A stretch of DNA of 64,000 bases, taken from assembly GCA_902570695.1 (NCBI GenBank), contig CACFZE010000007.1:11912-75911 (forward strand), written 5' to 3'. The notes beneath the pieces were generated by a model. It was given only the letters and a program-made list of their open reading frames with translations, made no database searches and was not told where the DNA came from. The position numbers and the translations under genes were made by a program. Source of the stretch: an uncultured Pelagibacteraceae bacterium (GTDB lineage: Bacteria > Pseudomonadota > Alphaproteobacteria > Pelagibacterales > Pelagibacteraceae). This document shows positions 1 to 64,000 of this stretch, piece by piece (within the stretch, counting starts at the first letter, position 1; every line of letters begins with the position of its first letter).

Positions 1-337
1 TGATAACGAACAGTTTAATAGATTATTTTTTAATTTGATTAAAAATTCTATTGAAAGTATTCAAGAGAAAGCTAAAAAAACCAATAAATCATTGAAAAAT
101 ATTGATATAGAAATAAATCAAAGAAGAGACTATATAACAATCAACTTAATTGATACAGGTGAAGGTTTTAAAAATAAAAAAACCAAGGATATTATTAAAC
201 CATATTATACAACTAAAGAAAAAGGTACTGGATTAGGATTATCAATAGCAGATAAAATAATTAATGACCATAATGGATCAGTTAAATTCTTAAACACAAA
301 TAATGGAGCTAAAGTTCAGATAATACTTCCTAAGTAA
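1..337 (+). CDS. ntrY: Sensor histidine kinase NtrY, C-terminal HATPase fragment (5' truncated by window)
   Basis: Frame open from base 2; N, G1, F and G2 boxes (NLIKNSIES, DTGEG, PYYTTK, GTGLGLSI); directly upstream of ntrX. Confidence 0.8.
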   Translation, partial: DNEQFNRLFFNLIKNSIESIQEKAKKTNKSLKNIDIEINQRRDYITINLIDTGEGFKNKKTKDIIKPYYTTKEKGTGLGLSIADKIINDHNGSVKFLNTNNGAKVQIILPK

Positions 338-340
338 TTC

Positions 341-1696
341 ATGGCAACAGAAATATTAATTATTGATGATAATGCGGATATTAGAAATATTCTTGATGAG
401 TTAATACAAGATGCTGGCTATAAGACAAGATTGGCGGCAAATTTTAATCAAGGACTTTCAGAAATAGACAAAAAATTACCAGATGTTGCAATTATCGATG
501 TAAAATTAGATAAAGGAGATAACGATGGTATTCAATTGCTTGAACATATCAAAACTAAAAATACCGATATTCCAGTCATTATAATTTCAGGACATGCAAA
601 TATTGAAATGGCTATAAATTCCCTAAGATCTGGAGCCTTTGAATTTATTCAAAAACCCTTTGATAAAGAAAGATTATTAAATTTTGTTAAAAGAGCCGTT
701 GAAAATTTAAATTTAAAAAAAGAGAATAAATCTCTATCAAATAAGTTATTCCATTCTTTTGAAATTATCGGCAAAAGTACAAATATTACCTCCATCAAAG
801 AACAGATACAAAAACTTTCACAATCTGAAAGTAGAGTTTTTATAAGTGGACCAACTGGATCTGGGAAAGAGTTGATTTCAAGAAAAATTTACAAAAACTC
901 TAAACGTTCAAAAGGACCATTTATAATTATTAATGGTGCTCTGTTAGACTCAAAAAAATATGAGTTAGAACTTTTTGGGGAAGAAAGAAAAGACGGCTCA
1001 ATTGTATATGGAGCTCTGGAAAAAGCATCCGGGGGAGTTTTGCTAATTGACGAAGTGACAGAAATTCCATTAGAGACGCAATCAAAAATTTTAAGAGTAG
1101 TAATAGATCAAAAGTTCAAGAGAATTAATAGTAATCATGATATAAAAGTTGATGTAAGAATTATTTGTGCTTCTAGTAAAAATATTAATAATGAAATAAA
1201 AAATGGAAATTTTCGTGAAGACTTATTTCATAGATTAAATGTATTTAATATTAAAATCGAACCGTTAAATAAAAGAATAGAAGACATACCATTGCTAGTT
1301 GAATATTTTATAGAAAATATTTGCAACACTTATAATTATAAAAAATTTAAAATTAAAGATGATAACTATCTATTGAATTATGATTGGCCAGGAAATGTTA
1401 GGGAATTACGTAATCTTATTGAGAGAATTGCAATTCTTTCACCAGGAAATGATGAGGAAAAAATACTCAATATTATTAAAGAATCTTTATCCAAATCCTC
1501 AAACGAAAATTTCTCAGTTGCTGAAAATATGTCTATACCATTAAGAGAAGCAAGAGAAAACTTTGAGAAAGAATATTTAATTTCCCAAATAAAAAAATTT
1601 GGAGGAAATATATCTAAAACTGCAAAATTTGTAGGTATGGAAAGATCTGCTCTTCATAGAAAATTAAAATTGTTAGGTGTTAAGGATCTTAATTAA
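341..1696 (+). CDS. ntrX: Nitrogen-assimilation response regulator NtrX (REC-AAA+-Fis HTH)
   Basis: Receiver domain, Walker A GPTGSGKE, WPGNVRELRN, C-terminal HTH; no GAFTGA loop, as typical of NtrX; ntrY-ntrX-trkA synteny. Confidence 0.9.
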   Translation: MATEILIIDDNADIRNILDELIQDAGYKTRLAANFNQGLSEIDKKLPDVAIIDVKLDKGDNDGIQLLEHIKTKNTDIPVIIISGHANIEMAINSLRSGAFEFIQKPFDKERLLNFVKRAVENLNLKKENKSLSNKLFHSFEIIGKSTNITSIKEQIQKLSQSESRVFISGPTGSGKELISRKIYKNSKRSKGPFIIINGALLDSKKYELELFGEERKDGSIVYGALEKASGGVLLIDEVTEIPLETQSKILRVVIDQKFKRINSNHDIKVDVRIICASSKNINNEIKNGNFREDLFHRLNVFNIKIEPLNKRIEDIPLLVEYFIENICNTYNYKKFKIKDDNYLLNYDWPGNVRELRNLIERIAILSPGNDEEKILNIIKESLSKSSNENFSVAENMSIPLREARENFEKEYLISQIKKFGGNISKTAKFVGMERSALHRKLKLLGVKDLN

Positions 1697-3069
1697 TGAA
1701 TATAATAATTTGTGGTGCTGGTAGAGTAGGTTTTACTATATCTAAACTGCTAACCGAGCAAAATCATTCTATAACTGTTATAGACCAATCAAGTGAGGAT
1801 ATTCAAAAAATCAATGAGTCTCTTGATGTAAAAGCAATTGTAGGTAAAGCAACTTCTCCTGAAATTTTAGACAGGGCCAATACAGCAGAAGCCGATATGT
1901 TAATAGCTGTAACAAGAAATGACGAAATAAATATGCTTATTTGTCAAATAGCATATTCATTGTTTAAAGTACCAAAAAAAATTGCAAGGATCAGATCTCA
2001 AGAATATTTAGATCCAAAATTTTCTAAATTATTTAACAAAGAAAATTTACCAATAGATTATGTTATTTCTCCAGAGCTAGAAATTGCTAAATCTCTTCAA
2101 AGAAAGCTAGAGGCACCAGGAGCTTTAGATAATGTACCTTTTGCAGAAAATAAACTTAGATTATTAGAAATTCTAATTGATGAAAAATGCCCAATACATG
2201 AAACTAAATTAAAAGAACTAACAAATAAATTTCCAAATCTAAATGCATATATATTAGGAGTTATTAGAGAAGAAAGTTTTAAAATATTAAAGAAGGACGA
2301 TAAACTTCAACATAACGACAAAGCTTATGTCATTGTTAACTCAAATCAAATGGAAGAGACTCTTAAAGTCTTTGGACATAATGAAAAAATTGCAAATAAG
2401 ATACTTATTATTGGTGGTGGTAATATTGGATTTAATCTTGCTTCAAACATAGAAAATAACTTTGAAGAAGCCAGAGTAAAAATTATTGAGAAAGATAAAA
2501 ATAGAGCCGAATATATTGCAAATTATTTGAATGATACAATTGTTATAAATGGAAATGGTTTAGATGAAGATGTATTGAATGAAGCTAATTTAGATGAAGT
2601 TGAAACTGTATTAGCTTTAACAAATGACGATGAAGACAATCTTATGGTAAGTGTTCTTGTTGAGAAATTCTCAAAAAATAAAAGAACTATGGCATTAGTT
2701 AATAAACCCAATTATTCACTTTTACAATCATCTTTAAAAATTGATGATTTAATTGATCCTAGAATGAGTACAGTTTCAAGTATATTGAAACATGTTCATA
2801 AAGGTACAATTGAGAATGCTTACACAATCTTAAACGGTGAATACGAAGTTATTGAAGCTGATATTTTAGAGTCGTCAGAATTAGTAAACAAAGAGTTAAA
2901 AAATGCAGATTTACCAGATGAAATTCGTGTGGGTGCAATTTTAAGAGAGAATAAGTTTATACTTCCTTCATCTAAATATATCTTTCAGAAAGATGATACG
3001 GTTGTATTGCTAGCTAAAAGAGACCAATTACCTTTGGTAGAAAATTTATTTAGAATTAGCTCTATTTAA
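1696..3069 (+). CDS. trkA: Trk potassium uptake gating subunit TrkA
   Basis: Two Rossmann RCK motifs (GAGRVG, GGGNIG), 457 aa. Confidence 0.95.
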   Translation: MNIIICGAGRVGFTISKLLTEQNHSITVIDQSSEDIQKINESLDVKAIVGKATSPEILDRANTAEADMLIAVTRNDEINMLICQIAYSLFKVPKKIARIRSQEYLDPKFSKLFNKENLPIDYVISPELEIAKSLQRKLEAPGALDNVPFAENKLRLLEILIDEKCPIHETKLKELTNKFPNLNAYILGVIREESFKILKKDDKLQHNDKAYVIVNSNQMEETLKVFGHNEKIANKILIIGGGNIGFNLASNIENNFEEARVKIIEKDKNRAEYIANYLNDTIVINGNGLDEDVLNEANLDEVETVLALTNDDEDNLMVSVLVEKFSKNKRTMALVNKPNYSLLQSSLKIDDLIDPRMSTVSSILKHVHKGTIENAYTILNGEYEVIEADILESSELVNKELKNADLPDEIRVGAILRENKFILPSSKYIFQKDDTVVLLAKRDQLPLVENLFRISSI

Positions 3070-3072
3070 TAA

Positions 3073-4482
3073 ATGTATATTTTTAGCCTAAAATATTTTG
3101 GCATTTTTTTTCTTATTATAAGTTTTTTCTCATTTTTTAATATTATTTATTCTTATTATTTAAATCTTTTAAATAATCTTAGCAGTTATATAATTACGTT
3201 TTCTATATCTCTGATAATTGGACTTTTTCTTATTGTATTTAAAAAATACAAATATGAGAAAATTAACTTGTTTGAAAGAATACTAATTGTTTTAGCTGGT
3301 TATTTAATTCTACCTGCTGCAATATCTTTTCCTTATTACTTTAATATAGATAATTTAGGTTTAATTAACTATTATTTTGAGGCCATTTCTGGTTTTACTT
3401 CTACAGGTTTTACAATTTTTAATGATTTGAATAAATTAGATCAAACATTAATTTTATGGAGATCTAGCTCTCAATGGATTGGTGGTTTATATTTTTTATT
3501 TTCAATATTATTAATCATAGATATATTTGATGAAAATTTAAAAAGATCTTTAACAAATTATATATCGTTAAATTCTTCAGAAATATTTAAACAAGTATTT
3601 AAAATAATAGTTATCTACTTATCTATGACAATTTTAATATTTTTAATGTTAAAATTAGTTAATTTAAGATCTTATGATGCTTATAACTATTCTCTTACAA
3701 TAATATCTTCCGGTGGATTTTTGCCTAATAATAATTTTGACACTACATTTGCTACAGATATAAGTAAAATCATTCTATCAATATCGATGTTGTTTTCTTT
3801 TTTTAGTCTTTTTTTCATTTTTAATTTAATTTTTTTCAAGAAAAAAAATATTAATTATTTAAGTGAGGATATTAATATCCTAATTTATCTTTTAATTGTA
3901 ATTGTATTGTCGTTTATTTTTTTTAATTATAATAATAATTTTTTAAATGTACTAGTTTCTATTTCAAGCAGTGTTTCAAATATAGGAATTTCTTTTGAAC
4001 AAGTACCTAAAAATCTTGTTTTTGTTTTTCTTATACTTGTAATTCTTGGTGGTTCTTTTTTTTCAACAAGCTCTGGTTTAAGAGTAATAAAAGTTTTAAC
4101 TTTAATTAAATTTTCTTTAAATAATTTATTATCTCATTCAAAACCAAATCAAATTTATTCAAATAAATTATCATTAAATAAAATTAGTGCTAATATTAAT
4201 GATATTAATAAATATTTCTTTGCAATAATCATTTTTATATTTTCTTTATTCCTGATAACAATATTGTTAACTGTTTCTAACTTAGATTTCGAAGAATCTT
4301 TTAAATTAGGCATTTTAACTTTAATGAATACTGTTAATTCTGAAATGTATAATCTAGCAAACATTGATTTTTACAATTTTAATATATTCAGTAAAATTTC
4401 ATTAATTATTTTTATGATTATTGGAAGAATTGAACTATTATCTGTGATTATTTTATTGAAAAAATTTCTTTTCAAAAATTAA
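3073..4482 (+). CDS. trkH: Trk potassium uptake membrane subunit TrkH (divergent)
   Basis: Polytopic membrane protein after trkA; pore loops SGFTSTGFT and SSGGF; WRSSSQWIGG and MIIGRIE motifs. Confidence 0.8.
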   Translation: MYIFSLKYFGIFFLIISFFSFFNIIYSYYLNLLNNLSSYIITFSISLIIGLFLIVFKKYKYEKINLFERILIVLAGYLILPAAISFPYYFNIDNLGLINYYFEAISGFTSTGFTIFNDLNKLDQTLILWRSSSQWIGGLYFLFSILLIIDIFDENLKRSLTNYISLNSSEIFKQVFKIIVIYLSMTILIFLMLKLVNLRSYDAYNYSLTIISSGGFLPNNNFDTTFATDISKIILSISMLFSFFSLFFIFNLIFFKKKNINYLSEDINILIYLLIVIVLSFIFFNYNNNFLNVLVSISSSVSNIGISFEQVPKNLVFVFLILVILGGSFFSTSSGLRVIKVLTLIKFSLNNLLSHSKPNQIYSNKLSLNKISANINDINKYFFAIIIFIFSLFLITILLTVSNLDFEESFKLGILTLMNTVNSEMYNLANIDFYNFNIFSKISLIIFMIIGRIELLSVIILLKKFLFKN

Positions 4483-4506
4483 ATTAGTATTATAAATCAT
4501 TACTGT

Positions 4507-4583
4507 GCGCTCTTAGCTCAGCTGGATAGAGCAACGGTTTTCTAAACCGTAGGTCGAAGGTTCGAATCCTTCAGAGCGCGCCA
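4507..4583 (+). tRNA. tRNA-Arg (TCT)
   Basis: Acceptor GCGCTCT/AGAGCGC, anticodon arm ACGGT-TTTCTAA-ACCGT, GTTCGAATC T-loop, encoded CCA. Confidence 0.97.
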
Positions 4584-4655
4584 AATTCAAATAAAGCATA
4601 AATTTTGCGACTAATTTAATATTGATGAGTTTCATTGTTTCTGCTTTACTTAGAA

Positions 4656-4693
4656 AATTCAAAAATAAATTTGAATTATTTGTTAACAAATAA
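4656..4693. promoter_or_regulatory. Two adjacent inverted repeats upstream of aapJ (candidate operators)
   Basis: AATTCAAA-N6-TTTGAATT (4656-4677) and perfect 18-bp palindrome TTATTTGTTAACAAATAA (4676-4693). Confidence 0.35.
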
Positions 4694-4713
4694 ATAAACA
4701 AGAGGAATAAATA

Positions 4714-5754
4714 ATGTTTAAATTAGTAAAACGATTGACTTCAGTTGTTGCTATGTTTGCTGTTCTATTTACTTTTACAACAGAAACTATGGCTGCAAAA
4801 AAGTCAAAAACTCTTAAAAACACTCAGAAAAAAGGATTTGTGAGATGTGGTGTTTCACAAGGTCTACCAGGATTTTCTAATGCTGATGCTGCAGGAAACT
4901 GGACTGGTGTTGACGTTGATGTATGTAGAGCAGTAGCTGCTGCAGTACTAGGTGATGCAAGTAAAGTTAAATTTACTCCACTAAGTGCAAAAGAAAGATT
5001 TGAAGCTTTGAAATCTAATGAAATAGATGTGTTATCAAGAAACACAACTTGGACAGCTACTAGAGATGCAAAAATTGGACTTACGTTTGTAGGTGTTAAT
5101 TTTTATGACGGTCAAGGTTTTATGGTTAGAAAAAATTCAGGAATTTCATCAGTAAATGATTTCAAAGCTGGTGTTTCTGCATGTACTAACCTTGGAACAA
5201 CGACAGAGCTTAATATGAGAGATTTCTTTAACTCAAAAGGAATTAAATATGAGCCAGTCACTTTTGAAAAAGCTGACGAAGTTGTAGCTGCATACGATGC
5301 TGGTAGATGTGATACTTATACTACAGATAAATCTGGATTAGCTGCACAAAGAATAAAACTAAGTAATCCTGATGATCATGTTGTATTACCTGAAACTATT
5401 TCAAAAGAGCCATTAGGCCCAGTTGTTAGACAAGGTGATGCTGTTTGGGAAGATATCGTGAGATGGTCCTTAAACGTGATGATTGAAGCTGAAGAGTATG
5501 GAGTAACATCTGCAAATGCTGATATGATGAAAACTTCTGATAACCCAGCAGTTAAAAGATTAGTAGGTGCTGAAGGTGAGTTAGGAGCTGCCTTAGGTTT
5601 AGATCAAGAATGGAGTCTAAGAATAATTAAGCAAGTTGGTAACTACGGTGAAAGCTATAAAAGAAATATAGCTGATACTGGAATTCTACCTGATAGAGGT
5701 CCAAATGAGTTATGGACAAAAGGCGGAATACTTTACGTACCACCAGCAAGATAA
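4714..5754 (+). CDS. aapJ: General L-amino-acid ABC transporter substrate-binding protein (AapJ/BztA/YhdW)
   Basis: Signal peptide; CGVSQGLPGFS, DVDVCRAVAAA, ISKEPLGP motifs; RBS AGAGGA. Confidence 0.92.
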   Translation: MFKLVKRLTSVVAMFAVLFTFTTETMAAKKSKTLKNTQKKGFVRCGVSQGLPGFSNADAAGNWTGVDVDVCRAVAAAVLGDASKVKFTPLSAKERFEALKSNEIDVLSRNTTWTATRDAKIGLTFVGVNFYDGQGFMVRKNSGISSVNDFKAGVSACTNLGTTTELNMRDFFNSKGIKYEPVTFEKADEVVAAYDAGRCDTYTTDKSGLAAQRIKLSNPDDHVVLPETISKEPLGPVVRQGDAVWEDIVRWSLNVMIEAEEYGVTSANADMMKTSDNPAVKRLVGAEGELGAALGLDQEWSLRIIKQVGNYGESYKRNIADTGILPDRGPNELWTKGGILYVPPAR

Positions 5755-5777
5755 TTCTTCGTTAAAAGAACATAAAG

Positions 5778-5806
5778 AGGGCTAGATTTTTCTAGCCCTT
5801 TTTTTT
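5778..5806 (+). terminator. Intrinsic terminator/stabilising hairpin after aapJ
   Basis: AGGGCTAGA-TTTT-TCTAGCCCT followed by a T run. Confidence 0.8.
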
Positions 5807-5821
5807 ATAACCATACTAACA

Positions 5822-6967
5822 GTGAATTTTAAAAAAATATTACCCCAGTTACTTACATTAGCAGTCGTTATTCTAGTCTTTGGTTTCTTTTCATATAACG
5901 CTCAAGTAAATATGGAAAATAGAGGACTTGAATTTGGTTTTGGTTTTTTAACATATGAAGCTTCTTTTGATATTCAATTTTCCTTAATTGAATATGATGG
6001 TTCACACTCTTATTTTAGAGCTTATCTTGTTGGATTATTAAACACAATATTAGTATCGGTTATTGGAATTATATTTGCGACTATACTTGGTGTAACTGTA
6101 GGTATAGCAAGATTATCTAGGAATTATTTAATTGAGCGAACGGCAGCTGTTTATGTGGAGTTTTTTAGAAATATTCCTTTGTTACTACAAATATTTTTTT
6201 GGTATTTTGCTGCATTAAGAGCTTTGCCATTACCTGAAAAAGCAGAACCTATGTTTGGCGTTTTCTTCTTAACAATAAAAGGTTTTTTTATTCCTGCATT
6301 TGTTTGGAATAATCTAGATATTTTTATTTATTCAGTAATCGCAGCAATCATCTCAATAGTTTTTGTTAGATTATACGCAAAAAAAAAGCAGGAAAATCAA
6401 GGTATTCAAACACCAGTTTTATCAATATCTATTGGTCTTTTAATTATTTTGCCATTGTTAAGTTTTTTTCTAGGTGGAGTAGATGCATCTGTTGAAATAC
6501 CAGTTATTGAACAATTATCACAAACATCTTTTACTTATAAGGGTGGACTTAAATTGCCACCTGAATTAATTGCATTAGCACTAGCTTTATCATTATATAC
6601 AGCAACTTTTATAGCTGAAAATGTAAGAGCTGGCGTTCAAGGTGTTAGTAAAGGCCAGAAAGAGGCTGCTGCTTCAATTGGCTTGACTCCTAATCAAGTT
6701 CTAAAATTAGTAGTTATGCCACAAGCATTGAGGATTATAATTCCTCCAACAACTAATCAATATTTAAATTTAACAAAAAATTCTTCACTTGCTGCAGCTA
6801 TTGCTTACCCAGATTTAGTTTTAGTTTTTGCTGGAACTGCTTTAATGCAAACAGGTAGTGCTATCGAAATTGTTTCTATCACAATGTTAACTTATTTAAC
6901 TTTAAGCATAACAATCTCAATATTTATGAATTGGTATAATAAAAAAATAGCTATTAAAGAAAAATAA
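5822..6967 (+). CDS. aapQ: Amino-acid ABC transporter permease AapQ/YhdX
   Basis: GTG start; GLLNT, FRNIPLLLQ, EAA loop and NLTKNSSLA motifs. Confidence 0.9.
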   Translation: MNFKKILPQLLTLAVVILVFGFFSYNAQVNMENRGLEFGFGFLTYEASFDIQFSLIEYDGSHSYFRAYLVGLLNTILVSVIGIIFATILGVTVGIARLSRNYLIERTAAVYVEFFRNIPLLLQIFFWYFAALRALPLPEKAEPMFGVFFLTIKGFFIPAFVWNNLDIFIYSVIAAIISIVFVRLYAKKKQENQGIQTPVLSISIGLLIILPLLSFFLGGVDASVEIPVIEQLSQTSFTYKGGLKLPPELIALALALSLYTATFIAENVRAGVQGVSKGQKEAAASIGLTPNQVLKLVVMPQALRIIIPPTTNQYLNLTKNSSLAAAIAYPDLVLVFAGTALMQTGSAIEIVSITMLTYLTLSITISIFMNWYNKKIAIKEK

Positions 6968-8409
6968 TGAACAAATTAAATTTTTTATCACCAGACAAAA
7001 ATAATCTTTATGCATACTTGTATTTAGGCATCAGTTTATTTTCTTTTAGTATTTTAATTGTATTCTTGAATTCTTTCTTCAATTTAGATTTGACTAGCTT
7101 TCTACCAGGAACAATAAGTTATTTTTTGCCCCTAATAGTAGGTTTTATTGGTTTGCATTTAATTAGAATTGAATATTCAGGAATTAAATTTTTAGACATA
7201 ATTAACAAAAATATTAATACAAATAAATTTAACGCACTTTTATCCCTATTAATTATTTTTCTAATTATCAAATCTGCTCCACCGCTTTTAAGTTGGTTTA
7301 TAATTGATGCAAATTTTGCTGGCGATTCAAAAGATGCATGTTCTGGATCCGGAGCATGTTGGGCTTATATAAAAACTTGGTTTAATAGATTTATGTATGG
7401 AATGTATCCAAATGATGAACAATGGAGAATAAATTTATCATTTATTTCTCTTGCTTTTCTTGGAGGTATTGGTTTTTTTGCACCAGAACAATTAAAAAAA
7501 TATCTAACATTATATTATGTTGTTATTTATCCAATAATTGCATTTTTATTTATATTCTTTTTTATTTCTGGTGGGCCAATATTTTTTGATTTTTCATATG
7601 GAATTATTGCAGCAGTGATCTCTATTGTAATAGGTTTCTTTATCCCATCGAAATTTAAAATGTATTATTTTTTAATAATACCGATCACAATTTATATATT
7701 ATTAAAGTATGTGTTTTTTTACGAAGAACTTATTGAATTAGGAAAGATTCAAGCATTTGAATGGGTTGAAACTGGAGCTTGGGGTGGTTTATCATTAACT
7801 TTTATAGTTTCATTTTTCTGTTTAATATTCTGTTTTCCAGTTGGATTATTTTTATCTTTAGGGAGAAGATCTGATCTACCTTTAATTAAATATATTTCTA
7901 TAGGATTTATTGAATTTTGGAGAGGCGTTCCTTTAATAACAGTTTTATTTATGTCGTCTGTTATGTTTCCAATGTTTCTACCAGAGGACATGTTTATTGA
8001 TAAACTTGTAAGGGTTATAATTGCAATATCACTATTTGAAGCTGCCTATGTAGCTGAAGTAATTAGAGGTGGACTACAGGCTTTACCAAGAGGCCAATAT
8101 GATGCTGCAAAATCTTTAGGAATGGGTTACTGGAAAATGCATATTCTTGTTATTTTACCACAAGCTCTTAAATTAGTCATACCAGGTATAGCAAATACAT
8201 TCTTAGCTCTTGTCAAAGATACACCTTTAATATTTGTTGTAGGTCTTCTGGAGATTGTAGGAATGCTTAATTTAGCAAAAACAAATCCTGAATGGTTAGG
8301 TTTTGCAATGGAAGGGTATGTGTTTGCATCAATAGTATTTTTTATTATTTGCTATGCAATGAGTAAATATAGTTATAATTTAGAACAAAAATATAAAACT
8401 GAGAGATAA
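6967..8409 (+). CDS. aapM: Amino-acid ABC transporter permease AapM/YhdY (long form, 480 aa)
   Basis: [30 protein letters not shown] motifs. Confidence 0.88.
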
Positions 8410-9143
8410 TGTCAGATAAAATAATTCAAATAAAAGAAATGAATAAATGGTTTGGAGATTTCCAAGTCTTAAAAAACATTAATTTAGACGTTGAAAAAAA
8501 CAAAAAAATTGTTGTTTGTGGTCCCTCTGGTTCAGGTAAATCAACATTAATTAGATGTATTAATAGACTTGAAGAACACCAAGAAGGGTCAATTGTCGTT
8601 GATGGCACTGAATTAACCGAAGAGACAAAAAATATAGAACAAATAAGAGCTGAGGTTGGAATGGTATTTCAACAATTTAATTTATTTCCTCATTTATCAA
8701 TATTAGATAATTGCACTCTTGCTCCTATATGGGTAAAAAAAATGCCTAAAAAAGATGCTGAAGCATTAGCTTTAAAACATTTAGAAAAAGTTCAGATTGC
8801 TGATCAAGCATATAAATATCCAGGCCAACTTTCTGGTGGTCAACAACAAAGATGTGCAATAGCCAGAGCGTTATGTATGGAGCCAAAAATAATGCTTTTT
8901 GATGAACCTACATCAGCATTAGATCCTGAAATGATTAAAGAAGTTTTAGATGCAATGGTCAATTTAGCTAAGGCTGGTATGACTATGATTGTTGTAACAC
9001 ACGAAATGGGGTTTGCAAAAGAAGTTGCAGATGAAGTTATTTTTATGGATGAGGGTATGATTGTAGAACAAGCTGAAACTAAAGAGTTTTTTGCCAATCC
9101 AAAAAGCGATAGAACAAAGCTTTTTTTGAGCCAAATATTATAA
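8409..9143 (+). CDS. aapP: Amino-acid ABC transporter ATPase AapP/YhdZ
   Basis: Walker [26 protein letters not shown]. Confidence 0.93.
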
Positions 9144-9288
9144 AAATTATAACTAAATTGCTAAAAAGACGCTTGACAGGTTTATAAAATCTTAAAAATT
9201 ATTATTCTTTTTAAAATTATTTTACTTGAAATAACTTTTTGATTTCTATTAACTCAACTTATTATTTTTAATTAAAGAGGGGTCTTTG

Positions 9289-9660
9289 ATGGAAGAAAAT
9301 TTCAATAAACATCTAGGTAACAAATTAAAACTTAGACGTTTGGCTTTAGGTTTAACTCAAACTAAAGTTGCAAAAGCGATAAATGTTACATTTCAACAAA
9401 TACAAAAATATGAAAAAGGAACAAATGGTGTAAGTTCGATTAGATTACTACAACTATCTAACTATCTTAAAGTGCCAATAAACTATTTTTTTGAGGATTT
9501 TTCAGAATATTTAATAAATCTAGAAAAATCTAAAGAAGGTCACATGAACGTAAACTATAATTTTTTAGTAAAAGTTTATTCTGAACTTACTCAAGATCAA
9601 AAAATTAAGTTTACTAAAAACATACAGATCAACCAGGTAAATATTTCTAAAACAGGATAA
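9289..9660 (+). CDS. XRE-family helix-turn-helix transcriptional regulator
   Basis: RRLALGLTQTKVAKAINVTFQQIQKYEKGTN is an HTH_3-type motif; RBS GAGGGG 6 nt before ATG 9289. Confidence 0.85.
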   Translation: MEENFNKHLGNKLKLRRLALGLTQTKVAKAINVTFQQIQKYEKGTNGVSSIRLLQLSNYLKVPINYFFEDFSEYLINLEKSKEGHMNVNYNFLVKVYSELTQDQKIKFTKNIQINQVNISKTG

Positions 9661-9671
9661 CTAATTTTAAT

Positions 9672-9747
9672 TGGCTCCTCGGGCAGGACTCGAACCTGCG
9701 ACCAATTGATTAACAGTCAACTGCTCTACCAACTGAGCTACCGAGGA
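9672..9747 (-). tRNA. tRNA-Asn (GTT)
   Basis: Reverse complement TCCTCGG...anticodon GTT...CCGAGGAGCCA. Confidence 0.97.
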
Positions 9748-9800
9748 ATGTAAAATCACAACTTACTTTTTTTTTATATTATCTCAACAAAAATAAATTG

Positions 9801-9874
9801 TGGAGGCAACGCCCGGAATCGAACCGGGATACAAGGATTTGCAATCCTCTGCGTAACCATTCCGCCACGTTGCC
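9801..9874 (-). tRNA. tRNA-Cys (GCA)
   Basis: Reverse complement GGCAACG...GAGGA-TTGCAAA-TCCTT...CGTTGCCTCCA. Confidence 0.97.
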
Positions 9875-9989
9875 ATGAATTAAATATTCAATGAGGACAT
9901 ATATAATTAATTTTATAATTTAGTCTATAAATTTAACGGATAAATTCATTGTTGTTTATTGATATGATTAATTTATAAAATAATTACCC

Positions 9990-12617
9990 ATGAGTTCAGA
10001 CAAATATATTCACGAAAATGTTGAAAATAAGATTTATTCTTATTGGGAAGATAAAAATTTATTTAAACCAAAATCTAACAAAAAACAATTTTCGATAGTC
10101 ATCCCACCACCAAATGTAACAGGTAGTCTTCATATGGGTCATGCATTAAATAATTCGATACAAGATTTGTTAACTCGATATCATCGAATGAATAACTTTG
10201 AAACTTTATGGCAACCAGGAACTGACCATGCGGGTATTGCTACACAAGCATTAGTGGAAAAAAAACTTAAATCTGAAGGTATTGATAAAAATGATTTAGG
10301 AAGAGAAAAGTTTATTGAAAAAGTTTGGGAATGGAAAGGTCAATATGGGGACATCATAATTAATCAATTAAAAAAATTAGGCTGTTCATGTGATTGGTCT
10401 AGAAATGCCTTCACCATGGACGAAAATCTATCAAAATCTGTATTAAAAGTTTTTGTGGAAATGTATAAAAATGGATTAATTTATAAATCAAAAAAATTAG
10501 TAAATTGGGATACTGTTTTAAAAACAGCAATATCCGATTTAGAAGTAGATCAAAGAGAAGTTAATTCAAAGTTATACCACATCAATTATCTAATAGAGGG
10601 ATCCGATAAATTTATAACTATTGCAACTACAAGACCAGAAACCATGCTAGGAGATACAGCTGTTGCAGTTAATCCATCAGATGAAAGATATAAATCATTA
10701 GTAAATAAAAATGTAATAGTTCCAATAGTTGATAGAAAAATAAAAATTATTGAAGATGATTATGCAGATCCTGAACAGGGGACTGGAGCTGTTAAAATTA
10801 CTCCAGCACATGATTTCAATGATTATGAAGTAGGGGAGAGAAATAATTTAGAAGTCATAAATATTTTTACACCAGATGGTAAAATTAATGAAAATGCACC
10901 TGATAATTATATTGGGCTTGATAGATTTGAAGCTAGAAAAAGAATTTTAAAAGAACTAACTGATAAAGAATTACTTGTTAAAGAAGAGAAAATTAAAAAT
11001 AAAGTTCCTTATGGTGATAGATCTAATTCTATAATTGAGCCTTATTTAACTGAGCAATGGTTTGCAGATGCCAAGAAACTGTCAATAAAAGCTAAAGATA
11101 TAGTAAATAATAAAACAACTAATTTTTTTCCTGTTAATTGGACAAAAACATATTTTCAATGGATGGATAATATAGAACCTTGGTGTATCTCTAGGCAACT
11201 TTGGTGGGGACATCAAATACCTGCATGGTATGGACCTGATGGAGAAATATTTGTAGATGAAACAGAAGAAGGTGCAAAAAAATTAGCAAAAGAACACTAT
11301 AAAAAAGATGTTGAATTAATTAGAGACCCAGATGTTCTTGATACATGGTTTTCTTCCGGTCTATGGCCTTTTGCAACATTAGGATGGCCGGAAAAAAATG
11401 AATATTTAGAAAAATTTTATCCAACCTCAGTATTGGTGACAGGATTTGATATTATTTTCTTTTGGGTTGCAAGAATGATTATGTTTGGAATGGAATTTCA
11501 AAATAAAGAACCATTTAAAAATATTTATGTTCATGCATTAGTTAGAGACGAAAAAGGTCAAAAAATGTCAAAGTCTAAAGGCAATGTAATTGATCCATTA
11601 GAGTTAATTGAAAAATATAGCGCTGATGCTTTAAGATTTACACTTTTGGCAATGGCATCTCCTGGACGAGATGTAAAGTTATCTGAGGATAGAGTTAAAG
11701 GTTATAGAAATTTTTTAAATAAAATATGGAACGCTAATAACTTTCTTATTCAAAACGATTGTAAATTTGAAAATATAGAAACGCCTAATGATTTGAAACT
11801 AAATATTAATAAATGGATTTTTGTTGAATTCACTAATACTAATGAAAAGATTAAAAAATCAATAGATAGTTATCGATTTGATGAGGCTGCAAGAATTGCC
11901 TATCAATTTGTGTGGCATTCTTTCTGCGATTGGTACTTAGAATTATCTAAAACCGTTTTTTATTCAGAAAATAACGAAAATATCGAAGAAACAAGAAATG
12001 TAGCTAGCTTCATATTTACTCAAATTCTAGTTATTTTACACCCATTCATACCTTTTCTAACTGAGGAAATATGGTTGAAAAATAAATTGGATAAAGATGG
12101 AAAAGACTTTCTTATGTTAAAAAACTGGTCTGAAGCCATTTCTAATAAAGATAAAGACTCTGATGAAGTAAATGAAATAATTGAATTTGTTTCATCTATA
12201 AGGTCTTTTAAAAATGAAATAGAAATAAGCCCTGGATCATTTGTTAAAATACTAGTGAATAAAATAAATCCCAAAATTAAGAAATTTATTGAAAATAACT
12301 CTAATACATTAAAAAAAATTGGCAGAATTAATGAATTTGTAACTGAAGATATTAAAAAACCTTCAGCAAACTTGGTCATTAAAGGTGAAATATTTAAAAT
12401 TTACTTTGATGAAGATGTAGATTTGTCAAAAATTAAAGAAACATTATTGAATAAAAAGAATAAAATTGAGAAAGAGATGGATAAAATAAATACAAGGCTA
12501 AATAATAAAAGTTTTATTGAAAGAGCTCCAAATGATATTGTTGAGCAAGAAAAGTCTAACTTTATTAATTTAGAAAAAGATGTTAATAAATTAAATTATA
12601 CTTTAGAAAGTCTATAA
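9990..12617 (+). CDS. valS: Valyl-tRNA synthetase
   Basis: [13 protein letters not shown] (HIGH), [17 protein letters not shown]-terminal coiled coil. Confidence 0.98.
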
Positions 12618-14335
12618 TGCGAAAATTTAATAAAAAAAAACTACCAAGTAGATATACAACTGTAGGTGCTGACAGAGCTCCTCAAAGATCTTTTTATTAC
12701 GCAATGGATTTAACTGAAAAAGATGTAGCAAAACCTTTTGTAGGTGTTGTTTCAACATGGAATGAGGCTGCTCCTTGTAACATAAACTTAATGAAACAAG
12801 CTCAATTTGTAAAACAAGGTGTAAATTCATCAGGAGGAACCCCTAGAGAATTTTGCACAATAACTGTTACTGATGGTATTGCTATGGGTCATGAAGGAAT
12901 GAAATCCTCATTGATTTCAAGAGATGTAATTGCAGACTCCACTGAATTAACTGTAAGAGGTCATTGTTATGATGCTTTAGTTGGTTTAGCAGGATGTGAT
13001 AAATCTTTACCAGGTCTTATGATGTCTATGGTGAGATTAAATATTCCTAGTGTATTTATTTATGGTGGATCAATACTTCCAGGTAGATTTGAAGGTAAAG
13101 ATGTAACTGTTGTTGATGTTTTTGAAGGTGTTGGAAAATATACATCAAAAAAAATGACAGCTCATGCTCTTAGAAAATTAGAATTGAAAGCTTGTCCAAG
13201 TGCAGGTGCTTGTGGTGGTCAATTTACTGCAAATACAATGGCATGTGTTTCAGAAGCAATTGGATTAGCCCTACCATATTCAGCAGGAACACCTGCTCCA
13301 TATAAAGAAAGACACAAGTACGCTATTAACAGCGGTAAAGCTGTAATGAAACTTTTAGAAAAAAATATTAGACCAAGAGATATTGTTACAAGAAAAGCAT
13401 TAGAAAATGCTGCTACAGTTGTTGCTGCAACAGGAGGATCTACTAATGCAGGTTTACACTTACCAGCTATTGCAAATGAAATTGGAATTAAATTTGATTT
13501 AATGGATGTTGCAAAAATTTTTAAAAGAACTCCTTATCTTGCTGATTTAAAACCTGGTGGAAAATATGTTGCAAAAGATATGTGGGAAGCGGGTGGTGTT
13601 CCAATGCTTTTAAAAACTCTTTATGATGGTGGATATATCCATGGAGATTGTATGACCGTTACAGGAAGGACAATGAAAGAGAATTTAAAAAATGTGAAAT
13701 TTAATCCAAAACAAAAAGTAATGAGAAGTTATAAAAATCCAATCACTCCAACTGGTGGTGTTGTTGGATTAAGAGGCAATTTAGCTCCAGAAGGTGGAAT
13801 AGTTAAAATTGCAGGTTTGAAAAAATTACAATTTACTGGAAGAGCAAGATGTTTTGACTCTGAAGAAAAAGCTTACAAGGCTGTAAAAGAGAGAAAATAC
13901 AAAGACGGTGATATAATTATAATTAGATACGAAGGTCCAAAGGGTGGTCCAGGAATGAGAGAAATGTTGCAGACAACAGCTGCAATTTATGGTCAAGGAA
14001 AAGGGGAGAAAGTAGCCCTTATAACCGACGGTAGGTTCTCTGGGGCTACAAGAGGCTTCTGTATTGGTCATGTGGGTCCTGAGGCCTCTATAGGCGGCCC
14101 AATAGCCCTTTTAAGGAACGGAGATATAATTGATATAGATGCAAAAAAAGGGACTATAAACGTTAGATTAAGTAAAAAAGAGCTTAGTTTGAGAAAAAAG
14201 AAATGGAAACAAAGAAAAATGAACTTTGGAAACGGAACTCTTTGGAAATATGCTCAAACAGTAGGTCCAGCTTATTTAGGTGCACCCACTCATCCAGGTG
14301 GTAAAAACGAGGTTAAAACTTACGCAGATATTTGA
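12617..14335 (+). CDS. ilvD: Dihydroxy-acid dehydratase
   Basis: [34 protein letters not shown] motifs. Confidence 0.95.
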
Positions 14336-15537
14336 TGAAAATTAGACCTGTAATACTTTGTGGTGGTGCAGGAACACGCCTTTGGCCCAATTTAAAAAAT
14401 ACTCAAGCAAAACAATTTATTGATTTTGGTGGTTGGACTTTATTACAAAAAGCTTTTGAAAGAATAAATAATAACTCTTACGATTTTCCAATTATCAGTA
14501 CAAATCTTAAATATTTAAAAGATGTTAAGAAAACATTAAAAAAATCTAAGATAAAAAAATATAAAATAATATTAGAACCAGCCAAAAAAAATACAGCACC
14601 AGCTATCTTAGTAAGTGCTTTAATTAAAGATATTCCAACTGATCAGCCAATAATGTTTTTTACTTCAGATCATTTAATTGAAAATCCAAGTATTTTAACA
14701 AGATCTTTAAAAACAAATGTTAAAAATTTAAGTGATCAAAATATATTTATATTTGGAATTAAACCAACAAGACCATCTAATGAGTACGGATATTTAAAAA
14801 CAAAAAGTATAAATAAGTTAAACAAAGTTACTAAATTTATTGAAAAACCAACAGAACAAAAAGCCAAAAAGATAATTAAATCTGGAGGTTATTGGAACTC
14901 TGGTATGTTTTACTTAAAAAAATCATCAATAATTAATAACTTTAAAAAATATCAGCCTAGCATTTATAAAGCATGTCTAAAATCTTTAGAAAAATCTAAA
15001 ATTAGAAATAATACATATTTTTTGAGTAAAAAATTCTTTGATAAATGTAAGGAAATTTCTTTTGATTATGCAATTCTTGAAAAATCAAAAGATATAAACG
15101 CAATAAAACTAAGTATTCAATGGTCAGATCTAGGTAATTGGTTTGAAATATCAAAAATATATAAAAAAAATAAAAATAAATACTTTAAGAAAAAAAATGT
15201 TTTTCATAGACCATGGGGAAGATATACAAACCTATACGAGGGTAAAAACTTTTTGGTAAAAGAATTAGTGGTCAATTCTAAGTCTAAATTAAGCTTACAA
15301 AAGCATTTTCATCGATCTGAATATTGGACCATTACTGATGGAAAACCTCTAATTACATTAAACAAGAAAAATTTCTTTAAAAAACCAGGAGAAAAAATAT
15401 TTATCCCAAGAGAAGCAATTCATCGAATAGAAAATAAATTTAAGAAAAAAGTAAAAATTATTGAAATACAAACTGGACCTATTTTAAAAGAAACCGATAT
15501 AGTTAGATATCAAGATATTTACGGTAGAGTTAATTAA
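14335..15537 (+). CDS. manC: Mannose-1-phosphate guanylyltransferase / mannose-6-phosphate isomerase (type II PMI)
   Basis: GGAGTRLWP nucleotidyltransferase motif, FIEKP, WNSGMF; C-terminal cupin RPWG...HRSE; ATG overlaps ilvD TGA. Confidence 0.9.
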   Translation: MKIRPVILCGGAGTRLWPNLKNTQAKQFIDFGGWTLLQKAFERINNNSYDFPIISTNLKYLKDVKKTLKKSKIKKYKIILEPAKKNTAPAILVSALIKDIPTDQPIMFFTSDHLIENPSILTRSLKTNVKNLSDQNIFIFGIKPTRPSNEYGYLKTKSINKLNKVTKFIEKPTEQKAKKIIKSGGYWNSGMFYLKKSSIINNFKKYQPSIYKACLKSLEKSKIRNNTYFLSKKFFDKCKEISFDYAILEKSKDINAIKLSIQWSDLGNWFEISKIYKKNKNKYFKKKNVFHRPWGRYTNLYEGKNFLVKELVVNSKSKLSLQKHFHRSEYWTITDGKPLITLNKKNFFKKPGEKIFIPREAIHRIENKFKKKVKIIEIQTGPILKETDIVRYQDIYGRVN

Positions 15538-15545
15538 TACTCTTT

Positions 15546-16385
15546 ATGGATACGTTAGTATTTTCTGTCGTTTTATTGGCAGCACTACTTCATGCCACTT
15601 GGAATGACATGGTCAAAAAACACTCGGATAAAGCAGTTGCTCTAGCAGGTATAATTTTAGGTCATATACCTTTTTCAATTGTTGCAATCATCTTGTTACC
15701 CGCACCCTCAATAGAAAGTATACCTTATATCTTCGCAAGTATTGTTGTTCATATAGGTTATCAATGGTTTTTGCTTAAATCATATGAAATAGGAGATTTG
15801 ACAAAAGTCTATCCTATAGCAAGAGGAACGGGGCCTTTATTTGTAACTGTAATTTCGATTTTATTGTTAGGAGTAGTGTTAAATAAATTTATACTGATCT
15901 CTATTTTTTTAATATGTTTTGGAATTTTTTTTCTTGGTATTTCTGATTATAAAAACAGTAACTTAAATGTAATTAAATTTTCTTTTATTACAGGTTTGTT
16001 TATTGGATCATACTCACTTGTAGATGGATATGGAGCAAGAATAAGTAATTCTGCAATATCTTTTGTCAGCTGGTCTTTCATATTAAACGCTATGATTTTC
16101 CCATTTATTCTAAGTTTAAGAGGTCAACAGGATATTATTAAAAAGGTTTATAGAGACGGTAAAATGATATTTTTTTACGGTGTAACATTATCATATGCTA
16201 GTTATGCCTTGGCTGTATGGGCATTTACAAAAGCTCCAATACCTGTTGTTACATCCTTAAGAGAAACAAGTATTTTATTATCGATATTTATTGGATATTT
16301 TTTATTAAAAGAAAGTATCAATTTAAAAAAAATCATATCAATTTTATTTATTTTAATAGGTGTGATTGGGATTAAATTATTTTAA
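15546..16385 (+). CDS. DMT/EamA-family transporter
   Basis: About 10 hydrophobic segments; LLHATWN, GDLTKVYPIARG, LRETS motifs. Confidence 0.8.
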   Translation: MDTLVFSVVLLAALLHATWNDMVKKHSDKAVALAGIILGHIPFSIVAIILLPAPSIESIPYIFASIVVHIGYQWFLLKSYEIGDLTKVYPIARGTGPLFVTVISILLLGVVLNKFILISIFLICFGIFFLGISDYKNSNLNVIKFSFITGLFIGSYSLVDGYGARISNSAISFVSWSFILNAMIFPFILSLRGQQDIIKKVYRDGKMIFFYGVTLSYASYALAVWAFTKAPIPVVTSLRETSILLSIFIGYFLLKESINLKKIISILFILIGVIGIKLF

Positions 16386-16419
16386 TTAAATTGTAACAAT
16401 CTATAAATATTTTTGTCAT
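16380..16419 (+). promoter_or_regulatory. Pho-box-like array (11-bp period) at the start of a gene-less intergenic region
   Basis: Half-sites TTTTAAT (16380), TTGTAAC (16391), TATAAAT (16402, poor), TTGTCAT (16413). Confidence 0.55.
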
Positions 16420-16435
16420 TAAAGTTTATTAAAAA

Positions 16436-16546
16436 TAATTAACAAAAATTTTAAATAATAAAACATCTTCATTTCCTCTTTGTTTAAAATTTTGTTGATT
16501 AACTACCTTCCCCTTTTTGTTATAAAAAAGGGGAGGGACAATTTTT
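16436..16546 (+). ncRNA. Candidate PhoB-induced small RNA (stem-loop with anti-RBS loop plus terminator)
   Basis: About 20-bp stem 16436-16458/16480-16501, loop containing AAACATCTTCATTTCCTCT, then GC-rich hairpin 16506-16537 and T5; G-U pairs favour the + strand. Confidence 0.45.
16506..16546 (+). terminator. Terminator-like hairpin
   Basis: CCTTCCCCTTTTT-GTTATA-AAAAAGGGGAGGG (13 bp with one U-G), then ACAA and TTTTT. Confidence 0.65.
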
Positions 16547-16551
16547 ATACA

Positions 16552-16764
16552 TTAATTATTTACAGACGCAGGACTCTCACTGGTTTTCTTTTTAGCTAAT
16601 TTTTTTGCTTTTTTTTCGGCAACTTTTTTTTCAATACCTGCAATTTTTATATTAATTTTAGCTAGTTTTTTTTCCTTTAAATTAATCTTATTTTTAAGTT
16701 TATCTATTGATTTGATAAACTTTTTTTTTCTTCTTTCATTTTTCTTTAACATCTTACCCATCAT
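16552..16764 (-). CDS. Small lysine-rich basic protein, unknown function
   Basis: Perfect AGGAGG RBS (16767-16772), likely start 16761; 24 Lys + 2 Arg in 70 aa; coiled-coil-like. Confidence 0.7.
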   Translation of the reverse strand: MMGKMLKKNERRKKKFIKSIDKLKNKINLKEKKLAKINIKIAGIEKKVAEKKAKKLAKKKTSESPASVNN

Positions 16765-16845
16765 CGCCTCCTATGAAAATTTAAATTATTATATTTAATT
16801 TAAATTTCTAAGTAAAATAATTTGTCTAAAATTTTGTTATTAAAA

Positions 16846-17730
16846 TTATAGTAAAAAATTTACTTTTTTTTGTGAAAATTCAATATCAATCTTATTGTGA
16901 CATCCAAAATTATCTCCATCAACCTGAACGGGAATTTCAAAATTATTGCAATTAATTTGGATACTTTTTGAATAGGTGGTTATAACAGATTTGTTTCTTG
17001 ATAAATCTCCATAAATAATTATCAAAATAATATAATACATTAATTTTAGCCTACTTAAATCTTTAAAAACATAAGTTATTAATCTATCATCAAAAATGTT
17101 TGACTTATTTATCTTATGATGACCAGCATAATATTTGGTATTAGAACTTAATACCCAATCAGCTTGATATTTTTGACCATCAAAGAAAACATCAAGTTTA
17201 TTATTTTTCATAAATAAAAAATGCTGAAACCCTTTTAAACCAAATATTATCTTACCAAGTATTTTTTTTATACGTGTATCAATAGAGTGAACAATTTTAG
17301 CATCCCAACCAATACCAGCCATTAAAAAAAAATAATTTTTATTTATTTTTATAAGATTAGATTGTTTATAATTATTTGATGTTAAAATATTACAAATATC
17401 GTCTACTTTTTTATTTATCGATAACTCTGCTTGAAGTAAATTGGCTGTTCCAGCCGGTATGTACCCAATTGCAAATTTATCATTAAAATCAAAGTCATTT
17501 TTTATCAATTCATTGATAGCAAATGATACTGATCCATCTCCACCAGCAACTATCAATCTATCATAATTTTTATTTTTAAATTCCAAAAATATTTCTTTCG
17601 CCTCTTTTTCAGATTTGGTTTTGAAATAATCTACAGAGTTGTTAATTTTTAATTTTTCATAAATCTTATTTACAAATTTTATTTTTTTCCCTGTTGAAGA
17701 ATTAAGGTTATAAATCAAACAATAATGCAT
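16846..17730 (-). CDS. Soluble diacylglycerol/lipid kinase family protein (YegS/DgkB/BmrU-like)
   Basis: IYNLNS, AGGDGS, PAGTANL, GIGWDA, QVDGD motifs. Confidence 0.85.
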   Translation of the reverse strand: MHYCLIYNLNSSTGKKIKFVNKIYEKLKINNSVDYFKTKSEKEAKEIFLEFKNKNYDRLIVAGGDGSVSFAINELIKNDFDFNDKFAIGYIPAGTANLLQAELSINKKVDDICNILTSNNYKQSNLIKINKNYFFLMAGIGWDAKIVHSIDTRIKKILGKIIFGLKGFQHFLFMKNNKLDVFFDGQKYQADWVLSSNTKYYAGHHKINKSNIFDDRLITYVFKDLSRLKLMYYIILIIIYGDLSRNKSVITTYSKSIQINCNNFEIPVQVDGDNFGCHNKIDIEFSQKKVNFLL

Positions 17731-17737
17731 AATTTTT

Positions 17738-17766
17738 TCGTAACTAATTTTTAATAAATCTTTAAC
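17738..17766 (+). promoter_or_regulatory. Pho-box array facing plcP
   Basis: TCGTAAC-TAAT-TTTTAAT-AAAT-CTTTAAC, 11-bp period; 20-mer 17749-17768 recurs at 33702-33721 (minus). Confidence 0.65.
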
Positions 17767-17797
17767 ATTTCAATGACATAAGAATTAAATGATTCGA

Positions 17798-17815
17798 GTT
17801 ACAGTTGTGTTACAA
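17798..17815 (-). promoter_or_regulatory. Pho box facing the DAG-kinase-like gene
   Basis: Minus strand TTGTAAC-ACAA-CTGTAAC. Confidence 0.7.
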
Positions 17816-17829
17816 AATAGGTTTTTTTA

Positions 17830-18636
17830 ATGCCTCCGTTATTAAAATATAGGAGTATATTTATATCTGATGTGCATCTTGGCACCAAAGGTTGTCAAGC
17901 TAACAAGCTTTTAGAATTTTTTAAGAATTCAAGATCCGAGAACCTTTATTTAGTTGGAGATATAATCGATGTTTGGGCAATGCAAAAGAGTTTCTATTGG
18001 CCTCAAGAGCATAATGATGTCATACAAAAAATATTGAGAAAAGCCAGGCACGGGACAAAAGTATTTTACATAATTGGAAATCATGATGAGGTATTTAGAA
18101 AATTTATTCCAATGCATTTAGGTGATATTAAAATAGTAAATAGAGTTATTCATGAAACGCAGTTAGGAAAAAAATATTTAGTTGTTCATGGTGATGCTTG
18201 GGACGGAGTAATGAAATATGCTAAATGGCTTTCTAAATTAGGAGCTATTGCCTATGAATTATTACTTAAAATTAATGTTATTATAAATTTTTTTAGAAAA
18301 TTGAGAGGTAAAGACTATTGGTCATTGGCAAAATTTTTAAAATATAAGGTAAAAAATGCTGTAAAATTTATAGGTGAATATGAAAACACACTTTCTTCAT
18401 ATGCAAAAAGGAAAAAATTTGATGGAATAATTTGTGGACACATACATCATGCTGAAAATTTAAATCTTGATGGTGTTAATTATTTAAATTGTGGCGATTG
18501 GGTTGAGTCATGTACAGCCTTGGCAGAAAAATATGATGGAACTTTTGAGATAATTTATTGGGATAAAAAAAGAAACGAATATATTTCAGAAAATATTGAT
18601 AATAACAGGATCGGTTCATTCAAAAAAGCATCTTAA
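17830..18636 (+). CDS. plcP: Phospholipase C PlcP (LpxH-like metallophosphoesterase) for phosphate-starvation lipid remodelling
   Basis: SDVHLG, GDIID, GNHD (His where LpxH has Arg), HGD, CGHIH; next to a GT4 gene and the pho cluster. Confidence 0.85.
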   Translation: MPPLLKYRSIFISDVHLGTKGCQANKLLEFFKNSRSENLYLVGDIIDVWAMQKSFYWPQEHNDVIQKILRKARHGTKVFYIIGNHDEVFRKFIPMHLGDIKIVNRVIHETQLGKKYLVVHGDAWDGVMKYAKWLSKLGAIAYELLLKINVIINFFRKLRGKDYWSLAKFLKYKVKNAVKFIGEYENTLSSYAKRKKFDGIICGHIHHAENLNLDGVNYLNCGDWVESCTALAEKYDGTFEIIYWDKKRNEYISENIDNNRIGSFKKAS

Positions 18637-18639
18637 AGA

Positions 18640-19647
18640 ATGAAAATATTAATTGTTACCGATGCTTATTACCCTCAAGTTAATGGTGTTGTAAGAACTC
18701 TCCACGAAACTGGTGAAATTCTTAAATCACAAGGTCAAACTATTGAATATATTACTCCTCAACAATTTCTTACCATGCCCATGCCAAAATATAATGAAAT
18801 TAGATTGTCCTTAAATGTTTGGCCCCGTGTAAGTAACTTAATTAAATCAATTAAACCTGATGCAATACATATTGCAACAGAAGGACCCTTAGGGTTTATG
18901 GCACGAAGGCATTGCATTAAAAATGGCTTAAAATTTACCACAAGTTTTCACACAAGATTTGATAAATACATGAAACTTTATATGCCTATCATTCCAGCTA
19001 AATGGTCAGAAAAATTTTTATGCAATTTTCATAATAAAGCTGAAAGAATTTTAGTAACAACAGAATCTATGCGTGAAGAATTAATTTCTTTAGGTATTGA
19101 TAACAATAAAATGGTTACATGGACCAGAGGAGGTAATCATGGTGCATTTAAAAACCCCATTAAGAAAGACTTACCTTATAAAAGACCTATATGGATATAT
19201 GTTGGAAGAGTTGCTGTTGAAAAAAATATCAAAGCATTTTTAGATTTAGATCTTGAAGGTACTAAAATTATAATTGGTAAAGGTCCTGATTTAAACAATT
19301 TAAAAAAAAAGTTTCCAAAAGACATTTTTTTAGGTGAGAAAACAAATGGAGAATTAGCTTCTCATTTTGCATCATCTGATGTTTTTGTATTTCCAAGTAA
19401 AACAGATACGTTTGGTATAGTTGTCTTAGAGTCTTTAAATTGTGGCACACCAGTCGCAGCTTACCCTGTACCGGGACCTAAAGATATATTAGGGGGTACT
19501 AATATTGATACTTTAAATAATGATTTGAAAACCTCTGCTTTAAAAGCTTTGAAGGTAAGTCGTCAAGATTGTCTTGATTTTGCAAAAAAATATTCTTGGG
19601 AGGAAACGGCAAAAATATTTTTTGAAAATATTTCACCTAATAATTAA
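18640..19647 (+). CDS. GT4 glycosyltransferase, probable DAG glycosyltransferase (Agt-like)
   Basis: TDAYYPQVNGVVRTL, ATEGPLG, FPSKTDTFGIVVLES; directly after plcP. Confidence 0.8.
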   Translation: MKILIVTDAYYPQVNGVVRTLHETGEILKSQGQTIEYITPQQFLTMPMPKYNEIRLSLNVWPRVSNLIKSIKPDAIHIATEGPLGFMARRHCIKNGLKFTTSFHTRFDKYMKLYMPIIPAKWSEKFLCNFHNKAERILVTTESMREELISLGIDNNKMVTWTRGGNHGAFKNPIKKDLPYKRPIWIYVGRVAVEKNIKAFLDLDLEGTKIIIGKGPDLNNLKKKFPKDIFLGEKTNGELASHFASSDVFVFPSKTDTFGIVVLESLNCGTPVAAYPVPGPKDILGGTNIDTLNNDLKTSALKALKVSRQDCLDFAKKYSWEETAKIFFENISPNN

Positions 19648-19681
19648 AGACAATATACATTACATTTGTTAAAACATATCC

Positions 19682-20830
19682 ATGTTTTGGGCAGAGTTGA
19701 TACTTATAGTTATAATAATCATTTTATTATATTTTTTATTTAAAAAAAATATTAAGCCAGAAAACACAGCACCAATTGTAAACAAGACTAATAAGGATGA
19801 TTTAGGAAAAAGAGTAATTATTGAAGAATTAGAAGATCAATTCTTTGCTTTAGATAAATATAATTTAATCAAATATCTAAACAAAAGTGCAAAACAACGT
19901 TTTGGAGAAAACCTAATTGATAAAAATATTTCAAGTGTAATTAGAGATACAAAATTATTAGAAACGATTGAAGAGGCTATCAAAGATCAAACTACAAAAA
20001 ATGTCAATGTAGAAATAAATTTACCATCTTATCAACTTTACAAAATCTATGTTATTCCTGGTCCGACCCATTTGTTTCCAGAAATAAACTCTGTCGTATT
20101 GTTTCTAAAAGATTTTACAGAAATAACAAAAGCACAAAAACTAAAAACTGATTTTGTTGCAAATGTGAGTCATGAATTAAGAACACCTTTAGTTTCGATT
20201 AAAGGTTCGTTAGAAACTATTCTTGGACCAGCTTCAAAAGACCAAGAGGCGCAAAAAAAATTTATGTCTATCATGTCTGATCAAGTATTAAGAATGGAAA
20301 ACCTAATCAATGATTTATTGATTTTAAGTAGAATAGAATTGGAAGAACATATCAAGCCTAATAAAATTGTGAGCTTAAATGATCTTTTTACAAATATTAA
20401 AAGTAACTTTGAATTAATTCTTAAAAAAAAGAAAATCAATTTACATATTGAACTTATGGAACCAACCTTAGTTTTTGGTGATAATGATAAATTGTTAACT
20501 GTATTTTCAAATTTAATTGATAATTCAATTAAATATTCACAAGATGGAAAAAATATATACGTAAAAAGTCAAATCAGTGAAGGTAAATTAATTGATAAAA
20601 ATATTGCCATTATCATTAAAGATGAAGGTGTTGGAATACCTCACCAGCTAATTCCAAGAATAACTGAAAGATTTTTTAGAGTAGATACAGAAAAAAGTAA
20701 AAAGGTTGGTGGTACAGGTTTAGGTTTAGCTATAATGAAACATATTATATCTCAACACAGAGGTGACTATGAGATTCTCAGTAAAGTTAATGAAGGTACT
20801 GAAATTAAGATATATCTTCCAACAAAATAA
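19682..20830 (+). CDS. phoR: Phosphate regulon sensor kinase PhoR
   Basis: N-terminal TM, PAS-like region, FVANVSHELRTPL, ERFFRVD, GGTGLGL. Confidence 0.9.
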   Translation: MFWAELILIVIIIILLYFLFKKNIKPENTAPIVNKTNKDDLGKRVIIEELEDQFFALDKYNLIKYLNKSAKQRFGENLIDKNISSVIRDTKLLETIEEAIKDQTTKNVNVEINLPSYQLYKIYVIPGPTHLFPEINSVVLFLKDFTEITKAQKLKTDFVANVSHELRTPLVSIKGSLETILGPASKDQEAQKKFMSIMSDQVLRMENLINDLLILSRIELEEHIKPNKIVSLNDLFTNIKSNFELILKKKKINLHIELMEPTLVFGDNDKLLTVFSNLIDNSIKYSQDGKNIYVKSQISEGKLIDKNIAIIIKDEGVGIPHQLIPRITERFFRVDTEKSKKVGGTGLGLAIMKHIISQHRGDYEILSKVNEGTEIKIYLPTK

Positions 20831-20924
20831 TTAATTTAAAAAATTGTTTAAAATTAACTCTTATTCAACCAAGATTTAACAAATCTTTTGTTGATTCGTA
20901 TCTTAGTTTATTTAAAATTAATTT

Positions 20925-21533
20925 ATGATTAAGATATTACATAGTATTTTAATTATTATTTTTTTTTTAATGTCGATCATTACTAAAAGTAATGCATCAG
21001 ATATTTCTACAATTTTAAGAAACCAGCAATTAACTGTTTTTGATATTGGTATCTTTAGATTACAGGAAGACTTAAAAAGTTCATATCCTGAAATAAAAAA
21101 ACATAAAGATGTACCGTATGAAGATATATATATAGATGTTCTCAGTTCCTATTGGAGAAATACAGTAGATTTAATTGTTTCAATTCCAGTAAATGAAAAT
21201 TTAAAAAAAGAGAACTACATGTCAGATTCATTGAGATGTCGAAACATATTTAATTCTGTTAGAGATCATTTACTGAGAAATGAAAATATGAGTAATTATA
21301 GGTTTACTATGGCGACAAGCTATTTAACATCTATTTTTTCTACTCCTACTAGTTGGCCAAAATGGCGTTATGACCAAAGTATTCTTGAGGAATTAGTTAA
21401 TTTGGTAAAACTGGAAGTTGTCTTAAGACCAACCCCAGATCTTGCTTTTAAGGATAACGTAAATCCAGTTTCATGCAAAGGTGGTCTAGAAACTGAAAAT
21501 AGTGAGATTATTGTCTCAATGAAATACAACTAA
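20925..21533 (+). CDS. Hypothetical exported protein
   Basis: Signal-peptide-like N-terminus ending SNA-S; 202 aa; two Cys; no motif recognised. Confidence 0.7.
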   Translation: MIKILHSILIIIFFLMSIITKSNASDISTILRNQQLTVFDIGIFRLQEDLKSSYPEIKKHKDVPYEDIYIDVLSSYWRNTVDLIVSIPVNENLKKENYMSDSLRCRNIFNSVRDHLLRNENMSNYRFTMATSYLTSIFSTPTSWPKWRYDQSILEELVNLVKLEVVLRPTPDLAFKDNVNPVSCKGGLETENSEIIVSMKYN

Positions 21534-21543
21534 AAAGTTAGGT

Positions 21544-21572
21544 TTTTAACAAAACTGTAATAATTCTGTAAT
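21544..21572 (+). promoter_or_regulatory. Pho box of pstS
   Basis: TTTTAAC-AAAA-CTGTAAT-AATT-CTGTAAT. Confidence 0.85.
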
Positions 21573-21642
21573 ATTAAAGATTCAATAAATTTATACGAGT
21601 CAGGCATCTTTTAATTAATAAATAACGAAAGGATTAAAGATA

Positions 21643-22674
21643 ATGAAAAAACTAACTATAGTGATTGCTTCTTTAGTTGCTCTATCAATAGCAACTGTTG
21701 CTCAAGCAAGAGATCAAATTAAGATAGTTGGTTCGTCTACAGTATTCCCTTACGCGACTGTTGTTGCTGAAAGATTTGGTGGTTCAGGATTCAAAACTCC
21801 TGTAATCGAGTCGACTGGTACTGGTGGAGGAGCTAAACTATTCTGTGCTGGTGTTGGTGAGCAACATCCAGATATTACAAATGCATCAAGAGCTATGAAA
21901 GACAAAGAGAAAGCCCTATGTAAGAAAAATGGTGTAAATGATATTGTTGAGATCGTAATTGGTAACGATGGTATTACATTAGCTTACAGCAAAGATGCAA
22001 AACCAGTAAACTTTACTAAAGAACAATTATATTTAGCATTAGCTGCTCATACAGTAGTTGATGGTAAGTTAGTTCCAAATATTTATAAAACTTGGGACCA
22101 AATTGACCCTAGCTTACCAAAACAAAAAATTTCAGTAATGATCCCACCAGGAACATCAGGAACTAGAGATGCTTGGAATTCTTTAGTAATGAAAAAAGGT
22201 ATGACTAAAGAAGCTAAAGCTCTTTATAAAGCAGGTTTTGAAGCTGGAAATAAAAAATACAAAAAACCACAAAAACTTTACAGAGAAGATGGAGCTGCTA
22301 TTGAAGTAGGAGAAAACGATAGTTTAATCATCCAAAAGTTAACTCAAGATAAAGATATGTTTGGTTTCTTTGGTTTCAGCTATTTCTTAGCTGCTAAAGA
22401 TAAATTACAAGCTGCTAGCATAGATGGTGGACAACCCTCTCTAGCGAGTATTCAAGACTACAGTTATGCAGTTGCAAGACCATTATTTTTCTATGTGAAA
22501 AAAGCTCACGTTGGAGTAATCCCAGGATTACATGAGTTTGTGAAAGAATTCACAACTAAGAAAGCTATTGGAAAAGGTGGTTACTTAGCAGATATTGGTT
22601 TAGTTCCATTAGACTCTAAGTTGTATAAAACAACTAGAACTAATGCTACGAAGCTAGTTGCTATGGGTAATTAA
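21643..22674 (+). CDS. pstS: Phosphate ABC transporter substrate-binding protein
   Basis: IVGSSTVFPY, ESTGTGGG, SGTRD, ARPLFFYVK. Confidence 0.93.
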   Translation: MKKLTIVIASLVALSIATVAQARDQIKIVGSSTVFPYATVVAERFGGSGFKTPVIESTGTGGGAKLFCAGVGEQHPDITNASRAMKDKEKALCKKNGVNDIVEIVIGNDGITLAYSKDAKPVNFTKEQLYLALAAHTVVDGKLVPNIYKTWDQIDPSLPKQKISVMIPPGTSGTRDAWNSLVMKKGMTKEAKALYKAGFEAGNKKYKKPQKLYREDGAAIEVGENDSLIIQKLTQDKDMFGFFGFSYFLAAKDKLQAASIDGGQPSLASIQDYSYAVARPLFFYVKKAHVGVIPGLHEFVKEFTTKKAIGKGGYLADIGLVPLDSKLYKTTRTNATKLVAMGN

Positions 22675-22698
22675 TTATTACTCTGTTAACAAATAATT

Positions 22699-22730
22699 AA
22701 AAAAGGGGTCTTTTTAGACCCCTTTTTTTT
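22699..22730 (+). terminator. Hairpin between pstS and pstC
   Basis: A6-GGGGTC-TTTTTA-GACCCC-T8. Confidence 0.8.
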
Positions 22731-22765
22731 GAAATAAGAGTAAAGTCCTCAACAAAGGAGATTCT

Positions 22766-24151
22766 TTGAACTTAATATTGTTTATATTTATTGTTCTTCT
22801 GGGTTTCACAAGTTATTATTTTGGACGTAGAAAAGCATATACAATTCAATCTACAAATAAAAGATTAACTGCATTACCACAATTTTATGGTTATTATCTT
22901 GCAATTTGGTGTGCAATACCAGCTTTTATAATTTTTTCTTTATGGGCAATTTTTGAGCCCACAATTGTAAAACTATTAATCTTAAGTGATTATTCAAATC
23001 AAGGTTATCTTGATGATGAATTAAATTTAATTTACGAAAAAACAAAAGCATTGTCTCGAGGACAATTTACCGGAGAAATTACACCTTTTATTGAGGCTTC
23101 AGCTGAAAAATATTTAAGTCTTCGATCAATAGCTCAAAGTTCAAAAGCTGTTATAGTATTATCTATAATTATTGCCTCTGTTGCTTACGCTTATAAAAAA
23201 ATTTCATCTAATTCTAGAACAAGAGAACCAGTTGAAAAATTTTTGAAAGCAGTTTTATTTACAGCTTCTTTAGCTGCAATATTAACTACTGTTGGAATAG
23301 TATTTTCACTTATATTTCAAACTATAGATTTTTTTAAAGTAATTCCATTATTTGATTTTGTCTTTGGAACTCATTGGTATCCTGCAAAAGCTTTTGTTAG
23401 AGATTCTTCAGAGGCTTTAGATCCGACAATGTACTCCGATACTTTTGGAGCAGTCCCTATTTTTGCTGGTACTTTTTTTATTGCTTTCATAGCTATGTGT
23501 GTTGCTATTCCTATTGGACTAATGAGTGGAATTTATTTGGCTGAGTATGCATCTGTTAAAGTTAGACAATACGCAAAACCTTTAATTGAAATTTTAGCTG
23601 GTATACCAACAGTTGTTTATGGATTTTTTGCTGCTCTAACAGTTGGACCTTTTTTAAAGGAAATAGGTAATAGCATGGGTTTAGACGTTTCAGCTGAAAG
23701 CGCTTTAGCGGCAGGCGGAGTAATGGGCATTATGATTATACCATTCATTTCAAGTTTAAGTGACGATGTGATTACAAGTGTACCTCAAAGTTTAAGAGAT
23801 GGAAGTTATGCCATGGGAGCAACCAAATCAGAAACAATAAAAAAAGTTATTTTTCCTGCAGCATTGCCTGGTATAGTTGGATCTATTTTGCTTGGTGTTT
23901 CAAGAGCAATTGGAGAAACAATGATAGTTGTTATGGCCTCTGGTTTAGCTGCTAATTTAACTTTAAATCCATTAGAATCTACTTCAACAATTACAGCGCA
24001 AATTGTTGTAATATTAATTGGAGATCAAGCTTTTGGCGACCCAAAAACGCAAGCTGCATTTGCTTTAGGTATGTCATTATTTTTAGTAACGCTCTGTTTG
24101 AATATCGTGGCCTTAAGAGTAGTTAAAAAATATAGAGAAAAATATGAATAA
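22766..24151 (+). CDS. pstC: Phosphate ABC transporter permease PstC
   Basis: TTG start after AAGGAG; EILAGIPTVVYG, SRAIGETMIV. Confidence 0.93.
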   Translation: MNLILFIFIVLLGFTSYYFGRRKAYTIQSTNKRLTALPQFYGYYLAIWCAIPAFIIFSLWAIFEPTIVKLLILSDYSNQGYLDDELNLIYEKTKALSRGQFTGEITPFIEASAEKYLSLRSIAQSSKAVIVLSIIIASVAYAYKKISSNSRTREPVEKFLKAVLFTASLAAILTTVGIVFSLIFQTIDFFKVIPLFDFVFGTHWYPAKAFVRDSSEALDPTMYSDTFGAVPIFAGTFFIAFIAMCVAIPIGLMSGIYLAEYASVKVRQYAKPLIEILAGIPTVVYGFFAALTVGPFLKEIGNSMGLDVSAESALAAGGVMGIMIIPFISSLSDDVITSVPQSLRDGSYAMGATKSETIKKVIFPAALPGIVGSILLGVSRAIGETMIVVMASGLAANLTLNPLESTSTITAQIVVILIGDQAFGDPKTQAAFALGMSLFLVTLCLNIVALRVVKKYREKYE

Positions 24152-25412
24152 AAATAAAGAACAATTATTAAATAAAAGATATAAAGCTGAAAAGAGATTT
24201 CGATTATACGGTCAAAGTGCAATTTTTATGGCACTTTTATTTTTAACAATCTTTATTTTTAAAATTTTTTCGACAGGCTATTCAGCCTTTCAAAAAACTT
24301 GGCTTATTGTTCCAGTTACTTTTGATGCTGAATTAATGATGTTAGAGCAAAATCCTTCTAAAGAGGATTTAAAAGATGCTGATTATTACGATATAGCATT
24401 AAAATCAATGGCTGATTTGGATCCAAATGCTAATGAGGATCAAGAAAATGAGCTGAAGAGAATGGTCTCTTACTTTTTCGAAAGAGAGATTAAAAGGGAA
24501 CTTTTAAACGACCCTTCATTAATTGGAAAAACTAAAGATGTTTATTTAACTGCCTCAGATGATTTAGATCAAGTATTTAAAGGCAATTATCCAAGAGATT
24601 TACCTGAAGATCAAAGAAGAGTTACGGATTATCAATTAAAGATTTTTGATCAACTTGTAGAACTAGGAAAAGTTGAAAGTAAATTCAATTTAAGTTTTTT
24701 TACATATCCTGATTCAAGAGAAGCTGAATTAGCTGGTATAGCAAGTTCATTTATGGGATCAATATTTTCTATACTTGTTTGTTTAATGATAGCTTTTCCT
24801 GTAGCAGTTCTAGCAGCTATTTATTTAGAGGAATTTGCTCCTAAAAACAGATTTACTGATTTTATTGAGGTAAATATAAATAATTTAGCAGCAGTACCTT
24901 CAATTGTTTTTGGTCTTTTAGGACTGGGTATTTTACTTGCTGTATTTCAATTACCTAGGTCAACACCTCTAGTCGGTGGAATAACTTTATCGTTGATGAC
25001 ATTACCAACAATTATTATTGCTTGTAGAGCATCTTTAAAAGCAGTTCCTCCAAGTATAAGAGAGGCAGCACTTGCAATGGGTGCTAGTAAAATGCAAACT
25101 ACAATGCATCATACAGTTCCGTTATCTATGCCAGGGACTTTATCCGGTACAATAATTGGTTTGGCCCAAGCTTTAGGCGAAACCGCACCTTTGATATTGA
25201 TTGGCATGGTGGCTTTTGTAAATACAATACCAGGATCTCCTTTAGATCCAGCTGCAAGTTTGCCAGTGCAAATTTATATTTGGGCAGAGAGCGCTGAAAG
25301 AGGTTTTGTCGAGAAAGTTTCTGCCTGTATTATGGTTCTATTAGGATTTTTAATTATAATGAACTTATTTGCACAAATAATTAGACATAAATTTGAAAAA
25401 AAATGGAGTTAA
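24144..25412 (+). CDS. pstA: Phosphate ABC transporter permease PstA
   Basis: [20 protein letters not shown]. Confidence 0.93.
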
Positions 25413-25413
25413 G

Positions 25414-26169
25414 ATGATAAAGATAAATTCAAAAAATGTAGATGTTTTCTATGGAAAAAAACAAGCTCTATTCAATATAAATTTAGATATTGAAGAAAAT
25501 CAAGTTACAGCACTGATTGGGCCTTCAGGTTGTGGTAAATCTACTTTTTTAAGATGTCTAAACCGAATGAATGACGTTATTGATATATGTAGGGTAAAAG
25601 GGCAGATTATAATTAATGATTTTGATATCAATGATAAAAGTTGTGATGTTGTTAGATTAAGAGAAAAAATTGGTATGGTTTTTCAAAAACCAAATCCTTT
25701 TCCTAAAACTATTTATGAAAATATTTCTTATGGTCCAACAATTCATGGTATGGCTCAATCAAAGAATGAAATGGATGAAATAGTTGAAACTAGCTTAAAA
25801 AAGGCAGCATTATGGGAAGAGGTGAAAGATAGACTTCATGAACCAGGTACTGGTTTGTCTGGTGGTCAACAACAAAGATTATGTATAGCAAGGGCAATTT
25901 CAGTTAAACCTGAAGTTATTCTAATGGACGAGCCTTGTTCTGCTTTAGATCCTATTGCTACAGCTCAAATAGAAGAACTAATTGATGAGTTAAAAAAAGA
26001 CCATACTATTATAATAGTCACTCACTCAATGGCACAAGCTGCAAGAGTTTCTCAAAATACAGGTTTTTTTCACCTTGGAGAATTGATAGAACATGGTTCT
26101 ACTGATAAAATATTTAAGAATCCAGAAAACAAAAAAACTCAGGATTATATCACAGGGAGGTTTGGATAA
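25414..26169 (+). CDS. pstB: Phosphate ABC transporter ATPase PstB
   Basis: [25 protein letters not shown]; GGAG RBS supports ATG 25414. Confidence 0.95.
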
Positions 26170-26876
26170 TGACCGAAGCACCACATACAGTAAAGTCTTA
26201 CGAAGAAGAACTTAAAAATTTAAATAGCAATATAATTAAAATGGGTGGATTTTGTGAAGAAGCTTTGGGTAAAGCTATTCAAGCAATTACTACAAGAAAT
26301 AGTGATAATGCTGAGGCAGTAATTAAAGATGATGAAAAAATTGATAAATTTGAGACTTTAATTGAACAGCAAGTAGTAAATTTAATTGCTTTAAGACAAC
26401 CTATGGCCATAGATCTTAGAGAAACAGTCACTGCTTTAAAGATATCTTCTGACCTTGAGAGAATAGGTGATTTAGCAAAAAATATTTCTAAAAGAACTCT
26501 TTTGTTAAATGAAAATTTACCAAAAAATTTAGTAGATGCTATTATAAGAGTATCTTCGGATACTCAAAAACAATTGAAATCAATATTAGATGCATATTTA
26601 GAAAGATCTTCGAGTATGGCAATTAATGTATGGGAAAGCGACGAACAAATTGATGATTTAACAAATTTATGCATGCAAGAAGTGATTAGATATTTAAAAG
26701 ATAACGAAAATAACTTAAGTGATGGAACCCACTTATTATTTGTAACTAAAAATATAGAGAGAATAGGTGATCATACAACCAACATTGCTGAGCAAGTATA
26801 TTATTTAGTTAAGGGAGAATATCTAGAGGGTGATCGACCAAAAGGCACAGAACCTATTGTTACTGGAGAAAAGTAA
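26169..26876 (+). CDS. phoU: Phosphate signalling protein PhoU
   Basis: RQPMAIDLR, DLERIGD, IERIGDH. Confidence 0.95.
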   Translation: MTEAPHTVKSYEEELKNLNSNIIKMGGFCEEALGKAIQAITTRNSDNAEAVIKDDEKIDKFETLIEQQVVNLIALRQPMAIDLRETVTALKISSDLERIGDLAKNISKRTLLLNENLPKNLVDAIIRVSSDTQKQLKSILDAYLERSSSMAINVWESDEQIDDLTNLCMQEVIRYLKDNENNLSDGTHLLFVTKNIERIGDHTTNIAEQVYYLVKGEYLEGDRPKGTEPIVTGEK

Positions 26877-26879
26877 AAT

Positions 26880-27563
26880 ATGTCGGCTCACATTTTTATA
26901 GCTGAAGACGAGGCTGCTATAATAACTCTACTAAAGTATAACCTTGAAAAAGAAGGTTACAAAGTAAGTTTCTGTGAAAATGGTGAAGATGCGCTTAAAC
27001 AAATTAAAGATAAGCTTCCTGACTTAATATTAATGGATTGGATGTTGCCCGATTTGTCAGGCGTTGAAATATGTAAAAATTTAAAAAAAGACAAAAAGCA
27101 TAATGACATACCAGTAATAATGTTAACAGCAAAAGGCGAGGAGGAGGACAAATTAAGAGCTTTTGATACAGGTGCAGATGATTATGTAACAAAACCATTT
27201 AGTCAAAAAGAACTTAATGCAAGAATTAAATCTTTACTCAGAAGATCAAAACCACAATCCACCGTTGATGTTGTTGAGTTTACAGATCTAAAAATAGATA
27301 GAATAACAAAAAGAGTTTATAGAAATAACATTGAAATATCTCTAGGACCTACAGAATTTAAATTATTAGATTTTTTTATCAAAAATCCAAAAAGGGTATA
27401 TTCAAGAGAACAACTCTTAAACAATGTTTGGGGAGAAAATATTTACGTTGAAACTAGAACTGTCGATGTGCATATCAGAAGATTAAGACAGGCTATTAAT
27501 ATAGATAATACTAAGCCTTTAATTAGAACTGTAAGATCAGCAGGTTATTCTTTAGAATCTTGA
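26880..27563 (+). CDS. phoB: Phosphate regulon response regulator PhoB
   Basis: DWMLP, GADDYVTKPF, VETRTVDVHIRRLR. Confidence 0.95.
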   Translation: MSAHIFIAEDEAAIITLLKYNLEKEGYKVSFCENGEDALKQIKDKLPDLILMDWMLPDLSGVEICKNLKKDKKHNDIPVIMLTAKGEEEDKLRAFDTGADDYVTKPFSQKELNARIKSLLRRSKPQSTVDVVEFTDLKIDRITKRVYRNNIEISLGPTEFKLLDFFIKNPKRVYSREQLLNNVWGENIYVETRTVDVHIRRLRQAINIDNTKPLIRTVRSAGYSLES

Positions 27564-28069
27564 AGGTCTTTAGGTCTAGTAAATTCTTTAATTAAACCAT
27601 TTCCATCTAATTTATTCCATTCATTAAAATCAAAATAAATTTTTGCAAATGCCGATGTCGGAAATTTGTAGTTTAATAATTTAAAATTGTTGTTGTTGTG
27701 ATTTTTTGTCAGTGATCGTATTAGATTTCTAACAGTAGGTTCATGGTTAATTAAAAGCACTGATTTATATTTTTTTGGTATTTTTTTTATTATATCTATA
27801 ATTTTATCTTCACTTGATAAGTATAATTTTTTTGAAGAAATAATTTTTTTTGGTTTATCTATTTTTTTTAATAAAATTTTTAGAGTTTTCTTTGTTCTTT
27901 TTGATGATGAAAGTAATATGTAATCAAACTTATAATTGTTTTTAACAAAAAATTCACAAATCTTTTTTGCATTTTTCTCGCCACGCTTACTTAATGGTCT
28001 TTCATGATCACCAAGATTTGGGTGGTCCCAGCTAGATTTTGCATGACGCATAACGTATAATTTAAGCAT
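27545..28069 (-). CDS. sixA: Phosphohistidine phosphatase SixA family
   Basis: MRHAKSSW, DHERPLSKRG, INHEP; true start taken at ATG 28069. Confidence 0.85.
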   Translation of the reverse strand: MLKLYVMRHAKSSWDHPNLGDHERPLSKRGEKNAKKICEFFVKNNYKFDYILLSSSKRTKKTLKILLKKIDKPKKIISSKKLYLSSEDKIIDIIKKIPKKYKSVLLINHEPTVRNLIRSLTKNHNNNNFKLLNYKFPTSAFAKIYFDFNEWNKLDGNGLIKEFTRPKDLQDSKE

Positions 28070-28082
28070 AAATTTTAAATAT

Positions 28083-30233
28083 ATGACTGCATTAAAAAAA
28101 CAAGATAAAGAAACACTAAAATCTAAATACATAAATAGAGAGCTGTCTTGGCTAAAATTCAACGACAGAGTTCTTCTTGAGGCCCAAAATTTTGAAAATC
28201 CTCTTTATGAAAGAATTAAATTTTTATCTATAGCTGGATCAAATTTAGATGAATTTTTCATGGTTCGTGTTGCAGGTTTATATAGTCAAATCAAACAAGA
28301 TGTAGATTCACTTAGTTCTGATGGTCTTACTCCTGATGAACAAATGAGTGAAGTTATTTTGGAAACAAATAATCTTCTTAATAAACAAAATAAAATATTT
28401 AGAGATTTAATTCTTCAATTAAAAAAAGCAAATATAAGTATAGTTAAACCTGAAAATTTAAGTAAAACTGAACAAAAAAGATTATTTAAAATTTTTAATG
28501 AAGAAATTTACCCTCTGCTAACCCCATCAGCAATAGACCCAGCTCATCCCTTTCCATTTATTGCAAATCAAGGAAGAGCATTAGTTATGAGATTAAATAA
28601 GAAAAATAAAAAAAGGACTTTAAATGCAATAATAGTAATTCCAAAAGCTTTATCAAGATTTATTGAAATAGATGGAAATAAAAGTTTTAAAAAATTTTTA
28701 ATTATAGATGATGTTATAAGTTTTTTTGCCTCTGAAATATTTCCTGATCATGATTTAGATAAAAAAATGTTATTTAGAGTTATAAGAGATAGTGATGTAG
28801 AAATTCAAGAGGAGGCCGAAGATTTAGTAAGATCTTTTGAATTGGCTTTAAAAAGAAGAAGGACAGGTGACATAGTACGTTTAGAAATTTTAAAAAATAG
28901 TAATAATGACCTAATTAAGTTTATAACCAATAAGTTAAACGTAAAATCTGAATACATCTATGAAATTGAAGGCATTGTTGGAATTCAAGATATAGACCAA
29001 GTTTGTAAAATTAAAAATTCTAAATTAAGATTTAAAAATTTTAATCCCAGGGAGGTTGAGAGATTAAAGGAGTTTAATAATAATTTTTTTGATACTATAA
29101 AAAAAAAAGATTTAATAGTTCATCACCCTTTTGAAACATTTGATGCTGTCGTTGAGTTTTTAAATCAAGCTGCATATGATAAAAAAGTTATAGCAATTAA
29201 ACAAACTCTATACAGAACAACGCTAGATTCTCCAATTGTTAAAGCCTTAATAACAGCAGCTGAAAATGGAAAGACAGTAACCGCTTTAATAGAGATCAAA
29301 GCAAGATTTGATGAAGAAGCAAACATTCAACTTTCAAGAAGTTTAGAAAAGGCAGGAATTCAAATAGTTTATGGTTTTGCAAAATATAAAACACATGCAA
29401 AATCATCTTTAATATTAAGAAAAGAGCAGGGAAAAATTCAAACTTATATACATCTGGGAACTGGCAATTATCACCCAGTTAATGCAAAAATTTATACTGA
29501 CTTATCTTTATTTAGTTCTGATAAAAAATTAGCAACTGATGTGGAAAAATTTTTTAATTATGTAACTGGTTATTCAAAACCACGAAATCTTAGTAAAATA
29601 TCTATATCACCAATTAATCTTAGGGAAACCTTGAACAAATGTATTGCTAACGAGATAACAAATGTCAAAAAAGGTAAAAAAGGTGAAATATGGGCCAAAA
29701 TGAATTCCTTAGTAGATCCAGCGATAATTGATAAATTTTACGAAGCTTCAAATGCTGGAGTAAAGATATTTTTATTTGTAAGAGGTGTTTGTTGTTTAAG
29801 ACCTGGAGTTAAAGATAAATCTGAAAATATAATAGTTAAAAGCATGATTGGAAGATTTTTGGAACACTCAAGAATTTATTGTTTTGCAAATGGAAAAGCA
29901 ATGCCTAGTAGAGATGCAAAAGTTTTTATTTCATCAGCAGATTTAATGCCAAGAAATTTAAATCGAAGAGTAGAACTTCTAGTTCCAATTGAAAACCAAA
30001 CAGTCCACGAACAAGTTCTTGATCAAATTATGTTAGCTAATTATTTAGATAAAAAACAAAGTTGGGAACTTGATGCTAATGGAAATTATAAAAAAATTAA
30101 ATATAGTGAAAATGATTCTTTTTCAGCCCATGATTATTTTATGAATAATCCTAGTTTATCTGGAAGAGGTAAAGCTAAATTAAAAATGAAACCAAAAAAA
30201 TTAAATTTAAGATTAATTAAAAGTGGAAATTAA
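28083..30233 (+). CDS. ppk1: Polyphosphate kinase 1
   Basis: NRELSWL, HHPF, KARFDEE, GTGNY, GRFLEHSR. Confidence 0.96.
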   Translation: MTALKKQDKETLKSKYINRELSWLKFNDRVLLEAQNFENPLYERIKFLSIAGSNLDEFFMVRVAGLYSQIKQDVDSLSSDGLTPDEQMSEVILETNNLLNKQNKIFRDLILQLKKANISIVKPENLSKTEQKRLFKIFNEEIYPLLTPSAIDPAHPFPFIANQGRALVMRLNKKNKKRTLNAIIVIPKALSRFIEIDGNKSFKKFLIIDDVISFFASEIFPDHDLDKKMLFRVIRDSDVEIQEEAEDLVRSFELALKRRRTGDIVRLEILKNSNNDLIKFITNKLNVKSEYIYEIEGIVGIQDIDQVCKIKNSKLRFKNFNPREVERLKEFNNNFFDTIKKKDLIVHHPFETFDAVVEFLNQAAYDKKVIAIKQTLYRTTLDSPIVKALITAAENGKTVTALIEIKARFDEEANIQLSRSLEKAGIQIVYGFAKYKTHAKSSLILRKEQGKIQTYIHLGTGNYHPVNAKIYTDLSLFSSDKKLATDVEKFFNYVTGYSKPRNLSKISISPINLRETLNKCIANEITNVKKGKKGEIWAKMNSLVDPAIIDKFYEASNAGVKIFLFVRGVCCLRPGVKDKSENIIVKSMIGRFLEHSRIYCFANGKAMPSRDAKVFISSADLMPRNLNRRVELLVPIENQTVHEQVLDQIMLANYLDKKQSWELDANGNYKKIKYSENDSFSAHDYFMNNPSLSGRGKAKLKMKPKKLNLRLIKSGN

Positions 30234-31734
30234 AGTTTTAAAAAATAATCAAAATTTGAAATTAAAACCTGCTAAATTAGCAGTAATTGATATAGGTTCC
30301 AATTCTATCAGGATGTTAATCTATGAAGATTTTAACTCATCTCGTGTGCCTTTTTTCAATGAAAAAGCCGTTTGTGAACTTGGTAAAAATTTAGATAAGT
30401 CAAGAAAACTTCATAAATCTGGTGTGGATTATGCCCAAAAAGTATTGAAGAGATTTTCAGAAATTTTAAATGTTTCCAAAATTGTTAATTTAAAAATAAT
30501 AGCAACTGCTGTTTTAAGAGAAGCAACAGATTCAAAACCCTTTGTTGAATACGTAGAAAACCTTTTTAAAAAAAAAATAGAAATCTTAAGTGGTGACGAA
30601 GAAGCAATTTGTTCAGCTGAAGGTGTTAAAATTGGATTTGATAATGTAGATGGGTTAGTTGCTGATCTTGGTGGAGGAAGTTTAGAATTGGCTAGAGTTG
30701 AAAATGGTTTGATTACTAATAAAACATCTTTTCCCTTAGGTGTTTTAAGACTACTTAATAATCCAATTGTAAAAAAGAGAAACCTTTCTAAATATATAAA
30801 ACAACTTTTGAGAGAAGAGAAATGGTTATCTAAAAAAAAATTTCAAAATTTGTATTTAGTTGGAGGAACATGGAGAGCTTTATTTAAACTTCATCTGTTT
30901 CAAAATAAACATCCTGTCCATATAATTCATCAGTATTCAGTAAATTATGAAACTATATCATCATTTGTAGAAAAAATAGCATCGTTTAATAAAGCAAAAC
31001 TAAAAACAGTTGAATATATATCTAAATCTAGAACACCTTATCTACCATATAGCTCTATTATTTTAGATGAGATCATGAAAGTCACAAATCCAAAAAACAT
31101 AATTTGTTCTATAAGCGGTATTAGAGAGGGATCTCTAGCAAAAGATTACTTTAAAAATATTGATAACTCTCAAGTTTTTGAAAAATCATTAGAATATATT
31201 TCGAAGAAGAGAGGTGATTTGGGATTAACCTACAAAAAGTATCATGAATTTATCAAACCTGTATTTGACGGTAATGAACATTTTAATGAAAAATTACTTA
31301 ATTTAGCTTGTGTTTTAAGTCATATGGATTGGGGACTAGGTGCTTTTCAAAAGGCAGAATTAGTTTTTCAAGAAACATTAAATACCCCTTTATTGAGACT
31401 TTCACATAAAGAAAGAATTCAAATAGCTCTTTCATGTTATTGGAGGTACTGCAGTATTAAATACAATCCAAAAATAGAATATTTAACTTTTTTAAATAAT
31501 AATGAAATTTTTTCTAGTAAACAAGTTGGTGCAGCCTTAAGATTTGCACACTCACTTACATCTATTTCAACTATCTTCTTAGAGGAATTCAAATTGTATA
31601 AAAGAGGTAACTCTGTATTTTTAAAAATTCCAGCTCAACACCAAGAAATAATTTCTAAACAAGTTACAAAAAGATTTAAAGCTCTGGCGAGAGAATTATT
31701 TTTAGAACCAAGAGTAATTTATTCAAATAATTAA
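30223..31734 (+). CDS. ppx: Exopolyphosphatase (Ppx/GppA family)
   Basis: IDIGSNSIR, DLGGGSLE, GGTWR, GIREG; GTG start. Confidence 0.92.
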   Translation: MEIKVLKNNQNLKLKPAKLAVIDIGSNSIRMLIYEDFNSSRVPFFNEKAVCELGKNLDKSRKLHKSGVDYAQKVLKRFSEILNVSKIVNLKIIATAVLREATDSKPFVEYVENLFKKKIEILSGDEEAICSAEGVKIGFDNVDGLVADLGGGSLELARVENGLITNKTSFPLGVLRLLNNPIVKKRNLSKYIKQLLREEKWLSKKKFQNLYLVGGTWRALFKLHLFQNKHPVHIIHQYSVNYETISSFVEKIASFNKAKLKTVEYISKSRTPYLPYSSIILDEIMKVTNPKNIICSISGIREGSLAKDYFKNIDNSQVFEKSLEYISKKRGDLGLTYKKYHEFIKPVFDGNEHFNEKLLNLACVLSHMDWGLGAFQKAELVFQETLNTPLLRLSHKERIQIALSCYWRYCSIKYNPKIEYLTFLNNNEIFSSKQVGAALRFAHSLTSISTIFLEEFKLYKRGNSVFLKIPAQHQEIISKQVTKRFKALARELFLEPRVIYSNN

Positions 31735-31779
31735 TATATAATTTAATTTATTACAACTTACAGGTTAGTGATTTTTCTT

Positions 31780-31830
31780 CTTTAATATATTTTTAATTTT
31801 ATTGAAACATATCTTTAATCCAAATGTAAT
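31780..31830 (+). promoter_or_regulatory. Five-unit Pho-box-like array with no plus-strand gene downstream
   Basis: CTTTAAT (31780), TTTTAAT (31791), TTGAAAC (31802), CTTTAAT (31813), ATGTAAT (31824), exact 11-bp period. Confidence 0.6.
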
Positions 31831-31866
31831 ATTCTTCTGTGATTAAATTGTAAACATTAAACCCCT

Positions 31867-31905
31867 GAAATACGCTCGGTATTATTATTGAGCGTATTTC
31901 TTTTT
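31867..31905 (+). terminator. Hairpin plus T-tract overlapping the Nudix gene 3' end
   Basis: GAAATACGCTC...GAGCGTATTTC perfect 11-bp stem, extendable by G-U pairs on the + strand, then TTTTT. Confidence 0.7.
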
Positions 31906-32373
31906 ATAAAACAAATACATTCCTATATGAGATGCATTGTTAAATTTACCATTCTCAATTAATTGAATTATTTGATGATCTGAAACTATGTGGATTTTAA
32001 TTCCTTTTTCAGGCTTTGAAATTTTAATAAGATTATTACAAAAAAAACCAGTAATTTTAGTGGTGAGTCGACCTGGTTCAGAATAAAATGAAGTAATTTT
32101 TCTTAATTTATTTCTTGATTTATATCCTGTTTCTTCAATTAATTCTTTTTTAGCAGATATTAAAGCTGTTTCATGTTTTTCAATTATACCAGATGGAAAC
32201 TCAAAATTAATTTGATTTATAGGAATTCTTTTTTGTGAAACCAAAATATACTTGTTCTTAATTTTGGGTATTACTATTGAAAGGTTTGAGGTTTTTAAAA
32301 AATGATAAAATTCTTTTTTTTTAAATTTTTTATTAATTAATTTAATATTGTTTGTTAGTTTTAAATTTTTCAA
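31885..32373 (-). CDS. Nudix hydrolase (ADP-ribose pyrophosphatase-like)
   Basis: Nudix box GIIEKHETALISAKKELIEETGY (R replaced by K); TTG start overlapping the aqpS TGA. Confidence 0.82.
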   Translation of the reverse strand: MKNLKLTNNIKLINKKFKKKEFYHFLKTSNLSIVIPKIKNKYILVSQKRIPINQINFEFPSGIIEKHETALISAKKELIEETGYKSRNKLRKITSFYSEPGRLTTKITGFFCNNLIKISKPEKGIKIHIVSDHQIIQLIENGKFNNASHIGMYLFYKKKYAQ

Positions 32374-33029
32374 TCTTTTTCTAAGAATAATTTTTTTGCG
32401 ATATAAACAGCAATTAACATACCAATTAATTCTGCAATTATATAAAAAGGAGTGTTTAAATAACTTATACCAGTAAACGACTCTGTGAATGTTCTTGCTA
32501 TTGTTACAGCAGGATTTGCAAAAGAAGTTGACGAGGTAAACCAATAACCAGCAGTGATATATAAACCAACTGATCCAGCAACAGCTATTTTACCTGATTT
32601 CATTGAACCAAAAATAATTAAAATAAGACCCAACGTAGCAACTATTTCAGAAGTAAAAATATAAATCCCACTCCTTGACTTTGTTGATAATTCAAAAACC
32701 TGATGTTCAAAAAAGAAATTAGCTAATGCTACACCTAGCAAACATCCAAGTATCTGAGCAGAAATATAAAAGGGTAGAAGGTTTTTTTTTAACTTTCCTG
32801 TAATTGTCATAGCAATACTTACAAATGGATTGAAATGAGCCCCAGATACATCAGCAAATACTGTTATTAGCACAAACAATCCAGCTCCGGTTGCCAATGT
32901 GTTTGCTATTAGCATTACTGCTATATCATTAGTTAGATTTTCTGCCATTAAACCTGATCCAACTATGATCATGACCAGAAAGCAACTTCCAATGAACTCT
33001 GAAAGAAAATATCTATTTTTATTTTTCAT
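32370..33029 (-). CDS. aqpS: MIP aquaglyceroporin of the arsenic-associated AqpS type
   Basis: SGAHFNP and YWFTSSTSFANPAVT motifs; adjacent to arsC. Confidence 0.8.
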   Translation of the reverse strand: MKNKNRYFLSEFIGSCFLVMIIVGSGLMAENLTNDIAVMLIANTLATGAGLFVLITVFADVSGAHFNPFVSIAMTITGKLKKNLLPFYISAQILGCLLGVALANFFFEHQVFELSTKSRSGIYIFTSEIVATLGLILIIFGSMKSGKIAVAGSVGLYITAGYWFTSSTSFANPAVTIARTFTESFTGISYLNTPFYIIAELIGMLIAVYIAKKLFLEKD

Positions 33030-33450
33030 CTATCCAATCTTTAATTTTATTACTTATAATATTGAAAGTTTTTCTAATGATTATTTGCTTTTCTTCGTCA
33101 TTTGCATTTTGAAGTTTAGCTACCGGATCTTCTATATCCCAATGTATAATTTGGTTTTTATCAGGCCAAATAGGACATACCTCATTATTTGCGTTGTTGC
33201 ATACTGTTATTACATGATCCATTTTTAATTCTTTATTGATAAATTCTTCAAAGTTTTTAGAACTGTAATTAGTTAGATCATAACTTTTATTTTTTTCTAA
33301 AAAACTTTTAACATCTTCATTGATTTTTCCAGATGGATTACTACCAGCACTAAAAGCATTAAATTTATTTGAGTATTCGTTATTAATAATACTCTCAGCG
33401 ATAATGCTTCTCGCTGAATTTCCTGTGCATACAAATAAAATATTTTTCAT
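33019..33450 (-). CDS. arsC: Arsenate reductase, LMW-PTP (thioredoxin-coupled) type
   Basis: P-loop CTGNSARS plus resolving Cys pair TVCNNANNEVCP. Confidence 0.88.
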   Translation of the reverse strand: MKNILFVCTGNSARSIIAESIINNEYSNKFNAFSAGSNPSGKINEDVKSFLEKNKSYDLTNYSSKNFEEFINKELKMDHVITVCNNANNEVCPIWPDKNQIIHWDIEDPVAKLQNANDEEKQIIIRKTFNIISNKIKDWIDEK

Positions 33451-33671
33451 TAAAAAATAATTTTATAAATACCAATTACAAACAAAGGAATTTGTAATCC
33501 AAAATTAGTTAATATGGCCTTATCTTTTAATAAAAAACCCGATATTGTCCATCCAACTACACCAAGACCATGAAAATATATATTAATTGGATATATATTT
33601 AAATTTGTAAGCAATATTCCTGTTAAGACTAAAAACGTGCTTATCCATTTGAGATATTTTTTTAATAACAT
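33450..33671 (-). CDS. Small 3-TM membrane protein, unknown function
   Basis: AGGAG RBS; three hydrophobic segments; stop overlaps the arsC start. Confidence 0.75.
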   Translation of the reverse strand: MLLKKYLKWISTFLVLTGILLTNLNIYPINIYFHGLGVVGWTISGFLLKDKAILTNFGLQIPLFVIGIYKIIF

Positions 33672-33692
33672 AAAACTCCTTTCTCTATACTT

Positions 33693-33721
33693 ATGACAGT
33701 TATGTTAAAGATTTATTAAAA
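33693..33721 (-). promoter_or_regulatory. Pho-box array of the 73aa-arsC-aqpS-Nudix operon
   Basis: Minus strand TTTTAAT-AAAT-CTTTAAC-ATAA-CTGTCAT, including the canonical CTGTCAT half-site. Confidence 0.8.
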
Positions 33722-33729
33722 TTATTATT

Positions 33730-34068
33730 TTATATTAAATTGATTATGTATCTATGGATAAAATATCCTCCGATTAGCAATATTAAACCTGTAATATAAA
33801 TTATGAAAAAATTCATATTAAAAGATTTTGCAAAAAAGAAGGGTACAAAGAATAAATAACTTGCTGGTACTGCAATAAATATACTTTTTGTAAACATTAC
33901 TGTTTTTTCTGTATCATTATGCTCATAATACGAAAACAGTATCGCTATTAGTGATACCAAGGGTAATGCAATAATAAATCCAGCGAGCTTAGGATTTTGA
34001 CCAGCCAACCAACTTGAAAAAGCAACAATTAAACCTGCTGCTACAACTTTAAAAATAAAAAATAACAT
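33730..34068 (-). CDS. Small membrane protein (DUF3147-like, from recalled motif)
   Basis: AGFIIALPLVSL...SIF pattern; four hydrophobic segments. Confidence 0.6.
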   Translation of the reverse strand: MLFFIFKVVAAGLIVAFSSWLAGQNPKLAGFIIALPLVSLIAILFSYYEHNDTEKTVMFTKSIFIAVPASYLFFVPFFFAKSFNMNFFIIYITGLILLIGGYFIHRYIINLI

Positions 34069-34074
34069 CTGTTT

Positions 34075-34614
34075 TTAGTTTGTTGCAAATTCTTTAATTT
34101 TCTCAAAACTGAAGTGATCGGCTATATCTTTCTTGGCGTAGTATACTTCATCAACTGTGCCTTGTTCGTTTATCAAAACATCTGTAACAGCTATATCAAA
34201 ATGACCTTTAATTTTTAAAGGAATATATCCCTTTAACATTGCAGGTATTATTTTATGAGATTTAAATAGCATTGCAGATAATGTTTTCATCATTGATCTT
34301 TCAATTTCATATTTTTGAAAATATTTAAAATCTTCATCGGCTAGTACAGTAAAAGGTAAATTGTTATGTTTTTTCATATATGACCTTAAATTATCAACCG
34401 GCGAGTGAAATATTGCAACATGTGTAAAATTATTTCCTAACTCATTAAATCTTTTATTAATTTCGTTTAATCTAAGATTGCAAAAACTACATCCAGCTAT
34501 TCTGTAAAAAGTTAAAAGAACTTTCTTTCCATGTGTTTCTGATAAATTAAATGTAGACCCGTCATCTCTTGGAAGTGTAATTTCTTCTATTTTATCTCCT
34601 TTGGAGATCTTCAT
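34075..34614 (-). CDS. Redoxin / AhpC-TSA-like thioredoxin-fold protein
   Basis: FYRIAGCSFCNL CxxC; ATG overlaps the zur TGA. Confidence 0.8.
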   Translation of the reverse strand: MKISKGDKIEEITLPRDDGSTFNLSETHGKKVLLTFYRIAGCSFCNLRLNEINKRFNELGNNFTHVAIFHSPVDNLRSYMKKHNNLPFTVLADEDFKYFQKYEIERSMMKTLSAMLFKSHKIIPAMLKGYIPLKIKGHFDIAVTDVLINEQGTVDEVYYAKKDIADHFSFEKIKEFATN

Positions 34615-35009
34615 TTGATAGAGCATTTTTTACAAAGCCCAAAGAATTCAAGATTATATTTATTGAATTTCATACCCGCTTTGTCTTGAAAATTTTTTAA
34701 ATATTTTGAAAGTTTGCTGTCACTAATTTCACTTACTTCTTCACAGCTTTCACATATTGAAAATGCTGTTGCCTTTGAGATCTGACAATTTGAATTTTTA
34801 CATGCAACGAAAGCATTTCTACTTTCAATTTTGTGAATTTTTCCAATTTCAACCAATTTATCAAGCGCTCTATAAACTTGAAGAGGGGCTTTAATACCTT
34901 TTTTTTGCACATTATGTAAAATTGAATAAGCTTTTATGGGCTCATTTACTTTTTCAATGAAATCAAGAACTATTCGTTGATTTTTTGATAGTGTTTCCTG
35001 TTTAAGCAT
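34611..35009 (-). CDS. zur: Zinc uptake regulator
   Basis: Fur fold, VYRALDKL, HKIES, CESC and CKKC; in the znu operon. Confidence 0.88.
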   Translation of the reverse strand: MLKQETLSKNQRIVLDFIEKVNEPIKAYSILHNVQKKGIKAPLQVYRALDKLVEIGKIHKIESRNAFVACKNSNCQISKATAFSICESCEEVSEISDSKLSKYLKNFQDKAGMKFNKYNLEFFGLCKKCSIK

Positions 35010-35033
35010 AGTTTTTCTTTTATCAATTTCCCA

Positions 35034-35837
35034 TTAGTTTTTCAATTGTATCGTCTGTTTAATTTTAAATAGAGATATTACAAATAATAATAACGCTGCA
35101 GCAATGATAGATGGACCCGAAGGAGTATTGAATTGCAATGAAGAAAATAAACCCATGATTACTGATAATAATCCTCCACATATAGAAAAAATTACCATCT
35201 TTTTGGGAGTATCTGATATGTTACGAGCCATAGCCGTTGGTATAATTAACATCCCAGTTATTAATAAAAGTCCTACAATTTTTATAGAAATTGCAATTAT
35301 TGCTGCCATTAAAATAGTAAATATTGCTTTTGCTCTATCAGGATTTAATCCTTCTGCTTCTGCAAGTTCATAATTTACTGTTGAAGCAAATAAAGGTTTC
35401 CAAATTATTTTTAATACAATTAAAATTATTGCTCCTCCTCCCCATATAATTATCAAATCATCAACATTAACAGCTAATATGTCTCCAAATAATAGTCCCA
35501 TGACATCAAATCTTATAAATGAGAGAAAACCAATTACCACTAAGCCAACTGCTAATGCTGAGTGAGCTAAAAGACCAAGTAAAGCATCACCGGGCAAATT
35601 AGTATTTTTTTCAAGTTTAACTAATATGATTGCTATTACTGATGAAATGATAAATATCGAAATTGCTATATTAATTTCGAATGCCAATGCCATTGTAACA
35701 CCAAGTAATGCTGAATGTGCTAATGTATCTCCGAAATAAGATAATCTTCTCCAAACTACAAAGCAGCCCAAAGGACCTGTTACAAAAGCAACACCTATAC
35801 CAGCAATTAAAGCTCTTATAAAAAAATCATCAAACAT
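35034..35837 (-). CDS. znuB: Zinc ABC transporter permease
   Basis: GDTLAHSALLG, LAEAEG, GPSII. Confidence 0.92.
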   Translation of the reverse strand: MFDDFFIRALIAGIGVAFVTGPLGCFVVWRRLSYFGDTLAHSALLGVTMALAFEINIAISIFIISSVIAIILVKLEKNTNLPGDALLGLLAHSALAVGLVVIGFLSFIRFDVMGLLFGDILAVNVDDLIIIWGGGAIILIVLKIIWKPLFASTVNYELAEAEGLNPDRAKAIFTILMAAIIAISIKIVGLLLITGMLIIPTAMARNISDTPKKMVIFSICGGLLSVIMGLFSSLQFNTPSGPSIIAAALLLFVISLFKIKQTIQLKN

Positions 35838-36584
35838 TTAATTTTTTTTTATATCACCATCATTTGAATGAACATGATCATGCTTATGTTCATATATAGA
35901 AAGAGTTTGTGAAGCTTGTTCGCCAAATAACAGTTTATACTCATTATTCATTGCAACGTCTTTTGGTGTTCCTGAACAACACACGTGGCCATTTAAACAA
36001 ATAACATGATCTGTTGCTGTCATAACAGTATGCAAATCATGAGAAATTAATAAAATTCCACAATTTAATTTATCTGCTATTTCTTTTATTAATTTATACA
36101 ATGCAATCTCCCCAGTAAAATCAACTCCTTGAACCGGCTCATCCAATACTAAAAGATCAGGTTTTTTTGAAACTGCTCTTGCAAGAAGCACTCTTTGAAA
36201 TTCTCCACCAGATAAATTTCCTAAATTCTGGTTTTTAAGATGATCTGCACCCGTTAATTTTAAAGCTTCATTTATTTTTTCTTCATCGAGTTCATCTGTT
36301 AAAACCATAAAATCACTCACTTTAAGTGGCAATGTCCAGTCAATTGAAATCTTTTGAGGAACATATCCAATTTTATCAGTAAATTTTTCTACATTGCCTT
36401 CTATATTCTTATGAAGTCCTATCGCAATTTTTGCAGTTGTGCTTTTGCCAGAACCATTTGGCCCAATTAATGTTACTATCTTTCTTCTTTCAACAATTAA
36501 AGAAACACCTTTTACAAGCCATTTATTCCGTTGTTTTAATCCAACTTCAGTTAATTTTACTAATACATTGTTCTCAATTGTCAT
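35838..36584 (-). CDS. znuC: Zinc ABC transporter ATPase
   Basis: GPNGSGKST, LSGGEFQR, His-rich C-terminus. Confidence 0.93.
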   Translation of the reverse strand: MTIENNVLVKLTEVGLKQRNKWLVKGVSLIVERRKIVTLIGPNGSGKSTTAKIAIGLHKNIEGNVEKFTDKIGYVPQKISIDWTLPLKVSDFMVLTDELDEEKINEALKLTGADHLKNQNLGNLSGGEFQRVLLARAVSKKPDLLVLDEPVQGVDFTGEIALYKLIKEIADKLNCGILLISHDLHTVMTATDHVICLNGHVCCSGTPKDVAMNNEYKLLFGEQASQTLSIYEHKHDHVHSNDGDIKKN

Positions 36585-36602
36585 TTATTACCTTGACTTA
36601 TT

Positions 36603-36639
36603 AATGTTATATTATTACACAATGTTATATTATAACAAT
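36603..36639. promoter_or_regulatory. Two tandem Zur boxes in the znuC/znuA divergent promoter
   Basis: AATGTTATATTATTACAC and AATGTTATATTATAACAAT at 18-bp spacing; matches the TGTTATA-N-TATAACA Zur consensus. Confidence 0.8.
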
Positions 36640-36656
36640 TAACACTAAATTAAATT

Positions 36657-37799
36657 ATGAAAAACTTAAAAAAATCAACATTAATAATTACAATATTATC
36701 TTTTTTAGCTCTTTTTACATCAGCAAAAGCAGAAATAAAAGTTGTAGCTTCAATTAAGCCTATACACTCTTTAGCTAGCTATCTGATGGATGGAGTTGCT
36801 AAACCAGACCTAATAGTCGATGGATATTCTTCACCACATGGATTTCCGTTAAAACCATCTCATGCAAAGATGTTACAAGAAGCTGATCTTATTTTTTGGG
36901 TAGGTGAAGATCTAGAAAACTTCATGGAAAAACCATTAGATTCAATTGCAAAAAAAGCTGAAAAAATTGAATTAATGGAAATTAAAGGTCTTAATAAATT
37001 AAAATTCAGAGAACGAAATATTTTTGGTGATCATGATGATCATGACGATCACGGACATAAAGAAGATGGCCATAAAGAAGATGATCACGATGATCATGAC
37101 CATAAAAAGAAAGATGGACATGACGACCACGATGATCACGACCACAAAAAAAAAGACGGTCATAAAGAAGACGACCACGATGATCATGACCATAAAAAGA
37201 AAGATGGGCATGACGATCATGATGACCATGGACATAAAAAGAAAGATGACCATGATGACCACGATGATCATGCAGGACATGAAGGTCACCACCACGGTGA
37301 GCATGACCCACATATTTGGTTAGATCCAATGAATGCTAAAGTTATATTAAATGAAATGGCAGAGCATTTAATTGAAAATGATGCTAAGAACGCATCAAAA
37401 TATAAAAGCAATTTAAAGAAAGCACTAAAAGATATTGATAAACTTGTTAGTGACGTCTCTTCTGAATTAAATCAGAGTGTTGCATCAATTGTTTTCCATG
37501 ATGCTTACCAATATTTTGAGAAAAGATTTAATGTTAATATATTGGGTGCTTTTACAGTTAATACAGATGTAATGCCAGGAGCAGAACAATTGGCTGAAAT
37601 CAGAGAAATAATTGAGCATGATAAAGTAGCTTGTGTATTTTCTGAACCACAGTTTAATCCAAATATCATTAAAGCTGTAGCAAAAGATATGAATATTAAA
37701 ACTGGTGTTGTAGACCCATTAGGAGCTACTTTGGATCCTGGAAAAGACTTATATTTTGATTTAATCAGAAATATGTCTAAATCTTTTAAAGGTTGTTAA
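36657..37799 (+). CDS. znuA: Zinc ABC transporter substrate-binding protein with a very long His/Asp loop
   Basis: SIKPIHSL, SPH, DPHIWLDP, FHDAYQYFE, DPLG. Confidence 0.93.
   Translation: MKNLKKSTLIITILSFLALFTSAKAEIKVVASIKPIHSLASYLMDGVAKPDLIVDGYSSPHGFPLKPSHAKMLQEADLIFWVGEDLENFMEKPLDSIAKKAEKIELMEIKGLNKLKFRERNIFGDHDDHDDHGHKEDGHKEDDHDDHDHKKKDGHDDHDDHDHKKKDGHKEDDHDDHDHKKKDGHDDHDDHGHKKKDDHDDHDDHAGHEGHHHGEHDPHIWLDPMNAKVILNEMAEHLIENDAKNASKYKSNLKKALKDIDKLVSDVSSELNQSVASIVFHDAYQYFEKRFNVNILGAFTVNTDVMPGAEQLAEIREIIEHDKVACVFSEPQFNPNIIKAVAKDMNIKTGVVDPLGATLDPGKDLYFDLIRNMSKSFKGC
37029..37313 (+). repeat. His/Asp/Lys coding repeat in znuA
   Basis: (HDD)n and HKKKDG units; identical 32-mer CACGATGATCATGACCATAAAAAGAAAGATGG at 37086 and 37176 (90-bp period). 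Confidence 0.9.
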
Positions 37800-37842
37800 T
37801 TAAAAATTGAACTTTTGCCGTAAATAATATCTAATATTATTT

Positions 37843-38841
37843 ATGGCAACCGTTCCTTTAAGTTTAGAAGAAATTTTTCATTTAGCTAAAAAAACATTAA
37901 TAGCTAACGGATGCGATGAAGAAACAGCAGATACTTTATCTACTTTAATCAAAAATGCTGAAAGAGATGGATCATTATCTCATGGTCTATTTAGATTACC
38001 CGCTTATGTATCTGGTTTAAAAAGCGGAAAAATTAATGGTAAGGCTAGACCAGTGATTTCAAAATTAACCCCAAGTGTTGTTAAAGCAGATGGGAAAAAT
38101 AGTCTTGCCCCAATGGTTTTAAAATATGGAATACCAGAACTCGTAAAAGCTGCAAAAGAAAATGGAGTTGCAGTTTTAGCAATCACTAATTCTCATCATA
38201 TGGCTGCTATGTGGCCTGAGACTGAAGCAATAGCAGAGCAAGGACTTGTTGCTTTTGCCTGTACATCATACAAGCCAGCAGTTGCACCAGCAGGAGCAAT
38301 TAAACCTTTATTTGGAACAAACCCAATTTCATTTGCTTGGCCAAGAAAAAATAAACCACCTGTAGTTTATGATATGGCTACTGCATCGATGGCCATGGGA
38401 GAGGTTCAAGTTGCAAAAAGAGAAGGGCACAAGGTCCCAATAGGAACTGGTTTAACTAAAGATGGAAAAGAAACAACAGATCCTGGTGAAATAGCAGATG
38501 GTGGAGTTTTGTTACCATTTGGCGGCTATAAAGGCTCAGGAATAGCAATGATGGTCGAATTACTTGCTGGAGCCTTAGTTGGAGATAATTTTAGTTATGA
38601 GACGGCTGAGAAGGATACAGATGATGGTGGACCACCAAGTGGTGGAGAGTTTATTTTAGCTATATCTCCTGACAAATTAACAAATTCTGATTGGGATAGT
38701 CATTCAAATAAATTCTTTGAGAAAATGAAATCAATGGGAGAGGTTAGGTTGCCTGGTGAAAGACGTCACAAAAACAGATTAAATACTGGACCTAGAAATA
38801 TTAATGAGGAACTTGTTAATAAAATAAAATCATTAAGTTAA
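37843..38841 (+). CDS. Ldh_2-family NAD(P)H oxidoreductase (DpkA/ComC/AllD-like)
   Basis: SHGLFRL, SHHMAAMWPE, GTNPISF, YKGSGIA, RLPGERR. Confidence 0.85.
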   Translation: MATVPLSLEEIFHLAKKTLIANGCDEETADTLSTLIKNAERDGSLSHGLFRLPAYVSGLKSGKINGKARPVISKLTPSVVKADGKNSLAPMVLKYGIPELVKAAKENGVAVLAITNSHHMAAMWPETEAIAEQGLVAFACTSYKPAVAPAGAIKPLFGTNPISFAWPRKNKPPVVYDMATASMAMGEVQVAKREGHKVPIGTGLTKDGKETTDPGEIADGGVLLPFGGYKGSGIAMMVELLAGALVGDNFSYETAEKDTDDGGPPSGGEFILAISPDKLTNSDWDSHSNKFFEKMKSMGEVRLPGERRHKNRLNTGPRNINEELVNKIKSLS

Positions 38842-39609
38842 TTCAATTTCAATTGGTGTGTGATCTGAAGGTTTTTGTCTTCCACGAGGAAATTTGTTAA
38901 TTTTAACATCTTTCACAAGATTTATAATTGAGTTTGAAACTAAGAAATGATCAATTCTCATGCCATTATTTTTTTGCCATGCACCGCTTGTGTAATCCCA
39001 AAAAGTATATCCTTCTTTATCAGGGTGGATATATCTATATGCATCATGAAAACCTAAACTTAATAATTCTCTTAATTTTTTTCTTATCTCAAGTCTAAAT
39101 AATGCATCATTTTCATATCCTTTAGGATTATGAACATCTTCTGCAGATGGAATTATATTAAAATCACCACCAATAATTATATTTTCTTTTTTTTTTAAAT
39201 AACCTTTTAACTTCTTAATTAAACTTTCTAGCCAATATAATTTGTAAGTATATTTTTCTGTATCAACAGGATTTCCATTGGGTGTGTATATGTTTATTAA
39301 TTTAATAGTTTTTGATTTATGTTTTAGATCTGCAGTAATAATTCTAGATTGTTTATTTTTGTCTTTAAAAATATCTTTTTCAATTTTGTCTAATTTTTTT
39401 TTAGAAATTATCGCAACTCCATTATATGATTTTTGACCAAATACATAATTCTGGTAATTTGATTTTTCAAAGTCTTCGTAAGGATAGTTTTCATCTTGAG
39501 CTTTGATCTCTTGCATCATTAAAATATCTGGTGAATATTTTTTTAAATACTCTTTAATATTTTCAATTCTTGCTCTTACAGAGTTAACATTCCAGGAACT
39601 AATTATCAT
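38833..39609 (-). CDS. xth: Exodeoxyribonuclease III
   Basis: SWNVNS, MQEIK, YNGVA, GGDFN, RIDHFL, SDHTP. Confidence 0.95.
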   Translation of the reverse strand: MIISSWNVNSVRARIENIKEYLKKYSPDILMMQEIKAQDENYPYEDFEKSNYQNYVFGQKSYNGVAIISKKKLDKIEKDIFKDKNKQSRIITADLKHKSKTIKLINIYTPNGNPVDTEKYTYKLYWLESLIKKLKGYLKKKENIIIGGDFNIIPSAEDVHNPKGYENDALFRLEIRKKLRELLSLGFHDAYRYIHPDKEGYTFWDYTSGAWQKNNGMRIDHFLVSNSIINLVKDVKINKFPRGRQKPSDHTPIEIELT

Positions 39610-39926
39610 TAAAGCGAGAAAGATACGCCACAACCACAAGAAGATTTGCTTTGCGGGTTGTTTATTTTAAAAGAATCTCCGATTAATTCTTTTACAAAAT
39701 CAACTTCAGATCCTTTTAGTAAATCTGCCGATGTTTTGTCGATAAGAATATTATCTTGTTGTAGATCATCATCCTTAGCAGAGTTATCAAATGAGAAATC
39801 ATATTGAAATCCAGAGCATCCACCACCTTTAATAGCGATTCTAAAAAATGACCCTTTATCTTTTGATGAAAGAAGATGGTTTATCTGCTTTATAGCATTA
39901 TCTGTAAATTTAATTTCTTTAATCAT
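39609..39926 (-). CDS. A-type Fe-S carrier (ErpA/IscA family)
   Basis: GGGCSGFQY and SSCGCGVSF; start at ATG 39926. Confidence 0.9.
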   Translation of the reverse strand: MIKEIKFTDNAIKQINHLLSSKDKGSFFRIAIKGGGCSGFQYDFSFDNSAKDDDLQQDNILIDKTSADLLKGSEVDFVKELIGDSFKINNPQSKSSCGCGVSFSL

Positions 39927-39976
39927 AATTAAACATTGATAAAAACAATATAATAATATTTTGCCATTTTTAAAGA

Positions 39977-41095
39977 ATGAAAAATTACTCAAAATTAGGA
40001 ACATTTGCTTCAAAAGGTAGACTGTTCAAAGAAGCGAGCAATCCTTTCAGATCACCTTTTCAAAGAGATAGAGATAGAATAATTCATTCTACCTCATTTA
40101 GAAGATTGAAGCACAAAACCCAGGTATTTGTTAATACTGAAGGAGATCATTATAGAACCAGAATCACACATTCCATTGAAGTATCACAAATTGCTAGAAC
40201 AATTGCTAAATACTTAGGTTTAAATGATGATTTAGCTGAAACATTAAGCTTAGCTCATGATTTAGGTCATACCCCTTTTGGCCATGCAGGAGAAGAGTCT
40301 CTAAATGAATGTATGTATGAGTATGGTGGATTTGACCACAACCTTCAAACACTTAGGATAGTAATGTTCATTGAAAATAAATATTTTAAATTTGAAGGTC
40401 TTAATTTAACATTAGAAACATTAGATGGTCTTATTAAACATAATGGTCCGGTAACAAAGCTAGTCAAAATAAATAATTTAATTGGGTTAAAAAATTTAAA
40501 AAATAAAATTAATTTTTCAAAAAACTCCTCTTTGGAGGCTCAAATTGCATCTATATCCGATGACGTTGCATATAATAACCATGATATTCAAGATGGAATA
40601 AAAGCTAAATTATTTACATTAAACGATCTTAAACAAATCTCTTTTTTTGATGAAATTTTAAAATCATATAAAAACAAATTAAAAAGTGAAAATAATGATA
40701 TTCTTGTATATCAAACTATAAGAGACTCTATAAATTTAATGGTTCAAGACTTAATAAAAACTACGACAAGAAATATTTTAATGAATAAAATATCTACAAA
40801 AAAAGATGTATCAAATAAAAAAAATCAAATTGTTGATTTTTCCAACAAATTAAAAATAACTATAAATGAGATTAGAGATTTCCTTAGAATAACTATGTAT
40901 AATAATAAAGATGTATTAAAAAAAAATAACGAAGGAAAAAAGATAATTAAAAAGCTTTTTAATGTAATTAACAAAAATCCAAAAAAGTATATTAAAACTA
41001 AATATTTAAAAACTAACAAAGAAAGAGCTATATCTGATTATATTTCTGGCATGACAGATAGGTACGCCATACAATTATATAGAGCATCAAAATGA
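39977..41095 (+). CDS. dgt: dGTP triphosphohydrolase
   Basis: RRLKHKTQVF, HSIEV, AHDLGHTPFGHAGE, DYISGMTD. Confidence 0.93.
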   Translation: MKNYSKLGTFASKGRLFKEASNPFRSPFQRDRDRIIHSTSFRRLKHKTQVFVNTEGDHYRTRITHSIEVSQIARTIAKYLGLNDDLAETLSLAHDLGHTPFGHAGEESLNECMYEYGGFDHNLQTLRIVMFIENKYFKFEGLNLTLETLDGLIKHNGPVTKLVKINNLIGLKNLKNKINFSKNSSLEAQIASISDDVAYNNHDIQDGIKAKLFTLNDLKQISFFDEILKSYKNKLKSENNDILVYQTIRDSINLMVQDLIKTTTRNILMNKISTKKDVSNKKNQIVDFSNKLKITINEIRDFLRITMYNNKDVLKKNNEGKKIIKKLFNVINKNPKKYIKTKYLKTNKERAISDYISGMTDRYAIQLYRASK

Positions 41096-42822
41096 ATATA
41101 TTTGAAGAATATTTAAATAAAATTTTAAATAAAATTAAATTAGCAAGTGAAGAAAAGCTAATTTTATTACCTGAAAGTTTATCTGGTATAAATGTAGATA
41201 TACCTCCTAAAAAATTTAAGTGCGATCTGTCAACCAATGTTGCAATGGTTTTATCTAAAACAAATAATGAACCACCAATTAAAATTGCTGAAAAATTAAA
41301 AGATATTATTTTTAAAGACGATAATAATGTTGAGAAGATAGAAATAGCAAAGCCTGGATTTATAAATATTATTTTAAAAAAAGAGTTTTGGACTTCATTT
41401 CTTTTAAATATAAATAATCTTAATAATTTTGGCGCAGCACTTAAGGGCTCTAAAAAGAAACATTTAATTGAATTCGTGTCTGCAAATCCCACTGGACCAT
41501 TACATGTTGGTCATTGTAGAGGTGCTATACTAGGTGATGTTATCTCTAATTTGCTAAAATTTAACAATCAAGAAGTTGTAAAAGAATATTATGTAAATGA
41601 TCATGGTAATCAAATTTTACATTTTACTAGATCTGTATATTTGAGAATAAAAGAAAAATTAGATAATCAAACCTTTCCACTAAATGAGGATGATTTATAT
41701 CCAGGAGAATACATCAAGGATATAGCCCAACATATTATAGATAATAATAAAGATTTACAATTTGATGATTATGAAAAAATTAAGTTAACACTTACTAAAC
41801 TAGCAATTACAGAGTCACTTAAACTCATTAAGACTAATTTAAATAATTTGGGAATTATTCATGATAATTTTGCGAGTGAGACTGAAATAGTTGAAAATAA
41901 AGAGGTTGATAAGGTTATAGAGAAACTTAAAAAAGATAAATTTGTATATATAGGAAAAATCAAAGCTCCCGAAGGAGAAGACACAACTAATTGGGTAGAA
42001 AGAGATCAATTACTTTTTAGATCAACAGATTTTGGGGATGATAAAGATAGGGCATTACAAAAATCTGACAACACATGGACTTATTTTGCTGGAGATGTTG
42101 CGTATCATAATACAAAACTAAATAGAAACTTTGATAAATTAATAAATATTTTAGGAGCGGATCATGCAGGTTATATAAAAAGAATTACATCTGTTGTTGA
42201 AGCATTATCTGGAGAAAAAAATAAATTAATTTGTAAAGTAAGCCAACTTGTTAAGCTAATAAAAGATGGCAAACCTTTTAAAATGTCTAAAAGAAAAGGT
42301 GATTACATTACCGTTGAAGATTTAATTTCTGAAGTTGGAAAAGATGCAACAAGATTTATTATGCTAAGTAGAAGCAATGATGCTGAATTAGATTTTGATT
42401 TTACAAAAGTAAAAGAAAAATCTAAAGACAATCCGCTTTATTATGTTCAATATTGTTATGCTAGAATTTCATCGGTTTTTAGAAATATAAATAAAAATAT
42501 TGATGACAAGATTGATAATGAAAATAATAATATGCAATTTAATAATGCAGAAATTGAAATTTTTAAAAAAATATCTGAATGGCCTAAATGTGTAGAAATT
42601 TCCACTAAAAAACTAGAACCTCATAGGATCCCTGTATATTTATATGAGTTATCATCTCAGTTTCATTCCTATTGGAATATGGGAAAAGATGATGTTGAAA
42701 AAAGATTTATCAATGATGATAAAACAATAAATATAGAAAAACTAATATTTTTAAAATCTATTGCCAAAACAATTAAAACTGGAATGGATATTATAGGTGT
42801 TGATACACCTGAAAAAATGTAA
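41092..42822 (+). CDS. argS: Arginyl-tRNA synthetase
   Basis: SANPTGPLHVGH, GADH, MSKRKG, YVQYCYAR. Confidence 0.97.
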   Translation: MNIFEEYLNKILNKIKLASEEKLILLPESLSGINVDIPPKKFKCDLSTNVAMVLSKTNNEPPIKIAEKLKDIIFKDDNNVEKIEIAKPGFINIILKKEFWTSFLLNINNLNNFGAALKGSKKKHLIEFVSANPTGPLHVGHCRGAILGDVISNLLKFNNQEVVKEYYVNDHGNQILHFTRSVYLRIKEKLDNQTFPLNEDDLYPGEYIKDIAQHIIDNNKDLQFDDYEKIKLTLTKLAITESLKLIKTNLNNLGIIHDNFASETEIVENKEVDKVIEKLKKDKFVYIGKIKAPEGEDTTNWVERDQLLFRSTDFGDDKDRALQKSDNTWTYFAGDVAYHNTKLNRNFDKLINILGADHAGYIKRITSVVEALSGEKNKLICKVSQLVKLIKDGKPFKMSKRKGDYITVEDLISEVGKDATRFIMLSRSNDAELDFDFTKVKEKSKDNPLYYVQYCYARISSVFRNINKNIDDKIDNENNNMQFNNAEIEIFKKISEWPKCVEISTKKLEPHRIPVYLYELSSQFHSYWNMGKDDVEKRFINDDKTINIEKLIFLKSIAKTIKTGMDIIGVDTPEKM

Positions 42823-43079
42823 TGCTAAAAGAGCTTAAATATCTATTTTATTTAATAATTATATTTTTCTTTCTATTTTTTACTCTAAGATATTATTTTT
42901 CAGACGATAATTACAAGAAATCATATAGAGCAGTTTCAAGTATTGATGAAAAGATATCATCTAACGAAAATAATCTATTTATTCTTAAAAATGACACGGA
43001 CAACATTATTGAATATGTAGAATACAAAAATAAAAACACAAAAAAATATTCTTTTTGGGAATTGTTATATAATGATTAA
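42822..43079 (+). CDS. Hypothetical bitopic membrane protein (85 aa)
   Basis: One N-terminal TM; translationally coupled to argS and nagZ. Confidence 0.65.
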   Translation: MLKELKYLFYLIIIFFFLFFTLRYYFSDDNYKKSYRAVSSIDEKISSNENNLFILKNDTDNIIEYVEYKNKNTKKYSFWELLYND

Positions 43080-44022
43080 AAAAACTAGAGCTTTTATATG
43101 TGGTATTAGTGGACATAATTTAAAAAAAAGTGAAGTAAGTTTTTTAAAAAAATATAAGCCATGGGGAATAATCCTTTTTTCAAGAAATATAAAATCAATC
43201 AATCAAGTTCAAAAATTAACTGGTTCGATTAAAAAAATATTTAAAAACTCTAATTATCCAATTCTAATTGATGAAGAAGGTGGAAGAGTAAGTAGATTAA
43301 GAAAATTCATAGATAATTCCATTTTTAGTGCAAAATATTTTGGTGATTTATATTCAAAAGATAGAAAAAAATTTAATATTTATTTCAATGTTTATGTTAA
43401 GCAAATATCCTATTTGTTAAGACTTATTGGTATTAATATTAATACAGTTCCCGTATTGGATTTAAGACGAAATAAGTCTCATAAAATTATAGGTGATCGA
43501 TCCTATTCAAATGATAAAAAAACTCTGTCTAAAATTGGCGATATATCTATCAAAAAATTTCACGAAAATAGGGTTGGTACAGTAATTAAACATCTTCCAG
43601 GTCATGGTTTAGCTAAAGTTGATAGTCATTATAAATTACCAGTTATAGATAAAGATCTAAAGTATCTTAAAAAAAATGATTTTTTTCCATTTACCAAAAA
43701 AAAATCTGTTTTAGGTATGACCGGTCACTTGTTGTTTAAGAAACTTGATCCGATAAATAACGTTTCACATTCTAAAAAAATCATAAAAATGATTAGAAGA
43801 GAAATATCATTCAAGGGAATATTAATGTCAGATGATATTTCTATGGGTGCTCTTAAAGGTAATTTAAAAAATAACGTTATTAAATCTTTTCGTGCAGGTT
43901 GTAATTTGGTGCTTCATTGCAATGGAAAAATGAGAGAAATGAATGTGGTAGGTCAAAATTCACCTTATATCGACGATTTTATTTTAAAAAAAACTTCTAA
44001 ATTAATTCAAATAATAAGTTAA
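43072..44022 (+). CDS. nagZ: Beta-N-acetylhexosaminidase (GH3)
   Basis: DEEGGRVSR, KHLPGHG, DSH, SDDISM. Confidence 0.92.
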   Translation: MIKKTRAFICGISGHNLKKSEVSFLKKYKPWGIILFSRNIKSINQVQKLTGSIKKIFKNSNYPILIDEEGGRVSRLRKFIDNSIFSAKYFGDLYSKDRKKFNIYFNVYVKQISYLLRLIGININTVPVLDLRRNKSHKIIGDRSYSNDKKTLSKIGDISIKKFHENRVGTVIKHLPGHGLAKVDSHYKLPVIDKDLKYLKKNDFFPFTKKKSVLGMTGHLLFKKLDPINNVSHSKKIIKMIRREISFKGILMSDDISMGALKGNLKNNVIKSFRAGCNLVLHCNGKMREMNVVGQNSPYIDDFILKKTSKLIQIIS

Positions 44023-44032
44023 ATTTAAATCC

Positions 44033-44764
44033 ATGAGTGATTCTTTAGAATTTAATGTTGATCTTAGTAATTACTCTGGATCATTAGAAATACTTTTAGA
44101 TTTAGCAAAATCACAAAAAGTTGATTTGGAAAATATATCAATCACTAAATTAGCAGATCAATTTCATGATTTTATAACAAAAACTGAAAATTTAAATTTA
44201 GAATTGGCCTCAGAATATTTGCTTATGGCTACTTGGTTAACTTATCTTAAATCTAAACTACTATTACCAGAAACAGAAGAAGAGGAATTTAAAGCTCTTG
44301 AAGTGGCAGAAAAATTAAAACTCCAACTTAAAAAACTAGAATTAATAAGATTGTTGTCCTCTCAGATGTTGAGTAGAAAAAGATTAGGAAAAGATATTTT
44401 TATGAGAGGTTCAAAAAGCGGAATGAGATCAATTTATAATTCTAAATATTCATTAACATTGTTTGAATTATTAAAAACGTATTCGAATATCGTAATGACA
44501 AAAGATTTTCAGAGAATGAATATTCCAAAACTTCCAGTATTTACCACTGAAGAAGGAATTAAAGTGATAAAAGAATTTTATAATAATTTAAATGATTGGA
44601 AAAATATGACTGATCTAATACCAAAAAATTTTAGAAACTCTAAAACGTTAAGTAAGACAGGTAATGCAGGAATTTTTGCTGGATCTTTAGAGCTTGCAAA
44701 AGAAGGTAATATATCTATTAAACAAAATAATTTATTTGAGGACATATATATTAAAAAAATCTAA
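44033..44764 (+). CDS. scpA: Segregation and condensation protein A
   Basis: GSLEILLDL, SEYLLMATWLTYLKSKLLLP. Confidence 0.9.
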   Translation: MSDSLEFNVDLSNYSGSLEILLDLAKSQKVDLENISITKLADQFHDFITKTENLNLELASEYLLMATWLTYLKSKLLLPETEEEEFKALEVAEKLKLQLKKLELIRLLSSQMLSRKRLGKDIFMRGSKSGMRSIYNSKYSLTLFELLKTYSNIVMTKDFQRMNIPKLPVFTTEEGIKVIKEFYNNLNDWKNMTDLIPKNFRNSKTLSKTGNAGIFAGSLELAKEGNISIKQNNLFEDIYIKKI

Positions 44765-45456
44765 TGAATAAATTAAAAAAAAATAATGTTGTATCATTTC
44801 CATCTAAATTAAGTGATGTTGATAAAGAAATAGAAGCTATTGTTTTTGCGGCAGCAGAACCGTTAAATATTGAAACTATTGAAAATAAAATTTCAAAAAA
44901 GACAGATGTTGAAAAATCTTTACTAAAACTTCAGAATTTTTATTCTGATCGTGGAATAAATTTAGTCTGTATATCCAATAAGTGGTCTTTTAGAACTTCA
45001 CCAAATTTATCCTCATTAATGTCTCAACAAAAAACTGTTGAAAAAAAATTATCAAAGGCTGCAATAGAAACACTTGCAATTATTGTATATCATCAACCAG
45101 TCACTAGAGCTGAAATAGAAGAAATTCGTGGAGTTGCGTTCGGAAATAATACACTTGAGATATTGATGGAATTGAACTGGGTTAGACCTCAAGGTCGAAA
45201 AGATGCCCCTGGTAAACCTATTCAATATGGAACAACAGATGACTTTTTAAGTCATTTCAATCTGCAAAAATTGTCAGATCTTCCAACCGTTGATGAATTA
45301 GGAACTGCAGGTCTTATTGATACATCTAGTGTAGATGCATCTATATTTGGAACAGGCAAATTCTATAAAGAAAAACAGGAGGATAAAAAGGAAAATATAT
45401 ACTCTGATATAGATGAGATGCTTAATAGCACTCTTAATACCGATAACGATAAATAA
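44764..45456 (+). CDS. scpB: Segregation and condensation protein B
   Basis: ETLAIIVYHQPVTRAEIEEIRG, YGTTDDFL. Confidence 0.93.
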   Translation: MNKLKKNNVVSFPSKLSDVDKEIEAIVFAAAEPLNIETIENKISKKTDVEKSLLKLQNFYSDRGINLVCISNKWSFRTSPNLSSLMSQQKTVEKKLSKAAIETLAIIVYHQPVTRAEIEEIRGVAFGNNTLEILMELNWVRPQGRKDAPGKPIQYGTTDDFLSHFNLQKLSDLPTVDELGTAGLIDTSSVDASIFGTGKFYKEKQEDKKENIYSDIDEMLNSTLNTDNDK

Positions 45457-45498
45457 AAAAATAGTTTTAAAACTAAAATTATAAGGTTATAAGTAATT

Positions 45499-45696
45499 AT
45501 GAGTATAGGATTTTGGCAAATTGCAATTGTAGTAATTTTAGTAGTATTACTTTTTGGCAGAGGTAAAATCTCTAGTTTAATGGGTGATGTTGCTAAAGGA
45601 ATTAAAAGTTTTAAAAAGGGTATGGCTACAGATGCTACAGAAGATAGCCAACCAAAAAATATATCTGAAAATCAAGACTCAGACAAAAAAGAGTAA
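45499..45696 (+). CDS. tatA: Twin-arginine translocase TatA
   Basis: LLFGRGK...GIKSFKKG. Confidence 0.92.
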
Positions 45697-45699
45697 TCA

Positions 45700-45936
45700 A
45701 TGCCACAGATCGGCTGGTTTGAAATATTAATAATAGTATTTATTGCAATAATAGTTGTAGGACCAAAAGACTTTCCTGTAATGTTAAAAAAAGTTGGATC
45801 ATGGATAGGTTCTGCTAAGAGATATTTTTCAGATGTTCAAAATCAAGTTACAGAAATAACGGATGTTTCAATTAAAGAAGAATTAAAAAAAAACACTGAA
45901 ATTATGAAAGAGGACAAGCCTAAAGATGACAGCTAA
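45700..45936 (+). CDS. tatB: Twin-arginine translocase TatB (short)
   Basis: GWFEILII...VGPKDFP. Confidence 0.85.
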   Translation: MPQIGWFEILIIVFIAIIVVGPKDFPVMLKKVGSWIGSAKRYFSDVQNQVTEITDVSIKEELKKNTEIMKEDKPKDDS

Positions 45937-46699
45937 AAAAAAAGAAACAGGTTTTATAAGTCATCTTACTGAATTAAGACAAAGACTAATAAATTCATTT
46001 ATCTTCTTAGCAGTATTATTTGTAGTTTGTTACTATTTTTCTGAATACATATATGGATTTTTAGTTGAACCTTACGCTAATGCTGTAAAGGATGACACTG
46101 TCGATAGAAGATTAATTTTTACTGCTCTTCAAGAAACATTTTTAACATATCTTAAAGTCTCTTTTTTTGCTGCTTTCTTTGTGACCAGTCCATATATCCT
46201 TATTCAAATTTGGAAATTTATTGCACCAGGTTTATACACTCACGAAAAGAAAGCAATTATGCCTTACTTAGTAATTACACCAATACTTTTTTTACTAGGA
46301 GGTATGCTTGTTTATTATCTAATTATGCCTCTAGCATTTAAATTCTTTTTATCATTTGAAAGTGCAGGACTTGGGACTAGCTTACCAATTCAATTAGAAG
46401 CTAAAGTAAACGAATATTTATCTCTTGTAATGAAATTAATTTTTGCATTTGGATTAAGTTTTCAGCTACCAGTTGTATTAAGTTTGCTAGCAAGAATAGG
46501 AGTTGTAAATTCAACTTATTTAAGAGAAAGAAGAAAATATTTCGTTGTAATAATATTTGCTGCTGCTGCAATATTAACTCCACCAGATCCAATTACGCAA
46601 ATAGGTTTAGCAATACCTTTGTTAATTTTATATGAATTATCAATTTTTTCTGTAAATATTATCGAAAAGAAAGCTCAAGAGAGAAATGCACAATATTAA
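45926..46699 (+). CDS. tatC: Twin-arginine translocase TatC
   Basis: HLTELRQRL, FIAPGL, FQLP, TPPDPITQ. Confidence 0.95.
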   Translation: MTAKKKETGFISHLTELRQRLINSFIFLAVLFVVCYYFSEYIYGFLVEPYANAVKDDTVDRRLIFTALQETFLTYLKVSFFAAFFVTSPYILIQIWKFIAPGLYTHEKKAIMPYLVITPILFLLGGMLVYYLIMPLAFKFFLSFESAGLGTSLPIQLEAKVNEYLSLVMKLIFAFGLSFQLPVVLSLLARIGVVNSTYLRERRKYFVVIIFAAAAILTPPDPITQIGLAIPLLILYELSIFSVNIIEKKAQERNAQY

Positions 46700-47945
46700 G
46701 GATATTAGAAAAGATATCGATAATTTTAAAAATACAATTAAAAATCGAAACGTTGATGTAGACTTTGACCAAATATTAAATCTTGATGAAGAAAATAGAA
46801 AATTAATTCAAGAAAAAGAAAAATTAGAAATGGAAAAAAAATCTATTTCTAAATCTAAAGATGAAACCCTTTTTGAAAAGTCAAAAGAAATTTCAAATAA
46901 AATAGATGATTTAAGTAAAAATCAAAAAAATGTTAAAGACCAACTTGATCAGATATTAAGTAATATTCCTAATTTACCATTGAATGATGTCCCAGTAGGT
47001 AAGGATGAAAATAGCAATAAAGAGGTTGTAAAATCTGGTGAAATTAAAGAAATGAGTTTTAAACCAAAATCTCATTATGAAATTGGTGAAAAACTGAATA
47101 TGTTAGATTTTGATTTAGCAACAAAAACAACTGGATCAAGATTTGTTTTTGTTAAAGACAAATTAGCATCATTAGAAAGAGCAATTTCTAATTTTATGAT
47201 TGATACACATGTCAATAATAATGGCTATACTGAAATCTCTCCACCTTTAATGGCTACAGACAACACTATGTTTGGAACTGGCCAATTGCCCAAATTTGAA
47301 AATGATCAATTCGAAATTAAGTTTGATGATAAAAATGATAGAAAGTTTTTAATCCCTACTGCTGAAGTGATCTTAACTAATATGGTTAAAAATCAGATAT
47401 TAAATTTAAAATCATTGCCAATGAGATTAGTTGCATCAACACCTTGTTTTAGAAAAGAAGCAGGAAGTTATGGTAAAGATACAAAGGGCATGATTAGACA
47501 ACATCAATTTTATAAAGTTGAATTAGTCAGTATTGTAGAAAATAATAAATGTATTGAAGAACTAGAGAGAATGACTAATTGTGCAACTAAAATTTTAGAT
47601 GATTTACAATTACCTTACAGAAAAATTATTTTAAGCACTGGTGATATGGGTTTTAGTGCAGAAAAAACTTATGACATAGAGGTTTGGCTTCCATCTGAAA
47701 ATAAATATAGAGAAATATCAAGCTGTTCTTCATGTGGAACATTTCAGGCCAAAAGAATGAAAGCTAGATATAAAAATAATAATAACGAAAATGAATTTGT
47801 TGGTACTTTAAATGGGAGTGGACTTGCCGTTGGTAGAACTTTAATTGCGATATTAGAAAATTATCAAACTGAGGATGGTTCAATAATTATTCCTGAAAAA
47901 CTAAGACCATATATGAACAATATGGATAAAATAGGTATCAATTAA
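46686..47945 (+). CDS. serS: Seryl-tRNA synthetase
   Basis: PTAEV, FRKEAGS, RQHQF, LNGSGLAVGR. Confidence 0.97.
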   Translation: MHNIKDIRKDIDNFKNTIKNRNVDVDFDQILNLDEENRKLIQEKEKLEMEKKSISKSKDETLFEKSKEISNKIDDLSKNQKNVKDQLDQILSNIPNLPLNDVPVGKDENSNKEVVKSGEIKEMSFKPKSHYEIGEKLNMLDFDLATKTTGSRFVFVKDKLASLERAISNFMIDTHVNNNGYTEISPPLMATDNTMFGTGQLPKFENDQFEIKFDDKNDRKFLIPTAEVILTNMVKNQILNLKSLPMRLVASTPCFRKEAGSYGKDTKGMIRQHQFYKVELVSIVENNKCIEELERMTNCATKILDDLQLPYRKIILSTGDMGFSAEKTYDIEVWLPSENKYREISSCSSCGTFQAKRMKARYKNNNNENEFVGTLNGSGLAVGRTLIAILENYQTEDGSIIIPEKLRPYMNNMDKIGIN

Positions 47946-48002
47946 GAGTTGTCTTCTAAAATTATATAGTATAAATAATCGTTAACTTTTTAAGGACTTA
48001 AC

Positions 48003-48287
48003 ATGGACGCAGGAATTGGACAATTTATACCCCTAATTTTAATATTCGTAATATTTTACTTTTTCTTAATTAGACCCCAGCAAAAGAAAGTTAAAGAACA
48101 TAAGGCTATGGTTGAAGCTTTAAAGCGTGGAGATAAAGTTATTACTTCTGGAGGTATCGTTGGCACTGTAGAAAGAGTTATCGATAACGAAAAAGTAGAA
48201 GTTATGATAGCTGATAATGTTAAAGTTGAAATTGTTCGAGCTACAGGAATACAAGGACTAGTTACTAAAGCTGAACCAAAAAAATAA
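48003..48287 (+). CDS. yajC: Preprotein translocase subunit YajC
   Basis: FYFFLIRPQQKK, GDKVITSGG. Confidence 0.93.
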   Translation: MDAGIGQFIPLILIFVIFYFFLIRPQQKKVKEHKAMVEALKRGDKVITSGGIVGTVERVIDNEKVEVMIADNVKVEIVRATGIQGLVTKAEPKK

Positions 48288-48299
48288 TAACTTCCTAAA

Positions 48300-49853
48300 G
48301 TGTTATATTTTTCTAAATTAAGAGTTTTTAGTGTTTTAATTTTTACACTTATTATTTCATATTTTACTATTTCCAACTTTACAAAAGTTGATGATGAATT
48401 TTTCTCAAAAAATATAAAATTAGGATTAGATCTACAAGGTGGTTCTTATTTATTATTAGAAATAGATAACGAACCAGTCATTACTCAAAGATTGCAAAGT
48501 AAAGTCTTAGAGTTTAAAAAATTTTTTAAAGATAAAGATATTAAGGTTAGAAATTTTGTAATTGAGGATAAGTCAATTATATTCGATGTTGAAAATTCTA
48601 AAATTGATGAAGTTAAATCTCTGTTAGATGATGATAAAAGTGAGATAAATCCATATTTTCAACAATATAAATCCCATCAATTTAACTTTGAAAACATGGA
48701 TACCTCATTCAAGTTAGAATTTTCTGACTATGGATTGGTATTGTTAAAAAATTCTTCATTAGATCAAGCAATTGAAATTGTAAGAAGAAGAGTTGATGAA
48801 GTAGGAACTAATGAGCCAAATATTTTAAAACGAGGTAATGATCGAATTCTTGTTGAGTTACCAGGACTGGATGATCCTGGTAGAATTAAATCTTTATTAG
48901 GTAAAACTGCAAACTTAACATTCCAATTTATATCCAGTAGTTCTGAAGAAACGTTTGGAACAGAAAAACTTTCTTTTGAGGATGGCTCTAGTGAAGCCAT
49001 TGTTAGTAAAAGAATTGTTTTAAGTGGTGATAATCTTATGGATGCCAAGCCAACCATGAATAATCAAACTAATGAGACAGTTGTTTCATTTAGTTTAGAT
49101 AGGGTAGGAGCAAAAAAGTTTGGTAAAGCGACTTCAAATGGTGTTGGAAAAAGGTTGGCAATTGTTTTGGATGGAAAAATTATTAGCGCTCCTGAAGTCA
49201 GAGAACCAATTATTGGAGGAAATGGACAGATATCTGGTAATTTCACCTTTCAATCAGCAACAGATTTAGCTTTACTCTTAAGATCAGGTGCTTTACCGGC
49301 TCCACTTAATATTATCGAAGAAAGAACTGTTGGTCCTGACCTTGGAAAAGACTCAATTAATGCAGGAATTATGTCATTGATAATAGGATTTATCTTAGTC
49401 GTTGCCTTTATGTTTTATAAATATAGATTTTTTGGCTTAATTGCTAACTTAGCCTTAATTTCTAATTTATTTTTATTAGTCGGTATTCTAACATTATTTG
49501 AAGCAACTCTTACACTCCCTGGAATTGCAGGTATTATTTTAACAGTAGGTATGGCTGTTGATGCAAATGTTTTAATTTTTGAGAGAATTAAAGAAGAATT
49601 AAAAAATGAAAATAATTCAATTGTAGCTTTTGATTCTGGTTATACAAAATCACGAACAACAATTTTAGATGCCAATATTACAACTTTAATCGCTGCAGTA
49701 ATCCTATTTTTCATGGGCTCAGGTCCAATTAAAGGATTTTCTATAACACTTGGAGTTGGAATACTTACAACACTATTTTCAGTATATTTCATTGCCCGTT
49801 TGATTACTGCATACTATGTCATCAAAAATAAACATAAGGAAAAACTTATATAA
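48300..49853 (+). CDS. secD: Protein translocase subunit SecD
   Basis: LGLDLQGG, ERTVGPDLG, AVDANVLIFERIKEE. Confidence 0.95.
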   Translation: MLYFSKLRVFSVLIFTLIISYFTISNFTKVDDEFFSKNIKLGLDLQGGSYLLLEIDNEPVITQRLQSKVLEFKKFFKDKDIKVRNFVIEDKSIIFDVENSKIDEVKSLLDDDKSEINPYFQQYKSHQFNFENMDTSFKLEFSDYGLVLLKNSSLDQAIEIVRRRVDEVGTNEPNILKRGNDRILVELPGLDDPGRIKSLLGKTANLTFQFISSSSEETFGTEKLSFEDGSSEAIVSKRIVLSGDNLMDAKPTMNNQTNETVVSFSLDRVGAKKFGKATSNGVGKRLAIVLDGKIISAPEVREPIIGGNGQISGNFTFQSATDLALLLRSGALPAPLNIIEERTVGPDLGKDSINAGIMSLIIGFILVVAFMFYKYRFFGLIANLALISNLFLLVGILTLFEATLTLPGIAGIILTVGMAVDANVLIFERIKEELKNENNSIVAFDSGYTKSRTTILDANITTLIAAVILFFMGSGPIKGFSITLGVGILTTLFSVYFIARLITAYYVIKNKHKEKLI

Positions 49854-50746
49854 TGAAAACAATCTATTTTAATAAGTTTTATAAAAGTTTTAATATACTT
49901 TCAGGTATATTAATCATAGCTTCCTTAGTTTTCTTAGTTTTTAAAGGATTGAATTTTGGTGTTGATTTTAAAGGGGGTACTCTAATAGAGCTAAGGACTG
50001 ACAAATCTTCTGCTAATATAACAAAAATAAGAGATAGTTTTAATCAAATGAATCTTGGTGATGTTTCAGTTAAAAATTTTGGTAATGAAACAGATTTTGT
50101 AGTTAAATTTGAAAAACAAAATTCAAATGACCCTCAATTTATAGAGGAGATAAAAACTAAGCTATCAAATTCTATAGGCACGGTTGATTTTAGAAGAGTA
50201 GAAAATGTTGGGCCAAAGGTTAGTGCAGAACTTTTAAGGTCAGGTGTAATAGCGATAGCTTTATCTTTGGCGGCTATGCTTTTATATATTTGGATCAGAT
50301 TTGAGTGGCAATTTAGTCTTGGAGCTATTTTAGCTTTATTTCATGACGTTATAATTACATTAGGAGTATTTTCTGTATTTTCATTAGAAATCAATCTTTC
50401 AATCGTTGCAGCTGTTTTAACAATAGTTGGATATTCAATGAATGATACAGTTGTAATATTTGATAGAGTTAGAGAAAATTTGCGTAAATATGCAGATATT
50501 AAAATATTCGAACTAACAAATATCTCAATAAATGAAACTTTATCACGAACAATAATAACTTCAGTTACTACATTGTTGGCACTTTTATCTATATTTATTT
50601 TTGGTGGAGAAATATTAAAAGGATTTTCGTTGGCAATGATATTAGGAGTAATTTTTGGAACTTATTCATCTATTTATATTGCAAACCCAGTGTTGGTTTC
50701 TTTAAAAGTTAGCCAAAGAACGATCGTTAAGGAAGAAAAAGAATAA
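49853..50746 (+). CDS. secF: Protein translocase subunit SecF
   Basis: GVDFKGG, GYSMNDTVVIFDRVRE. Confidence 0.95.
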   Translation: MKTIYFNKFYKSFNILSGILIIASLVFLVFKGLNFGVDFKGGTLIELRTDKSSANITKIRDSFNQMNLGDVSVKNFGNETDFVVKFEKQNSNDPQFIEEIKTKLSNSIGTVDFRRVENVGPKVSAELLRSGVIAIALSLAAMLLYIWIRFEWQFSLGAILALFHDVIITLGVFSVFSLEINLSIVAAVLTIVGYSMNDTVVIFDRVRENLRKYADIKIFELTNISINETLSRTIITSVTTLLALLSIFIFGGEILKGFSLAMILGVIFGTYSSIYIANPVLVSLKVSQRTIVKEEKE

Positions 50747-51349
50747 TTAATAAAGATTTTGTGCCGCTACCATTGTTAATAACATTGGTAATGATAAAAG
50801 TGTGTTTGTTCTAGAAAACAGCATTGCAGTCTTTGCCGATTTAGCCTTAACTTCAGGTTCACACTCAACCATACCTAAAGCTCTTTTTTGATTTGGCCAT
50901 ATAACAAACCAAACATTGAATGCCATTATTAATCCTAACCACATTCCGATTCCTATTGCAGTATTTTTTCCGCCACCCGATCCAATTCCTAATGTCATCG
51001 CTTGATGAACGTAACCATTAAAATAGGCTAATAATAATCCTGATATGATTGTAAATAGCGCTGCCCATCTAAACCAAAATAATGCTGCTGGAGCTATAAC
51101 TTTGCCTATTGCTGGTTTTTGTTCGTCTGGAATTTTAGCCATGTTAGGAATTTGAACAAAATTGAAATACCAAAGTAAACCAATCCACATAATACTTACA
51201 GTTACATGTACATATCTTAATAACCAGCTCCAAAATAAAACATCAAAATCAAATCCACCATTACCGATGTAAAGACCAATGAATAGTAATATTGCAATAG
51301 CTAATGATAAATGAATAGTCTTTGATAATGATTGTAATATTGAAATCAT
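50747..51349 (-). CDS. PuuD/Urate_ox_N-like membrane protein without a cytochrome c domain
   Basis: HVTVSIMWIGLLWYFNFV, FRWAA, NVWFVIWPNQK, SRTNTLLS; no CxxCH. Confidence 0.7.
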   Translation of the reverse strand: MISILQSLSKTIHLSLAIAILLFIGLYIGNGGFDFDVLFWSWLLRYVHVTVSIMWIGLLWYFNFVQIPNMAKIPDEQKPAIGKVIAPAALFWFRWAALFTIISGLLLAYFNGYVHQAMTLGIGSGGGKNTAIGIGMWLGLIMAFNVWFVIWPNQKRALGMVECEPEVKAKSAKTAMLFSRTNTLLSLPMLLTMVAAQNLY

Positions 51350-51384
51350 CTATGAAACGATTTTATATTATTTTTCTATAAAGA

Positions 51385-54261
51385 TTAAGCAGTTTTTTTA
51401 AATTTTGTATCTAATAAAGGCTTTAAAAATTTACCTGTATAGCTATCTTTCACTTTTGCAACTTCCTCGGGTTTACCTTCGGCAATAATATTTCCGCCTT
51501 TAACACCACCCTCGGGTCCCATATCTACAATATAATCGGCAGTTTTAATAACATCTAAATTATGCTCAATAACTACAACTGAATTACCCGTTGCAACAAA
51601 GGTGTGCAATATTTCCAAAAGTTTTTTTATATCATGTTGATGTAATCCAGTAGTTGGTTCATCTAATATATACATTGTTCTTCCTGTAGATCTTTTAGAT
51701 AATTCTTTAGCAAGCTTAATACGCTGAGCCTCTCCACCAGAAAGAGTTGTAGCTTGCTGACCAATTTTTATGTAGCCAAGACCAACTTTCTTTAACGTTA
51801 GAAGTTTAGTTTTGATGTTTGAAATATTTTCAAAATACTCACACCCTTCATCAACAGTCATATTTAAAACATCTGCAATACTCTTATCTTTGAATTTAAT
51901 CTCTAATGTTTCTCTGTTGTATCTAGTACCTTTGCATTCATCGCATGTTATGTAAACATCAGGAAGAAAGTGCATTTCGTAAGTAATTACACCATCTCCT
52001 TCACATGCTTCACATCTTCCACCCTTTACATTGAAAGAAAATCTTCCAGGTTTATAGCCTCTACTTTTTGCTTCAGGTAAATTGGCAAACCAGTCTCTTA
52101 TAGGACCAAAAGCTCCAGTATATGTAGCAGGATTTGATCTAGGAGTTCTACCAATAGGTGATTGATCAATATCTATAACTTTATCAATTAATTCTATTCC
52201 TTTAAATCCTCTAAATGGCTGAGGAATTTTTCTAGACTTATTATTATTCAAAGTAAGATTTAATGCATTGTATAAAGTTTGAAGTATCAAAGTAGATTTA
52301 CCACTTCCAGATACACCAGTAACACAAGTGAAACTACCTAAAGGTATTTTTAAATTTACGTTATTTAAATTATTTCCCGATGCACCATTGATTTCTAAAA
52401 ATCTACCATTTTTTGCAAGTCTTCTATTTTTTGGTATAGGTATGAAACTCTTATTTGATAAATATCTTCCAGTAATACTTTTATCATTTTTTAAAATTTG
52501 CTCATAGGTACCTTCGGCAACAATTTCTCCACCTTTATTTCCAGCTTCAGGTCCTAAATCTATTATATGATCTGCATTCTCCATTGTTTCTGTATCGTGT
52601 TCAACAACAATAACAGTATTACCTAAGTCTCTTAATCTTTTTAATGCATCTATAAGCTTAACATTATCTTTTTGATGTAAACCAATTGATGGTTCATCTA
52701 AAACGTATAGAACTCCAGTTAAACCTGATCCTATTTGTGAAGCTAGTCTAATCCTTTGTGCTTCACCACCAGATAATGTTCCAGACTCTCTAGATAAAGT
52801 TAAATAATCAAGACCAACATTTAAAAGAAAATCTAAACGTTCATTAATTTCTTTTAATATATGTTGTGCAATTTTAATTTGTCTTTTATCTAATTTAACT
52901 TCTAAAGATCTAAACCATTCCTTAGCATCAAAAATTGATTTTTCTGTAACTTGGCTAATGTTTAATTCATTTATTTTAACACACAGAGCTTCATCTTTTA
53001 ATCGATAACCATTGCATCTTTCACATTTTGTATCAGATTGATATTGAGCAATTTCTTCTCTTTTCCAATCGCTATCTGTTTCTAAATATCTTCTCTCTAG
53101 ATTATTGACTACACCTTCAAAGGTTTTTTTGTGCGAATATTTTTCATAACCATCGTCATAAGTAAATTTAATTTCTTCATCATCAGATCCATACAAAATT
53201 ACATCCTTAATTTTTTTTGGTAGTTTTGACCATTTATCATCTAATGAAAAACCATAATGTTTAGATAAAGATGCTAATGTTTGGGCGTAATACATTGATG
53301 TAGATTTTGCCCAAGGTTCAATAGCACCATCTGCTATAGATTTTTTTTCATTTGGAACAACTAAATTTGGATCAACATTTAATTTCATTCCAATACCCTC
53401 ACATTCTTCACAGGCTCCGTAAGGACTGTTAAATGAAAAGAGTCTTGGTTCAATTTCTTCAATAGTAAAACCACTTTCAGGACAAGCAAATTTGGTTGAG
53501 AAAATTAATTTTTCAATTTTTCTGTATTTTTTTGGAAGTGTTTCATTTTCATATTCAACGAAAAGTAATCCATTTGCTAAATTAACAGCTGTTTCAACAC
53601 TTTCAGCTAATCTGTTTCCTAATGAGGAATTTATTACAATTCTATCAACTAAAATTGAAATATCGTGTTTAAGTTTTTTATTTAACTCTGGAACACTTTC
53701 AATATCATACAATTGGTCATCAACTTTAATTTTTCTAAATCCTCTTTTTTTATATCCTAATATATCTTTTTTATATTCACCCTTACGTCCTCGCACGACT
53801 GGAGCGTATAAATATATGGTTGATTTTTTTGGTAATTCTTTAATCTTATCAACAATTTGACTAATAGTTTGAGAAGTAATTGGTTTACCTGTAAATGGAG
53901 AATAGGGTATTCCTGCTCTTGCATAAAGTACCCTCATGTAGTCATATATCTCAGTAACGGTTGCAACTGTTGATCTTGGATTTTTAGAAGTATTTTTTTG
54001 TTCTATTGAAATTGCTGGACTCAAACCTTCGATTAAATCCACATTTGGTTTTTTCATTTTGTCTAAAAACTGTCTTGCGTATGCAGATAAACTTTCAACA
54101 TATCGTCTTTGACCTTCTGCATAGACAGTATCGAATGCTAATGATGATTTTCCTGACCCAGATAGACCCGTTATTACAACAAATTTGTCTTTAGGAATCT
54201 CTAGTGAAATATTCTTTAAATTGTGCTCTTTTGCGCCCTTAATAAGTATCTTTTTAAGCAT
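51385..54261 (-). CDS. uvrA: Excinuclease ABC subunit A
   Basis: Two ABC cassettes ([26 protein letters not shown] twice) and Zn fingers. Confidence 0.98.
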
Positions 54262-54306
54262 AATTTTAGTTGCTTTAGATTAATAAAATTAATATTCAAG
54301 CCTATT

Positions 54307-54324
54307 AATGTTATAAATAACATT
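54307..54324. promoter_or_regulatory. Palindrome in the uvrA/ssb divergent promoter
   Basis: AATGTTAT-AA-ATAACATT. Confidence 0.45.
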
Positions 54325-54341
54325 TCAAATATATAAATATT

Positions 54342-54788
54342 ATGGCAGGAAGCTTAAATAAAGTACTTTTAATCGGTCGATTAGGCGCAGATCCAGAAGT
54401 TAAACAAATGGTTAACGGTAAAAGTGTAGCAAGATTAAGCCTAGCTACTAGTCAATCATGGAAAGATAAAAATACCGGTGAAAAAAAGGAAAAAACAGAA
54501 TGGCATAGAGTAGTTGTTTTCAATGAAGGACTAGTAAATGTAGTTCAACAATATTTAAAAAAAGGAGCACAAGTATACGTTGAAGGACAACTGACTACTA
54601 GAAAATGGAAAGATGAACAATCAGGTCAGGATAAATATTCTACTGAAATTTTAATTCAAGGATACAATTCATCATTAACAATGTTAGGTGGGGGAAATCA
54701 AAATTCAATTCCATCTCAAGATAACAAACAGAGTTTTGATGATAGTTCTATGGCTCAAAACGAGTTAGACGATGATATCCCTTTCTAA
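54342..54788 (+). CDS. ssb: Single-stranded DNA-binding protein
   Basis: [19 protein letters not shown]-terminal DDIPF. Confidence 0.97.
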
Positions 54789-54792
54789 ATAA

Positions 54793-57366
54793 ATGCAAAA
54801 AAACGAAGTAACTAAGGATTCAAATATCAAACCAATTTCAATGTATGATGAAATGAGTTCATCATATTTATCTTACGCCATGAGCGTAATAATTAGTAGG
54901 GCATTACCCGACATAAGAGACGGTCTTAAACCTGTTCACAGAAGAATTTTATATGCAATGCACAAAGGTGGTTTTGATTGGTCAAAACAATTTAGAAAAT
55001 CTGCAAGAATTGTTGGAGACGTAATTGGTAAATATCATCCGCATGGTGATCAAGCTGTGTATGATGCCTTGGTTAGAATGGTTCAAGATTTTTCAATGAG
55101 TGTTCCTTTAATTGATGGTCAGGGCAATTTTGGTTCAATTGATGGTGATCCACCTGCAGCAATGAGGTATACAGAAACAAAACTTGCAAAAATATCTCAA
55201 TTTTTGATTGATGATATAGAAAAAAATACTGTCTCATTTAAAAGTAACTACGACGAAACTGAGCAAGAACCCACAGTATTGCCTGCTCAATATCCTAATC
55301 TTTTGGTAAATGGAGCCGGAGGTATCGCTGTTGGTATGGCTACTAGTATACCACCACATAATCTTGGTGAAATTATTGATGGAACTTTAGCGCTTATAAA
55401 AAATAAAGATATTAAAGTTAAAGAGTTAATGAAGCATATACCTGGCCCTGATTTTCCAACTGGTGGAGTTATTATTGGTAAAGATATTATTCGAGAAGGA
55501 TACAAAACTGGCAGAGGTTCTTTTAAAATTAGAGGTGAGATAAATGTAGAAAATCTTAAAAATGGTAAAGATAGATTAGTAATTACTTCAATACCTTATC
55601 AAGTAAACAAATCTAACTTAAATGAAAAAATTGCAGAATTGGTTAGAGACAAAAAAATCGAGGGTATAAGTGACATTAGAGATGAATCTAATAGAGAAGG
55701 TATAAGAGTTGCAATCGATCTAAGAAGAAGCGTTGAGCCCGAGACAATCAAAAGACAACTTTATAAATATACATCCATTGAAACCTCGTTTGGTTTTAAT
55801 TCATTAGCCATTGTTGATAATAAGCCTAAAACATGTTCATTAAAAGATTTTTTAGAGAACTTTTTAAAATTTAGAGAAGATGTAGTCATTAAAAAAACTA
55901 AATATGATTTAAAAAAAGCCGAAGATCGTGTTCATGTCTTACTTGGTTTATCTGTTAGTGTAGAAAATATCGATAAAGTAATTAAAATTATTAGATCTTC
56001 AAAAAATCCAGAAGAAGCAAAAAATACTCTTATAAAAACTAAATGGAAAATAACAAAATCTGCAAAATTAATTAAATTAGTTGATAGTAAAAATTATAAA
56101 GGATCATATAATTTATCTGAAACTCAAGTTACATCAATACTAGAACTTAGATTACAAAAATTAACCGCCCTTGGAATTAATGAAATTGAAGACGAAATAA
56201 AAAAATTATCTGAATTGATTACAAAGTATAAAAAAATAATAAATTCTAAAACTGAACTATTAAAAGTAATAAGTAATGAGTTATCTCAAATTAAAGAGAA
56301 ATTCTCATCTCCGAGAAGAACGCAGATTATAGATGCTGTATTAAACTATAATATTGAAGAAACTATTCAAAAAGAGTCTGTAATAATTACAATTACTTTA
56401 CAAGGATACATTAAAAGAGGCGCTTTAAGTAATGTTAAACAGCAAAAAAGAGGTGGTAAAGGCAAAACTGGAATTAAGACAAGAGATGAAGATTCTGTAG
56501 TACAAACATTATCGGTAAACACTCACACATCTGTACTATTTTTCTCTACAGAAGGATTAGCATATAAAGTTAAAGCTTGGAAAATTCCGGAAGGATCAGC
56601 TGCATCAAAAGGTAAGTCTTTATTTAATATTCTTCCTCTAAAAAATCATCAATCAATTAGTTCAATTATGCCATTTCCAGATAGTGATGTTGATACAAAA
56701 GACATGCATATAATTTTTGCAACAAGTGAAGGAAAAATTAGAAAGAATAATCTTGAAGATTTTACCTCAATTAATGCTTCAGGTAAAATTGCAATGAAAC
56801 TTGACGGTAATGATAAAATTATTGGTGTTAAAATTTGTAGAGATGATCAGGATATAATTTTAAGTACTAAATTAGGAAAATGCATAAGGTTTGAGTCAAA
56901 AAAACTTAGAGTTTTCAAAGGTAGATCATCAAAAGGTATAAGAGGTATCAATTTAGCAGAAAATGATACTATTGTATCTCTGTCTATTATTGATCATGAC
57001 TCAAATAAGAAAGCAAAAACTAAGGATCATAAATCAGAAATTAAAGCTAAAGAAAAGTTCATTCTGTCTATTACAGAGAATGGTTATGGTAAGAGAACAT
57101 CTCACTATGATTATAGAGTTACAAATAGAGGGGGAAAGGGAATTATTGGTATTGTCAATTCACAAAGAAACGGGAATGTTTCTTCATCCTTTCCAGTTTT
57201 TGAAGGAGATCAGATATTAATTTCAACAAATAAAGGTAGAGTAATAAGAACAGCTGTTAAAGAAATAAGAATAGCTGGTCGTAATACACAAGGTGTTAGA
57301 ATAATTAAACTGACTGGTGATGAAAAAGTAGTTTCTGCTATTAAATTAGATGATAATCTCATCTAA
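54793..57366 (+). CDS. gyrA: DNA gyrase subunit A
   Basis: AAMRYTE active site; GyrA-box QKRGGKG distinguishes it from ParC. Confidence 0.97.
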
Positions 57367-57860
57367 TGAAAAATATAGCTATCTATCCAGGAACTTTTGA
57401 TCCAATTACTTTCGGCCATATAGATGTCATTAAGAAATCACTTAAGATAGTAGATAAAGTAATTGTAGGTATTTCAGATGGAAATCAGAAAAACTTTCTA
57501 TTTTCATTAGAAGAAAGAATAGAAATTGTTAAAAGAGCTCTTTATAAAGATCTGAAATTTAAAAAGAATAAGGTTGATGTTATAAAATTTAATACTTTGA
57601 CAACAGACCTTTGCAAAAAATATAAATCAAATATCATTTTAAGAGGCCTAAGGGCTGTTTCAGATTTTGAGTATGAATTCCAATTAGCTGGAATGAATAG
57701 AAAACTTAATAATCAAGTTGAGACAATTTTTTTAATGTCAGATGTTGAAAATCAAATAATATCATCCAGATTTGTTAAAGAAATCGCTCAACACAATGGT
57801 GATTTAAAAAAATTTACAACTAAAAGTACAATTAAATCATTGAAAGAGGTTTATGAATAA
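57366..57860 (+). CDS. coaD: Phosphopantetheine adenylyltransferase
   Basis: YPGTFDPITFGH, RGLRAVSDFEYE. Confidence 0.96.
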   Translation: MKNIAIYPGTFDPITFGHIDVIKKSLKIVDKVIVGISDGNQKNFLFSLEERIEIVKRALYKDLKFKKNKVDVIKFNTLTTDLCKKYKSNIILRGLRAVSDFEYEFQLAGMNRKLNNQVETIFLMSDVENQIISSRFVKEIAQHNGDLKKFTTKSTIKSLKEVYE

Positions 57861-58410
57861 ATTTTTAAATATTTTAATTATTTTTTTTATTTTTTTATCA
57901 ACAAATTTAATAGCAAAGGAGAATATAATGATTTTAAAATTAAAAGATGGTGATGTAAAAATTGAAATGTATCCAGATGTTGCCCCAAATCATGTTAAAA
58001 GAATTCAAGAGTTAGCAAATTCAGGACAATACGATAATGTTGTTTTTCACAGAGTAATTGATGGTTTTATGGCACAAACAGGTGATGTAAAATTTGGAAA
58101 TTCATCTTCAAAAGATTTTGATTTAAGAAGAGCGGGTATTGGTGGATCTGATTTACCAGATTTAAATCAAGAATTTAATGACCTTCCTCATGATAGAGGA
58201 ACCGTTTCTATGGCAAGATCATCAGATCCTAATAGTGCCAATAGTCAATTTTTTATATGTTTTAAACCAGCACCTTTCCTGGATAGACAATATACTGTTT
58301 TTGGAAAAGTGATAGAAGGAATGGAATTCGTTGATATGATTACAAAAGGTGATGGCGATAATGGAGCAGTTTCAAATCCAGATAAAATTATTAGTTTTAA
58401 ATCTCAATAA
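57853..58410 (+). CDS. Cyclophilin-type peptidyl-prolyl isomerase
   Basis: FHRVIDGFMAQTGD, SANSQFFI, YTVFGKV. Confidence 0.93.
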   Translation: MNKFLNILIIFFIFLSTNLIAKENIMILKLKDGDVKIEMYPDVAPNHVKRIQELANSGQYDNVVFHRVIDGFMAQTGDVKFGNSSSKDFDLRRAGIGGSDLPDLNQEFNDLPHDRGTVSMARSSDPNSANSQFFICFKPAPFLDRQYTVFGKVIEGMEFVDMITKGDGDNGAVSNPDKIISFKSQ

Positions 58411-58420
58411 TTAATAATGA

Positions 58421-59533
58421 ATGTCATTAAAAGATTTCAATTTTAATGTTCATCACACTCAAAATTATGCAAGAGTAGGAGTTATAGAGACTCATAGAGG
58501 AAATATTAATACTCCTGCGTTTATGCCAGTTGGTACACAAGCAACTGTTAAAGGTGTTTTTTTAGAGGATATTAAAAAAACAGGTAGTGAGATCATCTTA
58601 TCAAATACATATCATCTAATGATAAGACCTGGTGTTGACAGAATCGAAAATGTTGGAGGACTTCATGAATTCATGAATTGTGATCTTCCGATTCTAACCG
58701 ACTCTGGTGGCTTTCAAGTAATGTCTCTGTCGAAATTAAATAAAATTGATAGAGATAAGGGTGCAATTTTTCAATCACATATTGATGGTAAAACTTTTGT
58801 TTTAAGCCCTGAAGAAAGTATAAGAATTCAAAAAGGTTTGAACTCAGACATAGTGATGGTTATGGATGAATGCCCTAAAAATACTAAAGACTATAATAAA
58901 ATTAAAAAATCAATGGAATTGTCATCCGAGTGGGCAAAAAGATCAAAAGATGCATTTGGAATAAATGATCACAAAGGTTTATTTGGAATAGTGCAAGGTG
59001 GATTATTTAACGATCTAAGAATAAAATCCTTAAATAACCTTATTGACATTGGATTTAATGGGTATGCGCTTGGAGGATTGGCAGTTGGGGAAACACAAGA
59101 TGAAATGTTTGACGTTCTTGATGGAATAAAAGATCATATGCCTAAAGATAAACCAAGATATTTAATGGGTGTTGGTACTCCATCTGATATACTCGGAGCA
59201 GTTAAGAGGGGTGTTGATATGTTTGACTGTGTAATGCCAACGAGATCTGGGAGAACTGGTTTGGCTTTTACATGGGAAGGACAAATTCAAATTAGAAACT
59301 CAAAATATAAAAATGATAATACTCCACTGGACAGAAGTGTCACAAAGTTCAATTTAAATAAATATTCTAAGAATTATTTAAATCATTTATTTAATACCAA
59401 CGAAATGTTGGCCTCAATGATTCTGACCCTTAATAACATCAACTTTTATCAAGATTTAATGAGAAACATCAGAGACAATATAAAACATGGTACTTTTGAT
59501 GAATTTCACGATAAGTACATCAATAAATTGTAA
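58421..59533 (+). CDS. tgt: tRNA-guanine transglycosylase
   Basis: FMPVGT, SNTYHL, TDSGGFQ, MDEC, GGLAVGE, DMFDCV; Zn-binding motif absent. Confidence 0.95.
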   Translation: MSLKDFNFNVHHTQNYARVGVIETHRGNINTPAFMPVGTQATVKGVFLEDIKKTGSEIILSNTYHLMIRPGVDRIENVGGLHEFMNCDLPILTDSGGFQVMSLSKLNKIDRDKGAIFQSHIDGKTFVLSPEESIRIQKGLNSDIVMVMDECPKNTKDYNKIKKSMELSSEWAKRSKDAFGINDHKGLFGIVQGGLFNDLRIKSLNNLIDIGFNGYALGGLAVGETQDEMFDVLDGIKDHMPKDKPRYLMGVGTPSDILGAVKRGVDMFDCVMPTRSGRTGLAFTWEGQIQIRNSKYKNDNTPLDRSVTKFNLNKYSKNYLNHLFNTNEMLASMILTLNNINFYQDLMRNIRDNIKHGTFDEFHDKYINKL

Positions 59534-59543
59534 ATTTTTAACA

Positions 59544-59571
59544 TTGATTAATAAAAAAAAATCAATATAAA
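59544..59571 (+). promoter_or_regulatory. Sigma70-like promoter of tRNA-Lys
   Basis: TTGATT-16 bp-TATAAA, 12 bp upstream of the tRNA. Confidence 0.5.
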
Positions 59572-59583
59572 AACGCTTCTTGG

Positions 59584-59659
<76 letters not shown>

Positions 59660-59660
59660 C

Positions 59661-60482
59661 TTAAGCAATAGGCGGATATTTAATAATAATTTCGTTTATC
59701 CAATTTGTAATATTATTAATTCTATTTGTTGAAGATGGGTGAGTAGACATAAATTCTGGTGGTTCTTTCCCTTTTTTAGCTTCTTTCATTCTTTCCCAAA
59801 CTTTGATTGTTTCCCTAATGTCATAACCAGATAATGATGCAAATATCAAACCAAGATAATCAGCTTCACTCTCTTGCTTTCTATTGAAGGGATTCATAAT
59901 TCCTATTTGTGATAATAAACCGACAGCATTCATCCCTGTGGTTCTATTTATCTGAGATACTTTACCTTTAGTGGCTATATCTAAAATAGCTGTACCAGTA
60001 TTTAACAAAACACCTCTACTTGCTCTTTCTACTGAATGTTTTGCAACAGCATGCGCAATTTCATGACCCATTACAGCTGCCAATCCATCTTCATTTTTAG
60101 TTATATCTAATAGACCTGTATAAACAGCTATTTTACCTCCAGGCATACACCAAGCATTTTTAACTTTTTTTTTATCAATAAGTATATATTCCCAATCAAA
60201 ATTTATAGTTGGGTCAGGTATATTATTGCGGTCAAAGTATTCTGATATTGAATATTCAATTTTGGATCCAATTTCTTTTATTTGATTTAATGTTTTGGTA
60301 TCATCACTTAAAGTTTCTTTCTCTTTTACCTTTTCATATAATTGAGCAGCTTTCGCATTGAGGTTAGATTCGGGAATTAATTTTAGTTGTTTTCGATCTG
60401 TTATTGGTGCACTACCACATGCAGATAGGCCAAAAGATAAGCAACTACAACCAAATAAATGTATGAAATTTCTTCTATTCAC
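59661..60482 (-). CDS. M48-family metallopeptidase, predicted Tat-exported lipoprotein
   Basis: GTG start; RRNFI twin-Arg motif, LSAC lipobox; NAWCMPGG, HEIAH, ESEAD, STHP. Confidence 0.88.
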   Translation of the reverse strand: MNRRNFIHLFGCSCLSFGLSACGSAPITDRKQLKLIPESNLNAKAAQLYEKVKEKETLSDDTKTLNQIKEIGSKIEYSISEYFDRNNIPDPTINFDWEYILIDKKKVKNAWCMPGGKIAVYTGLLDITKNEDGLAAVMGHEIAHAVAKHSVERASRGVLLNTGTAILDIATKGKVSQINRTTGMNAVGLLSQIGIMNPFNRKQESEADYLGLIFASLSGYDIRETIKVWERMKEAKKGKEPPEFMSTHPSSTNRINNITNWINEIIIKYPPIA

Positions 60483-60605
60483 TTTTTTTACTTAATATAT
60501 TACACCTTTTTTATAATAATTTATATGATACTTAATAACAAAATTTTAATAGTACTATTTGTACTGGCAGTCGTATTTGTTTTATATGCAAGTTACAGTT
60601 AATTT

Positions 60606-61229
60606 ATGGCAAAATTAAAGAGAAGAGGCATTTCAATCCTTGGAAGACTTAGAAACTATTTTATAGCAGGAATAGTTGTTCTTGTTCCAATAGGTATCAC
60701 ATTATATTTAACTAGATTTTTTATATCTATATCTTCAAAATTAATACCAAACGAATTAAATCCAAATAGTTACTTGCCTTTTGCAATACCAGGTTTGGAA
60801 ATATTATTAGCTATAATTTTTATTACAATAATTGGAAGTTTATCTCTTTCATTTATTGGAAAAAAAATACTTAAAATATTTAATGATATATTAAAAAGAA
60901 TACCAATTCTTAGAACAATTTATTCAGCAATTGGCCAAATGACTGAAACATTAGCACCAAAAAAAGGATCAAAGAAAAGTGTAGTCTTAGTTGAGTATCC
61001 GAGAAAAGGTAGTTGGGCAGTAGGGTTTGCGACCAGAGAAAACGATGGTGAAATATCAAAAAAAACAAATACTAATCTTATTAATGTATTTGTTCCAACA
61101 ACACCAAATCCTACGAGTGGATTTTTATTAATGTTTCCCAAAGATGAAGTTATTTATTTAGATATGACTTTTGAAGAAGCTTCTAAATTTATTGTTTCAG
61201 CCGGTACTTCAGATCCAAAAAAAATTTAA
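60606..61229 (+). CDS. DUF502-family membrane protein
   Basis: AGIVVLVPIGIT, VLVEYPRKG, VFVPTTPNPTSGF. Confidence 0.85.
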   Translation: MAKLKRRGISILGRLRNYFIAGIVVLVPIGITLYLTRFFISISSKLIPNELNPNSYLPFAIPGLEILLAIIFITIIGSLSLSFIGKKILKIFNDILKRIPILRTIYSAIGQMTETLAPKKGSKKSVVLVEYPRKGSWAVGFATRENDGEISKKTNTNLINVFVPTTPNPTSGFLLMFPKDEVIYLDMTFEEASKFIVSAGTSDPKKI

Positions 61230-63265
61230 GAAATTTCGTTAATTATTGAGGCTCGATCGTATAATTTTAATAATTTATTATATTTACTGAAATTATCACC
61301 TTTCATCTCTAATTTTTTTACTTCTGCCTCAGCAAGTAAGAATAAATCTTCATTTAATATGGGATCAGCTAATCTAAAATTTTTAATTCCACTTTGTTTA
61401 AATCCTAACAAATCCCCATATCCACGTAATTTCATATCTTCCTCAGAAATTACAAAACCGTCATCTGAACTTTTTAGAATGTTAATTCTTTTTTTTGCAT
61501 TTTCACTTAGTGAGGATTTAAACATCAATATACAGTAAGATTGTTTACTACCACGTCCGACACGACCTCGTAACTGATGTAATTGAGATAAACCATACTT
61601 ATCAGCATTTTCAATAATAATTACGTTAGCATTAGGAAAATCTATTCCAACCTCAATAACAGTGGTTGAAACCAATATATCCAACTTTCTATCTAAGAAA
61701 TTATTTAAAATTTTGTTCCTTTCATCCTTATCAAGTGAACCATGAATTAATCCAATTCTATTCTTAAAATATTTTTCTAAATACTTAAATTTATTTACAA
61801 CAGATTGTTGTTCAACTTTTTTCGACTCTTCTATCAAAGGACAAACCCAGAAAATTTGATTTTTATTAAAAATTTCTTTTTTAACAAATCTAATTATTTC
61901 AGATATTTTATCTTCTAACTTACTGTAAGTGACTATTTTTTTTCTATTTTTTGGTTTTTCTTTTATTAAGGTTAAATCCATATCACCATAAACCGTCATC
62001 ATCATTGTTCTTGGTATTGGAGTTGCAGACATGACTAGAACATCGCAGTTATTTCCACCTTTTTCTGATAACTCTTTACGCTGACGAACACCAAACTTAT
62101 GTTGTTCATCAATAATTATTAAACCCAGTTTATTATATTCAACTTTTTTTTGGAATAACGCATGTGTTCCTATCAGAAAGTCTATTTTACCAAGTTTAAG
62201 ATTTTCTAAAATTTTCTTTCTATCAGCATATTTTGACTTACCAGTTAACATTTCAATTTTTACATTTTTGGGTAGATATTTTTTAGCAAAAGAAAAATGT
62301 TGCTTTGCTAGAATTTCAGTAGGCACCATAAAGCTTGTTTGATATCCAGCATTTACACAATTTACCGCTGCTATCATTGATACAATTGTTTTACCAGATC
62401 CAACATCTCCTTGTAAAAGTCTAAACATTCTACTTTTTGATTTAAGATCTTCGTTTATAATTTTTATTGCTGCTTCTTGATCATTTGTTAATTTAAAATT
62501 TAAATCTTGTATCAATTTTTCCTTACAATCTTTAAAAATTTTTTGTGATTTCTTTATTTTTTTTATTTTAGTTCTTATCTTTGAGGATAATAAAAAATGA
62601 GCAAACAATTCATCAAAAACTAACCGTTTATAATACTTAGATTTTAAAATTTCCTTAGTATCAAGACTGTGAATTTTTAAGATTGCATCTTTCCACTTAA
62701 TATTATTAAATTTTTTCTTTATATCATCATTTAGCCACTCATCTAAATCAGGTAATTTCTTTAAAACTTCATTAATTATAATATTGTATTTATTGATAGT
62801 AAGACCATCTGTAAGACTATATTTATTTTGAGTCTCCAAGATATTTTCATTACTTTCTTTAACCTGAGTAGGATTAGTGATTTGATATTTATTTCTAAAA
62901 AAATTAATTTTTCCACTTATTATTATTTCAGTATTTAATGGTAAGATTTTTTTTATATATCCCTCATATGAATTAAAAAAAACGCAATCTATTTTTATAT
63001 CTTTACTTTGACACACAACTCTATTGGGCAATCTTCTTATTCTAGGAAAATTATATTTTATGGGTGTTAATTTAATAGTTTGTAACTTACCTATTTGTAT
63101 ATCACCAACATTTGTTACTTTTGAATTTTCAATTTTACTTGTGGGTAAATGCCACAATAAATCAAAAATTGTATTTATATTTTTTCTTTTAAATAATTGG
63201 CTTGTTTTTTTCCCTATACCTTTAATATTCTGAATATTTGACAATAAATATTCGTGATCATTCAT
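61226..63265 (-). CDS. recG: ATP-dependent DNA helicase RecG
   Basis: QGDVGSGKT, DEQH, SATPIPR, HQLRGRVGRG. Confidence 0.97.
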   Translation of the reverse strand: MNDHEYLLSNIQNIKGIGKKTSQLFKRKNINTIFDLLWHLPTSKIENSKVTNVGDIQIGKLQTIKLTPIKYNFPRIRRLPNRVVCQSKDIKIDCVFFNSYEGYIKKILPLNTEIIISGKINFFRNKYQITNPTQVKESNENILETQNKYSLTDGLTINKYNIIINEVLKKLPDLDEWLNDDIKKKFNNIKWKDAILKIHSLDTKEILKSKYYKRLVFDELFAHFLLSSKIRTKIKKIKKSQKIFKDCKEKLIQDLNFKLTNDQEAAIKIINEDLKSKSRMFRLLQGDVGSGKTIVSMIAAVNCVNAGYQTSFMVPTEILAKQHFSFAKKYLPKNVKIEMLTGKSKYADRKKILENLKLGKIDFLIGTHALFQKKVEYNKLGLIIIDEQHKFGVRQRKELSEKGGNNCDVLVMSATPIPRTMMMTVYGDMDLTLIKEKPKNRKKIVTYSKLEDKISEIIRFVKKEIFNKNQIFWVCPLIEESKKVEQQSVVNKFKYLEKYFKNRIGLIHGSLDKDERNKILNNFLDRKLDILVSTTVIEVGIDFPNANVIIIENADKYGLSQLHQLRGRVGRGSKQSYCILMFKSSLSENAKKRINILKSSDDGFVISEEDMKLRGYGDLLGFKQSGIKNFRLADPILNEDLFLLAEAEVKKLEMKGDNFSKYNKLLKLYDRASIINEIS

Positions 63266-63291
63266 GATTTATATATATAAAGATTTAATTA

Positions 63292-63552
63292 ATGGATTCA
63301 AATAAACAAAATTTAATTAATAAAATTTTATACAGAGCTCAATACCGTGGAACTAAAGAAATGGATATTTTTGTTTCTAAATTTGTTAATTCAATTATTG
63401 ACAATCTCGATCATAAAGAATTAGTTTCTTTAGATAAGTTAATTAATTTTGATGACGAAACTTTAGTCGATTTAAGTTTAGGTAAAAATTCAAAAGATTT
63501 TGAAGATAAAATCGTCTTAAAAAAACTTATAGAATTTAAAAATAAATATTAG
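63292..63552 (+). CDS. sdhE: FAD assembly factor SdhE
   Basis: YRGTKEMD (RGxxExD) motif, 86 aa. Confidence 0.85.
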   Translation: MDSNKQNLINKILYRAQYRGTKEMDIFVSKFVNSIIDNLDHKELVSLDKLINFDDETLVDLSLGKNSKDFEDKIVLKKLIEFKNKY

Positions 63553-63642
63553 TGGCGGAGAGACTGGGATTCGAACCCAGGAAAGAGTTGCCCCTTTGCC
63601 GGTTTTCAAGACCGGTGCTTTCAACCGCTCAGCCATCTCTCC
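63553..63642 (-). tRNA. tRNA-Ser (TGA)
   Basis: GGAGAGA acceptor, CCGGT-CTTGAAA-ACCGG, long variable arm, encoded CCA. Confidence 0.97.
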
Positions 63643-63702
63643 TAATTTGTAATAATTAAAATTCTATATTTCATAAACAAAATAGTTTAATTGATCAATA
63701 TA

Positions 63703-64000
63703 ATGTTAAGCAAAAATCAATTTAATAAAGGTATAATTTTAACGGCATTTGGTTCTTTCTGGTGGGGTTTTATCGGAGTTATATATTTTAAATATATTGC
63801 TTTTGCTGGCCATATTGAAGTTGTCCTACATCGAAGTGCATGGACAACTGTTATGCTAATTTTAACAACAATCATTTTATCAAAGTGGAAAAAATTTAGC
63901 TCAGTTTTTAAAGATAAAAAAAAAATTATTATGCTGTTTTTATCTGGATTATTAATTTTTACGAATTGGGCTGTTTGGATTTATGCAATAGGGAATGATC
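63703..64000 (+). CDS. rarD: RarD-family EamA transporter (3' truncated by window)
   Basis: Manually translated: MLSKNQFNKGIILTAFGSFWWG...EVVLHRSAW...FTNWAVWIYA. Confidence 0.8.
   Translation, partial: MLSKNQFNKGIILTAFGSFWWGFIGVIYFKYIAFAGHIEVVLHRSAWTTVMLILTTIILSKWKKFSSVFKDKKKIIMLFLSGLLIFTNWAVWIYAIGND

What the first reader, a model, noticed from the sequence alone, without database searches (positions are those of the whole stretch)
16380..16546. Candidate PhoB-induced small RNA whose loop is complementary to the aapJ RBS and start codon
Seen in sequence: the 166-bp gap between the EamA gene and the K-rich gene is unusually long for this genome and has a full sRNA layout on the + strand. (i) An 11-bp-periodic Pho-like array (TTTTAAT 16380, TTGTAAC 16391, TTGTCAT 16413). 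(ii) A stem of about 20 bp (16436-16458 with 16480-16501, one bulge, U-G pairs that would be A-C mismatches on the minus strand). (iii) A loop carrying AAACAT-CTTCAT-TTCCTCT. (iv) A GC-rich 13-bp hairpin plus T5. Segment 16461-16486 pairs in register with the aapJ leader: TAAACA 4695-4700, AGAGGAA 4701-4707 and ATGTTT 4714-4719 (6+7+6 bp, one bulge, one 6-nt mostly unpaired internal loop). Established: alphaproteobacterial AbcR sRNAs use anti-SD loops to repress ABC binding-protein mRNAs. Inference: a phosphate-starvation sRNA that shuts down amino-acid uptake, i.e. P-to-N/C cross-talk. I know of no description of it but could not search.
Basis: partly seen in the sequence, partly recalled or inferred. 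Interest (0 to 1): 0.82.

Follow-up and report, generated by a model that had tools for sequence, protein, structure and literature searches.

The report
Candidate phosphate-starvation small RNA in SAR11
A 166-base gap between two convergent genes of a SAR11 (Pelagibacter) genome most likely encodes a roughly 100-nucleotide regulatory RNA with a phosphate-starvation (PhoB-type) promoter and a ribosome-site-mimicking loop, whose best predicted target is the mRNA of the cell's main amino-acid uptake protein; the layout is well supported by comparison of genomes, but expression and target remain untested.

Summary
The element does not belong to EamA. It travels with the convergent 69-70 aa Lys-rich gene and sits beside three different upstream genes (EamA, manC, ppx) in about 13 sequence types.

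- **Conserved layout:** four phased Pho-like boxes, 10 variable nt, TAnnnn, 6-9 variable nt, an AU-rich hairpin whose loop ends in UUCCYCU, an invariant linker UUUUGUURAUUAAC, and a covarying GC hairpin.
- **Pho boxes:** the motif also stands upstream of pstS, plcP, DAGK and the arsC operon (12 hits versus 1.1 expected).
- **Strand:** the helices hold 36 G·U pairs but 1 A·C mismatch on the + strand, so the + strand RNA is under selection.
- **Known families:** Rfam has no match and no description was found.
- **Target:** aapJ/yhdW ranks first of 60 start regions for the window's RNA and for most variants. For the two other genomes with a known cognate leader it is not separated from background, and equally good sites occur about 7 times per 128 kb.
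- **Expression:** metatranscriptome contigs cover the gap without strand information and could be read-through.

Verdict: a credible new sRNA family. Pho control is plausible. The aapJ target is a good but unproven lead.

The parts
16380..16419 (+). Array of four 7-bp direct repeats at 11-bp phase (TTTTAAT-TAAA-TTGTAAC-AATC-TATAAAT-ATTT-TTGTCAT). Read as a Pho-box-like PhoB site.
   Evidence: Exact match to YTKTMAY-N4-YTKTMAY (12 hits versus 1.14 expected). Four-box pattern: 2 hits versus 0.14. The same motif stands upstream of pstS, plcP, DAGK and the arsC operon. Conserved in all element types.
16430..16435 (+). -10-like hexamer TAAAAA, 10 nt after the last box (inferred).
   Evidence: In 13 of 14 variants the hexamer at this fixed distance starts with TA, while the 10 nt before it and the 6-9 nt after it vary freely.
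16443..16546 (+). Predicted sRNA of about 100 nt. Both ends are inferred, not mapped.
   Evidence: The start is placed 24-25 nt after the last box, as for PhoB promoters (PMC3616915), at the first base of the conserved stem. Folds at -28.6 kcal/mol, z -5.1. The nhmmer profile of the family hits 16442-16541 only.
16445..16493 (+). Hairpin 1: 14-bp AU-rich stem (16445-16458 with 16480-16493) and a 21-nt loop (16459-16479).
   Evidence: A stem is present in all types. One compensatory U-A to C-G change (L001). Eight or more independent one-sided changes all give G·U on the + strand.
16472..16479 (+). CU-rich anti-Shine-Dalgarno motif UUUCCUCU at the 3' end of the loop.
   Evidence: Every type ends its loop in UUCCUCU, UUCCCCU or CUUCCCUC. 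It is single-stranded in the fold.
16494..16505 (+). Single-stranded linker GUUGAUUAACUA. It is part of UUUUGUURAUUAACUAC, the best conserved sequence of the element.
   Evidence: Nearly invariant over all types. Complementary to the GUUAACAAA palindrome of the aapJ leader.
16506..16545 (+). GC-rich 13-bp terminator hairpin (16506-16537) plus T5 (16541-16545).
   Evidence: Seven of 13 stem positions show CG<->UA double changes across types, and all wobble pairs are U·G on the + strand. The U run is weak in most other types.
16436..16443 (+). Probably upstream of the start and not part of the RNA.
   Evidence: Pairs in the window, but the pairing is not conserved in types B-M.
16552..16764 (-). 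Convergent 70-aa Lys-rich ORF, the constant partner of the element.
   Evidence: All 18 metagenome matches and all genome loci with the element abut its stop codon. SAR11-only family with no Pfam match. The most common variant (P0064) lacks the element.
4681..4732 (+). Predicted target site in the aapJ/yhdW leader and start region (-33..+18; SD AGAGGAA 4701-4707, ATG 4714).
   Evidence: Duplex of -26.0 kcal/mol, rank 1 of 60. The leader lies within the mRNA: RNA contigs run from 4653 or earlier at depth about 400-550.

Best explanation
The gap holds an independent gene for a + strand small RNA of about 100 nt.

**Proposed mechanism**
1. Under phosphate starvation, PhoB~P binds the four phased boxes at 16380-16419. 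This array takes the place of a -35 element.
2. Transcription starts near 16443/16444 and ends at the GC hairpin (16506-16537).
3. The RNA folds into an AU-rich hairpin that displays a CU-rich anti-Shine-Dalgarno loop, followed by a conserved single-stranded linker.
4. The loop contacts the ribosome-binding site of target mRNAs. Pairing can then spread along the weak AU stem and the linker, blocking translation initiation.
5. The best candidate target in this window is aapJ/yhdW, the binding protein of the general amino-acid ABC transporter. The RNA can pair with it imperfectly from -33 to +18.

**What is shown and what is inferred**
- Shown: the structure, its conservation, the strand bias, the motif enrichment, and the linkage to the Lys-rich gene.
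- Inferred: the promoter and start site, PhoB dependence, the 3' end, and the target.
For: **Conserved module**
- The element is conserved in about 13 sequence types and always abuts the Lys-rich gene.
- The upstream gene varies: EamA, manC or ppx.

**Promoter footprint**
- The order is four boxes, 10 variable nt, TAnnnn, 6-9 variable nt, then the conserved stem.
- The spacing matches PhoB promoters, whose box lies 22-25 nt upstream of the start (PMC3616915).

**Pho motif**
- 12 hits against 1.14 expected, mostly at promoters of Pho-type genes of the same window.
- phoU and phoB are in the window.

**Strand**
- 36 G·U against 1 A·C in the two helices over 22 variants.
- All terminator wobbles are U·G on the + strand, and 7 of 13 stem positions covary.
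- The + strand fold has z -5 to -6, the minus strand z -2.5.

**Single copy**
- A family profile hits the window once. It does not hit genomes that lack the module.

**Target**
- aapJ ranks 1 of 60, at -11.6 after opening costs against -6.4 for the next.
- It ranks first for 11 of 16 variants, with 0 of 300 shuffles as good for most types.
- The cognate leader is best in a 3x3 test.
- The aapJ 5'UTR is long and covers the site.
- YhdW protein changes without an mRNA change in HTCC1062 (PMC3870248).
Against: - **No strand-resolved RNA data.** Metatranscriptome contigs of 151-268 nt tile 16319-16705. They start upstream of the predicted start site and cross the terminator, at depth 2-6 (57 in one oligo-dT run).
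- **Read-through could explain the coverage.** The highly expressed Lys-rich gene may simply read through. aapJ mRNA in the same runs is in the thousands.
- **The U run after the terminator is short or displaced in most types**.
- **The stem is almost all A-U,** so true compensatory changes in hairpin 1 are few.
- **Target evidence is limited.**
  - Duplexes of -26 or better occur at about 7 loci per 128 kb.
  - For types B and F, with their own leaders, aapJ is rank 1 by 0.3 kcal and rank 2.
  - UUCCCCU loops mismatch the conserved AGAGGAA.
  - The aapJ leader is equally conserved in a genome without the element (L148).
  - Only 4-5% of a genome was available for ranking.
- **Hfq was not seen in the window.**
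Confidence: 0.55

Rival explanations
1. The two hairpins are only termination and stability structures shared by the convergent genes, that is a bidirectional terminator with a 3'UTR. The CU-rich loop, the boxes and the aapJ match would then be incidental.
For: - The element lies between convergent genes.
- RNA contigs run through the region and join the Lys-rich coding sequence.
- The second hairpin scores as a terminator.
- AT-rich DNA readily yields -10-like and box-like strings: the promoter scan found 12 sites against 19 expected.
Against: - The most common Lys-rich gene variant ends 3 nt from ppx with no hairpin at all.
- Loop and linker SEQUENCES, and 40 nt of upstream boxes, are conserved beside three unrelated upstream genes.
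- The box motif is tenfold enriched and otherwise marks Pho-type promoters.
- A terminator does not need a second AU hairpin with a 21-nt conserved loop.
Confidence: 0.2
2. The functional RNA is the minus strand, a long 3'UTR of the Lys-rich mRNA or an RNA cut from it. Its hairpin loop (AGAGGAAAUGAAGAUG) mimics the aapJ ribosome-binding region and would titrate a factor that binds that leader.
For: - The element always follows the Lys-rich gene.
- The minus strand resembles the aapJ leader over about 50 nt.
- RNA coverage is compatible with read-through from a very highly expressed gene.
Against: - The 36:1 G·U to A·C bias means the helices would carry C·A mismatches on the minus strand.
- The minus-strand fold is weak.
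- The boxes have the orientation of a + strand promoter.
- A family profile does not detect aapJ leaders.
Confidence: 0.12
3. The element is a real + strand sRNA under Pho control, but aapJ is not its target. The true targets lie elsewhere in the genome, or it acts on the overlapping 3' end of the Lys-rich mRNA.
For: - The anti-SD loop is generic.
- Loop variants (UCCUCU, UCCCCU, CUUCCCUC) do not track the invariant aapJ AGAGGAA.
- Signal is weak for types B, F and I.
- Only 60 start regions could be ranked.
- The RNA and the Lys-rich mRNA share the terminator hairpin in antisense.
Against: - aapJ is first for most variants and far beyond shuffled controls.
- The invariant linker matches the invariant GUUAACAAA of the leader.
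Confidence: 0.3

Closest known systems
AbcR1/AbcR2 of Agrobacterium, Sinorhizobium and Brucella (PMC4152367, PMC3712013)
   Same: These are alphaproteobacterial trans-acting sRNAs of about 100 nt. They carry single-stranded anti-SD motifs and repress mRNAs of ABC-transporter binding proteins, including amino-acid uptake systems.
   Different: - No sequence or structure homology: no Rfam hit at gathering or E<=10.
- One anti-SD loop rather than two modules.
- A Pho-type promoter instead of AbcR control.
- Much longer predicted duplex.
- Hfq dependence unknown.
MicF-ompF of enterobacteria (from my own knowledge)
   Same: An sRNA encoded away from its target that forms a long imperfect duplex over the Shine-Dalgarno sequence and start codon. 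MicF has been discussed as a possible diverged antisense copy of the target's 5' end.
   Different: - Different organism, regulator and target class.
- The SAR11 similarity to the aapJ leader is too weak for a profile search to detect.
GcvB of enterobacteria (PMC4474525)
   Same: A global repressor of amino-acid and peptide ABC-transporter binding-protein mRNAs that acts at the translation initiation region.
   Different: - GcvB uses a G/U-rich seed against C/A-rich enhancers, not an anti-SD loop.
- It is controlled by glycine, not phosphate.
- It is unrelated in sequence.
PhoS of Bacillus (PMC11522486) and other Pho-regulon sRNAs
   Same: An sRNA induced by phosphate scarcity through the Pho two-component regulator.
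   Different: - PhoS derives from the 3'UTR of phoPR and acts on other targets.
- The SAR11 element appears to have its own promoter and lies next to a Lys-rich gene.
Cuckoo/CcsR RNAs of Rhodobacter and relatives (from my own knowledge)
   Same: Hairpin loops with C/U-rich anti-SD motifs, genetically linked to a small protein gene.
   Different: - CcsR RNAs carry CCUCCUCCC, come in tandem repeats, and are co-transcribed downstream of a DUF1127 gene.
- Here there is one hairpin, a different motif, convergent orientation, and no Rfam hit.

Membership tests
AbcR sRNA family | Sequence and secondary-structure homology to the curated covariance model | tested here: not met
   cmscan of the window at gathering thresholds found only tRNAs. 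At E<=10 on 16300-16650 it found only chance hits far below the thresholds.
AbcR sRNA family | Single-stranded anti-SD motif(s) | tested here: met
   UUUCCUCU sits in the 21-nt loop. A CU-rich motif is conserved in all types.
AbcR sRNA family | Represses mRNAs of ABC-transporter binding proteins | tested here: inconclusive
   In silico only: aapJ ranks 1 of 60 for type A and first for 11 of 16 variants. It is not separated from background for types B and F.
AbcR sRNA family | Hfq-dependent action | not testable with these tools
   No hfq gene was recognised among the ORFs examined in the window. The rest of the genome is not available.
PhoB-dependent promoter (Pho box) | Two or more 7-bp direct repeats at 11-bp phase resembling CTGTCAT | tested here: met
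   Four phased repeats at 16380-16419. The motif is enriched 12 against 1.14 and is shared with the pstS, plcP, DAGK and arsC-operon upstream regions.
PhoB-dependent promoter (Pho box) | The proximal repeat replaces the -35 element, about 10 bp from a -10 element and 22-25 nt from the start | tested here: inconclusive
   A conserved TAnnnn lies 10 nt after the last box, and the conserved stem starts 24-25 nt after it (PMC3616915). No start site has been mapped.
PhoB-dependent promoter (Pho box) | PhoB binding and induction under phosphate limitation | not testable with these tools
   No strand-resolved or condition-resolved reads could be obtained.
Intrinsic terminator | GC-rich hairpin directly followed by a U run | tested here: inconclusive
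   Met in the window (13 bp, then T5 after 3 nt). In most other types the U run is 2-3 nt and 4-5 nt away, although the hairpin covaries.
Small-ORF or type I toxin gene on the minus strand | A conserved reading frame with a start codon at a proper distance from the SD | tested here: not met
   The 17-codon frame of the window loses its ATG or ends after 8 codons in type B. It has no ATG in type C and is shifted by indels in L023 and L028.
Repeated intergenic element (REP/MITE-like) | Multiple copies per genome | tested here: not met
   One copy in the 64-kb window by pattern and by profile. Every copy elsewhere is next to the Lys-rich gene.

The most novel reading that the evidence does not exclude
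SAR11 carries a previously undescribed Pho-regulated sRNA. It travels with a Pho-regulated Lys-rich protein gene as a two-gene module among three phosphate loci (plcP/pst, arsC/ppx, manC). On phosphate starvation it throttles translation of YhdW/AapJ, one of the most abundant proteins of the surface ocean. This would give a streamlined genome with few transcription factors a direct P-to-N/C switch. The long antisense match would mean the RNA arose from, or has been moulded onto, the aapJ leader.
Probability: 0.25. Interest if true: 0.8.

Novelty: new member of a known kind. Interest (0 to 1): 0.65.

Why it matters
SAR11 is the most abundant heterotroph of the ocean. It has very few regulators, and its known RNA regulation is almost entirely riboswitches. 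I found no described trans-acting sRNA for it, and Rfam has none at this locus.

YhdW/AapJ dominates SAR11 metaproteomes. It is already known to change at the protein level without an mRNA change (PMC3870248).

A PhoB-driven sRNA acting on it would link phosphorus stress, which is chronic in the Sargasso and Mediterranean, to amino-acid uptake. It would also offer a concrete mechanism for post-transcriptional control in streamlined cells.

The hypothesis is directly testable, because a cultured strain (HIMB1715, locus L146) carries the element.

Tried and rejected
- **Minus-strand small ORF** (AGAGGAAATGAAGATG..., 17 codons). Not conserved.
- **Rfam.** No family match.
- **Viral contigs.** 24 pattern hits, all chance matches in coding DNA.
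- **Strand from metatranscriptomes.**
  - All runs are stored as contigs without direction.
  - Contig ends are biased by how the runs were picked.
  - The 'organism' runs X39-X42 look like DNA.
- **Hou et al. 2016 start-site map of HTCC7211.** The SAR11 table is not in the stored supplements.
- **MAFFT plus RNAalifold.** The 5' arm is misaligned between types, so the consensus recovered only part of the terminator. Pair counts were made by script instead.
- **The Lys-rich gene's own start region as a co-varying target.** Its SD (GGAGG, GGAAGG, GGGGG) does not track the loop variants.
- **Conserved loop core.** A search for its complement (GGAAAUAA and similar) at start regions of the window found nothing.
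- **Minus-strand promoter** ATGACA-18-TGnTACAAT. It is the reverse complement of the boxes, would give a different antisense product in each context, and is probably a by-product of the box sequence. It is not strictly excluded.
- **The linker palindrome as a shared operator with the aapJ palindrome.** The half-site spacing differs.
Full report
**1. What is in the sequence**

The window is SAR11 (Pelagibacteraceae). The nearest relatives of the local proteins are single-cell genomes of that family.

The 166-bp gap 16386-16551 lies between EamA (+, 15546-16385) and a 70-aa Lys-rich ORF on the other strand (16552-16764). The flanking genes therefore converge, and no promoter is expected here. 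It is the 4th longest of 65 gaps in the window, where the median gap is 4 bp.

- Boxes at 16380, 16391 and 16413.
- A 22-bp AU-rich stem, 16436-16458 with 16480-16501.
- The loop UAAAACAUCUUCAUUUCCUCU.
- A 13-bp GC hairpin at 16506-16537, followed by T5.

For 16425-16546 the + strand folds at -35.3 kcal/mol (z -6.2). The minus strand folds at -25.4 (z -2.5). Rfam 15 has no match at curated thresholds, and only chance hits at E<=10.

**2. Neighbourhood**

Downstream lie, in order:
- A DAGK-like gene (-).
- plcP and a glycosyltransferase.
- A histidine kinase.
- pstS, the pst genes, phoU and phoB.
- ppk and ppx.
- An arsC-MIP-NUDIX operon.

This is the phosphate island of the genome.

**3. The element belongs to the Lys-rich gene, not to EamA**

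Among 50 genome loci with an EamA relative, 37 carry the same gap almost unchanged. The other 13 have other neighbours.

Homologues of the Lys-rich protein are SAR11-specific. Their contigs show four arrangements:
- (a) EamA> [element] <K-rich <DAGK plcP> (the window).
- (b) manC> [element] <K-rich <DAGK plcP>.
- (c) ppx> [element] <K-rich <NUDIX <MIP <arsC.
- (d) ppx and K-rich stop codons 3 nt apart, with no element. This is the most common K-rich variant.

A pattern scan of metagenome contigs gave 18 true elements. Every one abuts the K-rich stop codon. A profile of the family hits the window once (16442-16541, +). It hits nothing in element-less genomes, aapJ loci or viral contigs.

**4. 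Anatomy conserved over about 13 sequence types**

In order along the + strand:
- Four 7-bp repeats at 11-bp phase: xxTTAAT-TAAA-YTKTAAY-AATM-WRTWAAW-AWTT-YTGWMAY.
- 10 variable nt.
- A hexamer that starts with TA in 13 of 14 variants.
- 6-9 variable nt.
- A stem (A/G)CAAAAUUU(U)AAAU... / ...UUUAAA(A)UUUUG.
- A loop of 15-30 nt that always ends in UUCCUCU, UUCCCCU or CUUCCCUC.
- The almost invariant UUUUGUURAUUAACUAC.
- A GC hairpin whose sequence differs between types.

This alternation of conserved and free blocks is what a promoter followed by a short structured transcript would leave. In S. meliloti, functional PhoB boxes lie 22-25 nt upstream of the start (PMC3616915). Here that places the start at 16443/16444, the first base of the conserved stem.

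The predicted RNA 16443-16546 folds into a 14-bp hairpin, a 12-nt linker and the terminator (-28.6 kcal/mol, z -5.1).

**5. Pho boxes**

YTKTMAY-N4-YTKTMAY occurs 12 times in the window against 1.14 +/- 1.07 in shuffles. The hits include:
- The element.
- The pstS upstream region (TTTTAAC-AAAA-CTGTAAT-AATT-CTGTAAT).
- Both strands of the plcP/DAGK divergent region.
- The arsC-operon upstream region.
- An array downstream of ppx that resembles the phoX promoter of other genomes.

The four-box array occurs twice against 0.14 expected. PhoB binding itself is an inference.

**6. Which strand**

Over 22 variants the two helices contain 36 G·U pairs on the + strand. They contain only one A·C mismatch, which is what a minus-strand G·U would look like.

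- Independent A-to-G polymorphisms in the 5' arm (L001, L027, L121, L059, and types H, I, M) all give G·U.
- The one U-to-C change is compensated by A-to-G (L001).
- In the terminator, 7 of 13 positions switch between C-G and U-A. All ten wobble pairs are U·G on the + strand.

This is the strongest evidence that a + strand RNA spanning both hairpins is under selection. The minus-strand small ORF (SD plus ATG in the loop) is not conserved and is rejected.

**7. Expression**

The gap is present in contigs of at least 14 metatranscriptomes. However:
- The contigs carry no direction.
- They are 151-268 nt long and tile 16319-16705.
- They start upstream of the predicted start site and cross the terminator into the Lys-rich gene.

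In one oligo-dT run the depths are 57 (gap), 300-1000 (Lys-rich gene), 127 (DAGK) and 0 (EamA body). EamA read-through is therefore excluded there. Read-through of the Lys-rich mRNA is not excluded. These data neither confirm nor refute the sRNA.

**8. Target**

*In favour*
It extends to a -26.0 kcal/mol duplex between sRNA nt 5-57 and aapJ -33..+18.
- With opening costs, aapJ scores -11.6 against -6.4 for the next of 60 start regions.
- For 16 sRNA variants tested against four aapJ leader variants, aapJ ranks first of 60 in 11 and second in 3.
- Against dinucleotide shuffles of the leader, most types reach z -4 to -6.7, with 0 of 300 shuffles as good.
- The pairing uses the CU-rich loop against AGAGGAA and the invariant linker against the invariant GUUAACAAA.
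- The aapJ leader is itself strongly conserved across SAR11. It lies inside the mRNA, since RNA contigs run from 4653 or earlier at depth about 400-550.
- In a 3x3 test with RNA and leader from the same contig (types A, B, F), each RNA pairs best with its own leader.

*Against*
- Windows scoring -25.7 or better occur at about 7 loci in 128 kb.
- The margins for B and F are under 2 kcal/mol. Within their own loci aapJ is rank 1 by 0.3 kcal and rank 2.
- UUCCCCU loops mismatch AGAGGAA.
- AAACAU is present only in types A, B and J.
- The leader is just as conserved in a genome without the element (L148).
- Only about 60 genes could be ranked.

I rate aapJ as a good lead at about 0.35-0.4, not a result.

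**9. Comparison with known systems**

- It works like AbcR1/2: an alphaproteobacterial sRNA with single-stranded anti-SD motifs that repress ABC binding-protein mRNAs (PMC4152367). It is not a member of that family (no Rfam hit).
- The long imperfect duplex over the SD and start codon recalls MicF-ompF (my own knowledge).
- Pho-regulated sRNAs exist, for example PhoS of Bacillus (PMC11522486). None was found for SAR11 or with this target class.
- YhdW protein rises 2.35-fold with mRNA at 1.19-fold under N limitation in HTCC1062 (PMC3870248). Translational control of this gene is therefore already suspected.

**10. Verdict**

- The sRNA reading is the best explanation (about 0.55).
- Pho control is plausible.
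- The aapJ target is unproven.

I class it as a new sRNA family of a known kind, with interest 0.65. It concerns the most abundant marine heterotroph and is testable in a cultured carrier (HIMB1715).

Noticed in passing
window 16552-16764 (-); loci L051-L078, L144, L146: The 69-70 aa Lys-rich, coiled-coil-like protein is SAR11-specific and has no Pfam match. It is always placed in phosphate-type neighbourhoods (DAGK-plcP-pst; arsC-MIP-NUDIX next to ppx-ppk; next to phoX). It is very deeply covered in one metatranscriptome. It is probably an uncharacterised Pho-regulon protein, and given its position next to ppk/ppx it may be polyphosphate-related.
   Followed up: partly
window 31780-31854 (+): A long phased array of Pho-like boxes lies downstream of ppx. 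It resembles the phoX upstream region of other SAR11 genomes (L052), but no phoX follows here. It may be a relic promoter or an unannotated transcript start just before the ppx/NUDIX terminator.
   Followed up: partly
loci L002, L005, L012-L014, L016, L020, L022, L025-L027, L030, L034, L036, L043: About 16 of 37 single-cell-genome contigs that carry this gap end inside or just after its hairpins, several in the loops. This is most likely assembly or amplification breakage at inverted repeats.
   Followed up: no
window 4653-4713: The aapJ/yhdW 5' leader is long and conserved across divergent SAR11. It contains an inverted repeat AATTCAAA-N4-6-TTTGAATT and a perfect palindrome ATTTGTTAACAAAT upstream of the SD. 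An HTH_3 regulator gene (9286-9660) follows the aap operon. This leader looks like a regulatory hub in its own right.
   Followed up: partly
window 15546-16385: The EamA transporter gene is absent in types B and F, where manC directly abuts the element. It looks like an insertion between manC and the sRNA/K-rich module.
   Followed up: partly
window 45457-45925, 63266-63555, 42823-43071: Three gaps longer than the one studied (469, 290 and 249 bp) in a genome whose median gap is 4 bp. Identical 18-mers TTTTAATTCTTCTTTAAT occur at 45871 (-) and 49587 (-). Not examined.
   Followed up: no
window 20925-21533 (+): A 202-aa ORF between the histidine kinase (phoR-like) and pstS has no Pfam match. 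It is conserved in position in L144.
   Followed up: no
window 16390-16419 (-): The reverse complement of the boxes reads as a sigma-70-like promoter (ATGACA-18 nt-TGnTACAAT) pointing into the 3' end of EamA. A similar reading is possible in other types. It is probably a by-product of the box sequence, but an antisense start is not excluded.
   Followed up: partly

What the first reader, a model, noticed from the sequence alone, without database searches (positions are those of the whole stretch)
31885..33721. ArsR-less arsenate-detoxification operon wired to PhoB, sharing a promoter motif with plcP
Seen: four translationally coupled minus-strand genes (73-aa 3-TM protein, LMW-PTP ArsC with all three catalytic Cys, AqpS-type MIP, Nudix hydrolase) and no arsR anywhere in the window. 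The 58-bp upstream gap holds TTTTAAT-AAAT-CTTTAAC-ATAA-CTGTCAT. The 20-mer TTTTAATAAATCTTTAACAT is identical at 17749-17768 (+, before plcP) and 33721-33702 (-), and both are followed 6-8 nt later by CATAAG(A/T)AT. Established: arsenate enters through Pst; ArsC plus AqpS detoxify it in Sinorhizobium meliloti, where ArsR controls the operon. Inference: detoxification is induced pre-emptively by P starvation rather than by arsenite, with two extra uncharacterised genes.
Basis: partly seen in the sequence, partly recalled or inferred. Interest (0 to 1): 0.78.

Follow-up and report, generated by a model that had tools for sequence, protein, structure and literature searches.

The report
SAR11 arsenate operon behind a Pho box
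In this SAR11 (Pelagibacter) genome piece, a small arsenate-detoxification operon has no arsenic sensor gene nearby and sits behind a well-conserved binding site for the phosphate-starvation regulator PhoB; this gives a promoter-level explanation for a response to phosphate starvation that is already published.

Summary
Four overlapping minus-strand genes (DUF6552, LMW-PTP ArsC, AqpS-like MIP, Nudix) lie at 31885-33671. Pfam finds no ArsR among the window's ORFs of 90 aa or more. The 20-mer is exact at 17749-17768(+) and 33702-33721(-).

The PhoB reading is well supported by sequence:
- A weight matrix built only from pstS promoters of other SAR11 contigs ranks the ars promoter second in the 64-kb window (30.8 bits, against 39.8 for the window's own pstS and 13.6 for the third site).
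- The 18-bp box is kept in all 76 related loci that reach upstream of the operon (one has a single change in its core), although the upstream neighbour gene varies.
- In every locus with sequence downstream, the cassette abuts the pst-phoU-phoB(-ppk-ppx-phoX) cluster.

Much of this is already published. Giovannoni et al. 2019 described the SAR11 Ia.3 ArsC plus aquaporin module, its 2.3-fold induction in P-starved HTCC7211, and its inverse relation to ocean phosphate.

New here:
- the Pho box and promoter geometry;
- DUF6552 as the invariant first gene, with homologues in SAR11 myophages;
- Nudix as an optional last gene;
- an orphan phoX promoter next door.

PhoB binding, the transcription start, any arsenic response and genome-wide absence of ArsR remain untested. 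Verdict: an ordinary but cleanly resolved new member of the Pho regulon; moderate interest.

The parts
33704..33721 (-). Pho box of the ars operon: TTTTAAT-AAAT-CTTTAAC, two 7-bp direct repeats with a 4-bp A/T spacer
   Evidence: With its third repeat it scores 30.8 bits on a 29-mer pstS-derived matrix, second best in the window. The core TAA[TC]AAAT..TAAC is kept in 75 of 76 related loci and differs by one base in L071.
33687..33699 (-). CTGTCAT third repeat overlapping the likely -10 region (TGTCATAAGTAT). A TA-start hexamer lies exactly 10 nt after the box.
   Evidence: Read: every lineage has TAAGTA, TATAAA, TAATAA, TATAGA or TAAACA at offset 10, while the 7-mer itself varies. That this is the -10 element is an inference.
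33676..33680 (-). Shine-Dalgarno AGGAG, 4 nt before the DUF6552 ATG
33450..33671 (-). DUF6552 (PF20189): 73-aa protein with three membrane helices, the invariant first gene of the operon
   Evidence: Pfam E=2e-10; pLDDT 91.5; present wherever the contig reaches it among the 80 loci.
33019..33450 (-). LMW-PTP-type arsenate reductase ArsC (thioredoxin-coupled type, three catalytic Cys)
32370..33029 (-). AqpS-like MIP channel, the presumed As(OH)3 exit. First motif is NPF, second is NPA, with Arg at +5.
31885..32373 (-). Nudix hydrolase (ADP-ribose / NudF-like), an optional last gene
   Evidence: Full-length, truncated or absent in other lineages.
31867..31900 (.). 15-bp-stem hairpin overlapping the Nudix stop codon; likely a bidirectional terminator between the convergent ppx and ars transcripts
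17749..17766 (+). Pho box of plcP-agt, the same 18-mer as the ars box, followed by TGACATAAGAAT (17774-17785)
   Evidence: 19.9 bits on the 18-mer matrix. Conserved with variation in 16 distinct plcP promoters.
21544..21572 (+). pstS Pho boxes: TTTTAAC-AAAA-CTGTAAT-AATT-CTGTAAT. This is the reference site for this organism.
   Evidence: 39.8 bits.
26880..27563 (+). phoB, the response regulator presumed to bind the boxes (phoR is at 19682-20830)
31780..31830 (+). Orphan phoX promoter: five 7-mers in 11-bp phase. It is left behind where phoX was deleted, and points into the terminator, antisense to Nudix.
   Evidence: (PhoX PF05787, 552 bits, in L030).

Best explanation
This is a three-gene core cassette (DUF6552, ArsC, AqpS-like MIP) plus an optional Nudix gene. 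It sits at the end of the SAR11 phosphate-acquisition island and is transcribed from its own PhoB-dependent promoter. Under phosphate limitation, PhoR phosphorylates PhoB. PhoB~P binds the 18-bp Pho box at 33704-33721, which takes the place of a -35 element, and recruits RNA polymerase to a weak -10 element 10 nt downstream. Transcription then starts near 33681, giving a leader of about 10 nt that carries the Shine-Dalgarno sequence. The overlapping genes are translated as one unit. ArsC reduces the arsenate that the co-induced Pst transporter lets in, and As(OH)3 leaves through the MIP channel. There is no metalloid sensor: control follows the cause of exposure (high-affinity phosphate uptake at a high As:P ratio) rather than arsenic itself.

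Shown here: the gene content; the box and its match to pstS, plcP and phoX promoters; its conservation; the cassette's linkage to the pho cluster; and in-situ transcription. Taken from the literature: 2.3-fold induction by P starvation. Inferred: PhoB binding, the position of the -10 element and transcription start, the absence of arsenic sensing, and the roles of DUF6552 and Nudix.
For: 1. Independent motif test. A matrix built from 24 distinct pstS promoters of other SAR11 metagenome contigs, with the window excluded, ranks the ars site second of about 128,000 positions (30.8 bits; window pstS 39.8; third site 13.6). All nine best hits lie in the 16.3-33.8 kb P island.
2. Footprint. The box survives in all 76 loci that reach upstream of the operon, with at least four different upstream neighbour genes (mem112, PhyH, Zur, a proteasome-like gene). 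Similarity begins only a few bases before the box.
3. Substitution pattern. The half-sites vary as T[G/T]TAA[T/C], for example TTGTAAT, CTGTAAT and TCGTAAC. This is the Pho-box pattern seen at pstS, plcP and phoX.
4. Geometry. A TA-start hexamer lies exactly 10 nt after the box in every lineage. No sigma-70-type -35/-10 pair lies within the 58-bp gap; the only nearby match spans the mem112 3' end, and the scan's total does not exceed shuffles.
5. Linkage. In all 71 loci that have sequence downstream of the operon, the cassette is convergent with ppx or with phoB of the pst-phoU-phoB cluster.
6. Expression. Eight marine metatranscriptomes hold contigs spanning the MIP/ArsC and ArsC/DUF6552 junctions. 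In five of the eight, coverage ends at or before the promoter gap, with contig ends at 33669 and 33676.
7. Literature. ArsC is up 2.3-fold in P-starved HTCC7211 and not induced by dimethylarsenate; SAR11 ArsC frequency is inversely related to ocean phosphate; only these two arsenic genes were found in SAR11 genomes (PMC6426599).
8. No ArsR in the window or in the neighbours tested, no dyad operator and no riboswitch.
Against: PhoB binding was not tested. The published induction is modest (2.3-fold), which would also fit an indirect effect or a high basal level. The upstream genes in the window lie on the same strand with only a 58-bp gap and no terminator; one metatranscriptome contig (33556-33906) crosses that gap and another reaches 33710, so read-through contributes or DNA contaminates those libraries. 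The box-to-CATAAG spacing differs between ars (6 nt after the 20-mer) and plcP (8 nt). A few lineages (L063, L079) score low on the pstS matrix (3.5 bits) although they fit the general consensus. No arsenate or arsenite response has been tested in SAR11. Genome-wide absence of ArsR/SmtB regulators could not be checked here.
Confidence: 0.75

Rival explanations
1. The operon has no regulated promoter of its own. It is transcribed by read-through from the upstream zur-ahpC-mem112 genes, or from a constitutive A/T-rich promoter. The Pho-like box is an A/T-rich coincidence and the 2.3-fold P-starvation effect is indirect.
For: Same strand, 58-bp gap, no terminator between mem112 and DUF6552. One metatranscriptome contig spans 33556-33906 and another reaches 33710. 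The published induction is small.
Against: The upstream gene differs between lineages (PhyH, Zur, a proteasome-like gene, a Nudix copy) while the box stays fixed. The box is the second-best match in 64 kb to an independently built pstS matrix. Five of eight metatranscriptomes show no coverage across the gap.
Confidence: 0.12
2. The box is bound by another regulator, for example CtrA. The window's 18-mer also fits the CtrA consensus TTAA-N7-TTAAC.
For: TTTTAATAAATCTTTAAC contains TTAA-N7-TTAAC. The CtrA consensus TTAA-N7-TTAA is taken from PMC9437464.
Against: Other lineages have TGTAAT or CGTAAC half-sites, which break TTAA but keep the Pho-box pattern. The same motif heads pstS, phoX and plcP, which are classic Pho genes. 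Whether SAR11 has CtrA at all was not established here.
Confidence: 0.03
3. Dual control: PhoB activates, but an unlinked ArsR/SmtB-family repressor elsewhere in the genome also gates the operon in response to As(III).
For: The closest MIP and ArsC relatives all sit behind arsR. Only 64 kb of the genome was inspected. In Crocosphaera, arsB responds to both arsenate and P limitation (PMC11665274).
Against: No dyad operator in the 58-bp gap. A survey of SAR11 genomes found only ArsC and the aquaporin as arsenic genes. SAR11 genomes carry very few regulators (general knowledge, not tested here).
Confidence: 0.1

Closest known systems
SAR11 Ia.3 'LMWPc_ArsC + aquaporin' arsenate-resistance module (Giovannoni et al. 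2019, mBio, PMC6426599)
   Same: The same two genes in the same clade. They were reported as adjacent, enriched in low-phosphate oceans, linked to the arsenate tolerance of HTCC7211, and with ArsC up 2.3-fold in P-starved cells.
   Different: The passages of that paper read here mention no promoter, no Pho box, and neither the DUF6552 gene upstream nor the Nudix gene downstream. Nor do they mention the fixed position of the cassette at the end of the pst-phoUB cluster.
Alphaproteobacterial arsR-arsC(LMW-PTP)-aqpS-arsC(Grx)-arsH operons (Novosphingobium pCAR3, Rhizobium pCB3090_2; S. meliloti arsR-aqpS-arsC-arsH from general knowledge)
   Same: The ArsC(LMW-PTP) gene overlaps an AqpS-type MIP gene in the same order. 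The MIP is 46% and the ArsC 32-40% identical. Both keep the three Cys, the NPA..R signature and the SFANPA motif.
   Different: No arsR, no Grx-type arsC and no arsH. A DUF6552 gene and a Pho box occupy the position of arsR. The first NPA motif is NPF.
Pho-regulon promoters of E. coli type (Pho box = two 7-bp direct repeats with a 4-bp A/T spacer replacing the -35 element)
   Same: The repeat architecture, the 11-bp phasing, the roughly 10-bp distance to the -10 element and the lack of a -35 element. The same motif is found at pstS, phoX and plcP of this organism (definition in PMC4563254).
   Different: The half-site is A/T-shifted (TTTTAAY or YTGTAAY instead of CTGTCAT). Binding is untested.
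Phosphate-regulator control of arsenic genes elsewhere: PhoBR-dependent aioBA in Halomonas HAL1 (PMC4563254); arsB of Crocosphaera induced by P limitation (PMC11665274)
   Same: Arsenic genes are placed under phosphate-starvation control.
   Different: Those cases concern arsenite oxidase or an efflux pump, and they also respond to arsenic. Here a reductase-plus-channel operon appears to rely on PhoB alone.

Membership tests
Pho regulon promoter (PhoB-activated) | [quoted passage not shown] | tested here: met
   TTTTAAT-AAAT-CTTTAAC at 33704-33721; definition from PMC4563254.
Pho regulon promoter (PhoB-activated) | Match to the organism's own bona fide Pho boxes (pstS) | tested here: met
   30.8 bits on a matrix built from 24 pstS promoters of other SAR11 contigs; rank 2 in the window.
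Pho regulon promoter (PhoB-activated) | Box in place of the -35 element, about 10 bp upstream of a -10 element | tested here: inconclusive
   A TA-start hexamer lies 10 nt after the box in all lineages, and no sigma-70 -35/-10 pair lies within the 58-bp gap. The transcription start is not mapped; metatranscriptome contig ends at 33669 and 33676 are only suggestive.
Pho regulon promoter (PhoB-activated) | PhoB~P binds the site | not testable with these tools
   Needs EMSA, footprinting or ChIP.
Pho regulon promoter (PhoB-activated) | Induced by phosphate limitation | not tested
   Literature only: ArsC up 2.3-fold in P-starved HTCC7211 (PMC6426599). The primary papers (Carini 2014, 2015) are not held.
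Canonical ars operon (ArsR-controlled) | arsR in or beside the operon | tested here: not met
   No ArsR/HTH_5/HTH_20 domain in the gene-like ORFs of at least 90 aa in the window or in the upstream neighbours of other lineages.
Canonical ars operon (ArsR-controlled) | Arsenate reductase plus an As(III) exit route | tested here: met
   ArsC and an AqpS-like MIP encoded by overlapping genes.
Thioredoxin-coupled LMW-PTP ArsC (pI258 / B. subtilis type) | CX5R P-loop Cys, the two resolving Cys (Cys82/Cys89 equivalents) and the catalytic Asp | tested here: met
   Cys8, Arg14, Cys84, Cys92 and the Asp of the conserved DP motif align to 1LJL/1LJU and are conserved in ars-operon relatives.
Thioredoxin-coupled LMW-PTP ArsC (pI258 / B. 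subtilis type) | Score above the NCBIfam equivalog cut-off (TIGR02691) | tested here: not met
   73.6 bits against a cut-off of 174.3. It is a divergent member and its activity has not been assayed.
AqpS-type arsenic-associated MIP | Close homology and synteny with MIPs inside ars operons | tested here: met
   45-48% identity over the full length to MIPs that lie directly after an LMW-PTP arsC in arsR operons.
AqpS-type arsenic-associated MIP | Two NPA motifs | tested here: inconclusive
   The first motif is NPF (the relatives have NPA). The second is NPA, with the Arg at +5 as in the relatives.
CtrA-controlled promoter | TTAA-N7-TTAA conserved across orthologous promoters | tested here: not met
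   Present in the window's lineage, but broken in most other lineages by TGTAAT or CGTAAC half-sites.

The most novel reading that the evidence does not exclude
DUF6552, the highly conserved three-helix membrane protein that always heads the operon and replaces arsR, is a functional part of arsenate/phosphate handling. It might gate or partner the MIP, or modulate uptake. Because SAR11 myophages (HTVC008M, Mosig EXVC030M and many uncultured T4-like contigs) carry homologues, it could be a new host-derived auxiliary gene through which phages manipulate the same process.
Probability: 0.12. Interest if true: 0.6.

Novelty: new member of a known kind. Interest (0 to 1): 0.35.

Why it matters
SAR11 is the most abundant heterotroph in the surface ocean, and arsenate stress accompanies phosphate scarcity there. 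A Pho box on the ars cassette would show that this streamlined cell has dropped metalloid sensing and lets the phosphate regulator anticipate arsenate entry through Pst. It would also explain the published P-starvation response.

The work also gives a usable SAR11 Pho-box model, TTTTAAY-AAAW-YTKTAAC(-AWWT-CTGTAAT). With it, the P-acquisition island reads as a set of swappable cassettes (plcP-agt, pstS, phoX, ars), each with its own box. That helps in interpreting metatranscriptomic markers of P stress. The gain is incremental, because the physiology and ecology are already published.

Tried and rejected
- Metatranscriptome mapping. Two read-laying runs failed on a sequence filter. The shorter stretch worked, but contigs give only rough transcript ends.
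- DUF6552 fold. The model is confident, but Foldseek against the PDB found nothing significant (best E=1.7, generic three-helix MIT domains; SemiSWEET/SWEET only at probability 0.21 or less). A SemiSWEET- or PnuC-like transporter idea is therefore unsupported. A PDB sequence search found nothing.
- DUF6552 outside SAR11. The family is small: 254 clusters at 50% identity. Its distant members sit between gp59 and gp32 of T4-like pelagiphages, not in ars or pho contexts, so context gives no arsenic-specific function.
- A link between the AhpC-like genes near DUF6552 in the phages and in the window: no sequence similarity.
- CtrA box: rejected on the substitution pattern.
- ArsR-type dyad operator: none.
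- Riboswitch or other known RNA: none; the only Rfam hits in the window are five tRNAs.
- Sigma-70 promoter scan: no better than shuffles.
- Recent duplication as the cause of the 20-mer identity: rejected. The flanks are unrelated, and related contigs have plcP boxes that differ by 1-4 bases.
- Primary expression papers (Carini 2014, 2015): not held.
Full report
**What is there.** The window is A/T-rich (about 28% G+C) and belongs to a SAR11 (Pelagibacteraceae) genome. The MIP protein is 87-100% identical to proteins of 80 Pelagibacteraceae genomes and single-cell assemblies. Kilobases 16.8-33.7 form a phosphate island:
- a diacylglycerol kinase gene (16846-17730, minus strand), divergent from plcP-agt-phoR;
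- a 202-aa unknown ORF;
- pstSCAB-phoU-phoB;
- a SixA-like gene on the minus strand;
- ppk-ppx;
- then, convergent with these, Nudix, MIP, ArsC and DUF6552 (31885-33671, minus strand).

Upstream of the operon on the same strand are a 112-aa membrane protein, an AhpC-like protein, Zur and znuBC.

- The four genes overlap by 1, 11 and 2 nt.
- DUF6552 is a confident three-helix membrane protein.
- ArsC has the CX5R cysteine, both resolving cysteines and the catalytic Asp of the pI258 enzyme, although it scores far below the NCBIfam equivalog cut-off.
- The MIP is 45-48% identical over its full length to MIPs that directly follow an LMW-PTP arsC in arsR-arsC-MIP-arsC-arsH operons on Novosphingobium and Rhizobium plasmids. 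'AqpS-type' is therefore justified, with the peculiarity that the first NPA motif is NPF.
- The Nudix protein has an almost intact Nudix box and resembles ADP-ribose pyrophosphatases.
- The gene-like ORFs of at least 90 aa in the window were scanned against Pfam; none is an ArsR.
- The 20-mer is exact at both places and exceeds chance.

**Is the box a Pho box?** The window's pstS promoter reads TTTTAAC-AAAA-CTGTAAT-AATT-CTGTAAT. I fetched 80 metagenome contigs carrying pstS relatives, extracted their pstS, plcP and orf202 upstream regions, and built a weight matrix from 24 distinct pstS sites, leaving out the window. Scanning both strands of the window gave:
- the window's own pstS site first, at 39.8 bits;
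- the ars promoter second, at 30.8 bits;
- the next site at only 13.6 bits;
- all nine best hits inside the P island.

The third-ranked site, at 31780-31830, is five 7-mers in 11-bp phase in the ppx/Nudix spacer. It aligns with the ppx-phoX promoter of genomes that still carry phoX there, so it is an orphan Pho promoter. This adds phoX as a further reference for the half-site pattern.

**Conservation.** In the 80 genomic loci, DUF6552-ArsC-MIP is present wherever the contig extends, while Nudix is full-length, truncated or missing. The upstream neighbour is mem112, PhyH, Zur, a proteasome-like gene or a second Nudix copy. Even so, the 18-bp box sits 22-34 nt before the start codon in all 76 loci that reach that far, across about 40 distinct upstream sequences (one has a single change in the box core), and similarity begins only a few bases before the box. 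The half-sites vary as T[G/T]TAA[T/C]. That is the pattern seen at pstS, plcP and phoX, and it breaks the CtrA consensus TTAA-N7-TTAA, which the window's copy happens to fit. A TA-start hexamer lies exactly 10 nt after the box in every lineage. Some lineages lack a Shine-Dalgarno sequence and may produce a leaderless mRNA. Downstream, the cassette is always convergent with ppx or directly with phoB of a pst-phoU-phoB cluster.

**Expression.** Eight marine metatranscriptomes contain contigs that cover the operon and cross the MIP/ArsC and ArsC/DUF6552 junctions. In five of them coverage stops at or before the promoter gap, with contig ends at 33669 and 33676. One contig crosses into the upstream gene and one reaches 33710. 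These contigs carry no strand information and can include DNA, so they show expression and co-transcription but not the start site. A 15-bp-stem hairpin at the Nudix stop codon is the likely terminator. No dyad operator and no known RNA element is present.

**What is already known.** Giovannoni et al. 2019 (PMC6426599) reported that:
- HTCC7211 tolerates arsenate;
- ArsC is up 2.3-fold in P-starved cells and not induced by dimethylarsenate;
- the gene's frequency is inversely related to ocean phosphate.

Sebastian et al. 2016 (PMC4796936) predicted Pho boxes in plcP clusters. Control of arsenic genes by phosphate regulators is known in Halomonas and Crocosphaera. My searches found no published description of the Pho box at the ars promoter, of DUF6552 as the operon's first gene, or of the cassette's fixed attachment to the pho cluster.

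**The extra genes.** DUF6552 is a small family (254 clusters at 50% identity). Its more distant members lie between gp59 and gp32 of T4-like pelagiphages, including the cultured phages HTVC008M and Mosig EXVC030M. Fold and sequence searches against solved structures gave nothing significant. Its function stays open, and its constant position argues only that it matters to the cassette. Nudix is dispensable for the cassette.

**Verdict.** The best explanation is direct PhoB activation of an ArsR-less arsC-aqpS cassette (confidence 0.75). Read-through or constitutive transcription, another regulator, or an unlinked ArsR are the lesser alternatives. This is a new, well-documented member of the Pho regulon rather than a new kind of system.

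Noticed in passing
window 31780-31830 (+): Five Pho-box half-sites in 11-bp phase lie in the convergent ppx/Nudix spacer. This is the promoter of phoX, which is present here in L030, L034 and L044 (638-aa Tat-signal PhoX) but deleted in the window. The orphan promoter now points into the terminator hairpin, antisense to the ars operon.
   Followed up: yes
window 17798-17815 (-): A second strong Pho-box-like site (TTGTAACACAACTGTAAC, 20.2 bits) lies in the dagk/plcP divergent spacer. It faces the diacylglycerol-kinase gene and is conserved in close relatives. The lipid kinase may also be under PhoB control, or the site may act on plcP.
   Followed up: partly
window 16380-16420 (+) and 16386-16845: Pho-box-like repeats (TTTTAAT-TAAA-TTGTAAC-AATC-TATAAAT-ATTT-TTGTCAT) lie right after the EamA stop codon, with no ORF downstream. 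A G+C-rich hairpin follows at about 16508-16540, and a very basic 70-aa ORF lies at 16552-16764 (minus strand). This could be a small RNA or chance.
   Followed up: no
window 20873-20900 (+), upstream of the 202-aa ORF 20925-21533: A conserved half Pho box followed by TGATTC (ATTTAAC-AAAT-CTTTTGT-TGATTCG) precedes an unknown secreted-looking ORF that comes before pstS in nearly all the SAR11 contigs where that region is covered. GANTC motifs (GATTC, GAGTC) recur in the pstS, plcP and orf202 leaders.
   Followed up: partly
window 27940-27968 (+): A weak Pho-box-like site (6.6 bits) lies 115-143 nt upstream of ppk, inside the oppositely oriented SixA-like gene.
   Followed up: no
L163-L170; phage records KC465899 (L171) and MT647606: DUF6552 homologues (30-63% identical to each other, about 35% to distant cellular members) are encoded between gp59 and gp32 in T4-like Pelagibacter myophages and in many uncultured marine phage contigs.
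   Followed up: partly
L027-L057 (for example L030 4418-5299): In many lineages a PhyH-family dioxygenase gene lies directly upstream of DUF6552. In those lineages the operon has no Shine-Dalgarno sequence and TATAAA lies 9 nt before the ATG, which suggests a leaderless or near-leaderless mRNA.
   Followed up: no
L014 4805-5266; L014 and L018-L024 about 6661-6798: The Nudix gene is decaying or mobile. It is truncated to about 46 codons in several genomes, absent in others, and L014 has a second, 62%-identical copy upstream of DUF6552.
   Followed up: partly
window 32820-32828 (MIP residues 67-69): The first NPA motif of the MIP is NPF, whereas the ars-operon relatives keep NPA. The effect on the pore is unknown.
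   Followed up: no

What the first reader, a model, noticed from the sequence alone, without database searches (positions are those of the whole stretch)
58421..59533. tRNA-guanine transglycosylase lacking all four structural zinc ligands
Seen: residues 302-340 (PLDRSVTKFNLNKYSK...ILTLNNINFY) align without gaps to the bacterial TGT Zn site (Zymomonas CxCxxC...H, C318/C320/C323/H349, recalled), with V307, K309, L312 and N338 at the ligand positions. Catalytic Asp motifs (TDSGG, MDEC, DMFD) and the preQ1-type Cys/Val pocket (DEC, GGLAVGE) are intact and the ORF is full length, so it does not look decayed. Inference: a Zn-free TGT, a zinc-sparing adaptation analogous to Cys-minus ribosomal-protein paralogues, consistent with the expanded ZnuA loop in this window.
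Basis: partly seen in the sequence, partly recalled or inferred. Interest (0 to 1): 0.7.

Follow-up and report, generated by a model that had tools for sequence, protein, structure and literature searches.

The report
SAR11 tRNA-guanine transglycosylase without zinc site
This Pelagibacter (SAR11) gene encodes an otherwise normal, expressed and strongly conserved tRNA-guanine transglycosylase that has lost all four residues of the zinc site regarded as a hallmark of the enzyme family, a loss that is not unique because it is shared by all sampled SAR11 and, in another form, by the Hyphomicrobiales.

Summary
ORF 58421-59533 (+) is a full-length bacterial Tgt (TIGR00430 459 bits; 53% identity and TM 0.93 to Z. 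mobilis TGT). V307, K309, L312 and N338 align without gaps to Zn ligands C318, C320, C323 and H349.

The catalytic Asp residues, the preQ1 pocket and the dimer-interface residues are intact. dN/dS is about 0.04, also within the former Zn subdomain. Marine metatranscriptome contigs cover the gene.

The variant is not a curiosity of this genome:
- All 240 SAR11 homologues lack Cys-2 and Cys-3. States run CLLH/CILH, then CNLH/VKLH, then VKLN; this window is the zero-ligand end state.
- All ~135 Hyphomicrobiales sequences carry S-C-A-x, with queA still beside tgt.
- About 25 of 150 diverse TGT cluster representatives lack two or more ligands.

No searchable paper describes this, and the Zn domain is called a "hallmark" of TGTs.

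Most likely this is a functional, Zn-independent Tgt in which packing has replaced the metal. It would act in the truncated "tgt-only" preQ1-salvage route already proposed for Pelagibacter.

"Zinc-sparing adaptation" is plausible but unproven. For it: a Zur-ZnuABC locus with a giant His-rich ZnuA loop, and eroded UvrA Zn modules. Against it: the same loss in soil Hyphomicrobiales, and no Zur box at tgt. I rate this a new variant of a known kind, of moderate interest.

The parts
58421..59533 (+). tgt: tRNA guanosine(34) transglycosylase, 370 aa, preQ1-type, lacking all four Zn ligands
   Evidence: TIGR00430 459 bits (cutoff 306.75) and PF01702 474 bits. Z. mobilis TGT E=4e-124. AF2 pLDDT 85.7, Foldseek TM 0.93.
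59339..59356 (+). Former CxCxxC loop, now V307-T-K309-F-N-L312
   Evidence: Ungapped alignment to Zm C318-H-C320-A-V-C323. L312 is present in 240 of 241 SAR11 sequences.
59432..59434 (+). N338 at the position of the fourth Zn ligand (Zm H349)
   Evidence: Among 241 SAR11 sequences this position is N in 123 and H in 116.
58697..58711 (+). TDSGG motif, residues 93-97 (D94 = Zm D102, catalytic)
   Evidence: Invariant in alignment A1.
58862..58873 (+). MDEC motif, residues 148-151 (D149 = Zm D156; C151 = Zm C158, preQ1 pocket)
59072..59092 (+). GGLAVGE, residues 218-224 (V222 = Zm V233, E224 = Zm E235): preQ1-type pocket
   Evidence: The same motif is noted for Pelagibacter in PMC11570991.
59216..59227 (+). 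DMFD, residues 266-269 (D269 = Zm D280, nucleophile)
54793..58410 (+). Upstream co-directional genes gyrA, coaD and a cyclophilin-type PPIase. This is the conserved synteny block, with no queA between ppi and tgt.
   Evidence: Synteny is conserved in L001-L011 and in Hyphomicrobiales, where queA is inserted.
9672..9747 (-). tRNA-Asn(GUU), a Tgt substrate with the C32-U33-G34-U35 loop
   Evidence: ARAGORN; loop sequence CTGTTAA.

Best explanation
This is the single, orthologous, functional bacterial Tgt of a Pelagibacter (SAR11 Ia-like) genome. It exchanges G34 of tRNA-Asn/Asp/His/Tyr for a 7-deazaguanine, using the standard Asp nucleophile (D269), D94, and the preQ1 pocket (D149, C151, L220-A221-V222, E224).

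What differs is the C-terminal subdomain. In every characterised TGT it is clamped by a structural Zn(Cys3His). Here ordinary side chains take those positions: V307 and the SAR11-invariant L312 are hydrophobic, and K309 and N338 are polar. The enzyme should therefore fold, dimerise and bind tRNA without zinc.

The loss was stepwise along the SAR11 lineage. Cys-2 and Cys-3 went first, leaving C-x-L-H, which cannot form a tetrahedral site. The remnant Cys-1 and His then decayed repeatedly, and this window is the zero-ligand end state. A loss affecting different ligands is fixed in Hyphomicrobiales.

I therefore think the Zn clamp is structurally dispensable and its loss is mainly compensated or near-neutral. 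Any zinc or cysteine economy is at most a secondary benefit. In the cell the enzyme most likely inserts salvaged preQ1, because genus Pelagibacter lacks preQ1 synthesis and QueA/QueG (literature).

Shown: sequence state, conservation, selection, distribution, predicted fold, transcript coverage. Inferred: absence of bound metal, activity, substrate, and the reason for the loss.
For: Family membership and ungapped ligand mapping.

Lineage-wide state: V/I-K-L-N in 110 of the 120 closest homologues. A graded series among GTDB Pelagibacteraceae species, CLLH then CNLH/VKLH then VKLN. The set of 120 relatives of L009 is mainly CLLH 68 and CILH 30, with several variants that also lost Cys-1 or His (TILH 6, CILN 6). 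L312 is fixed in 240 of 241.

Purifying selection: dN/dS 0.046 and 0.040 at unsaturated dS of 0.25 and 0.38, with residues 296-345 equally constrained (dN 0.016). Mean column entropy there is 0.73, against 0.74 overall.

Conserved residues across SAR11 and Hyphomicrobiales: K44, F84, Y315, Y319, H322 and E328 (the Zm dimer-interface positions K52, F92, W326, Y330, H333, E339), plus D94, D149, C151 and D269.

Structure: AF2 pLDDT is 87-95 across residues 300-345, and TM is 0.93 to Zm TGT. Expression: metatranscriptome contigs cover the gene in three runs.

Ligand-less TGTs work elsewhere. All sampled Hyphomicrobiales are S-C-A-x yet keep queA next to tgt. The S. meliloti tgt mutant phenocopies queC and queF (PMC3568095). 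B. henselae TGT complements E. coli and Q/preQ1 is detected in its tRNA (PMC11570991).

Genus Pelagibacter has 34 TGT, 0 QueA, 0 QueG, 0 QueH and 0 QueF. queA is absent from the window and from all SAR11 loci.
Against: No metal content or activity has been measured for any ligand-less TGT. The ligand state of the two experimentally studied Hyphomicrobiales enzymes (S. meliloti, B. henselae) was not read directly; it is inferred by phylogenetic bracketing from Mesorhizobium, Devosia, Bradyrhizobium and others.

AF2 does not model metals and inherits the fold from homologues, so high pLDDT does not prove stability without Zn. In E. coli Tgt, mutating the Zn ligands lowers Zn content and activity (Chong et al. 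1995, cited; details from my own knowledge), so compensation must exist but has not been identified.

The Zn-scavenging context (Zur-ZnuABC, His-rich ZnuA loop) and the eroded UvrA Zn modules favour an adaptive component more than my 'mainly neutral' reading allows.
Confidence: 0.75

Rival explanations
1. Zinc-sparing adaptation: selection in Zn-poor surface ocean removed the Zn requirement of Tgt, as part of a proteome-wide reduction of the zinc quota.
For: The same window holds a Zur-family regulator and znuBC/znuA with two Zur-box-like palindromes. ZnuA carries a ~95 aa His/Asp-rich loop. UvrA in the window has lost two of four ligands of Zn module 1 and one of four of module 2. The Q pathway is known to be Zn-sensitive, with Zn-sparing replacements such as QueD2 and FolE1B.
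Against: The same kind of loss is fixed in soil and plant-associated Hyphomicrobiales and scattered through ~17% of diverse TGT clusters. Long-lived two-ligand intermediates (C-x-L-H) are already Zn-incompetent, so the later steps save no zinc. There is no Zur box at tgt, and no Zn-containing paralogue was seen. One structural Zn in what is presumably a low-abundance enzyme saves little (inference). The Zur structural CxxC pairs and UvrA module 3 are retained.
Confidence: 0.25
2. Cysteine (reduced-sulfur) economy: SAR11 depends on exogenous reduced sulfur, so Cys-rich sites are purged and zinc loss is a by-product.
For: Cys makes up only 0.82% of 19,384 residues encoded in the window. Three of the four lost ligands are Cys. 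The SAR11 requirement for reduced sulfur is from my own knowledge (Tripp et al. 2008).
Against: The non-ligand Cys C151 and C270 are invariant, and an extra Cys (C87) is present. Cys-1 persisted in many SAR11 subclades long after Cys-2 and Cys-3 were lost. Hyphomicrobiales, which are not sulfur auxotrophs, lost Cys-1 and Cys-3 too.
Confidence: 0.1
3. The subdomain still binds a metal through alternative ligands (for example D304, H322, E328, or residues from the partner subunit).
For: D304, H322 and E328 are invariant and lie in the same subdomain.
Against: These residues are equally invariant in CCCH enzymes, where they serve other roles (H322 = Zm H333 and E328 = Zm E339, both in the dimer interface). 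No new Cys or His appears in the loop. The positions replacing the ligands are aliphatic (V, L) or variable (K/L/I/N, entropy 1.75).
Confidence: 0.05
4. The protein is no longer a tRNA transglycosylase. It is a relic or moonlighting protein retained after the Q pathway was lost from Pelagibacter.
For: Genus Pelagibacter lacks queA, queG/H and preQ1 synthesis, so canonical Q cannot be made.
Against: All catalytic and pocket residues are invariant and dN/dS is ~0.04. The gene appears in metatranscriptome contigs. The analogous 'tgt-only' B. henselae enzyme is active on preQ1. Substrate tRNA-Asn(GUU) has the UGU loop.
Confidence: 0.07

Closest known systems
Zymomonas mobilis / E. coli bacterial Tgt (queuine tRNA-ribosyltransferase, EC 2.4.2.29; PDB 1PUD, 1OZM and others)
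   Same: 53% identity and TM 0.93. It has the same (beta/alpha)8 barrel plus C-terminal subdomain, the same catalytic Asp residues, the preQ1 pocket (Cys/Val type) and the dimer-interface residues.
   Different: All four Zn ligands (C318, C320, C323, H349) are replaced by V, K, L and N. F98 stands where Zm has Y106. No queA is adjacent.
Hyphomicrobiales Tgt (Mesorhizobium, Bradyrhizobium, Methylosinus, Devosia; by inference S. meliloti SMc01206 and B. henselae bTGT)
   Same: About 50% identity, with shared gyrA-coaD-ppi-...-tgt synteny. The canonical Zn site is also absent, and both are preQ1-type GGLAVGE enzymes.
   Different: Different residues are retained: S-C-A-x keeps Cys-2, whereas the basal SAR11 state C-x-L-H keeps Cys-1 and His. 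Most keep queA and the full Q pathway.
'tgt-only' preQ1 salvagers described by Quaiyum et al. 2024 (Bartonella, Pelagibacter)
   Same: This is the same organism group and the same pathway context: Tgt plus the QPTR transporter, without QueA/QueG, and with a GGLAVG pocket.
   Different: That paper does not mention zinc at all (0 occurrences). The missing Zn site is additional to what it describes.
Zinc-independent replacements of Zn proteins (C- ribosomal proteins L31/L36/S14, DksA2, QueD2, FolE1B)
   Same: A protein that normally carries Zn exists in a form without the Cys ligands.
   Different: Those are extra paralogues, usually Zur-induced, that coexist with the Zn form. Here the sole orthologue itself has changed, it sits in a housekeeping gene cluster, and no Zur box precedes it.

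Membership tests
Bacterial Tgt (TIGR00430 / PF01702) | Profile score above the curated equivalog cutoff | tested here: met
   TIGR00430 459.1 bits against a cutoff of 306.75; PF01702 474 bits against 26.3.
Bacterial Tgt (TIGR00430 / PF01702) | Catalytic aspartates (Zm D102, D280) and substrate-binding D156 | tested here: met
   D94, D269 and D149 are aligned and invariant in 56 sequences.
Bacterial Tgt (TIGR00430 / PF01702) | preQ1-type pocket (Zm C158, L231-A232-V233, E235) | tested here: met
   C151 and GGLAVGE 218-224.
Bacterial Tgt (TIGR00430 / PF01702) | Structural Zn(Cys3His) site, described as a 'hallmark' of TGTs (PMC6165067) | tested here: not met
   V307, K309, L312 and N338 occupy the four positions, with no nearby Cys or His substitutes. 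I therefore file it as a Zn-site-less variant of the family, a member by homology and catalytic apparatus but not a canonical member.
Bacterial Tgt (TIGR00430 / PF01702) | (beta/alpha)8 barrel plus C-terminal helical subdomain fold | tested here: met
   AF2 pLDDT 85.7 and pTM 0.88. Foldseek TMq 0.93 and rmsd 2.0 A to 4gd0 and 1ozm. This is a prediction only.
Bacterial Tgt (TIGR00430 / PF01702) | Homodimer interface hot-spot residues (Zm K52, F92, W326, Y330, H333, E339) | tested here: met
   K44, F84, Y315 (Trp replaced by Tyr), Y319, H322 and E328. Residue roles are from my own knowledge of the Zm TGT literature.
Bacterial Tgt (TIGR00430 / PF01702) | Guanine/preQ1 exchange activity on tRNA with U33-G34-U35 | not testable with these tools
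   Only the substrate was checked: tRNA-Asn(GUU) with loop CUGUUAA at 9672-9747.
Bacterial Tgt (TIGR00430 / PF01702) | Pathway context (queA adjacent, queG/H, preQ1 synthesis) | tested here: not met
   tblastn finds no queA in the window or in 11 SAR11 loci, while it is adjacent to tgt in ~50 other loci. Genus counts are QueA 0 and QueG 0.
Zur-regulated zinc-sparing paralogues | Coexistence with a Zn-containing paralogue | tested here: inconclusive
   All 240 SAR11 homologues retrieved lack two or more ligands, but whole genomes were not searched.
Zur-regulated zinc-sparing paralogues | Zur box in the promoter | tested here: not met
   The palindrome TGTTATAtTATAACA is found only at 36605 and 36623 (znuC/znuA intergenic region) and weakly at 17380, with none at 54-58.4 kb.

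The most novel reading that the evidence does not exclude
The Tgt Zn-site loss is one visible piece of a systematic, selected dismantling of structural Zn(Cys) sites in SAR11: Tgt is fully stripped and UvrA modules 1 and 2 are partly eroded, while uptake is boosted by a giant His-rich ZnuA loop. This would lower the cellular zinc and/or cysteine quota in the oligotrophic ocean. The graded C-x-L-H to V-K-L-N series would then track ecotype adaptation.
Probability: 0.2. Interest if true: 0.65.

Novelty: new variant of a known kind. Interest (0 to 1): 0.45.

Why it matters
TGT is a textbook Zn enzyme. Z. mobilis TGT is a heavily used structural and drug-design model, with well over a hundred PDB entries among the matches, and the Zn subdomain is described as a family hallmark that scaffolds tRNA binding and carries the dimer interface.

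Natural Zn-ligand-free versions are fixed in the most abundant marine bacterial clade and in the whole order Hyphomicrobiales. That shows the metal is dispensable for this fold. These enzymes also offer ready-made systems for studying how a Cys3His clamp is replaced by packing.

It matters for metalloproteome predictions too. Annotation pipelines transfer 'Zn-binding' to these proteins, so estimates of the zinc quota of SAR11, and reasoning about the Zn-sensitivity of the queuosine pathway, would be wrong for these lineages.

It adds a feature to the unresolved question of what the 'tgt-only' Pelagibacter enzyme does. It is not a new enzyme class or mechanism.

Tried and rejected
1. Sequencing or decay artefact: rejected. 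There are hundreds of concordant homologues and dN/dS is ~0.04.
2. A solved structure of a ligand-less TGT: none found. All top PDB hits are Z. mobilis variants, and 10fa/10fb and 2ash are more distant; I did not inspect their Zn sites.
3. Direct reading of the S. meliloti or B. henselae Tgt Zn site: failed. The search seeded with L024 ('Rhizobium sp. Q54') returned Alsobacter/Beijerinckiaceae-like proteins rather than Rhizobiaceae. The Bartonella paper's supplements hold no sequences.
4. Taxon names for the divergent ligand-less clusters: only Devosia was named; the rest are anonymous metagenome proteins.
5. Literature on Zn-less TGT: four searches found nothing. Subscription-only papers are not covered.
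6. queA elsewhere in the window: none. No QPTR-like hit (PF02592) appeared among the 50 window ORFs scanned.
7. Independence of the SAR11 and Hyphomicrobiales losses: the NJ tree separates them, with CCCH clades between. It has no bootstrap support, and the shared synteny leaves a single early loss of Cys-3 possible. Unresolved.
8. The depth spike downstream of tgt in RNA runs is tRNA-Lys(UUU), not a new RNA.

Full report
OBSERVATION

The ORF at 58421-59533 (+) is real, full length (370 aa, ATG start) and lies 10 bp after the preceding gene. It scores 459 bits on the NCBIfam Tgt equivalog TIGR00430 (cutoff 306.75) and 474 bits on PF01702. It aligns to Z. mobilis TGT over residues 6-364 at E=4e-124. 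The only gap is near residue 183, and the C-terminal half is ungapped.

In that alignment Zm 'PLDSECHCAVCQKWS...TEHNIAFYQ' pairs with 'PLDRSVTKFNLNKYS...TLNNINFYQ'. The protein has only three cysteines (87, 151, 270), none in this region. TDSGG (93-97), MDEC (148-151), GGLAVGE (218-224) and DMFD (266-269) are present.

IS IT A LIVE GENE?

Against close relatives where synonymous sites are not saturated (L001 dS 0.25; L011 dS 0.38), dN/dS is 0.046 and 0.040. Within residues 296-345 alone, dN is 0.016 against dS of 0.22-0.38. Column entropy in that segment (0.73) equals the protein average (0.74) over 241 SAR11 sequences.

In a 56-sequence alignment spanning SAR11 and Hyphomicrobiales, the catalytic and pocket residues D94, D149, C151 and D269 are invariant. 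So are the residues that in Z. mobilis form the dimer interface within the Zn subdomain: K44, Y315, Y319, H322 and E328 are invariant and F84 is nearly so.

AlphaFold2 gives mean pLDDT 85.7 and pTM 0.88, with 87-95 across residues 300-345. Foldseek places the model on Z. mobilis TGT at TM 0.93 and 2.0 A. AF2 does not model metals, so this shows compatibility with the fold, not stability without zinc.

Contigs from marine metatranscriptomes cover the gene in three of four runs examined. A substrate, tRNA-Asn(GUU) with a C-U-G-U-U-A-A loop, lies at 9672-9747.

HOW WIDESPREAD IS IT?

Among the 120 closest proteins (at least 81% identity, named Candidatus Pelagibacter where named) the four sites read VKLN in 85 and IKLN in 25. 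The rest are near variants (VNLN, TKLN, VKLS) or keep a remnant Cys-1 or His (CNLH, IKLH, CKLN).

GTDB species representatives of Pelagibacteraceae show a graded series:
- CLLH at 66% identity (L009).
- CNLH at 77% (L006, L008, L010).
- VKLH at 75% (L007).
- V/I-K/R-L-N at 81% and above.

A search seeded with L009 returned 120 further SAR11 proteins: CLLH 68, CILH 30, TILH 6, CILN 6 and others. So every sampled SAR11 Tgt lacks Cys-2 and Cys-3, Leu at the Cys-3 position is fixed in 240 of 241, and the remnant Cys-1/His pair has been lost several times. The window carries the zero-ligand end state.

The loss is not confined to SAR11. All Hyphomicrobiales species representatives lack three or four ligands, with an S-C-A-x type pattern. 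These include Methylosinus ACAI, Bradyrhizobium SWTI, Mesorhizobium SCSN, Alsobacter SCAV, Hyphomicrobium SCAV, Pseudolabrys SHAI, Roseiarcus SSAI and Tardiphaga SWAI. So do all 120 relatives of L024 and Devosia (SNCI).

Among 150 representatives of clusters no more than ~50% identical to each other, 116 are CCCH, about six are truncated, and about 25 full-length proteins lack two or more ligands. I found no description of it, however. Four literature searches were negative. The one paper that discusses Pelagibacter Tgt never mentions zinc. The structural literature calls the Zn-binding domain one of the 'two hallmarks of TGTs' (PMC6165067).

ONE LOSS OR SEVERAL?

A neighbour-joining tree built without the Zn-region columns puts SAR11 and Hyphomicrobiales in separate clades, with CCCH Acetobacterales and gut alphaproteobacteria between them. 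The retained ligands also differ: Cys-1 and His in basal SAR11, Cys-2 in Hyphomicrobiales. This favours independent decay.

The tree has no support values, though. The gyrA-coaD-ppi-(queA)-tgt arrangement is shared by SAR11 and Hyphomicrobiales but not by the CCCH alphaproteobacteria examined. A single early loss of Cys-3 followed by divergent decay is therefore not excluded.

DO LIGAND-LESS TGTS WORK?

Hyphomicrobiales keep queA immediately upstream of their ligand-less tgt, which would be pointless if Tgt were dead. In S. meliloti the tgt mutant phenocopies queC and queF mutants and, unlike them, is not rescued by preQ1 (PMC3568095). B. henselae Tgt complements an E. coli queDF tgt mutant given preQ1, and preQ1 and Q are detected in its tRNA (PMC11570991).

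I could not read the Zn site of those two proteins directly. Their ligand-less state is inferred from relatives in the same order.

PATHWAY CONTEXT

queA is absent from the window and from all 11 SAR11 loci, but it is adjacent to tgt in about 50 other loci. Quaiyum et al. count 34 TGT, 0 QueA, 0 QueG, 0 QueH and 0 QueF for genus Pelagibacter, whereas the order as a whole has some (19 QueA per 115 TGT). They propose that Pelagibacter Tgt and the QPTR transporter salvage preQ1.

The present enzyme fits that proposal with its GGLAVGE, Cys/Val pocket. No QPTR-like hit appeared among the 50 window ORFs scanned.

WHY WAS THE SITE LOST?

For a zinc-economy reading:
- The window holds a Fur/Zur-family regulator (34614-35009, -), znuB, znuC and a divergent znuA.
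- ZnuA has a ~95-residue His/Asp-rich insertion.
- Two Zur-box-like palindromes sit in the znuC/znuA intergenic region.
- UvrA in the window has S and T where B. stearothermophilus UvrA has the Cys and His of Zn module 1, and CPES for CPYC in module 2. Module 3 is intact.

Against it:
- The same loss occurs in soil and plant-associated Hyphomicrobiales.
- The long-lived C-x-L-H intermediates already cannot hold a tetrahedral zinc, so the later steps save nothing.
- No Zur box precedes tgt, and no CCCH-type homologue appeared among the SAR11 proteins retrieved.
- One structural Zn in what is presumably a low-abundance enzyme saves little (inference).

A cysteine-economy reading is suggested by the window's low Cys content (0.82%). 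It is weakened because the non-ligand Cys C151 and C270 are retained, an extra C87 is present, and Cys-1 persisted for a long time.

My best reading is that the zinc clamp is structurally dispensable and was lost in a compensated, largely neutral way. Any metal or sulfur economy would be a secondary benefit, and I give the adaptive zinc-sparing version about 0.25.

VERDICT

It is a new, apparently undescribed variant of a very well-known enzyme, fixed across SAR11 and also across Hyphomicrobiales. It is not a SAR11-specific invention, and the adaptive interpretation is unproven.

Interest is moderate at 0.45. It contradicts a textbook 'hallmark' and is easy to test, but loss of structural Zn sites is a familiar evolutionary theme and no new mechanism is implied.

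Noticed in passing
window 51388-54261 (-): UvrA (958 aa). Compared with B. stearothermophilus UvrA (2r6f), Zn module 1 has lost its N-side ligands ('rpiCptHg' becomes 'ipySpfTg'; C413 and C416 are kept). Zn module 2 has three of four Cys (CPES...CEEC). Zn module 3 (C750, C753, C773, C776) is intact. Erosion of structural Zn sites may extend beyond Tgt.
   Followed up: partly
window 36657-37799 (+), with 34614-36584 (-): ZnuA has a ~95 aa His/Asp/Lys-rich repetitive insertion (DHDDHDDHGHK... motifs). It is divergently transcribed from znuC, znuB and a Fur/Zur-family gene. Two Zur-box-like palindromes, TGTTATAtTATAACA at 36623 and a one-mismatch copy at 36605, lie in the intergenic region.
   Followed up: partly
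window 59584-59659 (+): tRNA-Lys(UUU) lies 50 bp downstream of tgt. It accounts for a sharp depth peak (up to ~740x word depth) in metatranscriptome contigs.
   Followed up: yes
window 57853-58420 versus L029 3707-5992 and L019 3270-5640: SAR11 has gyrA-coaD-ppi-tgt with one PPIase gene and no queA. Hyphomicrobiales have coaD-ppi-ppi-queA-tgt. queA (and one ppi copy) was apparently excised cleanly from a conserved block, leaving only 10 bp between ppi and tgt.
   Followed up: partly
window 21643-31734 (+): A large phosphate-acquisition block: pstS-like PBP, pstC, pstA, pstB, phoU, a phoB-like response regulator, polyphosphate kinase (716 aa) and Ppx/GppA. Together with the znu locus, this points to a nutrient-scavenging region.
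   Followed up: no
L014 6001-7104 (Sphingomonadales MAG): This Tgt has a 3-residue deletion inside the former CxCxxC loop (pattern S-TH). It is a ligand-loss variant outside SAR11 and Hyphomicrobiales, in the same order as the CCCH model organism Z. mobilis.
   Followed up: no
window 58421-59533, residue F98: The residue stacking on the substrate base (Zm Y106) is Phe here, as in eukaryotic QTRT1 (Phe109). It is Phe in nearly all SAR11 and Hyphomicrobiales sequences. That is why the Zm Y106F mutant (1ozm) is the top PDB hit.
   Followed up: no
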